Of a stretch of 64,000 nucleotides of DNA, positions 1 through 64,000 are shown one piece after another. Location of the stretch: the NCBI GenBank assembly GCA_963719425.1, contig OY970382.1, positions 742,477-806,476 of the forward strand, in the 5' to 3' direction. A program made the position numbers and the translations under genes. The notes under the pieces are model-generated. The model worked only from the letters and a program-made list of their open reading frames with translations, searched no databases and was not told where the DNA came from. How positions within the stretch are numbered: the first letter of the stretch is position 1; each line of letters opens with the position of its first letter. The DNA comes from an uncultured bacterium (GTDB lineage: Bacteria > Patescibacteriota > Minisyncoccia > UBA6257 > 2-01-FULL-56-20).

Positions 1-731
1 GCGACCACAAGGTAGTACGTCTCAAATCCACCGATACCGTCATCTTCTCCTCGTCGGTCGTGCCGGGAAACGAGCGGAGCGTGCAGGCGCTGCAGGACAA
101 CATTGCGCGGCAGGTGGACGAACTTTACAACGTAAAGATCCTGGACATCCACGCCTCGGGCCACGCGCATCAGGAGGACCTAAAGTTCGTGCTCCGGCTC
201 ATGAAACCGAAGTTTACTGTCCCGATTCACGGGTATTACTTTTTCCGTTCGGCGCTCAAAAAAATCGCGGTGGAAGTAGGCCTCCCCCGCGAAACGGTCA
301 AGATGATGGATAACGGGCAAGTGGCGGAAATTACAAAAGACACGTTTACGATAACCAAGCAGACCGTGCCCGCGTCGTATGTGATGGTGGACGGCTTGGG
401 CGTCGGCGACGTGGAAGAAGTGGTGCTCCGCGACCGGCGCGCGCTTTCTCAGGAAGGCATGGTTGTCATTATCCTCACTGTTGATCAAACCAAGGGGCGG
501 CTTCTCAAAAACCCTGACATCATCTCGCGCGGTTTTATCTATCTCAAGGAACATCAGGAGCTTCTGGAAGAAATTCGCAAACGCATCCGCGCGCTCATTA
601 CGCGCCTTCCCAGTTACCGCGAAGTGGAACCCGATTATCTAAAGACGCTCATCCGCGACCAAGTCGGACAGTTCCTCTATAACAAAACGCGGCGCCGGCC
701 GATGATCCTGCCCGTCATCATTGAGGTGTAG
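1..731 (+). CDS. rnj: Ribonuclease J, C-terminal part (5' end lies outside the window)
   Basis: The frame is open from nt 3. DTVIFSSSVVPGNE and SGHAHQEDLKFVLRLMKPKFTVPIHG match the RNase J beta-CASP/C-terminal region. Confidence 0.75.
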   Translation, partial: DHKVVRLKSTDTVIFSSSVVPGNERSVQALQDNIARQVDELYNVKILDIHASGHAHQEDLKFVLRLMKPKFTVPIHGYYFFRSALKKIAVEVGLPRETVKMMDNGQVAEITKDTFTITKQTVPASYVMVDGLGVGDVEEVVLRDRRALSQEGMVVIILTVDQTKGRLLKNPDIISRGFIYLKEHQELLEEIRKRIRALITRLPSYREVEPDYLKTLIRDQVGQFLYNKTRRRPMILPVIIEV

Positions 732-753
732 CTTTTTATGCTATTATCAGAAT

Positions 754-1740
754 ATGAAGCCAGTCCTCTTCTCTGGCGTGCAGCCAACCGGCCGATTGCA
801 TATCGGCAATTACCTGGGCGCGCTCAAAAATTTTGCTGACCTGCAGGACTCGGAGAAATACGAATGTTATTTCTGCATCGTAGATCTCCATTCCATCACC
901 GAAACGTTTGAACCAAAGGAAAAGCGCGAGCAGGTTATGAATCTGGCCGCCGATTTCATAGCGACAGGCATTGACCCAAAGAGATCGGTTCTCTTTCTCC
1001 AATCAAAAGTTTCCGCGCACGCCGAACTCGCATGGCTCCTCGATACTGTGACGTCCATGGGAGAGTTGGAACGCATGACCCAGTTCAAAGACAAATCACT
1101 CCGGCAATCGGCGAACATAAACGCGGGCCTCTTCAATTACCCCGTCCTCATGGCGGCCGATATCCTGCTTTACGACACGCAGGTGGTTCCCGTGGGCGAC
1201 GACCAACTGCAACACCTGGAACTCGCGCGCACGCTTGCGCGGAAGTTCAACGCCCGCTTCGGCAACACCTTCATAAAACCAAAAAGTTTGCTTACCAAAA
1301 CCTCGCGCGTGATGAGCTTGAAAGATCCGGAGAAAAAAATGTCCAAATCGGAGCCGGAGGGATGCTTGTTTTTGGATGATTCGCCCACGGAAATCGCAAA
1401 AAAGATCGCACATGCGGTCACGGATTCCGGCTCCGCGGTAACCTACGAACCGCACAAAAAACCCGGCCTTGCAAATCTTTTGGATATCTACGCGGCGCTT
1501 TCGCACGCGGAGCCACCGATAATCGCGAAGGAGTTCACAGGTGAAAATTATGCAACGCTCAAAAAGCGGCTTGCGGAACTCGTGGTGGACCATTTCGCGG
1601 AGTTCCGCGCTCAAAAAAAAGCGTTGCTCGCAAAGCCGTCGGCACTAAAAGACGTCCTTGAAGGAGGCTCGGCGCGCGCGGCGCGCGTTGCGGAAAAGAA
1701 AATAAAAGAAGTAAAAGAGAAGATGGGCCTTGCGCTCTAA
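754..1740 (+). CDS. trpS: Tryptophanyl-tRNA synthetase
   Basis: MKPVLFSGVQPTGRLHIGNYLGA carries the HIGH motif and KMSKS is present. The ORF-track start at 721 is TTG; the ATG at 754 gives the canonical TrpRS N-terminus. Confidence 0.9.
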   Translation: MKPVLFSGVQPTGRLHIGNYLGALKNFADLQDSEKYECYFCIVDLHSITETFEPKEKREQVMNLAADFIATGIDPKRSVLFLQSKVSAHAELAWLLDTVTSMGELERMTQFKDKSLRQSANINAGLFNYPVLMAADILLYDTQVVPVGDDQLQHLELARTLARKFNARFGNTFIKPKSLLTKTSRVMSLKDPEKKMSKSEPEGCLFLDDSPTEIAKKIAHAVTDSGSAVTYEPHKKPGLANLLDIYAALSHAEPPIIAKEFTGENYATLKKRLAELVVDHFAEFRAQKKALLAKPSALKDVLEGGSARAARVAEKKIKEVKEKMGLAL

Positions 1741-1812
1741 TAACGAAAAGCAACATTAAAAAATTATTAAAGAACCTTTGACAGAACGGTTGCCACGACT
1801 ACACTGGAAAGG

Positions 1813-2127
1813 ATGGAAAGGGAAATTACTATCCAAGACCTTGTCACGTCCATTAAAGATCTTACCCACGCTGTATGGGACGGATTCGGTCTGGTGGATA
1901 AACGCTTTAGCGACGTTGAGCAACAACTCGAACGGCGATTTAACGCCGTAGATAACCGATTTTACGCGCTTGAAGCACGCGTTGACCAGATCAGTTTTAG
2001 CATCTCCCAAATACAAGACGATATGAAGGCGCTCAATGAAGAAATGCGCGGCATTCATAAAGTGATTGACAACCTGAATACTCGCCTTGTTCGCGCAGAG
2101 GGCGCGCTTGGCCTCGAGCGTGCCTAA
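1813..2127 (+). CDS. Hypothetical small coiled-coil protein
   Basis: 104-aa ORF between trpS and ileS. No recognisable motif. Confidence 0.35.
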   Translation: MEREITIQDLVTSIKDLTHAVWDGFGLVDKRFSDVEQQLERRFNAVDNRFYALEARVDQISFSISQIQDDMKALNEEMRGIHKVIDNLNTRLVRAEGALGLERA

Positions 2128-5100
2128 ACCTTCCGGAGTGCGACCCAGATTTCTTGATTTTCCAATTTCGCCATTTCCTCCGCGCTGAATTTTTCCGATC
2201 TTCCGTATTCAACCGATTTCGCGTTGACGGCGGAGCGGAGCGCTACTTCTTGCTTCATAATTGCATCCCGAGCGGCCGGAGGGAGATCAAGCATCAGCGC
2301 AATCTTATCCTTCGGCGCGAGTCCTGCTTTTTGCCGCAGTTCCTGAACCATCCGCGCGACTTCGCGCAGGATTCCCTCTTCGCGGAGCTCCGGTGTGATC
2401 GCAGTGTCAAGTTCAACTTCGCTTTCAATCGTCGGATCAAATATCACTTCCTTCACGTTTACCTCATCAGCCAAAACGCCACGCAAATCTTCTGCCACCG
2501 ATATCTTCAGGGTCGCATCTTTTATTGTGAGTTTACTGAGTGGCTGGCGGACCTTGATGCCGGCCTCCGCACGTTTCGCAAGCGCCAAGCTCGCCAAGCG
2601 CCTCACTTCCGCCATAGCATCGGTCAATTTTTTCCTCTCCACTCCGTCGAAAGAAACCTCTGGAATCGGCCACCCGGCGAGATGCACCGACTCAGCAGTT
2701 TCCTTGCTGCCGCTATACAGCTTCAATGTTCGGTACAGTTCTTCGGCAAGAAACGGCATGAACGGCGCTATGACCTTACTTACCGCAAGGAGACTTTCGT
2801 AAAGGGACCGATAAAAAGCGGCATCCTTCCGCTTGCGGCTGCGGCGGAGATACCACGTGGAAAGGTCATCAATATATTCCTGGATCGTCCGCGTCGCACG
2901 CACGGTATCATATGCCGAAAGACATCCGGTCACTTTTTCCACAAGCTCCGCCGTCCGGGCGTCAATCCATTGGTCAAGAACGTTCACCCCGGGGAGCTCG
3001 CTGCGTTTTTCGGACGCAAGCATCTTCGGATCAACATACGTCGTGAAGAACTTGCATACGTTCCACAGAATGACAACCACTTTCCGATAAACGTTCTCCA
3101 CAGCCTTCTCGGAAAAATTGATGTCGTCGGCCTGCATCACGACGGAATTCATGAGATAGAATCGCAAACTGTCCGCCCCGTATTTCCCGATCACGAGCTT
3201 GGGGTCCGGGAAGTTCCCTTTTGATTTGCTCATCTTTGAACCATCTTCCGCAAGGATATTCCCGGTCGTGACCACGTTTTCAAAGGGCGCCTTCCCGAAG
3301 AGGACGATGGCAATCACGTGCATCACGTAGAACCATGCCCGCGTCTGTGCGGTGTATTCCGCCACGAACTGTGAAGGGAACCGGCTCTCAAAAACTTTTT
3401 TGTTTTCAAAGGGATAATGATATTCGGCGAAGGGCATAGAACCCGCTTCCATCCAGGAATCAAAAATTTCCGGCGTCCGTTTCATCACGCCGCCACATGC
3501 GGGGCACGCGAACGTTATGCCATCAATGTACGGCCGGTGGAGATCTGCTTCTCCCCCGTCATTCCGCGGCACGATCTTGAAATCGAGCTTCCGTATCTCC
3601 GCAAAGCCGATAAAGTCGCCCTCCCGTTTTTTCTTTTCTTCAATCGCGCGCTCTTCGCTCCACCCCTCGGCCGCATGCACGAGCATCCAGCTCGGATACT
3701 CATGCGTCACGAGGAGAATATTTTTCCCTTTGTAAGTCGCTTCGCACTCGGCAAGGAAATTCCACACGCGGGCGCGGAGATCGCGCAGCGATTCGCCTTC
3801 CTCCGGCCGCTTTTCAAACCGGGCCTCGTACGTCGGGAAAAGCCCGAAATATTTTTTATCCTGGTAACCGGTGAGCGTTGGCCCCAGATGGATCTCCTCC
3901 AACCGCCCGTCAAACCGCACTTTTTCTCCCGTGAGCGCCGACGCAATAATGGCTTCGGTTTCCGCGGTGCGCGTGACATCCGAGGAAATTACCACATCCA
4001 ATTTCTCGCCGCGCTTCGCAAGCTCGGATTTGAAACGTTTGATCGCGTCCTTAACCTGTTTTTGACCGCGCGGCGTAAGATGCAAATACTTCCTTTGCCC
4101 CGAATCAACGATGTGGAACATATTGCTCTCCGCCTCCCCATGGCGCATCACCCAATAATTATTTTTTGCACTACCGGCGAGCTTTGACAACTCTTCCAAG
4201 CTGCCGACCGCCTCCTCGCGACAGCATCCGTCGCACTTCCAGACGGGGATTGGATTTCCCCAATAACGGTTGCGGGAAATATTCCAGTCCGGCGCCGCCT
4301 CCACGCTTTTTTCGTAGCGCCCGTGCTTGAGATACGCCGGAAACCAATTGATTTCGCGCCTATTGGAATCCAAAAGTTGCGGCTTTAATTTCTCCACGTT
4401 GATGAACCACGCCGGGATCGCATTGTAGAAAAGTATGTTGCCGCAACGCCAGCAATACGGATACGAGTGTGTATGTGCCTCGCGTTTGAACAACAATCCG
4501 CGATTTTGCAAGTCGTCTTTAATGATTTTTTCAGAATCTTTGAAGTATGTGCCGCGCACGAGTGGCGGCGCTTTCTCGTTAAAGATCCCCTTTTCGTCAA
4601 GCAGCGGCACAACAGGCAACCCCACGCGCACGCCGAGTTCGTAGTCCTCCTCGCCGTAGACGACCGCCGTATGCACCACGCCCGTCCCCTCTTCGGTCGT
4701 CACAAAATCCGCCGGGTAGACCTTAAAAGCCTTGTCGTTCCACGCCGCAGGAACGTCAAAAAGCGGTTCGTACTCTATACCGATTGCTTCGCGCGCCGAG
4801 AATTCGTCGAATTCCCGTTCCGGCAAGGACTCTTTTTTAGGAAGAACATCTTCTCCAGACAAGCGCTTGTAACTTTCCTTCTCCAAAACCAACCAGTGGT
4901 CTTTTTGATCAGGATCGGGCAAGCACACCAACGTATGCTCCGGGTTGACCGCTAACGCGACGTTGCCAGGTAATGTCCATGGAGTCGTGGTCCAAGAAAG
5001 AAAAGAGGTGTTCTGCCACGCAGGATTATCACTCTTCGCCTTAAATTTCACCATTACCGATTCCTCCGTCACGTCGCGGTAACTGTTATCCATCGCCACT

Positions 5101-5687
5101 TCAAAATTTGAAATCGGTGTCTCGCAGCGCGGGCAATACAAAAGCACTTTCCGCCCCTCATAGACCAATCCTTTTTTATAAATTTCCTTGAACGCCCACC
5201 ACACCGATTCCATGTAACTCGCGTCCATCGTTTTATAGGAATCGTCAAATTCCACCCAGCGCGCGATGCGGCGGATCATTTTTCTCCATTCCGCGACGTA
5301 TTCCAGAACCATGCTCCGGCAGGTCTCGTTGAATTTTTTGATGCCGATCGCCTCTATCTGTTTCTTTCCCGAGATGCCGAGCTTGCGCTCCACGATCTCC
5401 TCAATGGGAAGCCCGTGGCAATCCCACCCCCAGCGGCGGCGGACAAACCGCCCGCGCATCGTCTGATAGCGCAGTACCACGTCTTTAATCGTGGACGCCA
5501 AAATGTGCCCGTAATGCGGGAGGCCCGTCGCAAACGGCGGCCCATCGTAGAATGTAAATGGTTTTCCGTCCTTGGTTTTTTCTAAACTTTTTTCAAAGAT
5601 ATGATGGGCGTCCCAAAACTCAAGCGTTTTCTCTTCGCGTTTCGGCAATGAGGAATTATCATTGGAGGAATTCCGTTTCTGCGCCAT
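2124..5687 (-). CDS. ileS: Isoleucyl-tRNA synthetase with an inserted histidine-phosphatase (PGM-like) domain
   Basis: 1187 aa. HYGHILASTIKD (HIGH) and KMSKSKGN are present. The CxxC ... CPAC zinc knuckle is split by a ~195-aa insert carrying RHGEAESN and SSDVTRTAETEA motifs. Confidence 0.9.
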   Translation of the reverse strand: MAQKRNSSNDNSSLPKREEKTLEFWDAHHIFEKSLEKTKDGKPFTFYDGPPFATGLPHYGHILASTIKDVVLRYQTMRGRFVRRRWGWDCHGLPIEEIVERKLGISGKKQIEAIGIKKFNETCRSMVLEYVAEWRKMIRRIARWVEFDDSYKTMDASYMESVWWAFKEIYKKGLVYEGRKVLLYCPRCETPISNFEVAMDNSYRDVTEESVMVKFKAKSDNPAWQNTSFLSWTTTPWTLPGNVALAVNPEHTLVCLPDPDQKDHWLVLEKESYKRLSGEDVLPKKESLPEREFDEFSAREAIGIEYEPLFDVPAAWNDKAFKVYPADFVTTEEGTGVVHTAVVYGEEDYELGVRVGLPVVPLLDEKGIFNEKAPPLVRGTYFKDSEKIIKDDLQNRGLLFKREAHTHSYPYCWRCGNILFYNAIPAWFINVEKLKPQLLDSNRREINWFPAYLKHGRYEKSVEAAPDWNISRNRYWGNPIPVWKCDGCCREEAVGSLEELSKLAGSAKNNYWVMRHGEAESNMFHIVDSGQRKYLHLTPRGQKQVKDAIKRFKSELAKRGEKLDVVISSDVTRTAETEAIIASALTGEKVRFDGRLEEIHLGPTLTGYQDKKYFGLFPTYEARFEKRPEEGESLRDLRARVWNFLAECEATYKGKNILLVTHEYPSWMLVHAAEGWSEERAIEEKKKREGDFIGFAEIRKLDFKIVPRNDGGEADLHRPYIDGITFACPACGGVMKRTPEIFDSWMEAGSMPFAEYHYPFENKKVFESRFPSQFVAEYTAQTRAWFYVMHVIAIVLFGKAPFENVVTTGNILAEDGSKMSKSKGNFPDPKLVIGKYGADSLRFYLMNSVVMQADDINFSEKAVENVYRKVVVILWNVCKFFTTYVDPKMLASEKRSELPGVNVLDQWIDARTAELVEKVTGCLSAYDTVRATRTIQEYIDDLSTWYLRRSRKRKDAAFYRSLYESLLAVSKVIAPFMPFLAEELYRTLKLYSGSKETAESVHLAGWPIPEVSFDGVERKKLTDAMAEVRRLASLALAKRAEAGIKVRQPLSKLTIKDATLKISVAEDLRGVLADEVNVKEVIFDPTIESEVELDTAITPELREEGILREVARMVQELRQKAGLAPKDKIALMLDLPPAARDAIMKQEVALRSAVNAKSVEYGRSEKFSAEEMAKLENQEIWVALRKV

Positions 5688-5750
5688 CGTTCTCTTAAAA
5701 TACCAGATTTTATGAGGATTTCAAAGGGGTCCGGCCGCATCGCCGCGGTG

Positions 5751-7463
5751 TTATATTTTTTCCGGCGCCCGAATGCCCAAAAGATCGAGGGATAATTTTA
5801 AAGCGTCGGCGGCAACTTTCACAAGAACGAGCCGCGCATCGCGTCGCTCCTTATTTTCATCCTTTAAGATCGGCGTTGTTTCGTAGAATTTGTTTGCCGC
5901 AACGGCAAGTTTATACACATAAGCAACAAGTCCGCTCGGGGCATTGAGTTCGCCCGCCCGAAGGACGGCGCCGGGAAACTCAATGAGCTTGCGGATAAGC
6001 GCGAGTTCCGCCTCGGTATCCAAAAATTCAGAGTGGAATTCCGCGCCGCGTATTTTCCCCGAAAGGTCAATTGACGATTTTCGCAAGATGCTTCGGAGGC
6101 GGGCGTGCGCATACTGTACGTACGGCCCCGAATCGCCCTCAAACGAAAGCGACTTGTCAAAATCAAACACAATGTCTTGCCCGGGGCTTTGTTTCAGAAT
6201 TGAATATTTGACCGCGCCCACGGCGATGTTCTCGGCCACCTCTTCGCGCTCTCTTTCGTCCAAATCGCTCTTCTCACTGATCCGTTCCCGCAGTTTTGCC
6301 TTGACCTGGTCAAGCATTGACTCGGCAGTGATCACGTCGCCGGTGCGCGACGACATCTTGCCGCTCGGAAGGCGCAGCATGCCGTGCGCCACGTGGCGGG
6401 TTTTTGCCGCGATGTCGGGAAAGATAAGCTCCATGGCCTTCAAAAGCACTTTAAAGTAATCAACAATCTCGTTGCCGGTCACGATGACGGAAATGTCCAG
6501 CGGGTACCGCTCAAATTTTTTCTTGTTCAGGCCGAGTTCTTTCGCTTCGTACGTCGGCAGCCCTTTTGAATTCACGAATACCCGCGTGTGCAGGCCATAT
6601 TTCTCTCCCGGGAATATGACGGCGCCCTCGCTCTCTATAAAGATGTCTCTGTGAGCCGCGACAACCGCCATCCCTTCCTTCGCCATCTCCCCTTCAAAAA
6701 AATAATCATTGAACTTCGTGCCAAGGCGGGCATAGACCGTTTCAAAATACGCCAAACTCCACTTCCGGCCTTCGTCGTAAAGCTTGTTTATTGCGGGATC
6801 CGTCCGCGAATATATCTTTTCGTTTATTCCGATAATGGCTTCCTTCGCGTCCGGCTCGCCCTCATACGCCTTCGCGCCACGCGCATACGCCTTGCCAAGA
6901 AATTCCATTTTATTCTCCGCGCTGCCCGTTTCGTCCTGCATTTTTTGCATGCCCCATATCGCCTTTGCAACATGGAGGCCGACGTCGCCCTGGTAATTCG
7001 CGCGGATCGCCTTCGCGCCGAGTGCCTCATACAGGCGTGCGAACGATTCCCCGATCGTGTTGCTCATAAGATGCCCGATATGGAAAAGCTTGAAGGGATT
7101 CGGGTCAGTGAATTCAACCATCACCGTTTTGCCCTTCATGCTACCGCTCATTCCGAACCGCTCGTCGCCCGCGATCTTTTTGATTTCTCCCTGCACCGTT
7201 TTTTTGCTCAACCAAAAATTGATGAAGCCCGGCGGCGCCGCTTCCACTTTTTCAAAAAATCCCACGGGCGCAGCCTTAGCCACCGCCGCCGCAAGCCGCT
7301 CCGCGCGCGCAAGCGGCTTTTCGCTCTGTTCCACCGCACCGCCGAGCCGCATTGCCACGTTCGTTGAATAATGCCCGAAAGTTTCCTGCTCCGGAACGAA
7401 AACCTCAATCGTCGCTGGTCCGCCGATCATACTTTTAACGATTTTAGCTATCTTATCTTTCAT
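5751..7463 (-). CDS. argS: Arginyl-tRNA synthetase
   Basis: 570 aa. HIGHLMSNTIGESFARL HIGH motif and ArgRS-like C-terminal anticodon-binding region. Confidence 0.9.
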   Translation of the reverse strand: MKDKIAKIVKSMIGGPATIEVFVPEQETFGHYSTNVAMRLGGAVEQSEKPLARAERLAAAVAKAAPVGFFEKVEAAPPGFINFWLSKKTVQGEIKKIAGDERFGMSGSMKGKTVMVEFTDPNPFKLFHIGHLMSNTIGESFARLYEALGAKAIRANYQGDVGLHVAKAIWGMQKMQDETGSAENKMEFLGKAYARGAKAYEGEPDAKEAIIGINEKIYSRTDPAINKLYDEGRKWSLAYFETVYARLGTKFNDYFFEGEMAKEGMAVVAAHRDIFIESEGAVIFPGEKYGLHTRVFVNSKGLPTYEAKELGLNKKKFERYPLDISVIVTGNEIVDYFKVLLKAMELIFPDIAAKTRHVAHGMLRLPSGKMSSRTGDVITAESMLDQVKAKLRERISEKSDLDEREREEVAENIAVGAVKYSILKQSPGQDIVFDFDKSLSFEGDSGPYVQYAHARLRSILRKSSIDLSGKIRGAEFHSEFLDTEAELALIRKLIEFPGAVLRAGELNAPSGLVAYVYKLAVAANKFYETTPILKDENKERRDARLVLVKVAADALKLSLDLLGIRAPEKI

Positions 7464-7647
7464 AGTTGACTACTTTGCGCAATGTCAGATAATGAGGGCG
7501 GACGACGAGCTGCCCTTTTTTCCTAGGGGCAAAGGTCCAAAGGGCAACGCCTTCCCTACCTACCAAGCTCGCCGTCCCTTTTCCATTATTTTGGGCCAAA
7601 AAGCACCGAAATACAATGCGTAGCCAAAGCGGGATTATAATAAAACT

Positions 7648-8085
7648 ATGGAAACTATCGCTGAAAACCGCAGGGCGCGGTTTGACTATGAAATTTCTGA
7701 CACCTATGAGGCGGGCGTTTCTTTGCTCGGCCACGAAGTGAAGAGTGCAAAAAGCGGCCGCTTCCAGATAGCGGGAGCGCGGGTTTTGATCCGCAACGGC
7801 GAGGCATGGCTTGTCAACTCCCACATCCCGCCCTATCAGCCGAAGAACACCCCTTCGGGCTACGAAGAGGACCGCTCGCGGAAACTTTTGCTGACAAAAG
7901 AGGAAATAAAACAACTGACTGGCGCACTTCAGGAAAAAGGGCAGATGCTCGTCCCACTCCGCGCCTTTCTGAAGCGCGGATTCATAAAATTGGAGCTCGG
8001 ACTCGGCCGCGCAAAGAAGAAATCCGACAAGCGCGAGGCGCTCAAAAAGCGCGCCCACGAGCGCGAGATGCGCGGCACCGAATAA
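7648..8085 (+). CDS. smpB: SsrA-binding protein SmpB
   Basis: 145 aa. RFDYEI...GHEVKS...LLL KEE is an SmpB signature, with a basic C-terminal tail. Confidence 0.9.
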   Translation: METIAENRRARFDYEISDTYEAGVSLLGHEVKSAKSGRFQIAGARVLIRNGEAWLVNSHIPPYQPKNTPSGYEEDRSRKLLLTKEEIKQLTGALQEKGQMLVPLRAFLKRGFIKLELGLGRAKKKSDKREALKKRAHEREMRGTE

Positions 8086-8145
8086 CTGAGCCGAATAGCC
8101 GAGCCGAATAGAAGCGCAGGCAGCCGCGGCGCCCCGCAACGCCCG

Positions 8146-8721
8146 CTAAAAAATCTTCACTCCAAACTTTGCGAGCTCATGCACGATCTCGTAGAGCGGC
8201 AATCCCATAATGCCGAAGAAGTCGCCTTCCACTTTCCGCACGAACGCCGCGCCGCGTCCCTGCACGGCGTATGCCCCTGCCTTATCCAAGGGCTCGCTTG
8301 TTCTTACGTATGCATTAATCTCGCGATCGCCAAGTTTCTTGAAGTAAACTTTGCTCGCACTCACGCGCGACACTCGCTTTCCCGTTTTAGTATCAATAAT
8401 AGTAAAGCCGGTAAGCACCGAATGCACCCCGCCGCTCAATAATTTCAGCATCGCTTTTGCCCTCCTCGGCGTGCCGGGTTTTCCCAAAACGCGGTTTTTA
8501 TAAACAATGAAGGTGTCCGCCCCGATAACGACGGCGTTCTTGTGCCGCTGCGCTACCGATTCCGCCTTTTTCAAAGACAGACTCTTCACAAGTTCCCTCG
8601 GCGCGAGTCCTAGGGTCATGTCTTCCTTATGATCGCCCGGGTCCACAATAAACTTCAAACCGATCCTATCCAGAATCTCCATCCTCCTCGAAGAGGACGA
8701 CGCAAGAACAATCTTCCGCAT
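8146..8721 (-). CDS. maf: Maf-like nucleoside triphosphate pyrophosphatase
   Basis: MRKIVLASSSSRRMEIL matches the Maf N-terminus. The ORF-track start at 8760 is GTG; the ATG at 8721 is preferred. Confidence 0.8.
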   Translation of the reverse strand: MRKIVLASSSSRRMEILDRIGLKFIVDPGDHKEDMTLGLAPRELVKSLSLKKAESVAQRHKNAVVIGADTFIVYKNRVLGKPGTPRRAKAMLKLLSGGVHSVLTGFTIIDTKTGKRVSRVSASKVYFKKLGDREINAYVRTSEPLDKAGAYAVQGRGAAFVRKVEGDFFGIMGLPLYEIVHELAKFGVKIF

Positions 8722-9060
8722 GGAGCTGATTATATCACGCAATCGCGCGGTTTTATCCACGTACCATCGTAGTCAAACGGGGGTTAAAATTCTGCCGAAT
8801 TGACAACGCCAAAGAACGAGTCCGGCGCAGCTATAAAACAGCAATTCCACATTTTTACTTCGGAGAGGTTCAATTACTCCTCCCGCTGTGTTTAAGCAGT
8901 CCACAACGTGCCGATTTAGCGCTTGTTGTCGAGAGGCACTCAACCTTTTATCGAGCAACGACGTGCCTGACCCTGGATATGGCGTATACGGATGCACGCC
9001 TGATCGCCAAACCTGATCGAGACTGGTTACAGCCCTAATTGAGGTCTTTGAATTCCGTAA

Positions 9061-9176
9061 GCGCCCTATCATGGAAATGAGTGGTCTTCGTTGGAACTCG
9101 GGGAATATTTGAGGGAATTGCCGAGGCTGATAAATAAGGTACCAGTCGTCATCCCATAGGACGTTCACGACGTGCA
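9061..9176. repeat. Direct repeat copy 1 (~105 bp)
   Basis: Shares a 34/35-nt core gagtggtcttcgttggaactcgg[g/t]gaatatttgag (9069..9103) with copy 2, and about 75% identity over ~105 bp. Confidence 0.7.
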
Positions 9177-9237
9177 TACGTTCATATGGTAGATGTAATG
9201 ATACGCTAGGACTTACTTGCATGGTAAAATTATAAAA

Positions 9238-10002
9238 ATGAAGCTGATTACGCTGAACATCTGGGGTGGCGCCCTCTACGAGCCGCTTGCTGCTTTCATC
9301 AAACACTGGTCTCCCGAGATAGACATATTTTGCTTCCAAGAGGTGCTGTTTGGCTCTACGCCGACATTCACGCCGGTCCACAAAGGCCGCAGTAATATTT
9401 TTTCGGAAATCTCCTCATGGCTCCCTGGCTTTGCTTCCTATCAGCACTTCGCACCCAGCACGCATTTTCAAACGGAGCCCATAGCATTTAGAGCCGGGCA
9501 AGCGATTTTCACAAAATCTTCGCTGGAGATAAGGAGTAACGGCGGATTTCTTTGCTATAAAGGAAAGCCCCCAATCGAAACCACGAAGGGAGGCAAACTG
9601 ACGGGAAACTGCCAATGGATTGATATTGCGGACGGCAACAGCGCCATCACCATCGCGAATTTGCACGGACTGTGGCAAGAGGGCAGCCACAAGGCAGATA
9701 CGCCAGAGCGACTCACTCAATCGCGCATAGTGAAACAATTTCTTGACGGAAGAACGGGAAAGAAAATTCTCTGTGGAGATTTCAATTTATTGCCTGACGG
9801 GCAGAGCATAAAAATCCTTGAGGACGGCATGAAAAACCTGATAAAGGACTATCAAATTCAATCTACGCGCAGTTCGCTTTATAAGAAAGAAATCAAATTT
9901 GCCAATTATATTTTGGTTTCTCCCGAGGTTAAGGTAAAAGATTTTAGGGTTTTGTCAGATGAAGTTTCCGATCATCTCCCGCTCTACTTGGAATTCAATT
10001 GA
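9238..10002 (+). CDS. Endonuclease/exonuclease/phosphatase (EEP) family protein
   Basis: MKLITLNIWGG ... FCFQEV ... SDHLPL motifs. The ORF-track start at 9217 is TTG; the ATG at 9238 is preferred. Confidence 0.75.
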   Translation: MKLITLNIWGGALYEPLAAFIKHWSPEIDIFCFQEVLFGSTPTFTPVHKGRSNIFSEISSWLPGFASYQHFAPSTHFQTEPIAFRAGQAIFTKSSLEIRSNGGFLCYKGKPPIETTKGGKLTGNCQWIDIADGNSAITIANLHGLWQEGSHKADTPERLTQSRIVKQFLDGRTGKKILCGDFNLLPDGQSIKILEDGMKNLIKDYQIQSTRSSLYKKEIKFANYILVSPEVKVKDFRVLSDEVSDHLPLYLEFN

Positions 10003-10033
10003 GGAATGAAATAAAACCATAGTAAGGCTCGGC

Positions 10034-10147
10034 GGTGGAGACGAGTGGTCTTCGTTGGAACTCGGTGAATATTTGAGAAAACTACCACAGCTGCTAAGTC
10101 GGGCACGGTCAGCATCCCGTAGGACGTGCACTACGTGCACAACGTTC
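10034..10147. repeat. Direct repeat copy 2 (~105 bp)
   Basis: Core at 10043..10077 is identical to copy 1 except for one base. The left end ggtggagacgagtgg matches the ssrA 3' terminus (ggtggagacgggcgg) at 13/15 positions. Confidence 0.7.
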
Positions 10148-10216
10148 ACGACATACACGAAGTTCACTCATCTTCCATCATTACTGTCATGCAATGTAAG
10201 ATGGTTTTCAAAGAAT

Positions 10217-11610
10217 TCACAAAACGAAGGCATCGGTTGAGCTTGCTGAGAAGAGTACGGTGGTGCTGGCCTGCGGATCATAAAGGTATAGGCTTCCGCC
10301 GCGCTGAAAAATCAATTTATCGTCCTGCGTCCATTGCAGAGGGGTGACAAGAGGAAAGGCCCGGTCTTCCCCATCGGCTTGATCCATTCCGAGGCTGAAA
10401 AATTTTTTATTTGCGGGATTAGATACCTCTACAACAAAATTTCCGCACTGCTGTTCCGAAGTGCAGCTGTCAAAGACGATGAATTTGTCATCAAGAGACC
10501 AAGTGGGAACACCTATTTCGTAAGGATTCTCGTACAAAGTCGTCGATGGATAAATAAGTAGCGTGAATGATTGATCGTGAGCCGGAACATTCCATAGGGC
10601 GAGTTGAGAGTCCGAAAAGACTTCGACGGCGGCGAGTTTGTCGCCCGCATGGTCAAGCTGTCCACTGTAAAGAGTGTTGTTATCAGGTATAGTCGCGAAT
10701 AATGTATCCTGACCCGTGATCGTATTCAAAACGTGGAATTCCCTTGAGTGTGGTTCCAGCACGTAGTAGGAAGGACTCCCCCAATCCTTATACGTGGGAT
10801 AAAGTATGGAGCGAACATACAAAATATGCGCACCGTCATTTTGGAGAAGACCGTAAATATGGGAGGTATCGCTTGCGATATTGAGCCATTGTCTGCCAAG
10901 CTGTAGTATGTTTCCGCGTCCATGATCGTCGTTGTTGGGGCTGTCGCAGCCGCCATTGATGAATCATATACGGCCCTCCAGGCTTCGTTCGCCCCTCCTA
11001 ATGTCACTGTCGGCGGTAATGGGTACGGCGGGGTAGATGTTGTCCGGAGATCTATAACATTTTGGAATTTGGGTATGTAAACAAGGTGATCCGAAAGCCA
11101 ATAATCGGCGTTAAGAAATTCACCCACAAAACTACCTGTGAGTGATCCCGTGTCTTTGAGGGTTTTCGTGATTCGACCGCCATTATTCAAATCCATAAAA
11201 CCTATATCGGTCTCTCCGTCGTGGCCCAACATATAATATTCCGAATAGGAAAAATTGGGAGAGATGGAATAGTAGAATACGGTTCCGCTGGTATGAGAAA
11301 GTTGCATGGGGTTGCTTCCGTCGTCGTTGGCGATCCACACTTCACCACCCTTTAAAAAGGCAACTTTGTTCTGAAATGTATTCGGTGCAACTGACGACTG
11401 GCTTATACCAATTGTAGTTGTAGACGTTGATGACGTAGATGCGGCAGCTGGTTGGGATAGCGATGCCGGCGGTGGCGGTGGTGAAGTGACCAGCGGAACC
11501 AATGGAGAGGTTGGCTTCTTTAGCGCGAAATATAAAATCCCGCCTCCCACTACCAACAGGACCGCAACGATGAGAATGATTATAATCGGCGCGAAGCCTC
11601 TTCGATTCAT
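10217..11610 (-). pseudogene. Membrane-anchored Pro-rich / beta-propeller (TolB-like) surface protein, interrupted by a frameshift near 10965
   Basis: Two overlapping minus-strand ORFs (10726..11610 and 10217..10822). Both frames read as plausible protein on either side of ~10965. N-terminal TM helix, PPPPP linker, and WIANDDGS / YLYDP beta-propeller-like repeats. Confidence 0.5.
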
Positions 11611-11890
11611 TGCTTTAATTATAACAAATCAGAAACGGTTCGATTCCACTCGTCTCTTAGATATTTTGGGTCAAAAAAAGAGAAAACGACGCTCTGCAAG
11701 CGCTGATTCTGCTGGAGTCCCGATATCAAATAACCGTGGACGCAACGGCACTGCCACCGAACTATTTGATGCTATAGCCGAGAACGCCGAAGCAATGCAG
11801 ACATGGAACGCATTCGCGCAAGCGTTCATGGCCCAGGAACGCAAAGAGGACGCTCTATCTGTAACGCTTTGAGGTTGGTATAATCAGGGC

Positions 11891-12193
11891 ATGATCAAGC
11901 GTAAAGACAACCTCACGGACATCGTTGAAGACCTCCAAAAGGATCGGGATAAAAAGCCGGAACCGAATCAGAAGCCCGAAAAGCCCGGCAAAAACGAATG
12001 GCAAGTCACGGATAACGAAGGAAACATCGTCACTTTGGGCCAAAAACCCGGGAGCCGCACAGCGTCATCTAATAAGGCAAATCCCGTTGAACTATCTCAA
12101 GACGTGATGGAGGCTATCAAGCAGGCGGTACAAACGGGCATCAAAGAAGCGTTTGAGAAGTGGGAGGAAAAACGGCGACGCGAAAAATCGTAA
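11891..12193 (+). CDS. Hypothetical protein (Lys/Glu-rich, 100 aa)
   Basis: ORF only. Lower-GC, phage-like context. Confidence 0.4.
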   Translation: MIKRKDNLTDIVEDLQKDRDKKPEPNQKPEKPGKNEWQVTDNEGNIVTLGQKPGSRTASSNKANPVELSQDVMEAIKQAVQTGIKEAFEKWEEKRRREKS

Positions 12194-12233
12194 TCAGCTG
12201 GAAGGTTGTCGCGAGCGAGGTGCTATGTCATAG

Positions 12234-12968
12234 TTGCAAAGAAACATGGCCATCACAAGAACGAGCCAGCTGCAAAAATGGATATTGGAAACATGCCTGG
12301 AAAAAGTGAGGTTCCAAAGAACGGATGCGCGGGCGTTCTTCGGCAAGCGATTTTCGCCAAGCTACCTCAAAGATAATCCCAAGCATCGCATTGGAGATTG
12401 GAAAATCAAAAAGTGGTATGACGGTGACATGAGCCTGTTCGAACGGCGGACTGAAACCGTCATGGAGTGGCGGCGAAAGCTACAGAAGCGCGTGCCGGTA
12501 ACCAAAATCTACTGCGTCCCCAAAAAAGAGCTCATCGCCACTCCGACCATCGAAGTCACGATCTCGCGCAGCCTGCACAACCTCGTGCGAAAGGACCTGC
12601 TTGAGCAGTCAAAGAAGTGGGGACCGTACACCCTGACCAAACGCGGATTCGAAACTGTTAAGAACAGTCCAGATAAGTGGACTGGTATTAGCTTTAAGGA
12701 ATATGAGGCAAAAGTAGAGGAAGCGCGAAAAGAGGAGGAAGGGTGGATGGCCGCAACGGTCGCCAAGCTGACGCCGCCATCCGCCCAGAAGCAGCGCAAG
12801 ACGCTTGAACTGCAAGCGAAGCTGCAGGACTTTAATAAGCGATTCAATCCGGCGACGATCCACGCGCGATTGTGTAGGAAATGCCAAAAGAAGATAGCCC
12901 GATTCGAAAAGGCGTCCGGAGCTACGGCGATTAAAAAGCTCCGGGATGAAATCAACCGCACAGAGTAA
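12234..12968 (+). CDS. Hypothetical protein, possible winged-helix DNA-binding
   Basis: 244-aa ORF. The segment RSLHNLVRKDLLEQSKKWGPYTLTKRG resembles a winged helix. Confidence 0.45.
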   Translation: MQRNMAITRTSQLQKWILETCLEKVRFQRTDARAFFGKRFSPSYLKDNPKHRIGDWKIKKWYDGDMSLFERRTETVMEWRRKLQKRVPVTKIYCVPKKELIATPTIEVTISRSLHNLVRKDLLEQSKKWGPYTLTKRGFETVKNSPDKWTGISFKEYEAKVEEARKEEEGWMAATVAKLTPPSAQKQRKTLELQAKLQDFNKRFNPATIHARLCRKCQKKIARFEKASGATAIKKLRDEINRTE

Positions 12969-13096
12969 ATGTTAATGAGTTTCTTCCGCGGATGAAACTC
13001 CTTAACAATAAGGATTGTGGCAAGCCATTGTATGGGTTACAATAAAAGTGTGAGACAGCCGAGCTGGCTCAAAAATAGGACGACGTAGGACGACGC

Positions 13097-13654
13097 ATGA
13101 AAATACTCCCCCAGCAGGAATATCATATCCGCCAAGTGATCCGCGACAATCTCGCGCTCAATCCCCTGATCTCAATCCGCAATCTCCAGAAGGTGGTTGA
13201 GTACAACACACATCGCCCGATCGGCGATAAGTATTTGATGCGGTTGCTTGGGAAGATCCGTGGCGAGGTTATTGCCCAAGCGGACCGGCAGGGAGTGGCC
13301 GAGCGGCTCACCGAAGTGAAGGAGCGCTTCCGGGTGTTGCGGAAAGAGTTGCTTCGCATCGTCTACTGGGAGATGAGATACTTCCCGGAGTATGGCATTG
13401 AACGGCCGAGTAGCCGCGACCGTATGAACGCCATAAAAACGATTGCCCAGATGGACCTCGCCCTCCTCAAAACCGAGCTTGATACCGGGATGTTCAGCAA
13501 AAAGCAGAACGACATTGAGGCATTGCTCAACGACCCCGCCTTGCCATCCGAACTGCACGAGCAAATCGTGGGCGTATTCAGGCAATGGAGGTTCTCGCGG
13601 CCTGAACGAACCGAGGCAAAAACAGCTCCGCAGATGGCTATTGTCAAAAACTGA
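13097..13654 (+). CDS. Hypothetical protein
   Basis: 185-aa ORF. No recognisable motif. Confidence 0.45.
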   Translation: MKILPQQEYHIRQVIRDNLALNPLISIRNLQKVVEYNTHRPIGDKYLMRLLGKIRGEVIAQADRQGVAERLTEVKERFRVLRKELLRIVYWEMRYFPEYGIERPSSRDRMNAIKTIAQMDLALLKTELDTGMFSKKQNDIEALLNDPALPSELHEQIVGVFRQWRFSRPERTEAKTAPQMAIVKN

Positions 13655-13703
13655 GAGGGCCGAGGGCGGCGAATAGGAGCCCATTGGGCACCGTTCGAGC
13701 CAC

Positions 13704-14066
13704 GTGGGGAGATTACGGGGATTGAGGGACCTTGTAGGGCGGGGAGAAAATCAAAGCAACCAGACAAAAACCATGAGATATTCAAAAGAACTTCGCGAGG
13801 AGTATAAGCGGACGGTCAAACTGGCCATGATGGCCGTGCCGTCCTTCATGGGGGAGGTCACGTTATACGAAATCAATGAGGCAATGCGGAAGGCTTACGG
13901 CGCCAGGTTCAATAAAAAATATCTGTCAAAGCTGAGGGATGAGCTGCAGGCAGAACAAGATCTGCTCGTGGAGAAGCTCTCGACTCCGGAAGGCAGGATG
14001 GAACTTATTGAGGAGCTGCAGGGAAGACTCGCCCTATTGGATGTGATGGCTCAAACGCTACAGTAG
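13704..14066 (+). CDS. Hypothetical protein
   Basis: 120-aa ORF. Confidence 0.4.
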   Translation: MGRLRGLRDLVGRGENQSNQTKTMRYSKELREEYKRTVKLAMMAVPSFMGEVTLYEINEAMRKAYGARFNKKYLSKLRDELQAEQDLLVEKLSTPEGRMELIEELQGRLALLDVMAQTLQ

Positions 14067-14181
14067 CAAATGAAAAAAAGCCCGGATTGCTTTCGCTTCA
14101 CGGGCTTGATGCCGTGGAGGGTTGCTTGGTCATGCTTATCCGACATGAAAAGAGGGCTGTTTCAGCAGCAAAAAATAGCCA

Positions 14182-14210
14182 TTGACACCAGAACTCTATT
14201 TTGGTAGAAT
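14182..14210 (+). promoter_or_regulatory. Near-consensus sigma70 promoter upstream of the DGR target gene
   Basis: TTGACA (14182..14187), 17-nt spacer, TGgTAGAAT extended -10 (14202..14210). Confidence 0.55.
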
Positions 14211-14340
14211 ATAGGGGTTCTTTAACAAGATAAAAATCAAGGTTTCAAACATACGCATGAGGCGAGTATTCAGCGGGCCGCGCAAGCCCTTTGAACACTC
14301 GTCTCATAACCTGAGCGGGTAGAAAAGGAGGATGATAACG

Positions 14341-15243
14341 ATGCCTACATCGATTACATCCAACATCACCGAAGGACAGAAGGAACTCTACGAGCGCGTC
14401 GTACGCGACGCTGCGAAACACGGCACCGCGCTTGCGCTCGAGAAGACCGGCGCAGACCAGGTTGGCTGGCAGCGCGTCATCGAAAACGGCGACGATCTCC
14501 GCGAAGCGATCGCGGCAACCATCGTGGCCAAAACCCTGGAGCTTTCAATCTCTAACCAGTTCGCCGACGAGGAAGTGGAGTCGAGCTACGGCTACCTGTC
14601 GGGCTATCGGAAGCCCAAGGGCGTCACCGAGCAGACGAACATCCTGCGTCAGCTTTTCCCCGGCGTCGGTTTCGCCGACGAGAAGATCGCGGAACAGCCG
14701 CTCCCGCCGAACACCGAAGGATGGTTCGCCATCCCGAAGTGGGAAACGATCGCCCCGACCTACGGCGAAGCGGTGCAGAAGGTGTTCGACATGATCAAGA
14801 AGACCCGAGGCGGCAAGTTCTACAACTGGCGCGAGGGCCAGCTTGGTCCGCAGTACCTTCGGCAATCCGCGAAGTCGGTCAAGGCGTTCCAGAAACTCGG
14901 CACCGAGCAGAAGGATCACGACATCCTCGTCGTTGCGGCGCAGTTCGGTCTACGTCACCGGGGCCGTTCGGTTCGCAGGGCGCGGGAAGTCATGAACGCA
15001 TCCGAGTTCGGTCTCGGTGCGTTCGCCATCGGGATCATGCTACTCACGCATCCCGAGCGTCTCAGGCACTATGACGATCTCTGGATCGACTGTGCCGGGG
15101 ACGAGTTCAGCTACGATGGCGATGGCCGGTTCGACAGCGCGCCGTTCTTCTACTTCGACGGCGTCGGGGTGAAGTTCGACGCGAGCGACGTTGCCTCTGC
15201 GCTCGCCCACTATGGCTCGGCGTCGGCTTCCGTTCCGCAGTAG
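14341..15243 (+). CDS. DGR target (variable) protein with a C-terminal variable repeat
   Basis: Strong SD AAGGAGG at 14325..14331. The last ~43 codons form the VR. No obvious signal peptide. Confidence 0.8.
   Translation: MPTSITSNITEGQKELYERVVRDAAKHGTALALEKTGADQVGWQRVIENGDDLREAIAATIVAKTLELSISNQFADEEVESSYGYLSGYRKPKGVTEQTNILRQLFPGVGFADEKIAEQPLPPNTEGWFAIPKWETIAPTYGEAVQKVFDMIKKTRGGKFYNWREGQLGPQYLRQSAKSVKAFQKLGTEQKDHDILVVAAQFGLRHRGRSVRRAREVMNASEFGLGAFAIGIMLLTHPERLRHYDDLWIDCAGDEFSYDGDGRFDSAPFFYFDGVGVKFDASDVASALAHYGSASASVPQ
15111..15240 (+). other. DGR variable repeat (VR)
   Basis: 130 bp, 111/130 identical to TR. All 19 mismatches correspond to A in TR. Confidence 0.85.
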
Positions 15244-15326
15244 ATTGAACCTTGATTGCTCGAGTGCTTGGGTCTTTTGATCCTCTTATCTTCTTGATCC
15301 CTTGCATTCGCGCGATTTTTTCCACA

Positions 15327-15357
15327 GGGGCTTCCGCACCATCATCGCGGCAGCCCC
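15327..15357 (+). promoter_or_regulatory. Hairpin downstream of VR (candidate DGR homing-associated stem-loop)
   Basis: ggggcttccgc / gcggcagcccc is an 11-bp stem with one mismatch and a 9-nt loop, ~85 bp 3' of VR. Confidence 0.45.
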
Positions 15358-15670
15358 TTTCTCTTTTCAGCTTCACAAAAAACATTTCCATTTATATACT
15401 TACAAGCGAGCATAGGCTAATGCACGGCCGTCCACGGATTGCCGTCGCCGAACTCTCTCTTCAAAAAAGAGATCCACAGCCAGAGTCCGGACGGTCACGG
15501 CTTTCCGGAGCGTGCTGCCTTGAGGAGATTACTGCTTGCCCCTGCCTTGTGCGGGTGTCCCGCGAGCGCGGGGCTGCTGCCGAATAAAATACAGGAATGA
15601 GAGGATATAGTTCCGCTGCCAGTGGGAAGTAACCCTCGAGATCCGGTGACGCGGACGGGCGGGAGCAATA

Positions 15671-15800
15671 CTACGATGGCGATGGCCGGTTCGACAACGC
15701 GCCGTACTTCAACTTCAACGACGACAAGGTGAAGTTCGACACGAACGACGTTGACAATGCGAACGACAACTATGGCTCGGCGTCGGCATCCGTTCCGAAG
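15671..15800 (+). repeat. DGR template repeat (TR)
   Basis: Non-coding copy of VR, same orientation. Adenine-rich, with AAC codons in the VR frame. Confidence 0.85.
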
Positions 15801-15814
15801 TTCCTCCTCAAGTG

Positions 15815-15840
15815 AAATGCCCCCTTCAGCGGGGGCATTT
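15815..15840 (+). promoter_or_regulatory. Perfect 10-bp hairpin immediately 3' of TR
   Basis: aaatgccccc-ttcagc-gggggcattt, placed between the TR end and the avd stop. Confidence 0.4.
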
Positions 15841-15842
15841 CT

Positions 15843-16190
15843 TTACTGTTTCACTGATCGTATCCACCCGCCGAGCATCCTGCCGATCTCGTCGATTGGA
15901 GCTTGGAGCGCGAGATACTTCTTTCCGTCGATGCCTCTTGTCTCGTGCATGAGACGGATGAAAACGCGAAGGAAGTTGAGTTTCACGCTCGCCCTCTCAA
16001 GCACCGGCAGCTTCTCGCTCTTGGACATCTGGCTGGCAGCCATGATGCCCTCAAGCACGTCGAGGATCATCGCGTCGCACCGTTGCCAGATGGTATAGCG
16101 GTCCTGCTTCGACATCGTGTTGCGATAGCTGTAAAACAGCTTGTAGAGATCGCAGGTCTTCTTGAAGATGGGAACATCAAAATCATCCAT
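15843..16190 (-). CDS. avd: Avd-like accessory variability determinant (four-helix-bundle / 23S rRNA IVS protein family)
   Basis: 115 aa. The C-terminal ...PIDEIGRMLGGWIRSVKQ resembles the Bordetella phage Avd C-terminus (EVGRILGSWIARVNRKGQ). Confidence 0.8.
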   Translation of the reverse strand: MDDFDVPIFKKTCDLYKLFYSYRNTMSKQDRYTIWQRCDAMILDVLEGIMAASQMSKSEKLPVLERASVKLNFLRVFIRLMHETRGIDGKKYLALQAPIDEIGRMLGGWIRSVKQ

Positions 16191-16198
16191 TAGCTTTT

Positions 16199-17239
16199 AT
16201 GAAGGTTTATAAAAACGCATTCGACCGTATTGCGTCTCTCGAAAATCTCTTTGCTGCGTGGAACGCCTTCAAGGGAAACAAGCGGAACAAGGATGACGTG
16301 CAGCAGTTTGAGCGGCACCTTGAGCAAAACATTTTCCAGCTGCATCGTGATCTCACGAGTGGGTCGTACCGGCACGGCCCGTATTACGGTTTCTACATTC
16401 ACGACCCCAAGCAGAGGCACATCCACAAAGCGTCCGTAAGAGACAGGGTTTTGCATCACGCGGTCGTATCGGTGATCAACCCAATGTTCGAGGAGGCCTT
16501 TATCCCATCCTCCTTCTCGTGCCGCGTTGGATTTGGCACGCACAAGGGCGTCGATGTCCTCGAAGAAATGGCACGGGCGGCGGCGGAGAACGGCACCGCA
16601 CCATGCTTCATTTTGAAATGCGATGTTCGGAAGTTCTTTGACAGCGTTGACCATGACGTCCTGCTCGGCATTTTGGGAAAGCGCATCAAGGACGATGCCA
16701 CGATAAATCTCATCACAGAAATCGTCGAGAGCTTCTCATCTTCCCGATCAAGCCTATTTGATCGCAAAGGGCTGCCGATCGGCAACCTCACGTCGCAGCT
16801 TTTCGCGAACACTTACATGAACGAGTTCGACCAGTTCATAAAACACGACCTCAAGGTGAAGCAGTACGCCCGTTACACGGACGACTTCGCCATCGTCGCA
16901 TCCGATCGCGCGTACTTGGAGAACCTGATCGAGCCGATCTCCCGCTTCCTGAATGACCGGCTTGCGCTTGAGCTGCATCCGAAAAAAATATCTATCGGGA
17001 AGCTGCATAATGGCATCGACTTCCTCGGATACGTCATGTTCCCGAGACATCGGCTTGTCCGGGCCAAAACGCGCCGCCGGATGTTCGCGAAGTTCGCGGC
17101 GAAGATAGCGGCGGTCCGCAGCGGAAGCATTTCCGAGGACTCTCTTATCGCTTCGCTCCGGTCATATCTCGGCGTCTTGTCGCACGCGGATGCGCATCGA
17201 TTGTCGGAGGACCTGAAGAACGGACTATGGTTCAACTAA
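16199..17239 (+). CDS. DGR reverse transcriptase
   Basis: 346 aa. LPIGNLTSQLFAN is the DGR-specific motif-4 signature, and YTDDF is the catalytic box. Confidence 0.9.
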   Translation: MKVYKNAFDRIASLENLFAAWNAFKGNKRNKDDVQQFERHLEQNIFQLHRDLTSGSYRHGPYYGFYIHDPKQRHIHKASVRDRVLHHAVVSVINPMFEEAFIPSSFSCRVGFGTHKGVDVLEEMARAAAENGTAPCFILKCDVRKFFDSVDHDVLLGILGKRIKDDATINLITEIVESFSSSRSSLFDRKGLPIGNLTSQLFANTYMNEFDQFIKHDLKVKQYARYTDDFAIVASDRAYLENLIEPISRFLNDRLALELHPKKISIGKLHNGIDFLGYVMFPRHRLVRAKTRRRMFAKFAAKIAAVRSGSISEDSLIASLRSYLGVLSHADAHRLSEDLKNGLWFN

Positions 17240-17248
17240 TGCCCGGCC

Positions 17249-17947
17249 TCAATACCACTTCGCCACGCCTCCGTGATGCGAACACGCGCCGCTGTGGGTT
17301 TTGCTGTAGCTGTATGATCCGTCGCGGCAGAGCGCGGTAGCACCGGTAGGCACGCCTGCATTGGTCTTGATCGTCGGAGTAACCGTCGTTGTCTTGGGTT
17401 TCGGAACCGCCTTCGCACCCGCCGCCATCATCGCGGAATAGTATTTGAGCCAGTTGCTTGAAATCTCCGCTTGGGCATCGCTCAAAGACATCTTTCCGCT
17501 GCATACCTGTGTGTGCAGATAGTTCTCGAACTTATCCTTGATCAAAGAACCGTTTGCAATCAACGAGGACTCCGGCCAGAGGTTTGCGATGGCGTTGCTG
17601 CCGCCAAGTTCCAAGCTGATAAGATGATCCACCTCGTAGTTGGCGTGGAGCTTGTATGCGATGCCGTATTCGGCGAACACCTGCTTACTCTCCGAAAGCG
17701 GGACGTTACGGACGGTCTTCGTGTAACCCACGGTGCACACCGTTGCAGTGTTGGTCGTGAGCACCGCCCCAGGCGTGCAGCCGGAGTCCGGCAACACTTG
17801 GTTCCCGACGCACTGCGACGTTTTCGTCTGCACGCCATAGGCGGCGAGTGAAGGCAACGCGCTCGCAGCGAGCATGAGTGCGGCGAGGGCGAAAACTGAC
17901 GTTTTCATGCTCATGAGGGTCATTGAATGTTGACCAACGTGTTGCAC
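17249..17947 (-). CDS. Secreted protein with HNH-like nuclease motif and C-terminal DUF3761-like Cys motif
   Basis: Signal peptide MKTSVFALAALMLAASALPSLAA. EVDHLISLELGGSN is HNH-like. C-terminal CRDGSYSYSKTHSGACSHHGGVAKW. The true start may be at 17908. Confidence 0.55.
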   Translation of the reverse strand: MQHVGQHSMTLMSMKTSVFALAALMLAASALPSLAAYGVQTKTSQCVGNQVLPDSGCTPGAVLTTNTATVCTVGYTKTVRNVPLSESKQVFAEYGIAYKLHANYEVDHLISLELGGSNAIANLWPESSLIANGSLIKDKFENYLHTQVCSGKMSLSDAQAEISSNWLKYYSAMMAAGAKAVPKPKTTTVTPTIKTNAGVPTGATALCRDGSYSYSKTHSGACSHHGGVAKWY

Positions 17948-19119
17948 GCGTCGTTGCCAGTCCCGCCCTCAATGATGCCCTGCTGCTTCAGGAAATCGCA
18001 GAGCGTGGACTGGTCAAATCCCGACCAGTTGATCTTCTGGTAGGTGTCCTTGTCCATTCCGTAGATCAGCACGGGAGTGTTGTTGTGCTGATTCCCGTAC
18101 GCGTCCGTTGTCTGGCCATCATATTCGACAAGAACATCGTAAGCATTATTGCCGGACGAGTATACGGTTTGGAATAGCTGAGCCGAGAGCTTGTTGGTCA
18201 CGTCGAGCAACGCGCTCTTGTCCAAGAAGTTCCCGACGTTCACGAAGACGGTGATCCCGGTCGTTCCCGCTGGCCGGTCCGGATCGGCAGCGTTTATTCG
18301 CAGATCCCCATAGTCCGCCTGAATGCCGCCGCCGAGCTTGGATATGTTGCCTTGAACGTTGTGCTTCAGCGCCTGTTGCGTTTGAAGAACCTGCTGCGCC
18401 CCCTGAAAGGTTTGGTCCGCAAGCGTTTGCTGTTCCTGCTTTATCGCAGCGGCTTGTGAGGTGGTGATCGCCGGAGATGCCTTGATCAAATCCAGCGCTT
18501 GGCTCTCGTCGCTGTTGCCCTGCTCAATGGAAGTGAATGCCGCGTTCGCCGCATCGGGATCAAGGAAGGAGAAACCGCCCTTCGGCACGGCGACATTGAT
18601 CGCCGCGACCAAGGCGTTGATGCCGCTTATCTGACTTGAAACTGCCTGATTGAGCAAGCTGTCTGCCTGCGACAAGTCGGAGGGGGCTTGGCCGTTCAGC
18701 GATTGGATGTTTTTCTGGGCCTGCGAGAAGTCGGCCTGCGCTTCGGTCTCGCTCGCGGTTACGAGGTCTTCAAGGTATTGTCCGCCGTAGATCGCCAGCG
18801 TGGGATCGCGCATGTCCTTCTGCGCTTTCTGGATGGCGGGTATCACGTTCGTCTGAACGGAGTTTATGTAATCCGCATCCGACAACTTGGGGCCGGAGTT
18901 GGTTGCGTTGGTAGTTTGCGCGGGGTTTGAAGCGACCGGGGTACCAGCTGGCGCGGTCGGACTGGTGATGCCGACGAGGACAAAGAACACGACTATCGCA
19001 CCGCCGAAGATCATGCCTACGCGTTTGCGCGAAGGCATTTTGATCCAAGATGGCTTTATGAGGCCAACGATAAGGCCAAGGAAAGAAACGAGGAGAAGAA
19101 CAATAAAGAAATCGTTCAT
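17920..19119 (-). CDS. Hypothetical membrane-anchored Gln/Ala/Ser-rich protein
   Basis: The likely start is MNDFFIVLLLVSFLGLIVGLI (ATG at 19119). The ORF-track extension to 19218 is probably readthrough. Confidence 0.5.
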   Translation of the reverse strand: MNDFFIVLLLVSFLGLIVGLIKPSWIKMPSRKRVGMIFGGAIVVFFVLVGITSPTAPAGTPVASNPAQTTNATNSGPKLSDADYINSVQTNVIPAIQKAQKDMRDPTLAIYGGQYLEDLVTASETEAQADFSQAQKNIQSLNGQAPSDLSQADSLLNQAVSSQISGINALVAAINVAVPKGGFSFLDPDAANAAFTSIEQGNSDESQALDLIKASPAITTSQAAAIKQEQQTLADQTFQGAQQVLQTQQALKHNVQGNISKLGGGIQADYGDLRINAADPDRPAGTTGITVFVNVGNFLDKSALLDVTNKLSAQLFQTVYSSGNNAYDVLVEYDGQTTDAYGNQHNNTPVLIYGMDKDTYQKINWSGFDQSTLCDFLKQQGIIEGGTGNDACNTLVNIQ

Positions 19120-19439
19120 GGTTGTGTGGTTGGTTGAAAAAACAAACGCCCCTCGCGCGGAGGAGCTTTCATCGACCAAAAAGCCCACCACGTGGGTGAG
19201 GGCTTTCGCCCTCCACACCGGTTTCCCGATGTGGCTGATCAGAGCAATCCCACATGATGGGGTTTTTAGCTCTGATCAGACTTCTTGTGCCATGCCGGGC
19301 ATTGCTGTCACGGTTTAGGCTACTGATTAAGTTGTGATTAGATATTACAATACTCCGGAGCATTTGCGAAGCATCGCCGATTTTGAAGCTACAGGAGCCC
19401 CCCTCAACTCTTCGAGGATAATCCGGTATAGTTCAGAAT

Positions 19440-21095
19440 ATGGCAACGCCAACAAATCCCGAGGAACTGCTTGAGGCACTTCGCCCATTGCAGATTAATG
19501 AAGACGAGGATGAGGAAAAGCGGCGAAAATGGCGTTACGTGATATACGCGAGAAAATCTACCGACGACAAGGACAAGCAAGTCCGTTCGCTCCCAGATCA
19601 GGTGCACGATTGTCAGGAGTTCGCGGCGGAACACAATCTCCATGTTGGTCTCAAGGACATCATCCAAGAAGCCGAATCGGCGAAAGAACCCGACATCCGG
19701 CCGAAGTTCCGTGCGATGATCGAAGATGTAAAGCGCGGGAAGTATGACGGCATCATCGCGTGGCATCCCGACCGGCTCGCGCGCAACATGAAAGACGCTG
19801 GTGAAATCATTGACCTCATCGACAAGCATATTATAAAAGACCTCCAGTTCAAGAGTTTCACGTTCACGAATGATCCAAGCGGCAAGATGCTACTCGGCAT
19901 CACCTTTGTTCTCGCAAAACAGTATTCCGAACAACTCGGCGTGAGCATCTCGCGCGGCAACCGACGGAGCATCGAGGAGGGGAAATATGTTGGCCGCACA
20001 AAGCACGGCTATTACAAAGACTCCGACCAATATCTCCGACCGGATGGTCAGAACTTCATCCTGATCAAAAACGCATTCCGGATGCGCATTGGGGGCTCGA
20101 CCTACGAACAAATCGCTGATTACCTCAACGCAAATGGGTATCAGCATGCACGGCGCGACGGCACTCACGTTCTGTTCAAAATGAATCTCAAGCGGGTTGA
20201 GAACTTCATGCGAGACACCGTCTATAGCGGAGTCATTGTGTACGGCAAGAAAGGCGGGGCCGTGAACCTCACAAAAATATACGACTTTCAACCAGCGATC
20301 AGCGTGCCGGATTTCATGAAAATCTATCACCTCGACAAAAAGGGATTCATGCGTCTTGCGAGAAAAAATCGACGCCAAGAAGATATAAAAGCAAGCCTCC
20401 TGCGAGGCATAGTGATTTGCGCGGCATGCGATGAGGTAATGTCGGCTGGCATCACACCAAAGCAAAACAAGGGAAGAGTCACACGATATTTTTACTACCG
20501 CTGCGACAATGAGGATTGTTCACGACACGACAAGTCGGTGCGGGCAAAGGTAATCTTGGATTACGCGAAGGAGTTCCTTGAAAAGAAACCATTCTCCTCG
20601 AGAAAGGCCTACAATCACTATGCCGAAGAAATGCCGCGGGTGGCGGCAGAGCGCGAGCGCGAAACGCGACTTCTTCTCGCAGGACAGAAAAATAGGAAGC
20701 TCCACCTCGAGAACAAGTTGGCCAAGCTGGAAGAGGGCCTCATGTACGAGGAAGACGAGGGTATAAAGGCTCTCTATCGCCGGGACAAGCCGACAGTGGA
20801 GGGCGATGTTAGAGGGGTTGATGCAGAAATCGACAGGCTTGAGGGCAAACTGAAGGCCGGAAAGACGGCCATACTCACATACACGGAGTTTCTCGAACTA
20901 ATGGAGAAAATGGGGGAAATGCTGACCTCCAAGACACCCATGAAGGATTTGGACGCGATCATCAGAAAAGTGTTCTCGAACTTTACCGTAAGCGCAAAAA
21001 AGGTAGAGAAATGGAGCCTTGCCGCGCCATTTGATGCGCTTTACGACCCCAAAATGACGAATGGTGGAGACGGGCGGAATCGAACCGCCGTGTAA
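19440..21095 (+). CDS. Large serine recombinase (phage-type serine integrase)
   Basis: 551 aa. YARKSTDDKDKQVRSLPDQ resolvase catalytic motif, recombinase domain, Cys zinc ribbon (CAACDEV...YYRCDNEDC), C-terminal coiled coil. Confidence 0.85.
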   Translation: MATPTNPEELLEALRPLQINEDEDEEKRRKWRYVIYARKSTDDKDKQVRSLPDQVHDCQEFAAEHNLHVGLKDIIQEAESAKEPDIRPKFRAMIEDVKRGKYDGIIAWHPDRLARNMKDAGEIIDLIDKHIIKDLQFKSFTFTNDPSGKMLLGITFVLAKQYSEQLGVSISRGNRRSIEEGKYVGRTKHGYYKDSDQYLRPDGQNFILIKNAFRMRIGGSTYEQIADYLNANGYQHARRDGTHVLFKMNLKRVENFMRDTVYSGVIVYGKKGGAVNLTKIYDFQPAISVPDFMKIYHLDKKGFMRLARKNRRQEDIKASLLRGIVICAACDEVMSAGITPKQNKGRVTRYFYYRCDNEDCSRHDKSVRAKVILDYAKEFLEKKPFSSRKAYNHYAEEMPRVAAERERETRLLLAGQKNRKLHLENKLAKLEEGLMYEEDEGIKALYRRDKPTVEGDVRGVDAEIDRLEGKLKAGKTAILTYTEFLELMEKMGEMLTSKTPMKDLDAIIRKVFSNFTVSAKKVEKWSLAAPFDALYDPKMTNGGDGRNRTAV

Positions 21096-21377
21096 AGGTA
21101 ATGCGCGTGGGCCGTCTACGGGCGTGTCTAGTGGAACACTAGCAACGCGATCCTAGTTTTCGCGCGCGGTATAGGATCATCCGCCGCGGCTAGTCCCCTT
21201 ATATAAGACCGGCTGTGAGCCCAAGGAACCCGGACTCGCCGATCCCGGCATTACGCGTAAGCGAACGCCGGAGCTGTAACTCTATTAGAGTTGGCAGTTA
21301 TGTTTTGTGCGGCAGTTACGTCGTCGCCCTCGGCCCGCAAACCCACTGCTTGCCCTTATCAAAGCCAGTGCGTCCCC
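21062..21377 (-). ncRNA. ssrA: Probable tmRNA (ssrA)
   Basis: 3' end GGCGG-UUCGAUU-CCGCC CGUCUCC A CCA (T-arm, acceptor, CCA). 5' GGGGACG pairs with it 316 nt upstream. CUGGCUUUGAUAAGGG resembles the conserved tmRNA 5' motif. Internal tag ORF GCC AAC ... = ANSNRVTAPAFAYA then UAA. Confidence 0.55.
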
Positions 21378-21479
21378 TATTCAATTGTCCCGCCATTGTA
21401 CCAAAACGGACACGATAAGTGCAACGCAAGGCCTTGAGCGACTCTGGCTTCAAAGGAGCGAGAAAGCTTCTCATTGCGC

Positions 21480-22055
21480 TTATTGCGCCTCCACCACCTT
21501 CTGCACGTTCGCACGCTTGAGCAACTCCGCCTGGAGCCACTCGGCGAGGTCTTTATCCATCGCCGGCAGGATCCCTTCCGATTCGTCCTCGCCGGATTTT
21601 TCTTCCTCCTCGCCCGCGGTCAAAATGACGAGCCGGCTCAAGCCAAGCATCTGGAACGAGAGGTCTCTTTCTATATCCGCATTCTGGATCTGGCGGTACG
21701 GGATCGCGGTTTCTTCTTTGTTCAAAACTCCTTTTTTGATCTTCAGCGCATCGTCGCCAAGATAAAATTTGTAGTTCCTATAAATGAGCCACGTAACCAA
21801 AAAAGTGACGGCGGCAACCAGCACGAAGACGAGAAACGCAATCCACGCGGAAAGACCGACGTAAGAACTGAGGTCAATGGAAAAAACATTTTTTAAGAAT
21901 GGCTGGCCCCGAAGGGCGAAGAGGACGATGGTGATGAGCAAAAACACCGCAGCAATGTGTATCCGGTCCAGAAGAAAGATCATGAAGGTCTTTTTCCCGA
22001 GCGTGTGATACACTTCCTGCGGAACGCCGGGGTGATCCACCGGTTTCTCGTCCAT
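21480..22055 (-). CDS. Bacterial PH-domain (YdbS/YdbT-like) membrane protein
   Basis: 191 aa, two TM helices followed by a bPH_2-like domain. Confidence 0.55.
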   Translation of the reverse strand: MDEKPVDHPGVPQEVYHTLGKKTFMIFLLDRIHIAAVFLLITIVLFALRGQPFLKNVFSIDLSSYVGLSAWIAFLVFVLVAAVTFLVTWLIYRNYKFYLGDDALKIKKGVLNKEETAIPYRQIQNADIERDLSFQMLGLSRLVILTAGEEEEKSGEDESEGILPAMDKDLAEWLQAELLKRANVQKVVEAQ

Positions 22056-22195
22056 GATGCTATTCTATCACACTCACGGGACGCACAGGCGAAGCGCACG
22101 CGCGGCAGGCGCAACGCTGGACAAAGACCGTTCGTCCACACTAGAATGATAAGGCAGCATCAAACGCACTCGGCAGCTTTTTCTCCAAAACTCCC

Positions 22196-22702
22196 ATACA
22201 AAAACCCCGCATCAACAGCCAAATAATTGCGCCCGAACTCCGCATCATAAGCGAGAAAGGGGAGAATCTCGGCGTGCTTCCGCGTGAAAAAGCGCTTGCC
22301 TTGGCGCGTCCCGCGGAAGGCATTGATCTTATTGAAATCTCGCCGAACGCGAAACCGCCCGTTGCGCGCCTTATGAGCTACGATAAGTTCCGCTACGAGA
22401 CGGCGAAGCGCGAGAGAAAGGAACGGCTCGCGCAGAAAGGCGGCGGCCTGAAGCACGTGCAAATCAGCGCCCGCGCGGCGCGGAACGACCTCATGATAAA
22501 ACTGAAGCAGCTTGAGGAATTCCTGGCCGAGGGGCACCAGGTGGAGATCAACATGCGCCTCCGCGGTCGCGAAAAAGGCATGAAGGACTGGGCACAGCAG
22601 AAGCTCGCGGATTTTATGAAGATGATCCCCGTGGAATATAAGCGCATCTCCGAACCCCGCTTCGCAAAATACGGCATGAGCGTCCAGATTGCGAAGAAAT
22701 AG
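22196..22702 (+). CDS. infC: Translation initiation factor IF-3
   Basis: ...PRINSQIIAPELRIISEKGENLGVL... and the C-domain match IF3. The reading frame is open upstream of the GTG at 22274. Probable non-AUG (AUA) start at 22196. Confidence 0.75.
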   Translation: MQKPRINSQIIAPELRIISEKGENLGVLPREKALALARPAEGIDLIEISPNAKPPVARLMSYDKFRYETAKRERKERLAQKGGGLKHVQISARAARNDLMIKLKQLEEFLAEGHQVEINMRLRGREKGMKDWAQQKLADFMKMIPVEYKRISEPRFAKYGMSVQIAKK

Positions 22703-22829
22703 AAACTTGCGCGCCCGAAAACTTTGTTGTACACTTCCTTCATTGAGCCCGTGCGGCTCGGTTTTAGTAAGCGTCCAGTTTTGGCGAATCCGGTGAGGTC
22801 CCGCGAAACTATTTTCGGAAACCAAAAAA

Positions 22830-23003
22830 ATGACCATGAGTAAATCCGTCACAGACCGAATAAGAATAACGAAGAACGGGAAGATCGTCCGCCGCCCGAT
22901 GGCGGTGGACCATTTCCGCACGCGGACGAACCAAAAAAACATCCGCAACAAACGGCAGTCCCGCTCGCTCGGCATATCCATAAAAACGTTAAAAAATTAT
23001 TAA
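22830..23003 (+). CDS. rpmI: Ribosomal protein L35
   Basis: 57-aa basic ORF MTMSKSVTDRIRITKNGKIVRR..., found by hand (below the ORF-track cutoff), sitting between infC and rplT. Confidence 0.7.
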   Translation: MTMSKSVTDRIRITKNGKIVRRPMAVDHFRTRTNQKNIRNKRQSRSLGISIKTLKNY

Positions 23004-23017
23004 TCATTACTTGACAA

Positions 23018-23362
23018 ATGCCGAGAGTTAAACGGGGAACCATGGCGAATAAGCGGCGCGCGAAGGTCCTTAAATATACCAAGGGATTCCGCTGGAGCCG
23101 CAAATCAAAGGAACGCGCCGCGAAGGAAGCGCTCCTCCATGCATGGACGCATGCATTCCGCGGCCGCAAAGAAAAGAAGCGGACCGCCCGCGCGCTTTGG
23201 AATGTGAAGATCAACGCCGCGGTCCGCGCAGAAGGGATGAATTACAGTAAATTTATCGCTGCCCTCAAGAAGAAGGGGGTGGTATTGGACCGAAAAATAC
23301 TCGCCGATCTCGCCGAGCACGAACCAGAGGTATTCAAGAAAGTAGCGGCGTTCGTGAAATAG
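23018..23362 (+). CDS. rplT: Ribosomal protein L20
   Basis: MPRVKRGTMANKRRAKVLKYTKGF... matches the L20 family. Confidence 0.9.
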   Translation: MPRVKRGTMANKRRAKVLKYTKGFRWSRKSKERAAKEALLHAWTHAFRGRKEKKRTARALWNVKINAAVRAEGMNYSKFIAALKKKGVVLDRKILADLAEHEPEVFKKVAAFVK

Positions 23363-23410
23363 ATTGCGATTGTAAAGAGGACCGGCGCGCGACGCCGGTT
23401 CTTCGCTGTT

Positions 23411-23920
23411 TCAATGTGATGGTCGCGCTGGGTGGTGGTATTGCCTGCTCCGCGCGCGAAGGAAATCGTTCGCCTGCTTTAAAACCTTCCGGGTGTCGCC
23501 ATATTTTTTGCCGATCACGCCCATCGCATCGCGATACAGGAACCATCCGTAGCCGCTGTGCTCACGGGGGATGATTTTTACTTCTGCCTTGTGTGTCTCG
23601 GCGAGAAAAAGAATGACGGTATCGTAAATGCCCTGATCCCCGATGCGGAAATAAAACCGCTCATAGGAGCGGAAATTCGGCACGATCCGCAATTCGGATT
23701 TTTTGATGCCTGTTTCCTCTTCAAGTTCGCGGAGCGCCGCGTCAATACTGCGCTCTCCCGGCTGGAAGTGCCCCTTTGGAAAATTCCAGTAGTTGCCGCG
23801 GCGGTAGAGTAAAAGGAATTTTACGCCGTCGCTTACCCTCCGATAGACCACAAACCCCGCCACTACCTGCTTTTTGGTGGGCGGCTTTTCAAATTGTTCC
23901 TGTGCGTGCAGGGGCATCAT
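23411..23920 (-). CDS. NUDIX hydrolase
   Basis: Nudix box GHFQPGERSIDAALRELEEETG. Confidence 0.75.
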   Translation of the reverse strand: MMPLHAQEQFEKPPTKKQVVAGFVVYRRVSDGVKFLLLYRRGNYWNFPKGHFQPGERSIDAALRELEEETGIKKSELRIVPNFRSYERFYFRIGDQGIYDTVILFLAETHKAEVKIIPREHSGYGWFLYRDAMGVIGKKYGDTRKVLKQANDFLRARSRQYHHPARPSH

Positions 23921-25668
23921 TTTAAGAATTTTTTCATCTTTTCTATTGGCCAGGCGTTTATTATATCATGCTTCGCGGCCCACCCGCGACGGGCCTCTGC
24001 AATGCCGTATTCCAAAAGAGAGAAGTGTGCGGCGGCGTGCGCATCGGAATCTATGGCCATAGGCACGTGGGCTCCCACGCACTTCCGCACGTATTCATCC
24101 TTAAGATCAAGGCGCTCGGGGAGCGCGTCAATTTCAAGGACGGTGCGGGCTTTCTTCGCGTGCGCAATAATCGCTTCCACATCTATGTCGTACGGCGGGC
24201 GGCGGTTGATGATGCGGCCAGTCGGGTGGAAAAAGATATCCACGTGCGGATTCGCCATTGCGCGCTTCACGCGCTCGGTCTGCTCCGCGCGCGGGAGATT
24301 GAAATGCGAATGCACCGAGACCCCGACCACGTCCAGTTTCGCAAGGACGGAATCGGAGAGATCCAGCGTGCCGTCCTTCAAAATGTCGCACTCGGTTCCC
24401 TTGAGAATAACGAACCTCCCCGCAAGCTTTTTGTTCAGCCGGTCAATTTCCGCCATCTGTTTCAAAATCCGCGTCTCGTCCAAGCCGTGCGTCATGGCGA
24501 GCCGCTTCGTATGGTCGGTGATCGCGATGTAGCGGAGCCCGCGCGCCATGGCGGCCTTCGCCATACCTTCTATGGAATCCGCCCCATCGGTCCAGTCGGT
24601 CTGCGTCTGGAGGTCTCCCAAGAGATCGTCGTAACCGATCAATTTCGGCAGCCGATGTGCCCGCGCGGCCTCCAACTCGCCCGTATTCTCGCGCAATTCC
24701 GGTTCAATATAGTCCATGCCGAACGCCTGATAAAGTTCCTCTTCGCTCGCGCCCGCGATCATTTTTTCCCTGCCACTTCCCCGGCGACCGCCCTCCAAGG
24801 AAAACAACCCATATTCGTTCAATTTCCATCCCTCCGTAACGGCAATCTTGCGCAGCGCGACGTTGTGATCCTTGGAGCCGGTGAAATAATTGAGCGCAGC
24901 GCCGTAGGATTCCTTCGGCACAACCCGAAGGTCAACGTTGATTCCGGATTTCAATTTCACCGATGATTTCGTCTCGCCGTGCGCAATGACTGACACCACG
25001 TCCGGCATGGAAACGAAATAATCCATGACCTCCTTCGGTTTTGTGGAAATAACAAGGATGTCCACGTCGCCGATTGTTTCTTTCCTGCGGCGCACGGAGC
25101 CCGCGGTGATTGCTTTCGCAACGCCCGCGACTCTTGCAAGGCCCATCTCAATGGCGCGGATTTGCGGCATCGTATAGCCCAAGAGGAATCGGCCGCCGGA
25201 GTTCTTGGCGAATCCGATGCCCTTCAGGATCTTTTCCTCGCTTTTCTCCCCAAACCCAGAGAGCTTCGCAATCCTGCCCGCCTTCGCTGCCTTTTCAAGG
25301 CCCGCGAGGTCGCTTATCCCCAATTTTTGATAAAGCTTTTTGATTGACTTCGGGCCAAGTCCCTCCACGCGCGATAAGCTTTCAAGATTCACCGGCGTTT
25401 TCTTCTTCAGACCCTCGTAATATTTCACTTTGCCGGTCCGCACGAATTCCTCTATCTTCTCCGCAATGGAAACGCCCACGCCGGGAATCTCCTGGAGCGC
25501 CTTCAGCCCGCCGCGCTCATAGATGTCGGCCACTTCTTCTTCCAATCCCTCTACGGCCATCGCCGCCTTTTGATACGCGCGCGGCTTGAAGGGGACGTTC
25601 TGCATCTCAAGATATTCCCCGATCTCGCGGAGAAGCTCGGCGACCGATTGGTTAGAAACTTTCTGCAT
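23917..25668 (-). CDS. polX: DNA polymerase X family protein with C-terminal PHP domain
   Basis: 583 aa. Pol-beta-like N-terminus with HhH, PHP histidine motifs at the C-terminus. 4-nt overlap with the downstream NUDIX gene. Confidence 0.85.
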   Translation of the reverse strand: MQKVSNQSVAELLREIGEYLEMQNVPFKPRAYQKAAMAVEGLEEEVADIYERGGLKALQEIPGVGVSIAEKIEEFVRTGKVKYYEGLKKKTPVNLESLSRVEGLGPKSIKKLYQKLGISDLAGLEKAAKAGRIAKLSGFGEKSEEKILKGIGFAKNSGGRFLLGYTMPQIRAIEMGLARVAGVAKAITAGSVRRRKETIGDVDILVISTKPKEVMDYFVSMPDVVSVIAHGETKSSVKLKSGINVDLRVVPKESYGAALNYFTGSKDHNVALRKIAVTEGWKLNEYGLFSLEGGRRGSGREKMIAGASEEELYQAFGMDYIEPELRENTGELEAARAHRLPKLIGYDDLLGDLQTQTDWTDGADSIEGMAKAAMARGLRYIAITDHTKRLAMTHGLDETRILKQMAEIDRLNKKLAGRFVILKGTECDILKDGTLDLSDSVLAKLDVVGVSVHSHFNLPRAEQTERVKRAMANPHVDIFFHPTGRIINRRPPYDIDVEAIIAHAKKARTVLEIDALPERLDLKDEYVRKCVGAHVPMAIDSDAHAAAHFSLLEYGIAEARRGWAAKHDIINAWPIEKMKKFLK

Positions 25669-25681
25669 ATCAAACGCAATA

Positions 25682-28231
25682 TCACACCACGCTTACGAAA
25701 TCAAAGGCGGCGCCCGCGGCGCCCGCCGCAGCGCCTGCTGTGTCACCCGTAAGCACAAGCTTCACACGGCTCCCCTTGCCGATCTTCTTTGAAAGAATGG
25801 CACGGGAAAGCGGCGCCTTGAGCTTTTCGTCAATGACACGGCGCAGGGGACGCGCGCCGAACGCCGGGTCGTAACCGAGCTTCACGAGCTGCGCTACCGC
25901 CGCCGGATCAAAATCAAGCGCGATACCCTGATCTTTCACCGTTTCCGCAAGCTCCTTCAAATTCAGCTCCACGATCTTCCCGAGTTCCTTCGGGCCAAGA
26001 TCCCTGAAAATGACGATCTTGAAAAAACGATTCAGGAGCTCCGGCTTGAAAACGTCCACGAGCCGTTTTTTGAGGTACTCTGCGATGTCCGCCATCGTCT
26101 CTCCTTTCGCGAGGGACTCATTGATGATGTCGGAGTGCGCGTTGGAGGTCGCAATGATGATCGTGTTCGTAAAGTCAATTGTGCGGCCAAGATTGTCCGT
26201 GAGGCGGCCATCGTCCAACACTTGGAGAAACAAATTTAGGATATCCGGGAATGCCTTTTCAAACTCATCAAGGAGGATCAAGCTATACGGCTTGTCGTGA
26301 ATCGCATCCGTCAATGCGCCGCGCGTGGCCCCATCCGGCGAGCCGATAAAATGGAAGAAGCTCGCCTTGTCCTGGTACTCCGTCATGTCAAACCGCACCA
26401 TCATTTTTTCCGAGCCGAACTGCACCGTTGCGAGCGTTTTCGCAAGCTCGGTCTTCCCGACACCGGTCGGACCCACAAAAAGGAAACTGGCGATCGGTCC
26501 GCCCTTGCGCGTAAGGCCGCTCCGATATTCGCGGAGCGACTCCGCGATCGCCGTGACCGCCTCCTCCTGGTCCACGAGCCGCTCATGGATAATTTCTTCA
26601 AGGTGCAATAATTTTTCCACTTCCTCGCCGCCCGCTTCGCGAATCGGCATGTGCGCCTTTGCTTCGGCCACCGTCATCACGCGATCCGCCGTCAATGTTT
26701 TTTCACCGCGTTCTTCCGCATCCACGAGCGCCGACTTCAAAAGTTCCTCGGCGCTTGATGGTAGGAATTTGTCCCTGAAATATTTCTTGGCGAGCGTGAC
26801 CGCGCATTTCACCGCGCCGAAACTGATGAGAACGCGGCTCTGCTCTTCAAGAAGCAGGCTTTCATACGTGAGGACCTTCCCCGCTTCCGCTTCGGTCACC
26901 TCGCTTATATGGATGACCTCAAAAGCGCCCACAAAATCGCTCCGCGGTTCTATAAATTGTTTGAATTCCCTCGGATACGTAGCGCCGACGACTGGAAATG
27001 CATTATTTTTGATGACGGGCATCAAAATATCCGCCGCCGAAAGATAGGCTGTGCCGGAAGTGTGCACAAGGTCGTGGATGTCCGGGATATAGACAATGAT
27101 GTTCCCCGCCATGTAAATTTCTTCCACGATTTTTTTGAGCCGTGCGGACAGTTCCTCCGGCGGCGCGCCGGCCACGAGATTTTGCAGCTCAATGGACACA
27201 AGCCGCTTGTCAAAAAGCGCCCTCGGCACCTTGTCCTTGGTGAGCGCAAAGGCAAGATGTTGCACCACGGTCTCCTTCCCGATCCCCGGCTCGCCGACGA
27301 GTAGCGCATTCGGATTCACGGGACGGCCGAGCGTCTCCACAAGCCGTTCGTACTCGGCATCGTGGCCGATCAAAAATCCCACCTGTTGCGCACGCGCAAG
27401 ATCGGTAAAGTCGGTGCCGTACCTGTCCAACGTCGGCGTCGGCCGGGCCGTCCACGCCCGGTTCATAATGCGGTGCCGCAGGTGGCGGTTTGATTCAAAA
27501 ACAAAACCGCTCACGGCGCGGGGAAAACGACGTATGAACGAGCGCTTGACCGAAAAGATGAGCGCAGTCTCCAAATCCCCCGCCTCTATTGAAAACATGT
27601 GGAAAAGCCGGTCCATAACGTCAGATTTTGCCTTTGCGAGAGCTGAAAAGAGATCGCTCGGCTCTATGAAATTATGGCCAGCGGTAAGCGCCTCGCTGAA
27701 GGCGGCCACCACAAGTGCTTCGGCACTTTTGAGATATTCCTCGTGCGATGCCATTTCCGCGGAAACCGGCTCCGCAAGTAATTCGGTGAGCTTCGCTTTG
27801 AATTCGTCCGGTTTCACATCAAGGCGGCGCAAGCCCTCCCCCATGCGCGGGAGATCCACAAGGCGCCCGGTGACGCAAAGGAAAAAGTTCTGCTTCGCAA
27901 CGAGGCCGTAATCAAACGCGCGCGCGAGCGCCGAGAAGGCGGCAGGCGTGAGGAGCCACGCGAGATTGATTTTTCCCTGCGACGGAAGCTCCGCGATGGG
28001 GAGGTCCGCTTCGCCCCAATGCACAAGCCGGTCCAAAAAGACGAGTCCCAGAAAAATCCCGGCGTACCGGAGCGGCCGCATCCCCGAAATGAGAAGTGTC
28101 GCGGCAGCGAAAAGCAAAACCAAGTATGTGATGTAGCTCACGACGCGGACCGTGAATCTTCCCGCGATCGTCATCTTGAGCCGCGGATCATCAAGCCGCA
28201 CCTCGTAGTGATTAGAGCCCTCTTGCGGCAT
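25682..28231 (-). CDS. Clp/Hsp100 AAA+ ATPase (ClpC-like) with predicted N-terminal transmembrane segments
   Basis: Two Walker A motifs (GEPGIGKE, GPTGVGKT) and Clp_N-like repeats. The first ~75 aa are hydrophobic. Confidence 0.85.
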   Translation of the reverse strand: MPQEGSNHYEVRLDDPRLKMTIAGRFTVRVVSYITYLVLLFAAATLLISGMRPLRYAGIFLGLVFLDRLVHWGEADLPIAELPSQGKINLAWLLTPAAFSALARAFDYGLVAKQNFFLCVTGRLVDLPRMGEGLRRLDVKPDEFKAKLTELLAEPVSAEMASHEEYLKSAEALVVAAFSEALTAGHNFIEPSDLFSALAKAKSDVMDRLFHMFSIEAGDLETALIFSVKRSFIRRFPRAVSGFVFESNRHLRHRIMNRAWTARPTPTLDRYGTDFTDLARAQQVGFLIGHDAEYERLVETLGRPVNPNALLVGEPGIGKETVVQHLAFALTKDKVPRALFDKRLVSIELQNLVAGAPPEELSARLKKIVEEIYMAGNIIVYIPDIHDLVHTSGTAYLSAADILMPVIKNNAFPVVGATYPREFKQFIEPRSDFVGAFEVIHISEVTEAEAGKVLTYESLLLEEQSRVLISFGAVKCAVTLAKKYFRDKFLPSSAEELLKSALVDAEERGEKTLTADRVMTVAEAKAHMPIREAGGEEVEKLLHLEEIIHERLVDQEEAVTAIAESLREYRSGLTRKGGPIASFLFVGPTGVGKTELAKTLATVQFGSEKMMVRFDMTEYQDKASFFHFIGSPDGATRGALTDAIHDKPYSLILLDEFEKAFPDILNLFLQVLDDGRLTDNLGRTIDFTNTIIIATSNAHSDIINESLAKGETMADIAEYLKKRLVDVFKPELLNRFFKIVIFRDLGPKELGKIVELNLKELAETVKDQGIALDFDPAAVAQLVKLGYDPAFGARPLRRVIDEKLKAPLSRAILSKKIGKGSRVKLVLTGDTAGAAAGAAGAAFDFVSVV

Positions 28232-28559
28232 TGAAAATAATAACGGCCGGCGTCGCGAGCCAGATCACGTAGAAGAGGAGAAAAAGTAGTGCAATCACCG
28301 CGTATACCACGCCGCCGATCAAAATCCTGCAGGTCCGGAAGATAATGCCGAGGATGCGCCCGATGATCGTGTAGTCGCCGTAGAGCGGCCGGAAAAAGTA
28401 CCGCAGGGTGACCTTGACCGCAAACGAGCGATCAGCCCCTTCCAATGTCGTGATAAACCGATGTCCGATCCTGCGCGAACCGTCCACGTACCAATGATGA
28501 AAGAAATCCGTGAGGCGATAAAAGAACCGCTGCACAAGATACGCCGGCGCGAAATCCAT
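28212..28559 (-). CDS. Hypothetical small membrane protein
   Basis: 115-aa ORF overlapping the clpC-like start. Hydrophobic C-terminus. Confidence 0.4.
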   Translation of the reverse strand: MDFAPAYLVQRFFYRLTDFFHHWYVDGSRRIGHRFITTLEGADRSFAVKVTLRYFFRPLYGDYTIIGRILGIIFRTCRILIGGVVYAVIALLFLLFYVIWLATPAVIIFNAARGL

Positions 28560-28573
28560 GCCTTAATGATACC

Positions 28574-29215
28574 TCAAAAAAGGCCAGGTTGCTTTGGCTT
28601 CGCTGCGTTCTTCGTAGCCCTTGCCGGCTTCGCCGCCGCGACGGGCGCAACCACTTCTATGGTAAGTTCACCCTTCAGAATCTTGGGCAGCTTTCTAAAA
28701 TCCTCGCGAAGCGCGCCCATCACCTGCTCCGGCGAACGGAGCGCGGCGGCGGTGTGATAGATCGGGAACACGATTCTCTCCTCCACCTTAAACACCCGCC
28801 CATGGTCACGTGTGATCTTCGCATCGGGCAGGAAGTAATTCATCGCGAAGCGGCCCACCGCGACGATTACTTTCGGATTGATAATCTCTATTTGTCGCGT
28901 GAGATACGGCTCATACGCCTCAATTTCAGAAGGCAGCGGATCACGATTCTCCGGCGGGCGGCGCTTAATGATGTTCGTAATATAAACGTCCTCACGCTTC
29001 CAGCCGATATCCTTGATGAGATCGTCCAAAAGTTGCCCGGCCCTCCCCACGAACGGCCGCTTCAGCCGGTCCTCGTTATAGCCCGGTCCTTCGCCAATGA
29101 ACATCACCTCGCAATCAATATCCCCCTCGCCGAAGACCAGGTTTGATTCCCGGAACGGTAGGGGCGCGGCGGCGGCCTCCGCCGCGAGCTTCGCAAGTTC
29201 CGCACGCTTGTCCAT
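28574..29215 (-). CDS. Uracil-DNA glycosylase, family 4
   Basis: FIGEGPGYNEDRLKRPFVGRAGQLLD is the family-4 UDG motif. Confidence 0.8.
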   Translation of the reverse strand: MDKRAELAKLAAEAAAAPLPFRESNLVFGEGDIDCEVMFIGEGPGYNEDRLKRPFVGRAGQLLDDLIKDIGWKREDVYITNIIKRRPPENRDPLPSEIEAYEPYLTRQIEIINPKVIVAVGRFAMNYFLPDAKITRDHGRVFKVEERIVFPIYHTAAALRSPEQVMGALREDFRKLPKILKGELTIEVVAPVAAAKPARATKNAAKPKQPGLF

Positions 29216-29265
29216 ATAGGACAGTATAACTCAACGCGCGGTGAACGCGTATGGGAAGTAGCGCC

Positions 29266-29871
29266 CTAACTCTTTGGAATTCTCAGGTGATCTAGATCGC
29301 CAAGCGAAAATCCCAAGTCCGAGAAAATAATATCCCGTAAATAAATCCCGCCGACAAGAAGCACTTCATCAATACTTGCCCCAACCCTGAATGCTCCGTC
29401 CTTCAGGCCGTTTACTATATCCGGGTAATGCATGGGCAACTCTTTTACCACTTCCAATGTCGCATTTTCCGCATCGTAGGCGTTTGAGACATTCTTCGTT
29501 CGCACCAACTGGAGGAGTTGAGCTTTTTTAGCGTCAATAACTGCTTTAATGCCGCTGCCATTCAGTATGGCATTGCCTTTCGCATTGAGCCGACGCGGGG
29601 AGCGCGAAGGAGTGATGCGATCTCTCCAAAGAATGTCAACCTTCGGAAACATGTCGTCCACCTTGGACTTGATCCCATCTATCTCCCCTTTCATCCCTGT
29701 AATTTCCTCTTTCACCCCCGTAAGGTCCCTCTGCATAAAGATCGTTCTTTCATCAATCCTCGCAATCAGCTCGCGGGTGTTGCCGAGGAGCATCGCCGAA
29801 AGCCAGTTGCCCACCGTTTTCACTTTTCCCACCGCTTCATTTTTGCTCATGGTTCGTCTTGCGACCATCAT
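29266..29871 (-). CDS. Hypothetical protein
   Basis: 201-aa ORF. Confidence 0.4.
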   Translation of the reverse strand: MMVARRTMSKNEAVGKVKTVGNWLSAMLLGNTRELIARIDERTIFMQRDLTGVKEEITGMKGEIDGIKSKVDDMFPKVDILWRDRITPSRSPRRLNAKGNAILNGSGIKAVIDAKKAQLLQLVRTKNVSNAYDAENATLEVVKELPMHYPDIVNGLKDGAFRVGASIDEVLLVGGIYLRDIIFSDLGFSLGDLDHLRIPKS

Positions 29872-29943
29872 AGCGAGCGCGAGCAGAAAGTCAAAGATTA
29901 TTTAATGATTTTTTAATCAAAGGAAGTGCGATATGCTTAATGA

Positions 29944-30498
29944 ATGGACCTCCGTCTGGGAACTCTGAAGGTTGTTCCCGCGAGCGAACACCTGGAACTG
30001 GTCGCAAAAGGGGTTGCAAGCATGCTTTCATCCTTGCCCGATGCAAATGAGATAGGAGTGGCCGAGATAGACCCAAACCTTTCCGACACAGCAGCGTTCT
30101 GCAAACACTATCAGGTTGAGATGAACCAAGCGGCTAACTGCGTGGTTCTTGAAGCAAAGCGTGCCGAGCGAACATGGTTCGCGGCCTGCGTTATCCTCGG
30201 GAATACCCGTGCCGATGTGAATGGTCTGGCTCGCCGTACCCTTGATGCCCGCAGGGCGTCATTTGCATCTATGGACCAAGTGGTGGCCCAGACCGGAATG
30301 GAATACGGAGCTATTACTCCTATCGGCCTTCCCAGCGACTGGCCCATTCTTGTTGATAAGGCCGTGGTTGATGCAGAATATGTCATTATCGGGAGCGGCA
30401 TCCGCAAATCCAAATTAGTTTTACCAGGAAAACTTCTCGCTAGCTTGCCCAATGTTCAGGTCTTGGAAGAGCTCGGACGCCGGGCCAGCGCTGGATAA
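29944..30498 (+). CDS. YbaK/ProX-like aminoacyl-tRNA deacylase domain protein
   Basis: 184 aa with YbaK/prolyl-tRNA editing domain-like sequence. Start uncertain. Confidence 0.6.
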   Translation: MDLRLGTLKVVPASEHLELVAKGVASMLSSLPDANEIGVAEIDPNLSDTAAFCKHYQVEMNQAANCVVLEAKRAERTWFAACVILGNTRADVNGLARRTLDARRASFASMDQVVAQTGMEYGAITPIGLPSDWPILVDKAVVDAEYVIIGSGIRKSKLVLPGKLLASLPNVQVLEELGRRASAG

Positions 30499-30591
30499 TT
30501 CGCCTACCCGTTAATTCTGTTTCGTCCTACGAGACTCACCAGGCGAGAGAAAAACATCTCGCGACAGAGAGGGGTTTTGTCTTGAGTTCCC

Positions 30592-31173
30592 TCAAACTCG
30601 CTTGCGCAGTGATAATGCCGTGATGGCCGTGTGGTGCGCAAGACAGATCATAGGGCTCACATAGTCCATCAACTGCGTTTTGGGCTGTAGTGTGAGCGCG
30701 ATGATGTTCAGGACAAAGGCCAGGGTCCAGAGCAGCCATGGCCTGGTCGGCTCGTTGCGCGGATCGCGCAGGACGTTCCGATATGTCGGGATGAATGCCA
30801 AGCAGTACGCAATCTGATTGATCAGATTCCCTCCTGCCGCAGTCCGGTAGAGCACCCACAGCAGTACGGCGATGAGACTCACAAGTGTGATCCATTTATC
30901 TTTCTCGTCCACATGGACGTGTCCCTTGAGGCGGATCAGAACGACCAGTGTGGTTCCCACGCAGACCACGAAGTCCGTCAGGAGCACTGCGACATTGACA
31001 AAATTCGCAGTCCAACTGAGATATGTCAGGGAGTTGATGAGAGTGATCAAGCTGAAGAGCCCCCAGGCAGCAAATGCCGGAAGATTCTTCCCAAGGATCA
31101 CGCCCTCGTTATATATCCAGAATGCGACCAGGAAGGTCGCACTCGCCGATAGAAACAATGCGGTAGCAACCAC
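30592..31173 (-). CDS. Hypothetical polytopic membrane protein
   Basis: 193 aa with multiple hydrophobic helices. Confidence 0.45.
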   Translation of the reverse strand: MVATALFLSASATFLVAFWIYNEGVILGKNLPAFAAWGLFSLITLINSLTYLSWTANFVNVAVLLTDFVVCVGTTLVVLIRLKGHVHVDEKDKWITLVSLIAVLLWVLYRTAAGGNLINQIAYCLAFIPTYRNVLRDPRNEPTRPWLLWTLAFVLNIIALTLQPKTQLMDYVSPMICLAHHTAITALSLRKRV

Positions 31174-31319
31174 GGCAATCCTCCAGTCTTTGCATGCAGC
31201 GGAATTTGAAAACCAAATCTGAACAAATTATAGCATTTATACGCCTATTTTGTCAAGCATATTTCTTTCGGACAGGTAAGGACGAGAACATTGTCCAAAC
31301 CAAGGTATAATAAGCACAA

Positions 31320-31961
31320 ATGAGATTGATTCTTTTTGGTGGAGCGGAAGTAGCCCTAGGCCAAGTGAAGCCCGAACTGAAACTTATTGAAAAAGTTATC
31401 AAGCGACTGAAGCCAAAACAAGTCCTACACATTCCCTTCGCAAGAACGAGGGCTAAAGAAAAAGAATGGAGAGAGGGTTGGTTTGCTAAGAATGTTTATA
31501 TAGGAAACATCAAATACTTGAACGCCAAAAGAAAGCAAGATATCCGGAAGACATCCGATCCTCTGATCTTTATAAGTGGCGGGGGTGAAAAAATTAACTT
31601 GATGAGAAAGATAAGATCCAATCCCAATCTTCTGCATCTAATAAAAAATGCTTCTCGCATCGTCGGCGAGTCGGCAGGAAGCGAGATCCTTGGGGCATAT
31701 TTCAGGTCAAAAGGAGCTGATCCTCGCAGTCCCATGATGAAAGGTTTGGATATCATTAAAAACGCGGTGATAGAGCCGCACTATACGGAAAGAAAGCGGC
31801 AAAAACTACTTCTCAAAGATATGCAGCAAGCTCGCGTTCAATATGGAATAGGCATCGATTGCATGACGGCGATAGAGTTTGAAGTGAATGCGTTCCCAAA
31901 GAAATATAAGAAGATAGGGACCGGCGCTGTGGTGGTGAGGAAGTCGCCTGCTCTGTGTTGA
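31320..31961 (+). CDS. Peptidase S51 (peptidase E / cyanophycinase-like) family protein
   Basis: LFGGAE... GESAGS nucleophile-serine motif. AT-rich gene. Confidence 0.6.
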   Translation: MRLILFGGAEVALGQVKPELKLIEKVIKRLKPKQVLHIPFARTRAKEKEWREGWFAKNVYIGNIKYLNAKRKQDIRKTSDPLIFISGGGEKINLMRKIRSNPNLLHLIKNASRIVGESAGSEILGAYFRSKGADPRSPMMKGLDIIKNAVIEPHYTERKRQKLLLKDMQQARVQYGIGIDCMTAIEFEVNAFPKKYKKIGTGAVVVRKSPALC

Positions 31962-32022
31962 GCGGGATTATCGCTTGAGCATCGTCCGCGACGGCCAGTC
32001 AAAATAAGCTATAATTTCAGTA

Positions 32023-32514
32023 ATGAATCCAAAGCACGAAACCTTCGTTAGAGACCTCATCAAGGGGAAAATTGCCGAGATTATATTCGAACAAATGTTT
32101 CGTGAATCTGGGAAGTATACCATCCTCCATTCGGGCTATGAGTATACCCTTCCCGAGCTTGCCCAATATCAACACCTAGCAGAGATTAAAACTGTCATGG
32201 AAAATATCCGCAACGCCCCCGATTTCGTACTAGTATCTCAAGATAAAAAAGAGGTCTACCTTGTTGAGGTTAAATACCGTGCGCGCAGAGATCCGGAATA
32301 TCTCAAGCAAATCGTCCAAGAAACACTAAAAGTTTGGAATCCCTCCTGGCTATTCGTCGCTTCGCCTGACGGTTTCTTTTTTGAACCCTGCAATACAATT
32401 CTTACGAACGAAGGGCATATCGGCGCGCTCGTGAACGAAAAGTTTGTCGATCATAAAATCCGCGATGAATATTTGAAATTGCTGAACCAGTTTGAAATGA
32501 ACATCCCAAACTAG
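32023..32514 (+). CDS. Hypothetical protein, possible PD-(D/E)xK nuclease fold
   Basis: PDFVLV...EVYLVEVKY resembles a D...E.K core. AT-rich. Confidence 0.4.
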   Translation: MNPKHETFVRDLIKGKIAEIIFEQMFRESGKYTILHSGYEYTLPELAQYQHLAEIKTVMENIRNAPDFVLVSQDKKEVYLVEVKYRARRDPEYLKQIVQETLKVWNPSWLFVASPDGFFFEPCNTILTNEGHIGALVNEKFVDHKIRDEYLKLLNQFEMNIPN

Positions 32515-32899
32515 CTCGTTTTTGGTGCTAAACTAGAAGACTATTGTTAAGATGTATATAAAACTTTGTTTCCAGCTTGAATAATCGATTTTATCTATTA
32601 CTACTTATTAAAAATTGATAAAAAAGTTTTTGACATTGTAACAATAATTATGGTATTCAGAAAGAGTCACAAATGGTACAATAAAACCATGAGAAATATC
32701 AACCCAAGGGACTCATATACCTTCAGATTATTCTCTGAATTACCCTCTTTTATTGGCGGTTTCACAAGCTTGTTTGGCTTTGGGTCCATCATAGATAAAT
32801 ACAATACCGATAAGACCGAGGAGCTTGCCGATGAAAATTCAATTCACTCTGATTGGAAGGCGGTTGGTTCTGATATGTATATAGCCCTAACCAAAGCCC

Positions 32900-33343
32900 A
32901 TGAAGAGCGGAGAAGAGAGGAGCTTGCGAGTATCTAAAAGCGTAGACCCCAAGGCGGGTGAAAAACCTCGTGGAGAAGTTGGTTTTACGCATAAAAGTTT
33001 ATATAGCGGCCCCATTCCAACCCCACAGATGTTCGCTGACTTTGAAAAGGTGCTTCCCGGCTCCGCAAATAGAATTTTGACTATGGCAGAAGATCAGTCA
33101 AAACATCGTCAAAGAATAGAGACAAGAGTAATCTGGTTTGATGGTGGTCAATCTATTTTAGGATTACTACTCGCATTCTTAGTAGTCATTGCTGGTCTAG
33201 GTTTCGGGGCATATTTAATCATGAACGATAAGGCTGTTTCTGGACTTGCAACTATCTTATTGGCATTGGGATCGGTAATAGGTTCGATGGTTGTCAGACA
33301 GAGTGCAAAAAAGCCCGACGAAAAGAAAGACGAAAAGAAGTGA
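32900..33343 (+). CDS. DUF2335-like membrane protein
   Basis: SGPIPTPQMFADFEKVLPGSANRILTMAE motif plus a C-terminal TM helix. Confidence 0.5.
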   Translation: MKSGEERSLRVSKSVDPKAGEKPRGEVGFTHKSLYSGPIPTPQMFADFEKVLPGSANRILTMAEDQSKHRQRIETRVIWFDGGQSILGLLLAFLVVIAGLGFGAYLIMNDKAVSGLATILLALGSVIGSMVVRQSAKKPDEKKDEKK

Positions 33344-33385
33344 CTGGCCTCTATCCCGAAGCAGTCAATAATATACCCTATTTTG

Positions 33386-33460
33386 TGGTGCCCTCGTGAG
33401 GAATTGAACCTCAATCTTCTCCTTCGGAGGGAGATGTCCTATCCGTTGAACTACGAGGGC
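33386..33460 (-). tRNA. tRNA-Arg (anticodon CCG)
   Basis: Cloverleaf folded by hand: acceptor GCCCTCG/CGAGGGC, anticodon loop CTCCGAA, T-arm TGAGG-TTCAATT-CCTCA, CCA encoded. Confidence 0.85.
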
Positions 33461-33485
33461 CGCGTGGCGCCGTGGCCGTACGGGG

Positions 33486-34601
33486 TCAGTGTACTACAAA
33501 AGTCCAGACCTCGTAAACGGCGCCGATCACGAAAACGGCGGCGATGATATCAAGAAGAAATCTCTTCGTGACGGAGAGCGCAAGCGCCCGCCGGCCGACG
33601 GAGATAATAAGAAGATATTGCAAACTAAAGAAAAGTCCGCCAACAAGGCCGACGACCGTGAGAAAATTATTCAGGCCGAGGCCGATGAGCGCGGGTGGCA
33701 GAAGCAGAATGAGCGAGCGCGAAGCGAGCCAGCTCCATCCAAGATCCTTCTCAAGCGCATTTTTTATCTCACGGGAAATCGGCACGTAGACGGTCGCAAT
33801 CGCAAGCAAACCGAAGACGGCAGTTATTTCCTTTTTCCAAAGAGGCCAGCCCACGAGGCCGGAGACTGTGTCGGGCGTGACCGCGGGCGCAGAACCAAGG
33901 ATGCCGGCGACAAACATTATATAGAGCAGCGCCACTACGAATGACCCGAATGCAAGCGCCCGCCACGGATCCGCCGCGGCGCCCGATCCCCTGCGCGATT
34001 CATAGGCGGGTTCCACACTTGTCCATCCCGCGAGCGCAAAGAGAACGACGCCGAACGGCAGGAAAAGATTTTTAGCACTGATTGCAGGAACACCGGCGAA
34101 AGTCACCATGGGCCAGGCGCTCACGAAGATGAGAATGATGATAATGGAGGTGCAAACAATACCTGTAAGTTCAAGTTCCACCACGCGTCGGTCGCTTACA
34201 AAAATGGGGATGGCGGTAAAAAGCCAGAATATAAAAAGTGCAATGTGGGGTGCGACGGCCGGGAAGGCGAGGTGTACGAACTGCGCACCAAGAATAAGAT
34301 ATACGACGAGTGTGAGTAGGAGACCAAGCACGATCGCGGCGAACCCGACCCAGAAGCCGCTTGTCCCAAAATATTTTCTCGCGAGCCCCAGGAGCCGTTC
34401 CTTTTCGCCCAACTTCTCAAGCGTTTTCAAATAGACCACGTGCGCCGCACTCACAAACACCGCGAGGACGATCAAATAAAAAAGGCTGACGAGCCAGCCC
34501 GATTGGTAAAAAAGATAAGGGAGCGCGAACACGCCGTCTCCCACCGTCGCTGCGGCAACGATCGCGGCGACCTTCAAAAATCCGCCCCGCAGTGATCTCA
34601 T
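33486..34601 (-). CDS. Amino acid permease-like membrane transporter
   Basis: 371 aa, ~11 predicted TM helices. Confidence 0.55.
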   Translation of the reverse strand: MRSLRGGFLKVAAIVAAATVGDGVFALPYLFYQSGWLVSLFYLIVLAVFVSAAHVVYLKTLEKLGEKERLLGLARKYFGTSGFWVGFAAIVLGLLLTLVVYLILGAQFVHLAFPAVAPHIALFIFWLFTAIPIFVSDRRVVELELTGIVCTSIIIILIFVSAWPMVTFAGVPAISAKNLFLPFGVVLFALAGWTSVEPAYESRRGSGAAADPWRALAFGSFVVALLYIMFVAGILGSAPAVTPDTVSGLVGWPLWKKEITAVFGLLAIATVYVPISREIKNALEKDLGWSWLASRSLILLLPPALIGLGLNNFLTVVGLVGGLFFSLQYLLIISVGRRALALSVTKRFLLDIIAAVFVIGAVYEVWTFVVH

Positions 34602-34870
34602 TCTACGGGATACACCAAATCTCCTTCGTGGACCTTTTCGCTTACCTTGATGCCCACCTGCTCGCCCTTCGGCGCCTTGTCAATCGGCTTGTGGTCGTAC
34701 TGCATGGAATCCACCGTCTCCTTAAAATCGGTCGTCGCCCCTTTGAATGCAATTTTCGTCCCTACGGGCACCGCCTCGTTGAATTCCACGATCGCAACCC
34801 CAATCTTATTGTAGAAATGGGTGACTTTGCCGATGGGTTTGGGTGCTTTCGGAGCTTTCTTGGTAGCCAT
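34598..34870 (-). CDS. Small EF-Tu domain-2-like beta-barrel protein
   Basis: 90 aa, GKVTHFYNKIGVAIVEF...GTKIAFKG. Confidence 0.45.
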   Translation of the reverse strand: MATKKAPKAPKPIGKVTHFYNKIGVAIVEFNEAVPVGTKIAFKGATTDFKETVDSMQYDHKPIDKAPKGEQVGIKVSEKVHEGDLVYPVE

Positions 34871-34881
34871 GGGTTTTACGG

Positions 34882-35484
34882 TTATTTTTTGGCGCGACCT
34901 TTGCTGGGATCTGTTTCTTTCTCTTCCGCTTCAACCATCGCAACCACTTTGTCCAAGAGCGATTTCGGATCGGAATCAAAAACCACCTTCCCCATGCCGC
35001 GCTGCGCCACCTGGAGAATATGCTCAATCTCATCACTCTCTCCGCCGGTGCCCGTCAAAACCCCTTGCGGCTTTTTGTCTTCAAACGCGATCGTAAATTC
35101 GTTGAGCGTCCCCACGCGACCGCAAATCGTGATCACGGCGTCGGCCGTGCGCGTGAGGAGCAGGTTGCGTCCGGAATAATCAAAGCCGGTATAGACGATG
35201 AGATCGTGGTAGTCAAGCGGCAGGTGGTAGCTTTTCACGTGTGCGAGCTTTGACGCGGCCGGCGAAAGCCCGATCACGATGCCCCCGGCTTCCTTCGCTC
35301 CTTTTGCGGCCCAGTACGGAATGCCGGTTGTGGCGCCCGTCACGAGCACCATCCCGCGCTCCGCGATCATGCGGCCCATCGCTTCGGCTTTCTCAAGCGT
35401 CCCCGGCGCCGCAACATCCGTCACGGCGGAGCCGGAAACGCAGATTTTATACTTGAGGTAGGTCTTTGAAAGCTCCGGCGTCAT
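34882..35484 (-). CDS. LOG/TIGR00725-family Rossmann-fold protein
   Basis: Start taken at MTPELSKTYLKYKICVSGSA (ATG at 35484). The upstream ORF-track extension is readthrough across the neighbouring gene's end. Confidence 0.6.
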   Translation of the reverse strand: MTPELSKTYLKYKICVSGSAVTDVAAPGTLEKAEAMGRMIAERGMVLVTGATTGIPYWAAKGAKEAGGIVIGLSPAASKLAHVKSYHLPLDYHDLIVYTGFDYSGRNLLLTRTADAVITICGRVGTLNEFTIAFEDKKPQGVLTGTGGESDEIEHILQVAQRGMGKVVFDSDPKSLLDKVVAMVEAEEKETDPSKGRAKK

Positions 35485-35486
35485 AT

Positions 35487-36833
35487 TCAAATAATAACCG
35501 ATTCCTTTTCTTTCGGCACCTCGGCGACCACCGCAAGCTCGTCTTTGATTTTTTGCGCAAGCGCTTCGCTCGCCGCTTCTTCGCCCTGCACGACGAACAC
35601 TTTTTTGAGCGTATGGCGCATGGGAAAGAGCCATGCCATGAGGAGCGGCTGGTCGGCGTGCGCGGAGTAACCGGGGATGTTCACTTTTTTGCAACGCACG
35701 GGAACTGTCTCGCCGAAAATCTTGACCTCCGTGGCACCGTCAAGGATCTCGCGCCCAAGCGTCCCCTTTCCCTGATAGCCAATGAAAAGGATCGTGCTCT
35801 TCGGGTCGGGAAGATAACGCATTTCGTGATGCAGGATGCGTCCGCCGTTTGACATGCCCGATCCCGCGACTACCACCTTCGGCGGCGGGATGCTGTTTAT
35901 TTCTTTTGATTGTTCCGTCGTAAGCGTAAGATGCAAGCCGGGGAAATTCAGGATGTCGTCGCCGGACTTTGCGATGTGGGCAGTTTCCGGATTGAAATAG
36001 TTTTCGTACTTTTTGTAGACCGCCGTGAGCTTGATCGCGAGCGGACTATCAATGAACACCGGCACGCGCGGGATGCGCCCTTCTTCAAACAGCTCATGAA
36101 GATGATAGAGCAGCTCCTGCGTACGCTCCATTGCGAACGTTGGGATCATGAGCGTGCCGCCGGCCCTTACCGTGTCCTCTACTACGTCCTCAAGCTGTTC
36201 CTCGCGCTTATCCACGTTCTCGTGCACGCGGTCGCCGTAGGTTGATTCAATCACGCAGTAATCCGCCTCGTTTAATTTTTCCGTCGGTTGAATGATCGGC
36301 GACGGTGAATTGCCGAGGTCTCCCGAAAAGACGATCGTCTTTCCTTCGGCTTTTATCCGTATGCTCGCGGATCCCAAAATGTGCCCCGCATCAAAAAGTT
36401 CGGCGGTGAAGGCTCCCACGGTGACGGGCTCGTGATAGCGAAGGCCCTGCCAATGCGTGCGTAGCTGCATAATGTCTTCCGTCGTGTAGAGTGGCGGTTT
36501 CTTCTCGCGTTCCGCTTCTTTGCCGAGAATGTGCTCGGAGTCAAGGAGCATGAGCTCCGCGAAGTCCTTCGTCGCCGCCGTGGAATAAACTGTCCCGCGG
36601 AACCCGCTCCGGATGAGCGAAGGGAGGCGCCCCGTGTGATCAAGATGAGCATGCGTCACGAAAACGGCGGCGACGTCCTTTGGGTCGTACGGGAACGGGT
36701 CAAAATTCCGCCGCTCGGCATAGTGGCTCCCTTGGTGCAGGCCGCAGTCCACCATGATCTTCATCACGCCGGATTCCAAAAGATAGTTTGCGCCCGTCAC
36801 TTCGCCCACGCCGCCGTAAAAGGTAAGTTTCAT
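35487..36833 (-). CDS. MBL-fold beta-CASP ribonuclease (RNase J / CPSF-like)
   Basis: HAHLDHTG metallo-beta-lactamase motif and beta-CASP region. 448 aa. Confidence 0.8.
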   Translation of the reverse strand: MKLTFYGGVGEVTGANYLLESGVMKIMVDCGLHQGSHYAERRNFDPFPYDPKDVAAVFVTHAHLDHTGRLPSLIRSGFRGTVYSTAATKDFAELMLLDSEHILGKEAEREKKPPLYTTEDIMQLRTHWQGLRYHEPVTVGAFTAELFDAGHILGSASIRIKAEGKTIVFSGDLGNSPSPIIQPTEKLNEADYCVIESTYGDRVHENVDKREEQLEDVVEDTVRAGGTLMIPTFAMERTQELLYHLHELFEEGRIPRVPVFIDSPLAIKLTAVYKKYENYFNPETAHIAKSGDDILNFPGLHLTLTTEQSKEINSIPPPKVVVAGSGMSNGGRILHHEMRYLPDPKSTILFIGYQGKGTLGREILDGATEVKIFGETVPVRCKKVNIPGYSAHADQPLLMAWLFPMRHTLKKVFVVQGEEAASEALAQKIKDELAVVAEVPKEKESVII

Positions 36834-36839
36834 ACGCTA

Positions 36840-38144
36840 TTAATTGTAATCTTTTTCCTCAAGCGCCTCCTCAAACGCCTGCCGCTCGCTCCAGGGAATT
36901 TTCTCTCCCTTCGCCACGTGAATCCAATCCTCGCTTCCCTTGCCCGTGCCGATCACAACGTCACCCGCCCGCATGAGCGCGAATGCTTTCCGAACGGCCT
37001 CGCGCCGATCCAATATTTCGTACACGTTCACGTATTCCAGGTCCTCGCTTGAAATCCCCGCGTGTATCGCCCAGACAATTTCCGCAGGGTCTTCGTCGTA
37101 CGGGTCTTCATTGGTAAGAATGATCTCGTTGCAATATGCCGCGGCGATTTTCCCGAATTCCGGCCGTTTCCACTTGTCGCGGCCACCACCCGCGGCGCCC
37201 AGGATGCAGATAAGGCGCGCGTCTGGATAATTCGCATTCGGCTTCGGTTTCGCCGCCGCATAGGCCGCTTTGAGCGAATCTGGTGTATGTGCGTAGTCAA
37301 CGATCGCGGTATAGGAACCTTTCGTCAAAAACTCCATTCGCCCAGGAACGCCGCCGAAAGATTCAATCGCGCGTGTAATGGCCGTTTCGTCAACCTCAAG
37401 GTCCATCGCGATCGCGACCGCCGCCGCCGCATTCTGCGCATTGAAATAAGTGAGAACGAACCGCGGCGCCGACGCCCGCCTCGCAAAGCTTGGCTCCCCA
37501 ACCTTCGCAAGGACTTTTTTGATCGGTTCGTCTTCGGTGGAATACGATCGCGTTTCCCGCCCCGCAAGCGCGTTGCTGAAAAATTCAAAATGCTGGTCGT
37601 CGCGATTCAAAAGTATCCTGCCACCCTTCGCAAGCACGTAGTTCAAGAAATCCAGCTTCGCCTGCCGGTAGTTTTCAAAGGAGCCATGCGATTCAATGTG
37701 TTCCGGCGCGAGGTTAATCATTGCAGCGATTTTCCAATTGATAAAACGATGGCGGTGCTGCGTGACGCCTTGCGACGTGACCTCTATGATTGCGTAACGG
37801 CATCCTGCCCGTACCGCCTCCGCGAGAAAGCGCTGGATGCGCGCGCGTCCGGGCATTGAATTGCTGCCCGGATTCTTTTTGCTCGTTTCCCCGATCTTGA
37901 TGCGCAGAGATGAGAGTACTGCGGTCTTTTTTCCTGCTGCCTCAAGCATCGCGTTCAAAAGCTCCACCGTCGTCGTTTTCCCTTTCGTACCCGTGACGCC
38001 AATCACAAAGATTTTCCTGCCTGGCCTGCCGTACCAAAGCGCCCCAAGCCACGCCCAGAGGAAATGATACGCCGAAACAAGCCGCGGGGAATCGTAGAAG
38101 AACCGCGCGATGCGCGACCGCTTGAACTTTTCCATCGCCGCCAT
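36840..38144 (-). CDS. murE: Mur ligase family protein (MurE-like)
   Basis: VIGVTGTKGKTTT P-loop. Start chosen at MAAMEKF (ATG at 38144); the longer ORF overlaps the ruvA 3' end. Confidence 0.75.
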   Translation of the reverse strand: MAAMEKFKRSRIARFFYDSPRLVSAYHFLWAWLGALWYGRPGRKIFVIGVTGTKGKTTTVELLNAMLEAAGKKTAVLSSLRIKIGETSKKNPGSNSMPGRARIQRFLAEAVRAGCRYAIIEVTSQGVTQHRHRFINWKIAAMINLAPEHIESHGSFENYRQAKLDFLNYVLAKGGRILLNRDDQHFEFFSNALAGRETRSYSTEDEPIKKVLAKVGEPSFARRASAPRFVLTYFNAQNAAAAVAIAMDLEVDETAITRAIESFGGVPGRMEFLTKGSYTAIVDYAHTPDSLKAAYAAAKPKPNANYPDARLICILGAAGGGRDKWKRPEFGKIAAAYCNEIILTNEDPYDEDPAEIVWAIHAGISSEDLEYVNVYEILDRREAVRKAFALMRAGDVVIGTGKGSEDWIHVAKGEKIPWSERQAFEEALEEKDYN

Positions 38145-38145
38145 T

Positions 38146-38724
38146 TTATTTTTTCCCGAGCGCGCCGAGCGCTGCCCGGAGCCGCTCTTCCATGCCGCGC
38201 ACTTTCGAATCAACTTTCGCAAGCGCCGTGCGTGCCTCCTCGCGCCGATACCCAAGGCTCGCAAGCGCTTCCACAATGTCCGCATCGCCCTCCATCTTTT
38301 CCACGACCAAGCCCGATTTCGCCGATTCCACCTTTCCCCGCAGCTCAACGATCACACGCTCGGCGGTCTTCCTGCCGACGCCCGACGCGCGCGTGAGCAG
38401 GTCCGGCCGGCCTTCTTTTATCGCCGCCGAAAGCTCGCCCAATGGTGCGATGCCCAGGATAGAGAGCGCCGACTTCGGGCCAATACCCGAAACCGAGATC
38501 AGCATTTCAAAAAAGTTCATCTCCTCGGCCGACAAGAACCCATAAAGGTCCAGCGTATCCTCGCGCACGTAAAGGTGGGTGAAGAATTTCACGTCCGCCC
38601 CGACCGCCGGGAGCGCCTTGAGCGTTTGTTTGCTTGCAAACAGCTTGATCCCCAATCCCGCAGCCGTAACAACCGCAAAGTGGTCCGACTTCAGCGTTAA
38701 CTTCCCCGCGACGCTGTACAACAT
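38146..38724 (-). CDS. ruvA: Holliday junction branch migration protein RuvA
   Basis: HhH motifs ISVSGIGPKSALSIL and ASGVGRKTAERV. Confidence 0.85.
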   Translation of the reverse strand: MLYSVAGKLTLKSDHFAVVTAAGLGIKLFASKQTLKALPAVGADVKFFTHLYVREDTLDLYGFLSAEEMNFFEMLISVSGIGPKSALSILGIAPLGELSAAIKEGRPDLLTRASGVGRKTAERVIVELRGKVESAKSGLVVEKMEGDADIVEALASLGYRREEARTALAKVDSKVRGMEERLRAALGALGKK

Positions 38725-38801
38725 ATCTCAATTATATGCTTGCGGTGCGAAAACTTCACGCTGCTTGTGAAATTCCGGATTTCCCGCTATACTAACCATC
38801 A

Positions 38802-39059
38802 ATGCCTATCACATCATCCGCAAAAAAGGCACTGCGGCAGAATCGGACGCGGCGCGCGAGGAATGTCATCAAAAAGGAAAATTACAAGAAAGCGGTGACC
38901 GGCTACCGGAAGTTGGTTCTCGGAAAGAAAATTGAAGAGGCGCAAAAAATGCTGCCCGCGGTCTTTAAGGCGCTTGATAAAGCGGCGAAGACAAAGGTGA
39001 TCGAGAAAAATAAGGCGGACCGTTTGAAATCGCGCCTCACAAAGCTTGTTGCGCGCTAG
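38802..39059 (+). CDS. rpsT: Ribosomal protein S20
   Basis: 85-aa basic protein, MPITSSAKKALRQNRTRRARN. Confidence 0.85.
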   Translation: MPITSSAKKALRQNRTRRARNVIKKENYKKAVTGYRKLVLGKKIEEAQKMLPAVFKALDKAAKTKVIEKNKADRLKSRLTKLVAR

Positions 39060-39132
39060 GCTAAAAATCGACCGTTTGTGAGGTGGTAACATTTTGTGAC
39101 CACCTTTGACATTCCGAGTTGGAATCTCAGAG

Positions 39133-39675
39133 CTAACCGCCCGGCAAAAACCCCATCTGCTTTTCGCTTTTTTCCTCTTCGGGCAGCGCGAGAAGATTCT
39201 TTATCGCCCTGAAAATATCTTGGATTGTTTCGTCATGCTCACCGTATTTCCGTTCCAGTTCTTCCACTCTGCGCGCGAGTTCCTGATGCGATGCCATCAT
39301 TTCGCGGAGTTTTACGAACACGCGCATGATGAGGATGTTCACCTGCACGGCGCGCCTGCTCTTTAATACCGAAGAAAGCATGGCAATGCCCTGCTCGGTG
39401 AATACATAAGGTTGATATTTAATGTTCCCACCGCGCTTCAAGGTCGCAAATTGCGACCTTGAAAGAAGTACAGCTTTCCCCTCTTCCAGGGTCAGCCGGA
39501 ACATAAAATCATCGGGAAATCGCTCCCGATTGCGTTTTACCTGTTCGTTAAGGCGTTTGGGTTTGATCCCATAGAGTTGCGCTAAATCACGGTCAAGCAT
39601 CACCTTACGCCCGCGGATGAGCAAAATCCGGCACTCAACAATTTCAGCCGGGACTTCGGCGGGAGGAAGAGACAT
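39133..39675 (-). CDS. ORF6N-domain (KilA-N-related) DNA-binding protein
   Basis: ILLIRGRKVMLDRDLAQLYGIKPKRLNEQVKRNRERFPDDFMFRLT is an ORF6N signature. Confidence 0.65.
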   Translation of the reverse strand: MSLPPAEVPAEIVECRILLIRGRKVMLDRDLAQLYGIKPKRLNEQVKRNRERFPDDFMFRLTLEEGKAVLLSRSQFATLKRGGNIKYQPYVFTEQGIAMLSSVLKSRRAVQVNILIMRVFVKLREMMASHQELARRVEELERKYGEHDETIQDIFRAIKNLLALPEEEKSEKQMGFLPGG

Positions 39676-39698
39676 CCCCCAATCCTAGCAAACGATTA

Positions 39699-40526
39699 TT
39701 AAATGAGGATTAAATCCAGAAGGGCCTCTTCGTAATCCAGCTTCCCGGACTTTACCGCAAGGTCGTACGCTGCCATGCGCGGAATCTTTTCACCCGCCTG
39801 CGCGGCGAGGATATTGAATATCTTCGGCGACGGATCATTTATGGCAAACAATTTTTCAAGCGCGGAAAGGCGGATCCGCGCGTCGTAGCTTTTAAGACCG
39901 TTAATAAGCGTCCAGTAATTCGGCGCGGCCTCAAGGTCAAGGGCATCCAGGTCCTTTTTGTCAATGGTCGTACCGCCCGCGCGAACCGCAGCGCGATCGG
40001 AAGAGACCTTGAATGAACTCAATTTTTGCAGCTCGGTGACAAGCGCCCAAGAATTCCCTTCGTATATCGTCCCGAGAAACTCCGCAGCGGCATCACTTAT
40101 ATTCAAGCCCGCTTTTGTCGCTTCCGCCTTTATGAAAGCGCGCAGCTCAACCCCTGCAAGATTTTCAAATTTCTGCGCGAGTGACGGCTTTGCAAGGAGG
40201 AATGCAAGCGCTTTCACTGGTTTGTCTTTTTCCGAAATGAGGATGGTAACGTTTTTTTGTGTGATGAGCGGCTTCAACAATTTCGCAGCTTTGCTCTCGT
40301 CAAGTTCAAACGTATTTTCCAAGACGGCAAGCTTTGCGTTCTCAAAGATGGATTGGCTCCGCACGAACTCAAAAAAATCATCAAGGGCTTCCTCCGCTGC
40401 AAGGTCAAAAAAACCGAGCCCGAGCGCGGAATGCTTTTTTCTGAACTCCGCGACGATCTCTTTTTTCTTTTGGAGCCGGCGGTAGTCGTCGGGCCCGTAG
40501 AGAAATGTGATCATGGTCGGCGCCAA
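39699..40526 (-). CDS. holA: DNA polymerase III delta subunit-like protein
   Basis: 275 aa with an N-terminal LYGPDDY-type start. Weak family match. Confidence 0.5.
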   Translation of the reverse strand: MAPTMITFLYGPDDYRRLQKKKEIVAEFRKKHSALGLGFFDLAAEEALDDFFEFVRSQSIFENAKLAVLENTFELDESKAAKLLKPLITQKNVTILISEKDKPVKALAFLLAKPSLAQKFENLAGVELRAFIKAEATKAGLNISDAAAEFLGTIYEGNSWALVTELQKLSSFKVSSDRAAVRAGGTTIDKKDLDALDLEAAPNYWTLINGLKSYDARIRLSALEKLFAINDPSPKIFNILAAQAGEKIPRMAAYDLAVKSGKLDYEEALLDLILI

Positions 40527-40527
40527 A

Positions 40528-42195
40528 TCAAGATTTTCCTTCTTTGATCTTTCGTTTCGAGGCGGCCTTCATGAACTCGCGGAATAAGGGGTGCGGGTCA
40601 AGCGGCCGTGATTTGAGTTCGGGATGGAATTGCGAGCCCATGAAGAACGGGTGTTTCTCGCGAGGCAGCTCCATCACCTCCATCAAGCGCCGGTCGGGCG
40701 ACTGGCCCGAGAATACCATCCCTCCGTGCTCCAACCGTTTGATAAAGACGGGGCTTACTTCATAGCGGTGGCGGTGGCGCTCGGATATCTTTGCCCTGCC
40801 GTAGGCCCCTTCCGCGATCGTACCCTTCGTGAGCACTGCCGGATACGCGCCGAGCCGCATCGTACCACCATATTTCTTCTCTTCCATAAGCTTTTTTTGT
40901 TCCGACATAATATCAATCACGGGATATTTCGTGCGCGGATCAATCTCCGTCGTATTCGCGCCGCGGAGTTTCAAAACGTCCCGGGCGAACTCCACGACTG
41001 CAAGCTGCATGCCGTAGCAGAGCCCAAGATACGGGATCTTGTTCTCGCGGCAATAACGGATGGCGGCGAGCTTTCCTTCTATACCGCGGCTTCCGAAACC
41101 ACCCGGGACGATGATGCCGCCATATCCATCAAGCTTCTGGAGCGCCCGCTTCCCTTTTTCAAATTGCTCCGACTCTAGCCATTCAATGACCGGCTTTACC
41201 TTCCAATGCGCCGCGGAATGCTTGATCGCTTCAATGACGGAAATATATGAATCAGCAAGGACGAACTTCCCGCTTGAAAAATATTTTCCCACAATGCCAA
41301 TCTTCACAACCTGTTTTGCACCGTGGATGCGCGCTACAAGCCGCCGCCATTCATGAAGGTCCCTTTTGTGCATCCGCAACCCAAGTTTCTCAAGGACGAG
41401 GTTGCCAAGATGATCCTTTTCAAAATTTACCGGCACGTCGTACAAGCTCACGGCATCCGGCGCCGAAATAACATCCTGCTTGCGGACGCTGCAATTGAAT
41501 GCGATTTTTTCCTTTCTTTTTTCGTCAAGCGGATACTTCGCGCGCGCAAGGATGATGTCCGGCTGTAACCCTACGGAGTTCAAAGCACGCACAGCATGCT
41601 GAGTAGGCTTCGTTTTGAGTTCGTTCTCGTCGTTCATGATGGGCAGATAGCTCACAAGGACGAGGAGCACGTCCTTTGGCTGTTTTATCCGAAACATCCG
41701 GACAGCCTCAAGGAAAAGGATGTTCTCGTACTCGCCGGCGCTGCCACCCACTTCAACGATCACCAGGTCCGCCCTCGCGCGATGCCCGGCGCGTTCAATC
41801 CGATCGATCACCTCAAGCGGGATGTGGGGCACCACGCTCACGCATTTCCCTCCATACCCCATGCTCCGTTCGCGGTTAATTACCGCCTGGTACACGCTCC
41901 CCGTCGTCATGTAGCTCGCACCTGTCAAGTCGCGGTTAAGAAATCTTTCATAATTCCCCATATCCTGGTCGCACTCCGTGCCGTCGTCCAAAACAAAAAC
42001 CTCACCGTGCTCAGTGGGGTTCATGGTGCCCGCATCAACGTTCACATAAGGGTCAATTTTTACAGAGGTCACCTCAAGGCCACGCGATTGCAAAATTTTT
42101 CCGATGGATGCCGAAGCGACGCCCTTGCCAACCCCCGACATCACGCCCCCTACCACAAAAATATATTTTGCGTCCCTCATGCCTTGATTGTGCAC
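40528..42195 (-). CDS. pyrG: CTP synthase
   Basis: KYIFVVGGVMSGVGKGVASASIGKIL at the N-terminus and a GATase C-domain. Confidence 0.9.
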   Translation of the reverse strand: MHNQGMRDAKYIFVVGGVMSGVGKGVASASIGKILQSRGLEVTSVKIDPYVNVDAGTMNPTEHGEVFVLDDGTECDQDMGNYERFLNRDLTGASYMTTGSVYQAVINRERSMGYGGKCVSVVPHIPLEVIDRIERAGHRARADLVIVEVGGSAGEYENILFLEAVRMFRIKQPKDVLLVLVSYLPIMNDENELKTKPTQHAVRALNSVGLQPDIILARAKYPLDEKRKEKIAFNCSVRKQDVISAPDAVSLYDVPVNFEKDHLGNLVLEKLGLRMHKRDLHEWRRLVARIHGAKQVVKIGIVGKYFSSGKFVLADSYISVIEAIKHSAAHWKVKPVIEWLESEQFEKGKRALQKLDGYGGIIVPGGFGSRGIEGKLAAIRYCRENKIPYLGLCYGMQLAVVEFARDVLKLRGANTTEIDPRTKYPVIDIMSEQKKLMEEKKYGGTMRLGAYPAVLTKGTIAEGAYGRAKISERHRHRYEVSPVFIKRLEHGGMVFSGQSPDRRLMEVMELPREKHPFFMGSQFHPELKSRPLDPHPLFREFMKAASKRKIKEGKS

Positions 42196-42229
42196 ACTTT
42201 CCCTCCGCCACGCAAGTGTGTGAACGGCG

Positions 42230-43588
42230 TCAGGAGAGTTCCTCCGGGCTCACCTCGCGCTGGGGTACCAAATCTGGATCGGTGGGCAACGTAAAATGCA
42301 CCGTCGTGCCACGATTGAGCTCCGATTCAACCCAAATTTCGCCTCCGTGCGCCGTCACGATGCTTTTTGCGATACAAAGGCCGAGGCCGGACCCCTCCGT
42401 TTGCAATTTTACGGCATTGTCCGCCCGATAGAACTTGGTGAACAGCTTCCCCACCGCCTCGGGAGGAACACCGATGCCGGTATCCTTCACGCTAACCTCA
42501 AGGAACGGCCTGCCAGGCATGGCGTCCACCTTCATAATCACCTCGCCGTTTTCCACATTGTACCTGATGGCATTTTCCAAAATATTCACGATAGCGAGCG
42601 AAAGGCGTTCCTCATCTATCATGACGCGAGGCAAATTCCCCGACGGACGATCAAAATACAGCTTCACGCCTGCCGTCCGGGCAGCAGGCAAGACATCCGC
42701 CAAAATTTTCCCGAGGAACTCCGTAACATTCGCCTCGCGAAACGCGTAGCCGAGCCGCCCCTCTTCCATCTTTGCGATGTTGAGCAGGTTTTCTATTCTA
42801 CGCAAGAGCCCTTGGCTCGCAGCAAGAGCGTTGTCCACGATAAGCCTATTAGTCTCGGTAAGCTCCGCCGCATGGATAAGGGATTGGAGCGCCCAATTAA
42901 TGTCGGTAACGGGGCCGCGGAGCTGATGGGACGCAACCGTCACAAACTCGCCCTGCGAGCGTATAGCCGCAGTTTGCGCGGTGCGGTCGCGGACAATTTT
43001 CATAAACCCGAACGGCAGCCCCTTTCCGTCGTTGATCGGCGCGGTCGTCACGCGGAACTCAAGCTGCGGATTCGCAAACGACACATCAACCACCTGCGGA
43101 TATTCCCCCTCGGCTGAACGCACGATGACGCGCGGGGCGAGTGAAGGAAAGATGATCTGAACAAACGTGCGCCACGCGGGTCGTTCAACGTCCTGCGGCG
43201 TAAGCACGTGCCCTAAGATGGCGCCTGCGGGAATTTCAAAAAGGCGCTCGGCGGCCGGATTGAAAAAATTCACCCTGAAGCCCTTGTCATAAACTATGAG
43301 GGCATCGTCTACACTTGCGAGCATGCTTTTAAGCTCGCCCCGCTCAACTTCCGCGTCCCGGCTGACCGATGCCGCTTGGTACGCCGTGGCGACCGCGAGC
43401 GTAAGGACCACAAGCAACAATCCTCCTTTGACGTACACAAAAAAGCCGCTCGGCATGGTAACGACGTCGAGCACAAACGCCGCGGCGATGACCGCGAATA
43501 AAATCCAAACTACTTGGAACTCCTGCCGCACTATGACGTTTTTAAGTTTTGAAAGCCCTTTGTCCAAGTCCCTTTTATTGTACATCAA
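42230..43588 (-). CDS. Sensor histidine kinase (orphan; no adjacent response regulator)
   Basis: N-terminal TM helices, PAS-like region, H-box VASHQLRGP, HATPase_c with GGEIWVESELNRGT. Confidence 0.8.
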   Translation of the reverse strand: MMYNKRDLDKGLSKLKNVIVRQEFQVVWILFAVIAAAFVLDVVTMPSGFFVYVKGGLLLVVLTLAVATAYQAASVSRDAEVERGELKSMLASVDDALIVYDKGFRVNFFNPAAERLFEIPAGAILGHVLTPQDVERPAWRTFVQIIFPSLAPRVIVRSAEGEYPQVVDVSFANPQLEFRVTTAPINDGKGLPFGFMKIVRDRTAQTAAIRSQGEFVTVASHQLRGPVTDINWALQSLIHAAELTETNRLIVDNALAASQGLLRRIENLLNIAKMEEGRLGYAFREANVTEFLGKILADVLPAARTAGVKLYFDRPSGNLPRVMIDEERLSLAIVNILENAIRYNVENGEVIMKVDAMPGRPFLEVSVKDTGIGVPPEAVGKLFTKFYRADNAVKLQTEGSGLGLCIAKSIVTAHGGEIWVESELNRGTTVHFTLPTDPDLVPQREVSPEELS

Positions 43589-44516
43589 AAATAGTTCCTT
43601 GCCTGTCCCTCGTCCGTTTCGCAGTTCTTGCCACCTTCACAACGGTCGGCGCGTCCACGCCGCCGAGCCGCGCGAGAAGCGTCGCAAACTTCATTGCCTC
43701 AAAGTACGCTCTTACCTCGGACAGTTCCTTTTTCGTGGCGAGCGATTCCAAGGCAGGCACCGCGATCGGCACATGGCGTTCAAGCGTGACGAGCTTTTCC
43801 GAAAGCTCCGTGTCTTTTTTGTGCGCGCTTAACTTGTTCCCCAACGCTGAGTCACCCGCAAGGTTCACGTATATGCTCTTCACGCTCCCGAACTTTTGAA
43901 GGAGCTCTGCAGCCGTCTTCGGCCCCACGCCCGGCACGCCCTTCACGTTGTCCGACGGGTCGCCCACAAGCGCTTTGTAATCAATGAGTTGCGCCGGCGA
44001 GAGGCCGTACTTCTCATGCACCGCACTTTCGTCATAAATCGTCGTATCACTTATGCCCTTATTAAAGGTCCTCACCACTATTTTTTCTTCCTCCACAAGC
44101 TGGAGTGTATCGCGATCGCCGGTCAATATCACTATCTGCAACCCGCTCTCTTGTCTAAAACGTTCAGCAAAGGTGGCGATAAGATCGTCCGCCTCAAATC
44201 CCGGCGCCTCAAACGTCGGTATGCCGAACGCGGCGAAAAGCTTGTGGGCTTCAATAATTTGAGAAACAAGGGTATCGGGCGCGGGCGGACGCTGCGCTTT
44301 ATATTCCGCGTATATTTTGTCGCGAAAGGTCGGCTCCGGCCGATCAAACAGCGCCGCTGCGCAATCCGGCCTCTCTTCACGCCATAACTTCAATAAGATG
44401 CTCGCAACGCCGTAGATCGCGCCGGTCGGCTCACCCTTCGGCCCCGTGAACGGCGGCAACGCATGGAACGAACGGTGGATGAGAGAATTCGCGTCAATAA
44501 GAAGAAGCTTTCTCAT
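43575..44516 (-). CDS. Stand-alone 5'-3' exonuclease (FEN / Pol I N-terminal domain family)
   Basis: MRKLLLIDANSLIHRSFHALP... Confidence 0.85.
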   Translation of the reverse strand: MRKLLLIDANSLIHRSFHALPPFTGPKGEPTGAIYGVASILLKLWREERPDCAAALFDRPEPTFRDKIYAEYKAQRPPAPDTLVSQIIEAHKLFAAFGIPTFEAPGFEADDLIATFAERFRQESGLQIVILTGDRDTLQLVEEEKIVVRTFNKGISDTTIYDESAVHEKYGLSPAQLIDYKALVGDPSDNVKGVPGVGPKTAAELLQKFGSVKSIYVNLAGDSALGNKLSAHKKDTELSEKLVTLERHVPIAVPALESLATKKELSEVRAYFEAMKFATLLARLGGVDAPTVVKVARTAKRTRDRQGTIFDVQ

Positions 44517-45016
44517 ATTTTTGTTTTCCTACCTGATTGCTTCATCACAATATGTCTTTCGCTTTCGTTCTTCCCGTGCCGGAATGTGAGCCACATGACC
44601 CTTTGGGGCAAAACTCCTTTTGTGCGGTCGGCCCATTCAACCAAAACGACATTTTGGGGATCGGACAAAACTTTTCCCAAGCCCAATGCCGTGAGATGCC
44701 TTTTTGCCCTGTCTAAGCGATACGCATCCACATGAAACGCGTTCTTGAATGTTCCGCGCTTTTCCGCGTGCGCCCCCATACGCGGCAACGCATAGCGCCG
44801 CATAAGGACGAAGGTCGGACTCGGCGCACGTTTTCTCACACCCAATCCCTTCAAAAATCCCTGCACGAACGTGGTCTTTCCCGCGCCGAGTTCGCCCTGA
44901 AGTGCGAAGACCAACGCGTGCTTTCCGCGCGCTATCTTCCTCGCGAGCTTCTCACCGAATTCCTTCGTCCCCCGAGAAGAAAAGCTTCGATAAACTGTCG
45001 TTTGCTTTAATGACAT
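44513..45016 (-). CDS. tsaE: tRNA threonylcarbamoyladenosine biosynthesis protein TsaE
   Basis: LQGELGAGKTTFVQGF P-loop. Confidence 0.75.
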   Translation of the reverse strand: MSLKQTTVYRSFSSRGTKEFGEKLARKIARGKHALVFALQGELGAGKTTFVQGFLKGLGVRKRAPSPTFVLMRRYALPRMGAHAEKRGTFKNAFHVDAYRLDRAKRHLTALGLGKVLSDPQNVVLVEWADRTKGVLPQRVMWLTFRHGKNESERHIVMKQSGRKTKI

Positions 45017-45524
45017 AGATGATGAGTCCTGTAAGTAATACCGCAGTTCCCATCATTATCGCGGAAAATGCGGAGTTTGTGAACCCGCGGTTCAGCGGGG
45101 CGCCGGCGGGATAACTGCGGACCGCAACCACGTCACGCACAACTGCATTCGCCGCGCTCGGCGTTGGATTTGCAAACGCGAAATGCTGCGCAGGTCCTCC
45201 TGTGTGATCAATGCGCGAAAAACTTTTCCCCTCGGGCGCGCTGCCGTCAAAATTCCCATGGTCCACCAATGCGCCGCGCGCATCATAGAGCGTAAGACCT
45301 CCGTCCGTGTTCCGCAGGGATAGCTTCGTTGTGGTCCTTTTTAACACCAGATAGCCGCGGGCGGAGACGTGCTGTCCCGTGAGCGAAACTTTTTTGCCGT
45401 TTTCGGTCTTCAAAACCCACCCATCTAAATCCACCGCCGTGCCGCCGCCGTTCCAAAGTTCAATCCACTCTCCTGCCGCGTCCGCGCCCACCGGATTCGG
45501 CAGCCATTCATTGATAAAAACCAT
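44952..45524 (-). CDS. Lamin-tail-domain (LTD) protein with C-terminal TM anchor
   Basis: INEWLPNPVGADAAGEWIELWN LTD signature. 65-nt overlap with the tsaE start. Confidence 0.55.
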   Translation of the reverse strand: MVFINEWLPNPVGADAAGEWIELWNGGGTAVDLDGWVLKTENGKKVSLTGQHVSARGYLVLKRTTTKLSLRNTDGGLTLYDARGALVDHGNFDGSAPEGKSFSRIDHTGGPAQHFAFANPTPSAANAVVRDVVAVRSYPAGAPLNRGFTNSAFSAIMMGTAVLLTGLIIYVIKANDSLSKLFFSGDEGIR

Positions 45525-45584
45525 CGCCGCATTATATCTAAGAAAGATTAAATTTTTATGGTATTATCCATAGAAACCCGAGCC

Positions 45585-46307
45585 ATGATTTCCATAATCA
45601 TCCCGACGTTGAATGAGGAAAGTATTCTGGGGAAGATGCTCGCATCGCTCAAAGCATTCACCGCGATGGATCACGAGGTTATTGTTTCAGACGGGCACAG
45701 CACCGACCGCACGGTCACAATCGCCAAAACGTACGCCGACAAAGTAGTGGAATATCGCGGCAAGACCCGCCAACACATTGCGGAGGGGAAAAACGCGGGC
45801 GCGGCGGCGGCGAAAGGAGACATATTGCTTTTCCTTGACGCTGACGTATTCATCCCAAACGCCAATAGCTTTTTCAAGAAAACCGTCGGCCTCTTTGGGG
45901 ACGACAGTGAACTCATGGGGTTGACCGTCCCGCTTAAAGTGTTGCCTGAATACGTGCGTTGGTCCGACAAAGTTATTTTCGGCATATCAAACCTCATCAT
46001 CTACTTGCTCAACAACGTGTTCCATTCCGGTGCATCGCCGGGAGAATTCCAAATGATCCGCGCCGCCGCTTTCAAACGTTTGGGCGGCTACAATCCGGCA
46101 TATATCATCGGCGAAGACCAGGATATGTTTGCACGCCTCGCCCGGCTGGGACACACCCGAATGGAAACAAGTCTATACGTCCTTCACACTTCCCGCCGCG
46201 CACACGCCGTCGGCTGGCCCAAACTTATTTGGCTATGGATTGCCGAATTCTTCTACGCCAAAATCAAAAGGAGATCGTATACCAAAGAGTGGTCGGTCAT
46301 TCGTTGA
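45585..46307 (+). CDS. Glycosyltransferase family 2
   Basis: MISIIIPTLNEE...DGHSTD...LDADV GT2 motifs. Confidence 0.75.
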   Translation: MISIIIPTLNEESILGKMLASLKAFTAMDHEVIVSDGHSTDRTVTIAKTYADKVVEYRGKTRQHIAEGKNAGAAAAKGDILLFLDADVFIPNANSFFKKTVGLFGDDSELMGLTVPLKVLPEYVRWSDKVIFGISNLIIYLLNNVFHSGASPGEFQMIRAAAFKRLGGYNPAYIIGEDQDMFARLARLGHTRMETSLYVLHTSRRAHAVGWPKLIWLWIAEFFYAKIKRRSYTKEWSVIR

Positions 46308-46323
46308 GTAGGCGGCGGCGCCC

Positions 46324-47820
46324 TCAGCACCACCAACACCACCACGGCCTTTTGGGCCGTTTGGCAAGGTGGGCATGGAACTGTGCTTTGGCGGTTTCGT
46401 AACATAGCTGCAGTTCGCGGAGGTGACGGGGGGTCGGCTGCGTCACCGCCCGTACGGCAGCCTGCCAGGCCTCCCAGCTTTTTATGGTTCCCGCGCCCAA
46501 GGGAGTAGGAACCAAGGGCACGGCGAGTTCGTTCTCACCAAACAAACCGAACTTCTGATCCATCCCTAAATTCCATTCAAAGTTATTGACCAACGTCCAG
46601 AGGAGCATCCCTTTCATGGGAATTTCATGCTCAAGCGCTGCGATTACGTGGCGCACTGTTTCCAAGATCCAATATGGCCTGCGCTTTCCTCCCCGATCAG
46701 AAAAACCGAATTCGGTGATAAAAATGTTTTTATGGGGGTACTCCGCGTGCATTTCTTTAAGAACCTTCTCTATGCCCGGCGGATGGATATCGCCGAAGTA
46801 AGGATTATCGCTGTAGAAGCGACCGCCTTTCCCGAATAAAGCCAGCTTCATCCGGAAATAATAATGGAGGCCTACAAAATCGGTTTCCCGTGCTTCCCGT
46901 TCAAATTTCCTGGCGAGCTTTGTGTTTACAATCGCGTGCGCAACTTTCCCAAAGAGACCGTCGAAAAAGGTCCAATTGTGGGCAGCGCCCACTTGAATCT
47001 TGCCCCGCACGCTCGCGAGCTTGCTTTCTTTGATTTCGCTTACCGCGGCGTCATGCGCCTCAATCAACTTTGAAAGCACGCCCCGCACGAGATCAATCCT
47101 CCCTTTCTTAAAGGGCGGGAAAATTCCAAGGAGGTAAGTTGGCAACAGAAGGTTGATGGGCTCGTTGATGGAAATGAAATATCGCACAAGCCCATCACCG
47201 AGAAATTTTTCTCGCTTCTCTTTATTGAAGCCGGCCGACGTAAGCGCGGCGTTCACTTTGTGATTGTCGGAAAGAAACCCAATAATGCTTTTGATATAAA
47301 AACGGAAGTGGTGAAGGACGTCGTGGTGCTCCCACGCTCCCGCGAGGATGCGATCTTCCTTGTCGGTCACAAGCAGATGGGCTGGCGTGGGCCAGTGATA
47401 CAGTGTAATCATCGGTTCCTCGCCGCGGTCGCGGATGAGCGCGAGTATCTGCACGTACTCCTCCATCAGCCGCTTGTTGAAAACGCCCGGCGCCGGGCAA
47501 AGCTTACCGAAATCAAAAGAGAGCCGGAACATGTTTTCACCAAGATCTGCCGAACGCCGGATGTACAATTCCTTTTTGTCAAAAAATCTCGGGAATTCGT
47601 CCGGCGATTGCGGACCGAGTATCTTTGAGGTTTTCCCTCCGACCGCCCTCGCCACCTCGCGTTCCCAGTCGGATACGGCGCGCGTTTCCCTGCGATTGCG
47701 ATGAAGGCGCGGATGGGATTGGAAGTCCGATGTCGCGCTTCCCATAAACTCGGTGCCTCGGCGGCGCGCGGCGAGAAGGGTTTCAAGAACTTTTGGATCG
47801 GTGAAGGAAAATTCCGCCAT
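46324..47820 (-). CDS. Glycoside hydrolase family 1-like protein
   Basis: GSATSDFQ, TLYHWPTP and ITEFG resemble GH1 signatures. Confidence 0.6.
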   Translation of the reverse strand: MAEFSFTDPKVLETLLAARRRGTEFMGSATSDFQSHPRLHRNRRETRAVSDWEREVARAVGGKTSKILGPQSPDEFPRFFDKKELYIRRSADLGENMFRLSFDFGKLCPAPGVFNKRLMEEYVQILALIRDRGEEPMITLYHWPTPAHLLVTDKEDRILAGAWEHHDVLHHFRFYIKSIIGFLSDNHKVNAALTSAGFNKEKREKFLGDGLVRYFISINEPINLLLPTYLLGIFPPFKKGRIDLVRGVLSKLIEAHDAAVSEIKESKLASVRGKIQVGAAHNWTFFDGLFGKVAHAIVNTKLARKFEREARETDFVGLHYYFRMKLALFGKGGRFYSDNPYFGDIHPPGIEKVLKEMHAEYPHKNIFITEFGFSDRGGKRRPYWILETVRHVIAALEHEIPMKGMLLWTLVNNFEWNLGMDQKFGLFGENELAVPLVPTPLGAGTIKSWEAWQAAVRAVTQPTPRHLRELQLCYETAKAQFHAHLAKRPKRPWWCWWC

Positions 47821-47829
47821 TGAAGCGCG

Positions 47830-48831
47830 CTACAAGAGTTCCTCCTTGCCTCGAACTTTCAAGTGTTTATAGGCGGCGGGAAGCACAATGCGGCCTGCGG
47901 AAGAGCGCTGGAGGAAACCGAGCGTCATCAAAAACGGCTCGTAAATATCTTCAATCACGCCTTTTTCCTCCGAAAGCGCGGCGGAGAGCGTATTGATCCC
48001 CACCGGTCCACCGTTGAATTTTTCAATGATCGTCATTAAAAGGCGGCGGTCATTGGGCTCAAGCCCCGCCTCGTCAATTTCCAGCATTTCAAGCGTTTTC
48101 CTGGCCGCCGCGTCATCAATGATCTTTTTGCCGTGCACTTCGGCAAAGTCGCGGGCGCGCCGGAGGAGCCGATTCGCCACTCGCGGCGTGCCACGAGAGG
48201 CGTTCGCGAGAATCTCAATCGCTTCCGGCGTCGCCACGATATTCAAAATTTTCGCCGAACGGTTTAGTATCTTTTTGATATCATCCACGTTGTAATACCC
48301 AAGGCGCAGGGTCGCGCCGAACCGCGACCGGAGCGGTTGGGAAAGAAGGTTCTCGCGCGTCGTTGCGGCAATCAGCGTGAACGGCGGCAGATCAAGCGAA
48401 AGCGTCCGCGCGGAAGGACCCTTCCCCACCACAAGATGCAGTTTCCGCGATTCCATCGCAGGATACAGTACTTCTTCTATCATCGGATTCACCCGATGCG
48501 CTTCGTCAATAAAAAGCACTTCGCCGGGGTTGAGGTTGGTGAGAATCGCGGCAAGGTCGCCCGTCTTCTCAAGCGCCGGGCCGGAAGTGGTTTTCACTGT
48601 ACCGCCAAGCTCGCGTGCGACGAGATATGCGAGCGTGGTCTTCCCAAGCCCCGCAGGACCGGAGAACAAAAGATGGTCGGCGGCCTCCTTGCGTTTCTTC
48701 GCAGCCTCAAGGATCACGCGCAGGTTCCCCTTGATCTTTTCCTGCCCAACATATTCGTCCCAACTCTTGGGGCGAAGCGTAAGGTCAATAGTGAGATCGT
48801 CTTTACTGGAATTGCTGCTTGTTTTCTTCAT
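47830..48831 (-). CDS. ruvB: Holliday junction DNA helicase RuvB
   Basis: LLFSGPAGLGKTTLA Walker A. 333 aa. Confidence 0.9.
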   Translation of the reverse strand: MKKTSSNSSKDDLTIDLTLRPKSWDEYVGQEKIKGNLRVILEAAKKRKEAADHLLFSGPAGLGKTTLAYLVARELGGTVKTTSGPALEKTGDLAAILTNLNPGEVLFIDEAHRVNPMIEEVLYPAMESRKLHLVVGKGPSARTLSLDLPPFTLIAATTRENLLSQPLRSRFGATLRLGYYNVDDIKKILNRSAKILNIVATPEAIEILANASRGTPRVANRLLRRARDFAEVHGKKIIDDAAARKTLEMLEIDEAGLEPNDRRLLMTIIEKFNGGPVGINTLSAALSEEKGVIEDIYEPFLMTLGFLQRSSAGRIVLPAAYKHLKVRGKEELL

Positions 48832-49056
48832 GAAAATTTAGGAAAAACGCCGACTTGACAAGGAAATCATTATATGCTAACATATCAACCAGAAACCTGT
48901 AACTGATTCGAATCTGGGGGCAGGAATTACCTCTAAAATTTCAGGATGAACCGGTTCCGGCTGGTTCTCTCCTTTGAGTAATTCTAGTCCCTTTTATCTC
49001 CGGATAGAAGGGTTTCAAATCCTTTCACGAGGAATTTGCCCCCAGGTTTGAGTCAG

Positions 49057-49102
49057 CTACCTCCACCCAGCCCGTAATTTTCGCCCCGAAAATTACGGCT
49101 GG
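49057..49102. promoter_or_regulatory. 16-bp perfect palindrome overlapping the pilB-type gene stop codon
   Basis: cccagcccgtaatttt-cgcccc-gaaaattacggctggg. Confidence 0.5.
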
Positions 49103-50799
49103 GCGGGCCACTCTATTTGTCCGGTCACGCTTGTGACCTCGCTCCACGTCGTCTTCCCCTCAAGCACCTTCAGGACACCATCTTGCTGCATTGTGACCAT
49201 TTCTTGGCGCTCGGCCACTCCGCGGAGCGCGACCTCTGACGCTTCCTTGAGAATCGTCGTTTCAAGATCCGGCCCGCCTTCCAAAAATTCAAAGATTCCT
49301 ACCCGACCTTTATACCCGATACCGTTGCACTTTGTACAGCCCGCGGTTTCATATACAGAATAATTTTGATATTTTGACTTATCCACCTTGGCCGGCAATC
49401 CGTCGAGGAACTTTTTAATTTTCGTCTTGAGCGCGCCGTCCGGTTCCGCGCGTTTTTTACAATTGGGGCAGAGCACGCGCACGAGGCGCTGGGCAATTGT
49501 GAGCGTAAGCGCCGGCCCGATGCTCACCGCCTTTACGCCGAGGTTGATGAGGCGCGGCACGGCACCCACCGCATCGTTCGTGTGAAGCGTGGAAAATACA
49601 AGGTGGCCCGTCAAAGCCGCCTGCATCGCAATATCGGCCGTCTCAAGGTCGCGCACCTCGCCCACGAGAATCACGTCAGGATCCTGCCGAACGATAGCAC
49701 GAAGGCCGCTCGCGAACGTATACCCCGCCTCGTCGTTCACCTGCGTCTGCTCAATCCCTTCAATGCGATATTCAATGGGGTCTTCCAATGTGATGATCTT
49801 GATGTCGGGACTGTTCAGCGTGCGGAGGAACGCATAGAGCGTCGTCGTTTTCCCGGAGCCTGTGGGTCCGGTGTTCAAGATGAGTCCGTTCGGTCGGGCG
49901 AGTTCGCGCTCCACAAGCGCCAGATTGTCCTCGCGAAGCCCGAGGTCAGGAAGTCCAACCTTCGTCGCGGAAGGGTCAAGTATCCTCATCACGATGGCTT
50001 CACCAAACTCGGCGGGCATGATCGCCACGCGCATCTCCACCTCTTTTCCCGCGATGACGATCGTGAACCTTCCATCCTGCGCTTCGTCGCGGACGTTAAG
50101 CTTCATCTCTGAAAGAAGTTTAATGCGCGAAACGAGCGCGTGGTAGGCAGGGAACGGCATACCGTCAAAGACATCGTGGAGGATGCCATCTATGCGAAAG
50201 CGGACCTTTGCCGCTTTTTCCCCCGCTTCCGTGTGAATGTCCGATGCGCGCATCGCAAGCGCCCCGCCGAGTATAATCTCAATCATCACGACCGGCGACA
50301 CGTTTTTAAAATCCAGCCCGGCGAATTCCTTGTGAATAGCATCCAGATTCGCAAGGCGCTCCGTGAGCTCCTTGATTCTCTTTTCGGTAATGACCACCTT
50401 TCCCACGATCCCCGCGGACACTGGTTTTACGAATTTATACAACTGCCACGCCACTTCCAAGCCAGAAAGGGATGCCACGAACGTTTTCACGTCGTATTGC
50501 TCCGCTTTCAGTTCCGCAATGAGCACCTTCGCCGCGGAAAATTCGGGGTCCATTACCGCCACGGCTAGCTTTTTTGATTTCAACTCAATGCTCGCCACCC
50601 GGGCCTTTCGCGCTTTGTCCTCCGGAATAGCCTTCACGGCATCAAGCGAAACCGGCATTTTGGAAACATCCACATAAGGAAGACCCAGCTTCTTCGCAAG
50701 CCGTTCCGCGGCGCGTTCTTCGCCCTCGCGCCGGAGTTTTGTCAGTCTTGATTGGAGGTTGTCTTGCGGCAGGTCAGCCATTTCCATTGATTTTAACAA
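49093..50799 (-). CDS. pilB: Type II/IV secretion / type IV pilus assembly ATPase (GspE/PilB family)
   Basis: ILNTGPTGSGKTTTL Walker A and a tetracysteine motif near the C-terminus. Confidence 0.85.
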   Translation of the reverse strand: MLKSMEMADLPQDNLQSRLTKLRREGEERAAERLAKKLGLPYVDVSKMPVSLDAVKAIPEDKARKARVASIELKSKKLAVAVMDPEFSAAKVLIAELKAEQYDVKTFVASLSGLEVAWQLYKFVKPVSAGIVGKVVITEKRIKELTERLANLDAIHKEFAGLDFKNVSPVVMIEIILGGALAMRASDIHTEAGEKAAKVRFRIDGILHDVFDGMPFPAYHALVSRIKLLSEMKLNVRDEAQDGRFTIVIAGKEVEMRVAIMPAEFGEAIVMRILDPSATKVGLPDLGLREDNLALVERELARPNGLILNTGPTGSGKTTTLYAFLRTLNSPDIKIITLEDPIEYRIEGIEQTQVNDEAGYTFASGLRAIVRQDPDVILVGEVRDLETADIAMQAALTGHLVFSTLHTNDAVGAVPRLINLGVKAVSIGPALTLTIAQRLVRVLCPNCKKRAEPDGALKTKIKKFLDGLPAKVDKSKYQNYSVYETAGCTKCNGIGYKGRVGIFEFLEGGPDLETTILKEASEVALRGVAERQEMVTMQQDGVLKVLEGKTTWSEVTSVTGQIEWPAQP

Positions 50800-50818
50800 G
50801 CGTTATGATGATAATGCA

Positions 50819-51355
50819 ATGTCGGGGCATTCTCACTGGGCGGGCATAAGGCACAAAAAAGAAATCACCGATGAGAGGCGGGGAAAGGTCTTCGGGAAGC
50901 TCCTCGCGGCGATTTCGGCAGCGGCCAAATCAGAGCCGAACCCGGATTTCAACCCGCGGCTCCGGACCGCGATCACAAAGGCAAAGGAAGCGGCCGTGCC
51001 ACAGGAAAATATTGAACGCGCGGTGAAGCGGGCCTCCGAAGCAGACACTGATCTTGAAGAGCTTACGTTTGAGGCATACGGGCCAGGCGGCGCCGCGATC
51101 GTGATTGAGGCAATCAGCGATAACAAAAATCGCACCGTGCAAGAAATCAAAATGATATTAAAAGAACATGGCGGGAAGTGGGGGGAGGCGGGAAGCGTCC
51201 GTTGGGCATTTGGGCTGCCGGCGGGGGGTGAGCGGGAATGGAAAGCAAAGTTTCCGCAGGAACTCTCCGAAGAAGATGCCAAGAAATTGCTTGCGCTCGT
51301 AGAAGCGCTTGAAGACAACGGCGACGTGCAAAATGTTTTCACGAGCGCCGCATGA
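50819..51355 (+). CDS. yebC: YebC/PmpR family DNA-binding regulator
   Basis: MSGHSHWAGIRHKK N-terminus. The ORF-track upstream extension is ignored. Confidence 0.85.
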   Translation: MSGHSHWAGIRHKKEITDERRGKVFGKLLAAISAAAKSEPNPDFNPRLRTAITKAKEAAVPQENIERAVKRASEADTDLEELTFEAYGPGGAAIVIEAISDNKNRTVQEIKMILKEHGGKWGEAGSVRWAFGLPAGGEREWKAKFPQELSEEDAKKLLALVEALEDNGDVQNVFTSAA

Positions 51356-51828
51356 CCGCGCGTCCTCTCGTCACGCTTGGCATTGACCCTGGCACGCGAA
51401 GAATCGGCTATGGCGTCGTCCGGCGCGAAGGCAACGACCTCGCTTTTGTCGCCGCGGGTATTCTCAAAATAGAAAGCAAAGGCGATGTTCCCGCTCTCCA
51501 AGAAACAAAGAAGGGGGTGAGCGCGCTCATCGAAAATTACCGGCCAGATGCGTTTGGCATTGAAAAGCTCTTTTTTGCGAAGAACCGAAAAACGGCGATC
51601 GCGGTGGCGCAAGCGCGCGGCGCAATCCTCCTCGCCGCCCAAGAGGCTGGCCTCCCCATAAAGGAATATGCGCCGAACGAAGTAAAGTTGGGGATTGCGG
51701 GCTATGGCTTTGCCGACAAAAAGGCCATGCTCAAAATGGTCCGCCTTATCCTTAAAAAACCGGGCCTCGCGATCATTGACGACGCGAGTGACGCCCTTGC
51801 ACTCGCCATCATGGCGTGCGGCCGCTAG
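51352..51828 (+). CDS. ruvC: Crossover junction endodeoxyribonuclease RuvC
   Basis: LGIDPGTRRIGYGVV. Confidence 0.85.
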   Translation: MTARPLVTLGIDPGTRRIGYGVVRREGNDLAFVAAGILKIESKGDVPALQETKKGVSALIENYRPDAFGIEKLFFAKNRKTAIAVAQARGAILLAAQEAGLPIKEYAPNEVKLGIAGYGFADKKAMLKMVRLILKKPGLAIIDDASDALALAIMACGR

Positions 51829-51988
51829 CAGCCGCACCACCCCCCGACACCCCACGCTGGCTTTTAATAAGGTTTTAATGGAATTTTTGCTACCATACCT
51901 GGGGATTACTGTGGGATTGACACAACGAAGAGCTCCCCTATACTGATTGGAAATAAAAAAAAGAAAGGTCGTTGAATTATGGGCCGCA

Positions 51989-52168
51989 ATGGCAACTGAA
52001 CTAAAAATTGCAAGCTGTGCATTCCGCCCTTTAAGCGACGAGGACGATGCGGGATCGGACGCGGACAACAACGGCGACGAGTTAGAAGATGGTGGGAAAG
52101 AACTGGAGGAACCGGAGGAAGAACTCGGGAAAGAAGAGGAAGACAGCTACGGCGGACTCGATGGGTAA
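51989..52168 (+). CDS. Small highly acidic protein (59 aa), hypothetical
   Basis: Asp/Glu-rich ORF with its own promoter-like and terminator elements. Confidence 0.35.
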   Translation: MATELKIASCAFRPLSDEDDAGSDADNNGDELEDGGKELEEPEEELGKEEEDSYGGLDG

Positions 52169-52172
52169 AAAA

Positions 52173-52216
52173 GGCCCCCTTCCGCGCGGACATTGCGGAA
52201 GGGGCCTTTTTTGTTT
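52173..52216 (+). terminator. Rho-independent terminator
   Basis: 12-13-bp GC stem ggcccccttccgc/gcggaaggggcc followed by TTTTTTGTTT. Confidence 0.7.
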
Positions 52217-52230
52217 GATAATGGGGGAGC

Positions 52231-54717
52231 ATGCACAAACGCAATAAACGAGACGCGCGACGCTGGCTCACGATTGCCGGCATCGCCGTATCTGCGGGGG
52301 TCGTTATCCTTTCCACAGTGGTCATCTATTTCGCGAAAACACTCCCGTCCATAGAGGAAATTTCAAGCCGGCAAATCAGCCAGTCCACAAAAATTTATGA
52401 CCGCACCGGCACTGTGCTACTCTACGAAATCAACTCCGGTGAGCGGAGAACGGTGGTCCCCTTCGATCAAATCCCGCAAACACTCAAGGACGCAACGGTT
52501 GCGATTGAAGATGAAAATTTCTACAACGAGCCCGCGTTTGACTGGAAGGGCATCGCGCGCGCATTTCTTGTGGACATCACTTCGGGCTCCTTCGCCCAGG
52601 GCGGCTCAACCATCACCCAGCAGCTCGCGCGGACCGCGTTCCTCACCCTAGACCAGACTATCGCGCGGAAAATAAAAGAACTTATTCTCGCGATAAAACT
52701 CAATGAATATTACTCAAAGGACGAAATCCTTGGTCTTTACCTGAATGAGGTCCCGTACGGTGCCACAATTTCCGGCGTGGAGGAGGCGAGCGAGGCATAT
52801 TTCGGAGAACCAGTGCAAAACATCAACCTTGCGCAGAGCGCCCTTCTCGCCGCAATCCCCCAGGCGCCGACGTACTACTCGCCCTGGGGAAGCCACGCGA
52901 GCGATCTTGTAAAACGTGAGCAGCTCGTCCTCCAGAAAATGTACGAACTGGGGAAGATCACGAAGCCAGAGCTCACCGCGGCGCTTGCTTACAAAATAAC
53001 CTTTGAACCGCAATCCATGGGCACCATCAAAGCACCGCACTTCGTAATGGCGGTGGAGGATTATCTCGCTCAAAAATATGGGGAGAATCTTGTAAGCCAA
53101 GGCGGGCTTAGGGTAATAACCACGCTTGACTGGAACCTTCAACAGGAGGCGGAGGCGGCCGTAGAGCAGGGCGCAGCACAAAATCAGGCGTTATACCAGG
53201 GCTACAACGCCGCGCTCGCCGCACAGGACCCGAAAACGGGGCAGGTGCTTGCGATGGTGGGGTCGCGCGATTACTTTGCAACCTCCTCGCTCCCTTTGGG
53301 CTGCACGCCAGGAATAAATTGCAAGTTTGAGCCGAACTTCAACGTTGCCACCCAGGGGCTCCGCCAACCCGGTTCGTCACTCAAACCATTTGTTTATCTT
53401 ACGGCGTTCCAAAAAGGATACACGCCGTCAACGACGCTTTTTGACGTTCCTACAGAATTCAGCACCGACCCTGCGTGCCCCGCAACTCCCAACTTCGCGG
53501 ATAATGACCCACACTGCTTCCACCCGCAAGACTTTGAGGGGACGTTCCAAGGCCCAATTTCTATGCGCGACGCGCTCGCGCAGTCCGTAAATGTGCCCGC
53601 AGTGGAAACTCTCTACCTTGTTGGTATAAAAAATGCGGTCCAGAACGCATACAACTTCGGGCTCACCACGCTCACAAGCCCCGACTCCTACGGCCTCTCC
53701 TTTGTGCTGGGGGGCGGCGCGGTGCGCCTCGCCGATCTTGTGGAGGCGTACTCTGCGCTTGCAGAGGACGGGGTCAAACACAACCAAACCATGATCCGTG
53801 AAGTGCAAGATCCCAATGGAAACGTGCTTGAATCATATGCTGATCAATCTGCCCGAGTCGCCGACTCACAGTCCGTCCGCCTTATTAACGATATTCTTTC
53901 AGATGCCGAGGCGCGGAGCGGCCTTTTCCAAAACAGCTTGAATCTCACAGTGTTCCCAGGGCACGATGTGGCACTCAAGACCGGCACCTCCAACGACTAC
54001 CACGACGCATGGGCGATGGGGTACACGCCGTCCCTCGCCGTCGGCGTCTGGGCAGGAAACAATGACAACACTCCCATGCAACGGAATGGGTCAAGCATCC
54101 TCGCTGCGGTCCCTATGTGGCATGCGTTCATGGCGCAGGCGCTCCAAAGCCAACCGATTGAAACTTTCACAAAACCCGACCCCGTAAACGCGACGAAGCC
54201 AATCCTCGCAGGAAACTATCTCTACAACGATCAACTCCACACTATTCTGTATTACGTTGACAGGGACGACCCGACGGGGCCGCCTCCCGCGAATCCTGCC
54301 GCGGATCCCCAGTTCCACAACTGGGAAACCGCCCTTCTTACGTGGGCCGCAGAAAACCTTCCCAACTTCGGGAATTACAACCATCCAGTGTCAACCGCAC
54401 CGTCTGGCACCGCACCCGCGATTTCCTCGATCATGAGCGACCCTCCCCGCGTTTCCATTATCACGCCACTGGTGGGCAGTTTTGTGGCGAACGAAGTCAC
54501 AGTCTCTGCGAAAATAACGGCCGACAAGGCAATCACAAAAATCACCGTACTTTGGAATGGGCTCCTGGTTCGTGATTTCTCCGGTTCCTTTGGGATCAAC
54601 TACATATTCAACTGGGCGTTCGCCCCGCAAGTCATCGGCGGGCAAAACCTGCTTGAGGTGCAAGCCGCGGATCCTTCGGGCGGCTTGGGGAAGGCCGACA
54701 CAATTGTTTACCACTAA
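52231..54717 (+). CDS. mrcA: Class A penicillin-binding protein (transglycosylase + transpeptidase)
   Basis: N-terminal TM helix, GT51 motifs (SITQQLAR), transpeptidase KTGT and SxN-like motifs, extra C-terminal domain. Confidence 0.85.
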   Translation: MHKRNKRDARRWLTIAGIAVSAGVVILSTVVIYFAKTLPSIEEISSRQISQSTKIYDRTGTVLLYEINSGERRTVVPFDQIPQTLKDATVAIEDENFYNEPAFDWKGIARAFLVDITSGSFAQGGSTITQQLARTAFLTLDQTIARKIKELILAIKLNEYYSKDEILGLYLNEVPYGATISGVEEASEAYFGEPVQNINLAQSALLAAIPQAPTYYSPWGSHASDLVKREQLVLQKMYELGKITKPELTAALAYKITFEPQSMGTIKAPHFVMAVEDYLAQKYGENLVSQGGLRVITTLDWNLQQEAEAAVEQGAAQNQALYQGYNAALAAQDPKTGQVLAMVGSRDYFATSSLPLGCTPGINCKFEPNFNVATQGLRQPGSSLKPFVYLTAFQKGYTPSTTLFDVPTEFSTDPACPATPNFADNDPHCFHPQDFEGTFQGPISMRDALAQSVNVPAVETLYLVGIKNAVQNAYNFGLTTLTSPDSYGLSFVLGGGAVRLADLVEAYSALAEDGVKHNQTMIREVQDPNGNVLESYADQSARVADSQSVRLINDILSDAEARSGLFQNSLNLTVFPGHDVALKTGTSNDYHDAWAMGYTPSLAVGVWAGNNDNTPMQRNGSSILAAVPMWHAFMAQALQSQPIETFTKPDPVNATKPILAGNYLYNDQLHTILYYVDRDDPTGPPPANPAADPQFHNWETALLTWAAENLPNFGNYNHPVSTAPSGTAPAISSIMSDPPRVSIITPLVGSFVANEVTVSAKITADKAITKITVLWNGLLVRDFSGSFGINYIFNWAFAPQVIGGQNLLEVQAADPSGGLGKADTIVYH

Positions 54718-55826
54718 GACTTCAGGATAGGCTTTAAAATATAGAAATAAGAACTGTCGCTCACCGGCCGAAGAAGGGCCGGGTTAGTTTCTTCTTGCAG
54801 CCCTATAAAAACTTCTTCCGTTTTCATCGCTCTGACGGGGTCCGCGAGATAGCGCCAGTTGAAGCACGCCTCGGCTGGTTCCCCTTTTATTTTCGCCGGG
54901 AGAAGATAGGTGTTTTCGCCGAGCAATTGATCCGCCGAACTTATCTCCACCGCTTTCTTTCCCGGATGGGCCGCCAGTTTCACTTCGCTGTTTTTTTGCC
55001 CGAATATCGCGGCGAGTTTGACCGCGTTCGCAAGTTCCTCGCGCGACACAACCACTTCGGTAGCGAATTTTTGGGGCACAAGCTGCGAATAATCCGGGAA
55101 GTTCCCTTCGCCGAGCCGTGAGATAAGTTCAGCGCGCTCAGTTTTGAAAAGAATCTGGTTCTCGTCACGAAACACCCGCACAGTCTCGCTGTCCCCCACC
55201 ATTCGGAGCGCCTCTTGGCTCGTTCTAAGAGGAACGAGCATTTTAAATGCTTCCTTAAATTTGGCAGTAAAAAGGTTCTGCGGGATTGTCTTTTCGGCAA
55301 GCCGGAAACCGTCGGTTGCGGTAAGTTTGAGGCTGTCTAGGGAGAAGTCAAAAAGTGCGGCGTTAAGCTCTGGTCGGAAATCGGACGGCTGCGCCGCTAC
55401 TGCTACCTGCTGAACGGCTTCCTTAAAAAGCGCGCCTCTTATCTCCAGGTACTCATCGGAGACTTCTATCCGGGGGGTTATGGGAAAATCTTCGCTGGGC
55501 AATCCCTGCAGCACAGCACTATAGTTGTCTGTTTTTACCTCAAGCGCGTTGCCTTTCTTGCTGAAATTCAAGCGGTCGCTTTGGATGTTGGTGATAAGGC
55601 TGGAGAGGGGCGCGAGTGGCACGGAAACGCTTCCGCCTTCAATCACCTTCCCAGACACGCGGCAGGTGATCGCAATCTCAAGGTTTGTCGTAGTAAAAAC
55701 AATTCCGTCGCTCCCGGCCACAATAAGGGCGTTTTTTAAAATAGGAAGGTTCGCGTTCTCGCCGGCGGCGCGCTCGATCGTGGACACGGCCTCCTTAATA
55801 TTTGATCGTATTGCAATAAACCTCAT
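54714..55826 (-). CDS. dnaN: DNA polymerase III beta sliding clamp
   Basis: 370-aa three-domain clamp, MRFIAIRSNIKEAVSTIERA. Confidence 0.85.
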   Translation of the reverse strand: MRFIAIRSNIKEAVSTIERAAGENANLPILKNALIVAGSDGIVFTTTNLEIAITCRVSGKVIEGGSVSVPLAPLSSLITNIQSDRLNFSKKGNALEVKTDNYSAVLQGLPSEDFPITPRIEVSDEYLEIRGALFKEAVQQVAVAAQPSDFRPELNAALFDFSLDSLKLTATDGFRLAEKTIPQNLFTAKFKEAFKMLVPLRTSQEALRMVGDSETVRVFRDENQILFKTERAELISRLGEGNFPDYSQLVPQKFATEVVVSREELANAVKLAAIFGQKNSEVKLAAHPGKKAVEISSADQLLGENTYLLPAKIKGEPAEACFNWRYLADPVRAMKTEEVFIGLQEETNPALLRPVSDSSYFYILKPILKS

Positions 55827-55914
55827 GGGTTAATTATATTAAAGTTTTATTATATTAAGACCTTGTTATTAATGTGTTTTTAATTCTTGTGGATAAACCA
55901 GATTTTACTTAGGC
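55827..55914. promoter_or_regulatory. dnaA-dnaN intergenic region with a DnaA box (candidate oriC part)
   Basis: TGTGGATAA (55888..55896) is the reverse complement of TTATCCACA. AT-rich. Confidence 0.5.
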
Positions 55915-57285
55915 CTAGCTTTTATAAATCATATCCTTGATTGTTAATATCTTTTGGTTAAGTGTGGAGCTTCTGTTGATTTCTTGGTTAATCTTTTCAT
56001 AAGAGTGGATGGCGGTAGTGTGGTCTCTCCCCATTTTCTCCCCAATGTACGGGTAGGAAAGTTCTGAGATCTCCCGAAGCAAGTACATGGCAATCTGACG
56101 CGGCTCCACCACCTCCTTCCTGCGGTTGTGGCTTATGATGTCCTCAAGGGAAACACCGAAGAATTCGGCAACCGCCTTCAATATCTGGGCGTCGCTCACC
56201 CGCTTGGAGACGTTCTTGGTTGATTTTTCTATAATTTCCTCTGCAAGCGCTTTTGTGATTTCGACCCCCTTTTGCTCTTGGAGAAAAAGCAATTTTTTCA
56301 ATATTCCCTCAAGCTCGCGGATGTTTTTCCTAAGGCGGCGCGCAAGGAGATCTATGATATCCTCGCCCAGGCTGCGGTTCGCTTCCAAAAGCTTGCTCCG
56401 GACGATGGCGACGCGCATCTCGTATTCTGGGTAGCCGATGTCCGCGACGAAGCCGCCCTCAAAGCGGGACCGCAGGCGCTCCTCAAGTGTAGGGAGAGAC
56501 TGTGGGGGTCGATCGGAAGAGATGATAATTTGCTTACCCCCCTCGTACAGCGCATTGAAGGTGTGGAAAAACTCCTCTTCAGTTTTTTCCTTCCCGCCGA
56601 TAAACTGAATGTCGTCTATGATGAGCACATCAACGTCGCGGTATTTTTTCTTCACGCTTTCGATTCGGTCGTTGCGCAACCCCCAGACCACCTCGCGGGT
56701 ATACTGCTCGGAGGGAACATATTTTGGCTTCACCCTCTTCCCGTTCCGCGCGACAATCTCGTTGCCAATCGCTTGGATGAGGTGCGTTTTCCCGAGCCCC
56801 ACGCCGCCATACACGAAAAACGGATTATATTTTCCGATATGCTCCGCGATGGACTTCCCCGCGGTGAACGCGAGCTCGTTGGAGGGTCCCACCACAAACA
56901 TAGAGAAGGTGTAGCGGGGATTTAAATTGGTTTCAGGATCCGCCTTGTTGAAATCCAATTCTGCTGGAACAAGCGTAGTGAGGTCGTTTGTGTCCGTCAT
57001 GCTCTTTTGGGGTACGGGCGCCCGCTGCCCTATGACGAACTCCACCTTTTTGATTGAGCTGTCCATATTGCGCAGTATCCCAAGGATGTTTTTTTGGTAC
57101 TTGTCCTCGACCCAGGACTTGGCGAAATTATTCGGCAGAGCAACGTACAAAGTACCCTCTTCGCGTTCTATAGGCTTGCTGCTCCTGAGCCACATTGAGA
57201 AGCTCGCCTTCGTGAGTTGGATCTCCATTTCTCCCAATGTTGATTGCCAAAGCTTCTCGAGATCCATGTTGTTGTTTATTATCAA
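55915..57285 (-). CDS. dnaA: Chromosomal replication initiator DnaA
   Basis: FVYGGVGLGKTHLIQAIG Walker A. C-terminal DNA-binding domain. Confidence 0.9.
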   Translation of the reverse strand: MIINNNMDLEKLWQSTLGEMEIQLTKASFSMWLRSSKPIEREEGTLYVALPNNFAKSWVEDKYQKNILGILRNMDSSIKKVEFVIGQRAPVPQKSMTDTNDLTTLVPAELDFNKADPETNLNPRYTFSMFVVGPSNELAFTAGKSIAEHIGKYNPFFVYGGVGLGKTHLIQAIGNEIVARNGKRVKPKYVPSEQYTREVVWGLRNDRIESVKKKYRDVDVLIIDDIQFIGGKEKTEEEFFHTFNALYEGGKQIIISSDRPPQSLPTLEERLRSRFEGGFVADIGYPEYEMRVAIVRSKLLEANRSLGEDIIDLLARRLRKNIRELEGILKKLLFLQEQKGVEITKALAEEIIEKSTKNVSKRVSDAQILKAVAEFFGVSLEDIISHNRRKEVVEPRQIAMYLLREISELSYPYIGEKMGRDHTTAIHSYEKINQEINRSSTLNQKILTIKDMIYKS

Positions 57286-57405
57286 CCCTTACGCCCGCCT
57301 CGTCAAAAAGTCAAACCCCGCCGTTTGTGGATGGGATGTGCATAGCCTGTTGCAATGCCCACGACTCGCTGGCATATTTTTAAATCCCATGATAAACTCT
57401 TCAAG

Positions 57406-57540
57406 ATGTCATTTACTTACAGTCCCAAAAAGAAAAAAAGGAAAAGGACACACGGGTTTTTGCGGCGGCAACGGGCAGCGGGTGGCCGGCGCATTCTCGC
57501 GCGGCGTAGGGCGAAAGGGAGGCGGCGAGTCAGTGTCTAA
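57406..57540 (+). CDS. rpmH: Ribosomal protein L34
   Basis: [44 protein letters not shown]. Confidence 0.85.
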
Positions 57541-57545
57541 CGGCG

Positions 57546-57878
57546 ATGCTCTCTAAGTCATCACGGTTGCCGAGCCGGGATTTTAGGGCGGGGAGGTGGG
57601 GAATGGTATCAACGCCATACTTTGTATTGAAAAAAAAACCAAACACGCAAGAGAAAATCAGGGTTGGGGTCGTCGCAAATGCCTTCGTGCACAAGAGTGC
57701 TGCGAAAAGGAACTTTTGGAAGCGGCAGGCGAAAGCAGCACTCCTCGCGGCTGACGGTACGGGCACCGATTTCCTTGTCATCCTCACTCCGAGAATCAAC
57801 ACCATTACCAAGAAGCAATTTAGGGAGCTTTTATACCGGACCTTCCTTCCCGACACAAAAGACGATCGGCGACAATGA
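57546..57878 (+). CDS. rnpA: RNase P protein component
   Basis: 110-aa basic protein immediately downstream of rpmH. Confidence 0.8.
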   Translation: MLSKSSRLPSRDFRAGRWGMVSTPYFVLKKKPNTQEKIRVGVVANAFVHKSAAKRNFWKRQAKAALLAADGTGTDFLVILTPRINTITKKQFRELLYRTFLPDTKDDRRQ

Positions 57879-58594
57879 GCTATCTCTATCAAACCATCCT
57901 TTACCGACCCATTCTTAATCTTCTCGTTTATTTTTACGAGACGATCTCATTCCGCGACCTCGGGATCGCCATAGTATTCGTCACTATCCTCATCCGCCTG
58001 GTGCTTTATCCATTATTCCACAAGGGTGCCAAACAGCAGATGCTGATGCAGCGCATCCAGCCGAAAATTAAAAAAATCCAGGAGTTGCACAAAAACGACA
58101 GGGAAAAGCAAGCGCAGGCGCTGATGGAACTTTACAAGGAGCACGGGGTAAGTCCCTTCTCAAGCATCATTCTTCTCATCATTCAACTACCAATCATGAT
58201 TGCCCTTTACTGGGTGGTGCGTTCTGCGCTCGCGCCTGGGCAGCTCGCAGGGCTATATTACTTTGTGGCGGTGCCGCAGGCCATCAACCCCTTCTTCCTC
58301 GGTGCCATCAATCTCGCGGCCCCGAGCATTGTCCTTATCCTCCTCGCTGCACTCGCCCAGTACTTACAGGCGCGCCTTGCCATCTATCGGGTTCCCGGGA
58401 GCAACGCGCCGCTTTCTCCCGCGGAAAAGATGGCGCGGCAGATGGTCTTTATCGGGCCTCTCGTCACCATTTTTATCTTCTACAGCTTACCCGCTGCCGT
58501 CGGCCTCTACTGGCTTGTCACATCACTCTTCTCCGTAGGACAACAACTGATCATCAACAAGCATTTCAAAAAAGGAGAGACCGCGGCGGTGTAG
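57875..58594 (+). CDS. yidC: Membrane protein insertase YidC (short form)
   Basis: 239-aa YidC/Oxa1 core with 5 TM helices. Confidence 0.85.
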   Translation: MSYLYQTILYRPILNLLVYFYETISFRDLGIAIVFVTILIRLVLYPLFHKGAKQQMLMQRIQPKIKKIQELHKNDREKQAQALMELYKEHGVSPFSSIILLIIQLPIMIALYWVVRSALAPGQLAGLYYFVAVPQAINPFFLGAINLAAPSIVLILLAALAQYLQARLAIYRVPGSNAPLSPAEKMARQMVFIGPLVTIFIFYSLPAAVGLYWLVTSLFSVGQQLIINKHFKKGETAAV

Positions 58595-58667
58595 CGGAGC
58601 GCCCGCAGATGCCGAGTCCTCCTCCGCGGCTTGATTTCAGCGCGGGAGTATGGAATAGTACCTTGAA

Positions 58668-59102
58668 ATGGAGAGTTGGGAAGCGATTACCAAAAACATC
58701 GTGGAGGCAATGGGATTCCGCGATTATCGGCTGGAAATAAAGCCGGAGGAAAAGCACGGCTCGCTTTTCATTTACGACGGCGGGAATCTTCTTAAAGAAA
58801 ACCTCGCCGCCATTGTAGAGAGCGTGAACCATCTTTTTCAAATGATTGCGAAGAAGAATCAGATTGACCTCTTCTTTCTTGACGTGAATAATTACCGGCA
58901 GGAGCGCGAGAACTTGATTGCCGAACTTGCGCGCGCGGCGGCGAAGAAAGCAGTCGCGACGAAAAGCGCGGTGCCGCTCCCTGCGATGAACTCGTACGAA
59001 CGGAGAATTGTGCACGCGGAACTCGCGTTGCATCCCGAGGTGACGACTGAGAGTTCGGGAGAGGGAAAGGAGCGCTATGTGGTTATAAAGCCACTTTCGT
59101 AG
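58668..59102 (+). CDS. Jag/KhpB-like R3H RNA-binding protein
   Basis: YERRIVHAELALHPEVTTESSGEGKERYVVIKP R3H motif. Confidence 0.75.
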   Translation: MESWEAITKNIVEAMGFRDYRLEIKPEEKHGSLFIYDGGNLLKENLAAIVESVNHLFQMIAKKNQIDLFFLDVNNYRQERENLIAELARAAAKKAVATKSAVPLPAMNSYERRIVHAELALHPEVTTESSGEGKERYVVIKPLS

Positions 59103-59107
59103 CAGTC

Positions 59108-60388
59108 CTACTGCGCGGCGGTGGAAGTGCCGAGCGAGAGCCCGTAGAGCTTTTGATCGTAGCGGTTGACAAAGAAGAGCGTCTTATTGAAAACACGGAG
59201 ATCGGTTGCATCTATGGATTGCACAGGAGAGAAGATATTATCTACCGCGCCCGTGTCGGTGTGGATACGATAGAAATCGTCCGTTGTGAAAAATGACAAC
59301 TGCTCATAATCATCCGGCAAATGGGCGCTCGCGAATTTATTCTGGTTCTGCGGCACCGCACAGTACAGCGCGAGGTAGGGCATTGCTGCGTAAGAAGAGG
59401 TCGCCGTGGAGGAAGCCACTATAGAGGAAGTCGCGACGGTTTCATAGTTGAACACACATTTTGAAGGGAGGGTTAAAAAATTCAGATCCTGCAAGCCAGC
59501 GGCGCCGGGACTCCAAAGGGAAAGTATGCCGCCACTGTTTCCCAGGCTCGGGCTTGAGAAAATGAGCCCCATTGAACTCGTGGTATTGCTCCAAGCCGTT
59601 TCAAGGCCGTAGTTTCCTGACGGGATCGCGGCGAGCGTTTTTGCTTGGAGATCAAACAGCCACGCTGACTCCTGCGCGTAGGCGCTTGGTTTGTCGCAAA
59701 GTACCAATCGGGTTTTGTTCGGCCACAGAAGTGAGAAGTCGCTCATGCCAATAGTGAGGAGGAAGGAAGGATTGGCGGCGGTCTTGGAAACGTCAAGAGT
59801 CGCAAGCGTCTGGGTACCGTCAGGATTGTTTTTGAAATAAGCGATGCGATAGTCGCTCGGCGACCAGACGGGCGAAACAATACCCTCGGGGAGAGGAGTC
59901 CATGCTTTAGTAGCCAGATCAAAGATACTCGTCTGGGGGCTTCTTTGGTCGCCGAAATTCACCAGCACCTTCGCGCCGTCAAAGGAAAAGCTCGCGCCCA
60001 GCAGGCCTTGTATTTCCGCTGAGCTTAAAAAAGCTACCTGGCCAGCGGTGATGCCGGCAATCTTCCCGTCCGGTTCTATAACCGTCACGTCATTTTTCGC
60101 ACCAACGAAATAATCAAGAACCGGTTCGTCTGACACTATGCCGAATTGTACCGCACTGGCCCCGTTGCTCGGTGCGTTGCCCGTGATTGGGCTGCCAGCC
60201 GCGCCGCTGTTCGATCCCCCCGTCGTGTTGGCACCGGACGGTGCCAACACGGAGGGAAGATTGCCGGGAGCAGTCCCAGTTTGTGCCGGCACGGACGTGC
60301 TGCGCGACGAAAGCAGCAAAAGAAAGAGTGCCACGGCAGCCACGACAACAAGTAGGATTATTATGTAAATGATGATTCTTCGCGACAT
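59108..60388 (-). CDS. Hypothetical membrane-anchored surface protein
   Basis: 426 aa with N-terminal TM and Ser/Thr/Gly-rich linker. Last gene of the operon running from 64000 down to 59108. Confidence 0.45.
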   Translation of the reverse strand: MSRRIIIYIIILLVVVAAVALFLLLLSSRSTSVPAQTGTAPGNLPSVLAPSGANTTGGSNSGAAGSPITGNAPSNGASAVQFGIVSDEPVLDYFVGAKNDVTVIEPDGKIAGITAGQVAFLSSAEIQGLLGASFSFDGAKVLVNFGDQRSPQTSIFDLATKAWTPLPEGIVSPVWSPSDYRIAYFKNNPDGTQTLATLDVSKTAANPSFLLTIGMSDFSLLWPNKTRLVLCDKPSAYAQESAWLFDLQAKTLAAIPSGNYGLETAWSNTTSSMGLIFSSPSLGNSGGILSLWSPGAAGLQDLNFLTLPSKCVFNYETVATSSIVASSTATSSYAAMPYLALYCAVPQNQNKFASAHLPDDYEQLSFFTTDDFYRIHTDTGAVDNIFSPVQSIDATDLRVFNKTLFFVNRYDQKLYGLSLGTSTAAQ

Positions 60389-60391
60389 GGC

Positions 60392-60745
60392 TTAATGGGT
60401 AGATGACGCGGTAAGCGTAGGGAGTACGGGGTTATTCAAAGTGACAATCTGGGGATTAATTGTTTGCAGAACGATGTAGGCGCCAGCAAGGAGAAGAAGG
60501 CCGAGGAGGGCATTGGTAATCCAGCTTTTCCCCTCTGATTCCGCGGTGGGGTTGCCTCGCCCCGTTGCGTACTTTATACCTCCAAAAACAATAGCTCCGA
60601 ACGCCAGAATGCCCGAGAACAAGAGGGCGAAAGTGTAGAAACCCGCGACGACTCCCGGGAAGGTGCTGCTGGAATTTATTCCAGGCAGATTGGAGTTGAT
60701 AGTGATTGTGGCGGCGAGCGCTTTAAGCGGCAGGTAGTGGTTCAT
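60392..60745 (-). CDS. Small two-helix membrane protein, possible VirB2/TrbC-like pilin
   Basis: 117 aa with two hydrophobic helices separated by a short polar loop. Sits in the VirB4 operon. Confidence 0.4.
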   Translation of the reverse strand: MNHYLPLKALAATITINSNLPGINSSSTFPGVVAGFYTFALLFSGILAFGAIVFGGIKYATGRGNPTAESEGKSWITNALLGLLLLAGAYIVLQTINPQIVTLNNPVLPTLTASSTH

Positions 60746-61473
60746 TGGGTTGTCTTTGTAAGCACGACGCTCGCACTGGCGCCAACCGATGGGTTGTCGC
60801 CCTGTCGGATTGAGAGGTTTATTGAGAGAGAATAGCCGCTCGGTGCGTCACTGCCCAGATTAACGGTAAGGTCTTGGGGGTTCTCCTGCGTCGCCACGAC
60901 TTGGCCGTTTACCATCCATTGGAAGGAAAGCTTGTCAAGCCCCGCCACATTGAAGAAATAGGGGAGAGCTTGCACTGACACGGACGGTTGGGAAAAAGTA
61001 TTGCCTTCGTAAGGGGCGGCAATGACTACGCGCGGACTCGCCAACTGGAAGTGGACGGTATTAACGAGGAAGCCGCCGGGGAAGTCGGGAATTTGCGCTC
61101 TCAAGGATACGATTTCGGCGTACCCCGGGGCGCTGAAAGTTATACTTTGCTTGCCAATGCCGCCGCCCAAGAAATTATCATCCATATACCAATAAACAGT
61201 GTAGGAGGAGAGATCAATGGGCTTCCCGTTGGAAATCGCCGTGACGGAAGCGGAAACCTGGGAATTGATCCCGGGCAGCGCTTTTCCGTGGTAGCCGGGC
61301 GGCACTTCGCTGCTCAGTGCGCTCCAGGTGATGAGGAGCTGAGGTCTGGAGTTTAAGGTTTGCGCGCTGGTTCTCACGACAAACGCCAAGGCAATCAAAA
61401 CTGCGGCCGCGAGCACAGGAGTCATGATGTTGGAGCGGAGCTTTGAGGCAAAACCCCTGCGGAGAACTTCCAT
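60742..61473 (-). CDS. Hypothetical secreted/membrane-anchored protein
   Basis: 243 aa with N-terminal TM/signal. 4-nt overlaps with both flanking genes. Confidence 0.45.
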   Translation of the reverse strand: MEVLRRGFASKLRSNIMTPVLAAAVLIALAFVVRTSAQTLNSRPQLLITWSALSSEVPPGYHGKALPGINSQVSASVTAISNGKPIDLSSYTVYWYMDDNFLGGGIGKQSITFSAPGYAEIVSLRAQIPDFPGGFLVNTVHFQLASPRVVIAAPYEGNTFSQPSVSVQALPYFFNVAGLDKLSFQWMVNGQVVATQENPQDLTVNLGSDAPSGYSLSINLSIRQGDNPSVGASASVVLTKTTQ

Positions 61474-61513
61474 AATATTATTGTATCACACCGCGCCCCG
61501 CTATTCCCTCTGC

Positions 61514-62401
61514 TTATTCCTCTAGCGGTGGCGGCGGCGGCGGTGGCGGTGGTGGCGCCTTTTCTATGTCTTTGACGGTTCTCGCCTGCCCTGGTCTCGC
61601 TTGCCGCGCCCCAATGTGTGGGACAGTATCTTCTTCTTGGGCTGCCCGTGCCTCCCTCGCTTTTTCAGCAAGGGCTTGGATCCCTTCCGCTGACGACGGG
61701 AATTCTTCCTCCATGGCCGCCGCAGGGAGTGCCGCCTCCTCAATTTCTTCAAACTTTTTCTCCGCCTCCGCCTCCGCTCTCTCGCGCACCCCTTCTTCCG
61801 TCTCTCCTGCCTCTTCCGCTCCTATTCCTCCGGTGGGCGCTTCTTCGCCAGATGGCGGAGTCCCTTCCGCTTCTGGTCCTGCGAGCCCTTCCGCGCTTGG
61901 GGTCTCTCCTGCGCGGCCCCGGGGGACGCTGACTTCTGTTGTGGGCGGTACGCCCACACCTCCGCCCGGCACTCCTCCCTCCGTCGGGGTAACTCTCGCT
62001 GTGCTTGCGCCCCCCACGGCCCCTTCTTCCAATTCCCCTTTTCCTTCCGCTGCCTGCACCGCCCCCCCAATTTTTTCTATGGCCGCCGTGGCCTTAGAGG
62101 GATTGTTATGGAGCCGCACGAGGAAAAAAAACGTAATGACGTCTATAAAAGGATCAGCCAGATCCGCGATCGGTATCGCACTGTCAGCTTCCGAGCCTGC
62201 GTTTGCGCCGAACATAACAAGCTGGGCGGTGCCGCTCATTCCTCTGAGGTTGAGGTAGATCTGGGTGAAAGCAAAGTCAAAAAGCGGTCCAATAAACGGG
62301 AGAGGAATGTCGAGCAGCCCGAAAACAAAAATCAGTATTTCAACAAATATTTCTTCGGTGAGCGATATTTTTGATTGTTGTGGTTGGGCCTCTTCATCCA
62401 T
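61514..62401 (-). CDS. Hypothetical membrane protein with Gly/Pro/Glu-rich tail ending in an 11-residue proline run
   Basis: 295 aa. The poly-Pro is encoded by ggtggcggcggcggcggtggcggtggtggcg at ~61527..61557. Confidence 0.45.
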   Translation of the reverse strand: MDEEAQPQQSKISLTEEIFVEILIFVFGLLDIPLPFIGPLFDFAFTQIYLNLRGMSGTAQLVMFGANAGSEADSAIPIADLADPFIDVITFFFLVRLHNNPSKATAAIEKIGGAVQAAEGKGELEEGAVGGASTARVTPTEGGVPGGGVGVPPTTEVSVPRGRAGETPSAEGLAGPEAEGTPPSGEEAPTGGIGAEEAGETEEGVRERAEAEAEKKFEEIEEAALPAAAMEEEFPSSAEGIQALAEKAREARAAQEEDTVPHIGARQARPGQARTVKDIEKAPPPPPPPPPPLEE

Positions 62402-62427
62402 ATGAATGGTAGTCGCGCCGAGGCGCT

Positions 62428-64000
62428 CTACAGTTCTTTTTTCTCCTCAAGCAGCTGCTCCGGATTCGTGGTGATAATCTGGTCCTCAAAATACGACGGC
62501 ACGATTTGGATCGCGACATGGCGTTTGCCGGCAAAGAAAATTCCCGTGCCCACCTCTGCGCTCAAAAGGAAGTTTTTTTCCGCGTCCGTAAGATCAAATG
62601 CCTTTGCCACGATGTCAATCGTCGCCGGCGCCTGCTTCAAAAGCATTTGGAGAGATGAGTTCGTGATAATGGGGCGCCCGTAAGGGGAGCGCAAAAAGTC
62701 TTCCACGTCTTGCGTGATCGTGGAAACGCCGAGGAAATATTTCCGTGCGCGCTTCACAAGGCCGAAAAGGAACGTGGCCGAGTCGTCATTCTTCATCATG
62801 ATCCACGCCTCATCAATGAAGAGCAGCCGCTTCGCGAGCTTTGCGCGGATCAGGCTCCAGATGAAGTTCAGAACGACGAACATCCCAATGGGACGCAGCT
62901 CCTCCTCAAGATCGCGGATGGAGAACACGATGAGGCGGTTATTGACGTCAATGTTGGTCGGCTGGTTCAGGAGCCCCGCGAAGCTTCCTTCGGTGTATTT
63001 ATAGAGCTTCTCCGACATGCCCCTGCCTCCCTCAAGGTTGCGAAGAATGGTAGCAAGATCGCCCAGGAGCGGCGGTTCTTTTCCCGCGAAATTCATTCCG
63101 ACGACGATTTCGCGCGAGGCGTAGGTTTCCGTAATCGCGCGGTCAAGGATGGCGTCCTCTTCGGGGGTGAGCTTCCCCAACATAAGCTTAATCAGGCTCG
63201 CGAGCGTCACGATATGCGAGCGGAGGACATCGGACGGCGTCTCGTCCTCGGGGACGAGTGGGAGATCAAACGGGTTGACATGCTCGTGCCCCGAGAGCGA
63301 AATATTGAACATGCTGCCGCCGAAGGTCTCGGCGAGCCGTTGGTATTCGTTTTCCGGGTCAATCACAATCACCATATCCACGCCTGCCATGAGCGAGCGG
63401 ATGATCTCCAGTTTCGTCGTGTACGACTTGCCGGAGCCGGACTTTGCAAAAACCACTTGATTTGCGTTCTCCAGAGAAAATCGGTCAAAGATCACAAGGT
63501 TGCTGTTGTGCAGGTTGATGCCGTACATAATTCCCTGATTTGAGGAAAGGTCCTCCGAAACAAACGGGAAGAATGAGGAAATCGGGCTCGTGTTCATTGG
63601 CGTGTAAACTTGAAGCTTGTCCTCGTTGAGAGGAAGGACTGAGAAAAGCCCTTCCAGCTGTTCAAAAAGCGCCGGCTTCAGATAAATGAGCTTCGCCTCC
63701 ATCATACTTATGAGCTTGCTCTCCAGCCGCGCGAGATCGTCGGTCGTGTCCGCGTAGATCGTGATGTAGACGCCGGTGTCAAAAAGTTTTTCCTGCGATT
63801 CTTGGAGGGAATCGCGCAGCCCTTCCACGTCTTTGATGGCGGTCTCCAGCATCGGATTCCGCACAAGGCCCTTTTCTTCCTCGTCGTTCAGCTGCGACTC
63901 CAGCTGGCCGGCCTTCTTGCGGAGATTTTTGAGCGCCGTGCCCGTATCAATCGGATTTACAAAAATGGAAACGTCAAAAAGATTGGGGAGGTTGATAAGC
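62428..64000 (-). CDS. VirB4/TrbE-family type IV secretion ATPase (5' end outside the window)
   Basis: FAKSGSGKSY Walker A, LFIDEAWIMM Walker B. The frame stays open to the window edge. Confidence 0.8.
   Translation of the reverse strand, partial: LINLPNLFDVSIFVNPIDTGTALKNLRKKAGQLESQLNDEEEKGLVRNPMLETAIKDVEGLRDSLQESQEKLFDTGVYITIYADTTDDLARLESKLISMMEAKLIYLKPALFEQLEGLFSVLPLNEDKLQVYTPMNTSPISSFFPFVSEDLSSNQGIMYGINLHNSNLVIFDRFSLENANQVVFAKSGSGKSYTTKLEIIRSLMAGVDMVIVIDPENEYQRLAETFGGSMFNISLSGHEHVNPFDLPLVPEDETPSDVLRSHIVTLASLIKLMLGKLTPEEDAILDRAITETYASREIVVGMNFAGKEPPLLGDLATILRNLEGGRGMSEKLYKYTEGSFAGLLNQPTNIDVNNRLIVFSIRDLEEELRPIGMFVVLNFIWSLIRAKLAKRLLFIDEAWIMMKNDDSATFLFGLVKRARKYFLGVSTITQDVEDFLRSPYGRPIITNSSLQMLLKQAPATIDIVAKAFDLTDAEKNFLLSAEVGTGIFFAGKRHVAIQIVPSYFEDQIITTNPEQLLEEKKEL

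What the first reader, a model, noticed from the sequence alone, without database searches (positions are those of the whole stretch)
59108..64000. VirB4-ATPase / pilin-like operon next to the replication origin
Five co-directional, 4-nt-overlapping genes on the minus strand: a VirB4/TrbE-type ATPase (C-terminal domain in the window), a membrane protein ending in an 11-residue proline run, a secreted 243-aa protein, a 117-aa two-helix pilin-like protein, and a 426-aa Ser/Thr-rich surface protein. Together with the lone PilB-type ATPase at 49 kb, this points to a type IV secretion or pilus-like apparatus, as used by episymbiotic CPR bacteria for DNA uptake or host attachment. None of the four smaller proteins has a recognisable family.
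Basis: partly seen in the sequence, partly recalled or inferred. Interest (0 to 1): 0.5.

Follow-up and report, generated by a model that had tools for sequence, protein, structure and literature searches.

The report
Patescibacterial type IV secretion gene cluster
These five genes are the tail end of the chromosomal type IV secretion system that most ultra-small CPR/Patescibacteria carry beside their replication origin; the machine is real and probably important, but papers from 2023-2025 already describe it, so this copy is an ordinary member.

Summary
The five co-directional minus-strand genes exist at the stated coordinates. They are the distal part of an 11-12-gene cluster conserved across Paceibacteria (Parcubacteria). 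In relatives the order is ksgA | PKD protein, VirB6-like, unknown, PrgI/VirB3, TrsD-like, VirB4, small membrane protein, Ig-like protein, PF18895 pilin-like protein, beta-propeller protein | jag-yidC-rnpA-rpmH-dnaA-dnaN. The ATPase is a CD1110-family (monoderm MPF_FATA-type) VirB4. The 117-aa protein matches Pfam T4SS_pilin. The 426-aa protein is a membrane-anchored seven-bladed beta-propeller on a disordered stalk. Order and position hold down to 54% VirB4 identity. VirB4 divergence tracks DnaA divergence. No relaxase or coupling protein lies nearby. This is therefore a vertically inherited chromosomal system, not a conjugative-element remnant. Quinonero-Coronel et al. 2025 described exactly this: a patescibacterial VirB4 clade with VirB2-like pilins near dnaA. 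In Saccharibacteria the homologous system is essential for growth on the host, and its cargo is unknown. Novelty is low. The residual interest lies in the uncharacterised, conserved accessory proteins.

The parts
62428..64000 (-). VirB4-type T4SS ATPase, CD1110/MPF_FATA family. The 5' end lies beyond the window: 523 codons are present and about 50-60 are probably missing.
   Evidence: NCBIfam NF045971 scores 361.6 bits (cut-off 325), covering model positions 231-734 of 752. Pfam matches are P-loop_TraG and AAA_10. PDB 4ag5 VirB4 matches at E 1.4e-40. Walker A is at residue 185 and Walker B at 392. Identity to VirB4 of 80 Patescibacteria loci is 54-90%. Relatives' ORFs are 571-590 aa.
61514..62401 (-). 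295-aa membrane protein. It has a conserved roughly 100-aa hydrophobic N-terminal domain (MDEE..KISLTEEI..., ...NNP) and a disordered Glu/Ala/Gly/Pro-rich tail ending in P10-LEE. It occupies the conserved position immediately after VirB4.
   Evidence: No Pfam or NCBIfam match. An HMM of the small ORF that follows VirB4 in relatives hits it at E 3.7e-7. The same HMM hits the ORF right after VirB4 in at least 45 of 73 loci. The hydrophobic segment is at about residues 12-42. This protein is absent from the 5.8-billion-protein database, so it was probably not called in the deposited annotation.
60742..61473 (-). 243-aa exported or membrane-anchored protein with Ig-like (BiPBP_C-type) beta-sandwich repeats.
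   Evidence: Pfam PF06832 BiPBP_C scores 30.3 bits (GA 26.8) over 2 stretches. An N-terminal hydrophobic segment spans residues 12-40 after a basic n-region. The family is present after VirB4 in 35 of 44 loci with enough flank. No PDB sequence match. The export and topology are inferred.
60392..60745 (-). 117-aa VirB2-like 'T4SS pilin' (PF18895). It is a two-helix hydrophobic hairpin with a short charged loop and has an unusually short 13-residue leader.
   Evidence: PF18895 scores 27.2 bits (GA 26.6). All 43 homologues hit PF18895, 12 of 43 hit PF04956 TrbC/VirB2, and 29 of 43 hit NF045849, the Mollicutes ICE pilin-like protein. The AF2 model has pLDDT 78 with helices at 29-61 and 66-96. There is no hydrophobic signal sequence upstream of the ATG. 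Foldseek and PDB sequence searches were not discriminating.
59108..60388 (-). 426-aa surface protein: N-terminal transmembrane helix (3-27), disordered Ser/Thr/Gly/Ala/Pro linker (30-75), and a seven-bladed beta-propeller (about 80-420) with two invariant cysteines.
54714..59102 (.). Context, not part of the T4SS. Origin-region housekeeping genes: dnaN (54714-55826, -), dnaA (55915-57285, -), rpmH (57355-57540, +), rnpA (57546-57878, +), yidC (57875-58594, +) and jag/R3H (58668-59102, +). The jag gene is convergent with the last T4SS gene, and their stop codons are 5 nt apart.
   Evidence: Pfam matches for all six genes. GC-skew minimum. DnaA box at 55888-55896. The same arrangement is seen in 35-37 of 44 relatives.

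Best explanation
The window holds the last five genes of the chromosomal, origin-proximal type IV secretion system of a Paceibacteria (Parcubacteria/CPR) bacterium. This is the patescibacterial VirB4 clade that derives from monoderm (MPF_FATA) conjugation machinery.

Proposed working, step by step:
1. Shown by homology: a VirB4 ATPase with intact Walker motifs is the motor.
2. Shown only in close relatives, because the genes lie beyond the window end: the motor docks on a VirB3 (PrgI) plus VirB6-like membrane platform, and its N-terminal domain is a separate TrsD-like protein.
3. Inferred: VirB4 extracts the 117-aa VirB2-like hairpin from the membrane and assembles it into a short tube or channel extension through the cell wall.
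4. Inferred from topology and fold only: the Ig-like 243-aa protein, the stalked beta-propeller 426-aa protein and the 295-aa membrane protein with its long acidic, proline-ended tail are lineage-specific extracytoplasmic or envelope parts. They would scaffold the conduit or contact the host surface.
5. Inferred from the absence of a relaxase and coupling protein and from strict vertical inheritance: the machine does not conjugate DNA. It mediates epibiont-host exchange needed for growth.

The direction and cargo are not determinable here. The candidates are effector export or import of host macromolecules such as nucleic acids.
For: All of the best 80 relatives, out of at least 584, are Patescibacteria. 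The conserved gene order is PKD protein, VirB6-like, unknown, PrgI, TrsD-like, VirB4, small membrane protein, Ig-like, pilin, propeller, then jag-yidC-rnpA-dnaA-dnaN, in loci down to 54% VirB4 identity. VirB4 identity correlates with DnaA identity (Spearman 0.88, n=39), and VirB4 (54-90%) is more conserved than DnaA (38-73%). The source contig is about 888 kb, the size of a chromosome. G+C content is like that of the flanks. No relaxase, T4CP or integrase occurs among the recurrent flank families or among the large ORFs tested in the window. The pilin-like protein is supported, and the propeller. In the literature, the same clade, components and dnaA proximity are described in PMC12102498. T4SS and pilin genes are essential for epibiotic growth of Southlakia epibionticum, with no relaxase or coupling protein recognised in that cluster (PMC10633639, PMC12857230). 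Tubular structures at the parasite-host interface, which the authors suggest may be T4SS pili, are reported in a Minisyncoccota/Patescibacteriota isolate (bioRxiv 10.64898/2026.06.21.733656).
Against: The upstream half of the cluster (VirB6-like, PrgI, TrsD-like) is not in the window and is inferred from relatives with 87-90% identical VirB4. The VirB6-like assignment rests on weak hits: TrbL_4 at E 0.0099, and CD3337/EF1877 at E 3e-6 to 5e-4, all below cut-off. The pilin call for the window protein is only 0.6 bit above the Pfam threshold. It does not hit PF04956, and neither sequence nor fold search finds a solved VirB2, TraA or TedC pilin significantly. In many relatives the same hairpin is the N-terminus of 250-540-aa proteins, which is atypical for a polymerising pilin. 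A coupling protein could be encoded elsewhere in the genome; the literature finds VirD4 homologues mostly far from virB4. No experiment exists for any Paceibacteria T4SS. Essentiality data come from Saccharimonadia, a different class with a different accessory gene set.
Confidence: 0.85

Rival explanations
1. The PF18895 protein is not a pilus subunit. The apparatus is pilus-less, like the Gram-positive conjugation channels it derives from. The two-helix hairpin is a membrane-embedded channel subunit or anchor that in many lineages carries extracellular domains, some of them cell-wall hydrolases.
For: In 76 family members from the related loci the median length is 286 aa and the maximum is 538 aa, with the hairpin at the N-terminus. 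One member fuses it to a VanY peptidase. Nine others have an H..D...HxH motif at the C-terminus. Homologues hit the hairpin regions of larger Gram-positive conjugation membrane proteins, namely pLS20_p028 (377 aa) and MMCAP2_0566 (322 aa). No significant similarity to solved conjugative pilins was found.
Against: The window protein and its closest relatives are minimal at 101-130 aa, like VirB2. Twelve of 43 hit TrbC/VirB2. In the solved F-type conjugative pilus (from general knowledge, not tested here) the pilin termini lie on the outer surface, so C-terminal decorations are not excluded. Saccharibacterial pilin arrays are essential (PMC10633639), and tubular structures are seen in a cultivated relative (bioRxiv 10.64898/2026.06.21.733656). 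The peptidase nature of most of the extensions was not confirmed.
Confidence: 0.3
2. It is a DNA-uptake machine analogous to the archaeal Ced/Ted system or the Helicobacter ComB system. It would import host or environmental DNA as a nucleotide source.
For: There is no relaxase or T4CP nearby. VirB4 shows weak similarity to CedB and CedD models (E 3.6e-8 and 3.3e-3). CPR bacteria lack nucleotide synthesis. The idea is raised in PMC11665869.
Against: The CedB score is 32.5 bits against a cut-off of 700, so it only reflects the shared ATPase fold. The best family is a conjugation-type VirB4. In S. epibionticum the comEC competence gene is dispensable while the T4SS is essential, and the T4SS function is called completely unknown (PMC12857230, PMC11665869). 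Nothing in the five genes binds or processes DNA.
Confidence: 0.15
3. It is the remnant of a conjugative plasmid or ICE that integrated near the origin.
For: The VirB4 belongs to a family named for conjugative elements (CD1110). A large serine recombinase lies elsewhere in the window at 19440-21095.
Against: The same 11-12 genes occur in the same order between ksgA and jag-yidC-rnpA-dnaA in most Paceibacteria loci with enough flank. Divergence tracks DnaA. No relaxase, T4CP or integrase lies in the flanks. Composition is like that of the neighbours. The recombinase is 38 kb away, beside tmRNA. PMC12102498 reaches the same conclusion.
Confidence: 0.03
4. The five genes and the PilB ATPase at 49 kb form one type IV pilus (T4P) apparatus.
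For: Both carry 'type IV' names. The PilB-type ATPase is real: T2SSE at E 2e-118 plus MshEN.
Against: None of the five proteins hit a T4P family in Pfam or NCBIfam. VirB4 and PilB belong to different ATPase families and drive different machines. PilB is 8 kb away on the other side of dnaA and is flanked by ruvB, a GH1 gene, an unknown gene and a PBP. In relatives the T4SS cluster is complete without it.
Confidence: 0.02

Closest known systems
Patescibacteria-clade T4SS (Quinonero-Coronel et al. 2025, PMC12102498; Southlakia epibionticum SEML1_0006-0019, Wang et al. 2023, PMC10633639)
   Same: It has a VirB4 nested in MPF_FATA, with relatives only in Patescibacteria. A PF18895 VirB2-like pilin lies next to virB4. 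PrgI, TrsD-like and VirB6-like genes are upstream in relatives. No relaxase or T4CP is nearby. The location is chromosomal, beside dnaA, rpmH, rnpA and ksgA.
   Different: This Paceibacteria version has a single minimal pilin gene rather than the array of six in S. epibionticum. Its accessory genes are also not named in the main text of those papers (checked by term search): a stalked 7-bladed propeller, an Ig-like protein, a small membrane protein with an acidic, proline-ended tail, and a PKD protein in relatives. Essentiality has been shown only for the Saccharimonadia system.
Monoderm conjugative MPF_FATA T4SSs (C. difficile CTn CD1110-type; pCF10 PrgH-I-J; pGO1 TrsC-D-E)
   Same: It matches the VirB4 family (NF045971, above cut-off), PrgI/VirB3, the TrsD-like protein, and a CD3337/EF1877-like VirB6 analogue, and it lacks outer-membrane core parts.
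   Different: It is not on a mobile element. No relaxase or coupling protein is adjacent. No recognisable VirB1-type hydrolase or VirB8-like protein occurs among the five genes. It has a VirB2-like pilin, which the review PMC12857230 says Gram-positive T4SSs lack.
Mollicutes ICE transfer genes (NCBIfam Mbov_0397 VirB4 and Mbov_0395 'pilin-like conjugal transfer protein')
   Same: VirB4 hits NF045975 at 265 bits. Of the pilin homologues, 29 of 43 hit NF045849 (best E 5.6e-7). A pilin-like hairpin therefore also exists in another monoderm MPF_FATA lineage.
   Different: All scores are below the curated cut-offs (590 and 40 bits), so these are distant relatives, not members. The Mollicutes genes sit on ICEs.
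Agrobacterium VirB/VirD4 and F/P-type conjugative pili (VirB2/TrbC/TraA pilins)
   Same: It shares the small two-helix hydrophobic hairpin with a short charged loop, and a VirB4 motor encoded beside it.
   Different: The window protein does not hit PF04956. It has no long cleavable leader. The system has no VirB5, VirB7, VirB9 or VirB10 and no outer membrane. Fold search did not pick out solved pilins.
Archaeal Ced/Ted DNA-import systems
   Same: It is a VirB4-like ATPase system without a relaxase that uses VirB2-like pilins. The A. pernix conjugation pilus 8dfu appears among the non-significant fold hits (rank 7, E 4.7).
   Different: CedB and CedD similarity is far below cut-off. The phylogenetic affinity is with bacterial monoderm VirB4.

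Membership tests
Patescibacteria-clade T4SS (MPF_FATA-derived) | A VirB4 of the MPF_FATA type whose closest relatives are patescibacterial | tested here: met
   NF045971 scores 361.6 bits against a cut-off of 325. All 80 best genome hits (54-90% identity) are Patescibacteria MAGs. No explicit phylogeny was built, so clade placement rests on best hits.
Patescibacteria-clade T4SS (MPF_FATA-derived) | A VirB2-like pilin (PF18895/PF04956) encoded near virB4 | tested here: met
   PF18895 scores 27.2 bits (GA 26.6), two genes downstream of virB4. The database's precomputed annotation of the identical protein P0121 is PF18895. All 43 homologues hit it.
Patescibacteria-clade T4SS (MPF_FATA-derived) | TrsD-like, VirB3 (PrgI) and VirB6-like genes adjacent to virB4 | not testable with these tools
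   These genes would lie beyond position 64000, and the source contig could not be retrieved. In relatives, PrgI is present in 46 of 50 loci, the VirB6-like gene in 50 of 50, and the TrsD-like split in 60 of 73.
Patescibacteria-clade T4SS (MPF_FATA-derived) | No relaxase or coupling protein linked to the cluster | tested here: inconclusive
   None was found among the large window ORFs scanned or among recurrent families in 10-kb flanks of relatives. The window was not scanned exhaustively, and the rest of the genome is unseen.
Patescibacteria-clade T4SS (MPF_FATA-derived) | Chromosomal location near dnaA, rpmH and rnpA (Paceibacteria pattern) | tested here: met
   The last T4SS gene ends 5 nt from jag, and dnaA is 1.8 kb away. 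The same pattern holds in 35-37 of 44 relatives.
Conjugative MPF_FATA T4SS (plasmid/ICE) | Carried on a mobile element with a relaxase, a T4CP and integration or replication functions | tested here: not met
   The cluster has a conserved chromosomal position between housekeeping genes, and VirB4 co-diverges with DnaA at rho 0.88. No relaxase, T4CP or integrase is in the flanks.
TrbC/VirB2 pilin family (PF04956) | Sequence membership in PF04956 | tested here: not met
   The window protein has no PF04956 hit at E<=1. Only 12 of 43 homologues hit weakly, best at 2.3e-4.
TrbC/VirB2 pilin family (PF04956) | A two-helix hairpin fold resembling solved conjugative pilins | tested here: inconclusive
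   AF2 gives a hairpin with helices at 29-61 and 66-96. Foldseek finds nothing with E<1, and the A. pernix conjugation pilus ranks 7 at E 4.7. A hairpin is too simple for this test to discriminate.
TrbC/VirB2 pilin family (PF04956) | A long signal peptide removed before assembly | tested here: not met
   Only 13 residues precede the conserved A-x-A/ITIN..LPG motif, and there is no hydrophobic core upstream. More distant homologues do have a canonical signal peptide.
Type IV pilus / T2SS-like system | A PilB/GspE ATPase with a PilC platform, prepilins and a prepilin peptidase | tested here: not met
   None of the five proteins hits a T4P family. The PilB at 49093-50799 stands alone among unrelated genes.
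Ced/Ted or ComB DNA-import T4SS | CedB/CedD-type or ComB4-type ATPase membership | tested here: not met
   CedB scores 32.5 bits against a cut-off of 700, and CedD 16.2 against 600.

The most novel reading that the evidence does not exclude
The Paceibacteria version of the T4SS would be an import conduit rather than a secretion device. A VirB4-driven tube of the minimal PF18895 hairpin would be positioned on the host by the stalked seven-bladed propeller, the Ig-like protein and the PKD protein. It would penetrate the host envelope and draw host macromolecules, for example RNA, into the epibiont. The conserved accessory genes found here would be the host-recognition and penetration module. A second element of this reading is that the pilin-like hairpin is ancestral to monoderm MPF_FATA systems, because related hairpins occur in Mollicutes ICEs and pLS20, rather than borrowed from diderm T4SSs.
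Probability: 0.15. Interest if true: 0.75.

Novelty: already known. Interest (0 to 1): 0.25.

Why it matters
The patescibacterial T4SS is one of the few machines shown to be essential for the epibiotic life of CPR bacteria, in Saccharibacteria, and its cargo and direction of transport are still unknown. This window adds no new kind of system. It does show, for the largest CPR class (Paceibacteria), a tightly conserved and vertically inherited cluster in which VirB4 is more conserved than DnaA. The cluster contains four conserved envelope proteins that have no described family or role: the 295-aa membrane protein, the Ig-like protein, the stalked propeller, and upstream PKD and unknown proteins. 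These are concrete candidates for host-contact parts if a Paceibacteria co-culture becomes genetically tractable.

Tried and rejected
(1) I tried to retrieve the source contig to read beyond position 64000. Exact-protein look-ups returned only 1-1.5-kb Logan contigs or nothing, so the upstream genes had to be inferred from relatives.

(2) I tested the 117-aa protein against solved pilins. A profile search of PDB sequences gave only the HtrII transmembrane hairpin (E 2e-3). Foldseek of the AF2 model gave no hit with E<1. Neither test could discriminate.

(3) I searched for homologues of the N-terminal 120 residues of the 295-aa protein in the 5.8-billion-protein set and found nothing. Family membership had to come from an HMM I built from the related loci.

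(4) I tested whether the C-terminal extensions of the pilin-like proteins in relatives are M15/VanY peptidases. Pfam supports this only in L079. Pfam found nothing in seven other extended members, and jackhmmer from the L079 domain found no link. Only a motif count supports the idea, so it remains an unconfirmed side note.

(5) I checked a possible paralogue of the propeller protein at window 10726-11610, flagged by a profile hit at E 1.3e-8. Pairwise BLASTP shows nothing, so I did not pursue it.

(6) Promoter and terminator scans of 58500-64000 gave nothing convincing inside the cluster. Tandem-repeat scans gave only the proline-coding triplet run.

(8) I considered and rejected the ICE-remnant and type IV pilus readings; the reasons are given under the rival explanations.

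Full report
**Observation.** ORF listing confirms five co-directional minus-strand genes: 59108-60388 (426 aa), 60392-60745 (117 aa), 60742-61473 (243 aa), 61514-62401 (295 aa), and an ORF from 62428 that stays open to the window end (523 codons). The proline run is 10 residues (283-292), followed by LEE. Directly downstream, convergent and 5 nt away, lie jag/R3H, yidC, rnpA and rpmH on the plus strand, then dnaA and dnaN on the minus strand. The cumulative GC skew reaches its minimum at about 57-59 kb, and a perfect DnaA box sits between dnaN and dnaA. 'Next to the replication origin' is therefore correct.

**What the proteins are.**
- ATPase. It is a VirB4 of the monoderm type. NCBIfam NF045971 (CD1110 family) scores 361.6 bits against a cut-off of 325. 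The Mollicutes ICE VirB4, TraC and generic VirB4 models follow below their cut-offs. Pfam gives P-loop_TraG and AAA_10. The only solved relative by sequence is the Thermoanaerobacter VirB4 C-terminal domain, 4ag5, at E 1.4e-40. Walker A (AKSGSGKS) and Walker B (LLFIDE) are intact.
- 117-aa protein. It matches Pfam PF18895 'T4SS_pilin' just above threshold (27.2 against 26.6 bits). The identical database protein carries the same precomputed annotation. All 43 aligned homologues hit PF18895. Twelve also hit TrbC/VirB2 (PF04956). Twenty-nine hit NCBIfam NF045849, the 'pilin-like conjugal transfer protein' of Mollicutes ICEs, and eleven hit the pLS20_p028 conjugation membrane protein. AlphaFold2 gives a helical hairpin with helices at 29-61 and 66-96 (pLDDT 78). 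Neither a PDB sequence-profile search nor Foldseek singles out solved conjugative pilins. The leader is only 13 residues long, with no hydrophobic core upstream, unlike more distant homologues that have a canonical signal peptide.
- 243-aa protein. It has a basic N-terminal region plus a hydrophobic segment and Ig-like BiPBP_C repeats (30.3 bits, GA 26.8).
- 295-aa protein. It has no library match and is missing from the large protein database. Its N-terminal hydrophobic domain belongs to the family of small ORFs that follow VirB4 in at least 45 of 73 related loci. Its long acidic Gly/Ala/Pro-rich tail is shared only with the closest relatives.

**Context from relatives.** A scan of one genome per species found at least 584 relatives of the VirB4. 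The best 80 (54-90% identity) are all Patescibacteria, mostly labelled Paceibacterota or Parcubacteria. I called and clustered ORFs in these loci. This gave one recurrent architecture: pcrA/uvrD, ksgA, one or two PKD-domain proteins, a 600-1000-aa polytopic protein, a 300-600-aa unknown, PrgI (VirB3), a roughly 215-aa TrsD-like protein, VirB4 (about 590 aa), then the four families seen in the window, then jag, yidC, rnpA, dnaA, dnaN and a class A PBP.
- The polytopic protein has weak TrbL_4 and CD3337/EF1877 (VirB6-like) hits.
- The TrsD-like protein matches the N-terminal positions of VirB4 models.
- Among 50 loci with at least 7 kb upstream, the VirB6-like gene is present in 50, PrgI in 46 and the PKD protein in 43.
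- Among 44 loci with at least 6.5 kb downstream, the propeller is in 39, the pilin in 36, the Ig-like protein in 35 and dnaA in 35.
- The TrsD-like/VirB4 split occurs in 60 of 73 loci, and a fused form in 3.

The window therefore holds only the distal five genes. Its ATPase ORF probably lacks only about 50-60 N-terminal residues.

**Inheritance.** VirB4 identity to the window protein correlates with DnaA identity (Spearman 0.88, n=39). VirB4 is consistently more conserved than DnaA, whereas the accessory proteins diverge quickly, to 21-45% identity. Other recurrent flank families are housekeeping or envelope genes: ComM-like, Lnt, O-antigen ligase, flippase, UbiA and M23/LysM peptidases. No relaxase, coupling protein or integrase was seen. 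The source contig is about 888 kb. The ICE-remnant reading is therefore rejected.

**Relation to the PilB ATPase.** The ORF at 49093-50799 is a genuine PilB/GspE-type ATPase (T2SSE at E 2e-118, plus MshEN). It is flanked by ruvB, a GH1 gene, an unknown gene and a PBP. It belongs to the type IV pilus class of machines and is not evidence for, or part of, the VirB4 system.

**Literature.** Quinonero-Coronel et al. 2025 (PMC12102498) surveyed 3,035 patescibacterial genomes. They report a monophyletic VirB4 clade nested in MPF_FATA. Near virB4 they find TrsD, PrgI/VirB3, VirB6 and VirB2-like (PF18895/PF04956) genes. Relaxases are very rare. In Paceibacteria and Microgenomatia the cluster lies close to dnaA, dnaN, rnpA, rpmH and ksgA. 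Wang et al. 2023 (PMC10633639) showed by Tn-seq that the T4SS cluster and its pilin array are essential for epibiotic growth of Southlakia epibionticum, and that it lacks recognisable coupling and relaxase proteins. The 2025 T4SS review (PMC12857230) and a 2024 perspective (PMC11665869) call the function unknown, with effector delivery or nucleotide or DNA import as candidates. A 2026 preprint reports tubular structures at the parasite-host interface, which its authors suggest may be T4SS pili, and host-RNA uptake in a cultivated Minisyncoccota strain. The finding is thus a typical instance of an already described system. A term search of the main text of the 2025 survey found no mention of the propeller or the PKD protein.

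**Mechanism.** Homology shows a VirB4 motor and a VirB2-like hairpin. Relatives show a VirB3/VirB6-like platform and a split-off VirB4 N-terminal domain. The rest is inferred:
- VirB4-driven extraction and assembly of the hairpin into a wall-spanning tube.
- Accessory envelope proteins acting as scaffold or host-contact module.
- A non-conjugative role in epibiont-host exchange.

The main internal rival is that the hairpin is a membrane channel subunit or anchor rather than a pilin. In relatives it is often the N-terminus of 250-540-aa proteins and is once fused to a VanY peptidase. The peptidase nature of the other extensions could not be confirmed.

**Verdict.** The PilB link and the 'no family' statement are wrong. 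Novelty is low and the system is already known. The residual interest lies in the conserved but uncharacterised accessory proteins and in the open question of what the system transports.

Noticed in passing
window 2124-5687 (-): The isoleucyl-tRNA synthetase (1187 aa) carries an inserted histidine-phosphatase (His_Phos_1) domain at residues 512-680, between the two halves of its catalytic-domain match.
   Followed up: no
window 19198-21377: A large serine recombinase (19440-21095, +) lies between a LOOT RNA (19198-19321, -) and the tmRNA gene (21062-21377, -). Its 3' end overlaps tmRNA by about 34 nt. This may mark a mobile element integrated at ssrA.
   Followed up: no
window about 31000-34000: There is a G+C trough (0.42-0.46, against about 0.53 elsewhere) next to tRNA-Arg(CCG) at 33386-33460. 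It may be foreign DNA.
   Followed up: no
window 49093-50799 (-): A PilB/GspE-type ATPase (T2SSE plus MshEN) has no other recognisable type IV pilus genes beside it. Its neighbours are ruvB, a GH1-like gene, an unknown 412-aa protein and a class A PBP.
   Followed up: partly
related loci, e.g. L079 12713-15172, L026 7863-9479, L018 8919-10370, L033 13958-15430: In many Paceibacteria the PF18895 pilin-like hairpin is the N-terminal part of Cys-rich proteins of 250-540 aa (median 286 aa). One is fused to a VanY D-Ala-D-Ala carboxypeptidase. Nine others end with an H..D...HxH motif. Pfam and jackhmmer did not confirm a peptidase in these.
   Followed up: partly
related loci L015, L037, L038, L039 versus most others: VirB4 is split into a roughly 215-aa TrsD-like N-terminal protein and a roughly 590-aa ATPase in 60 of 73 loci. 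It is a single 770-800-aa protein in a few lineages. This shows directly that the TrsD-like gene is the detached VirB4 N-terminal domain.
   Followed up: partly
window 61514-62401 (-) versus antisense ORF 61566-62258 (+): The 295-aa protein and its N-terminal 120 residues are absent from the 5.8-billion-protein collection, although its neighbours from the same genome are present. The depositor's gene caller probably missed it, or chose the 230-aa antisense ORF in this GC-rich, low-complexity stretch.
   Followed up: partly
homologues of window 60392-60745 (alignment A2): Pilin-like hairpins related to PF18895 also match NCBIfam models from other monoderm conjugation systems (Mollicutes ICE Mbov_0395, pLS20_p028), all below cut-off. 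This bears on whether the patescibacterial pilin was borrowed from diderm systems or is ancestral in MPF_FATA.
   Followed up: partly
window 10726-11610 (-): A 294-aa ORF with no Pfam family is weakly hit by the HMM of the propeller-protein family (E 1.3e-8 in a small database). It shows no pairwise similarity to the 426-aa protein.
   Followed up: partly
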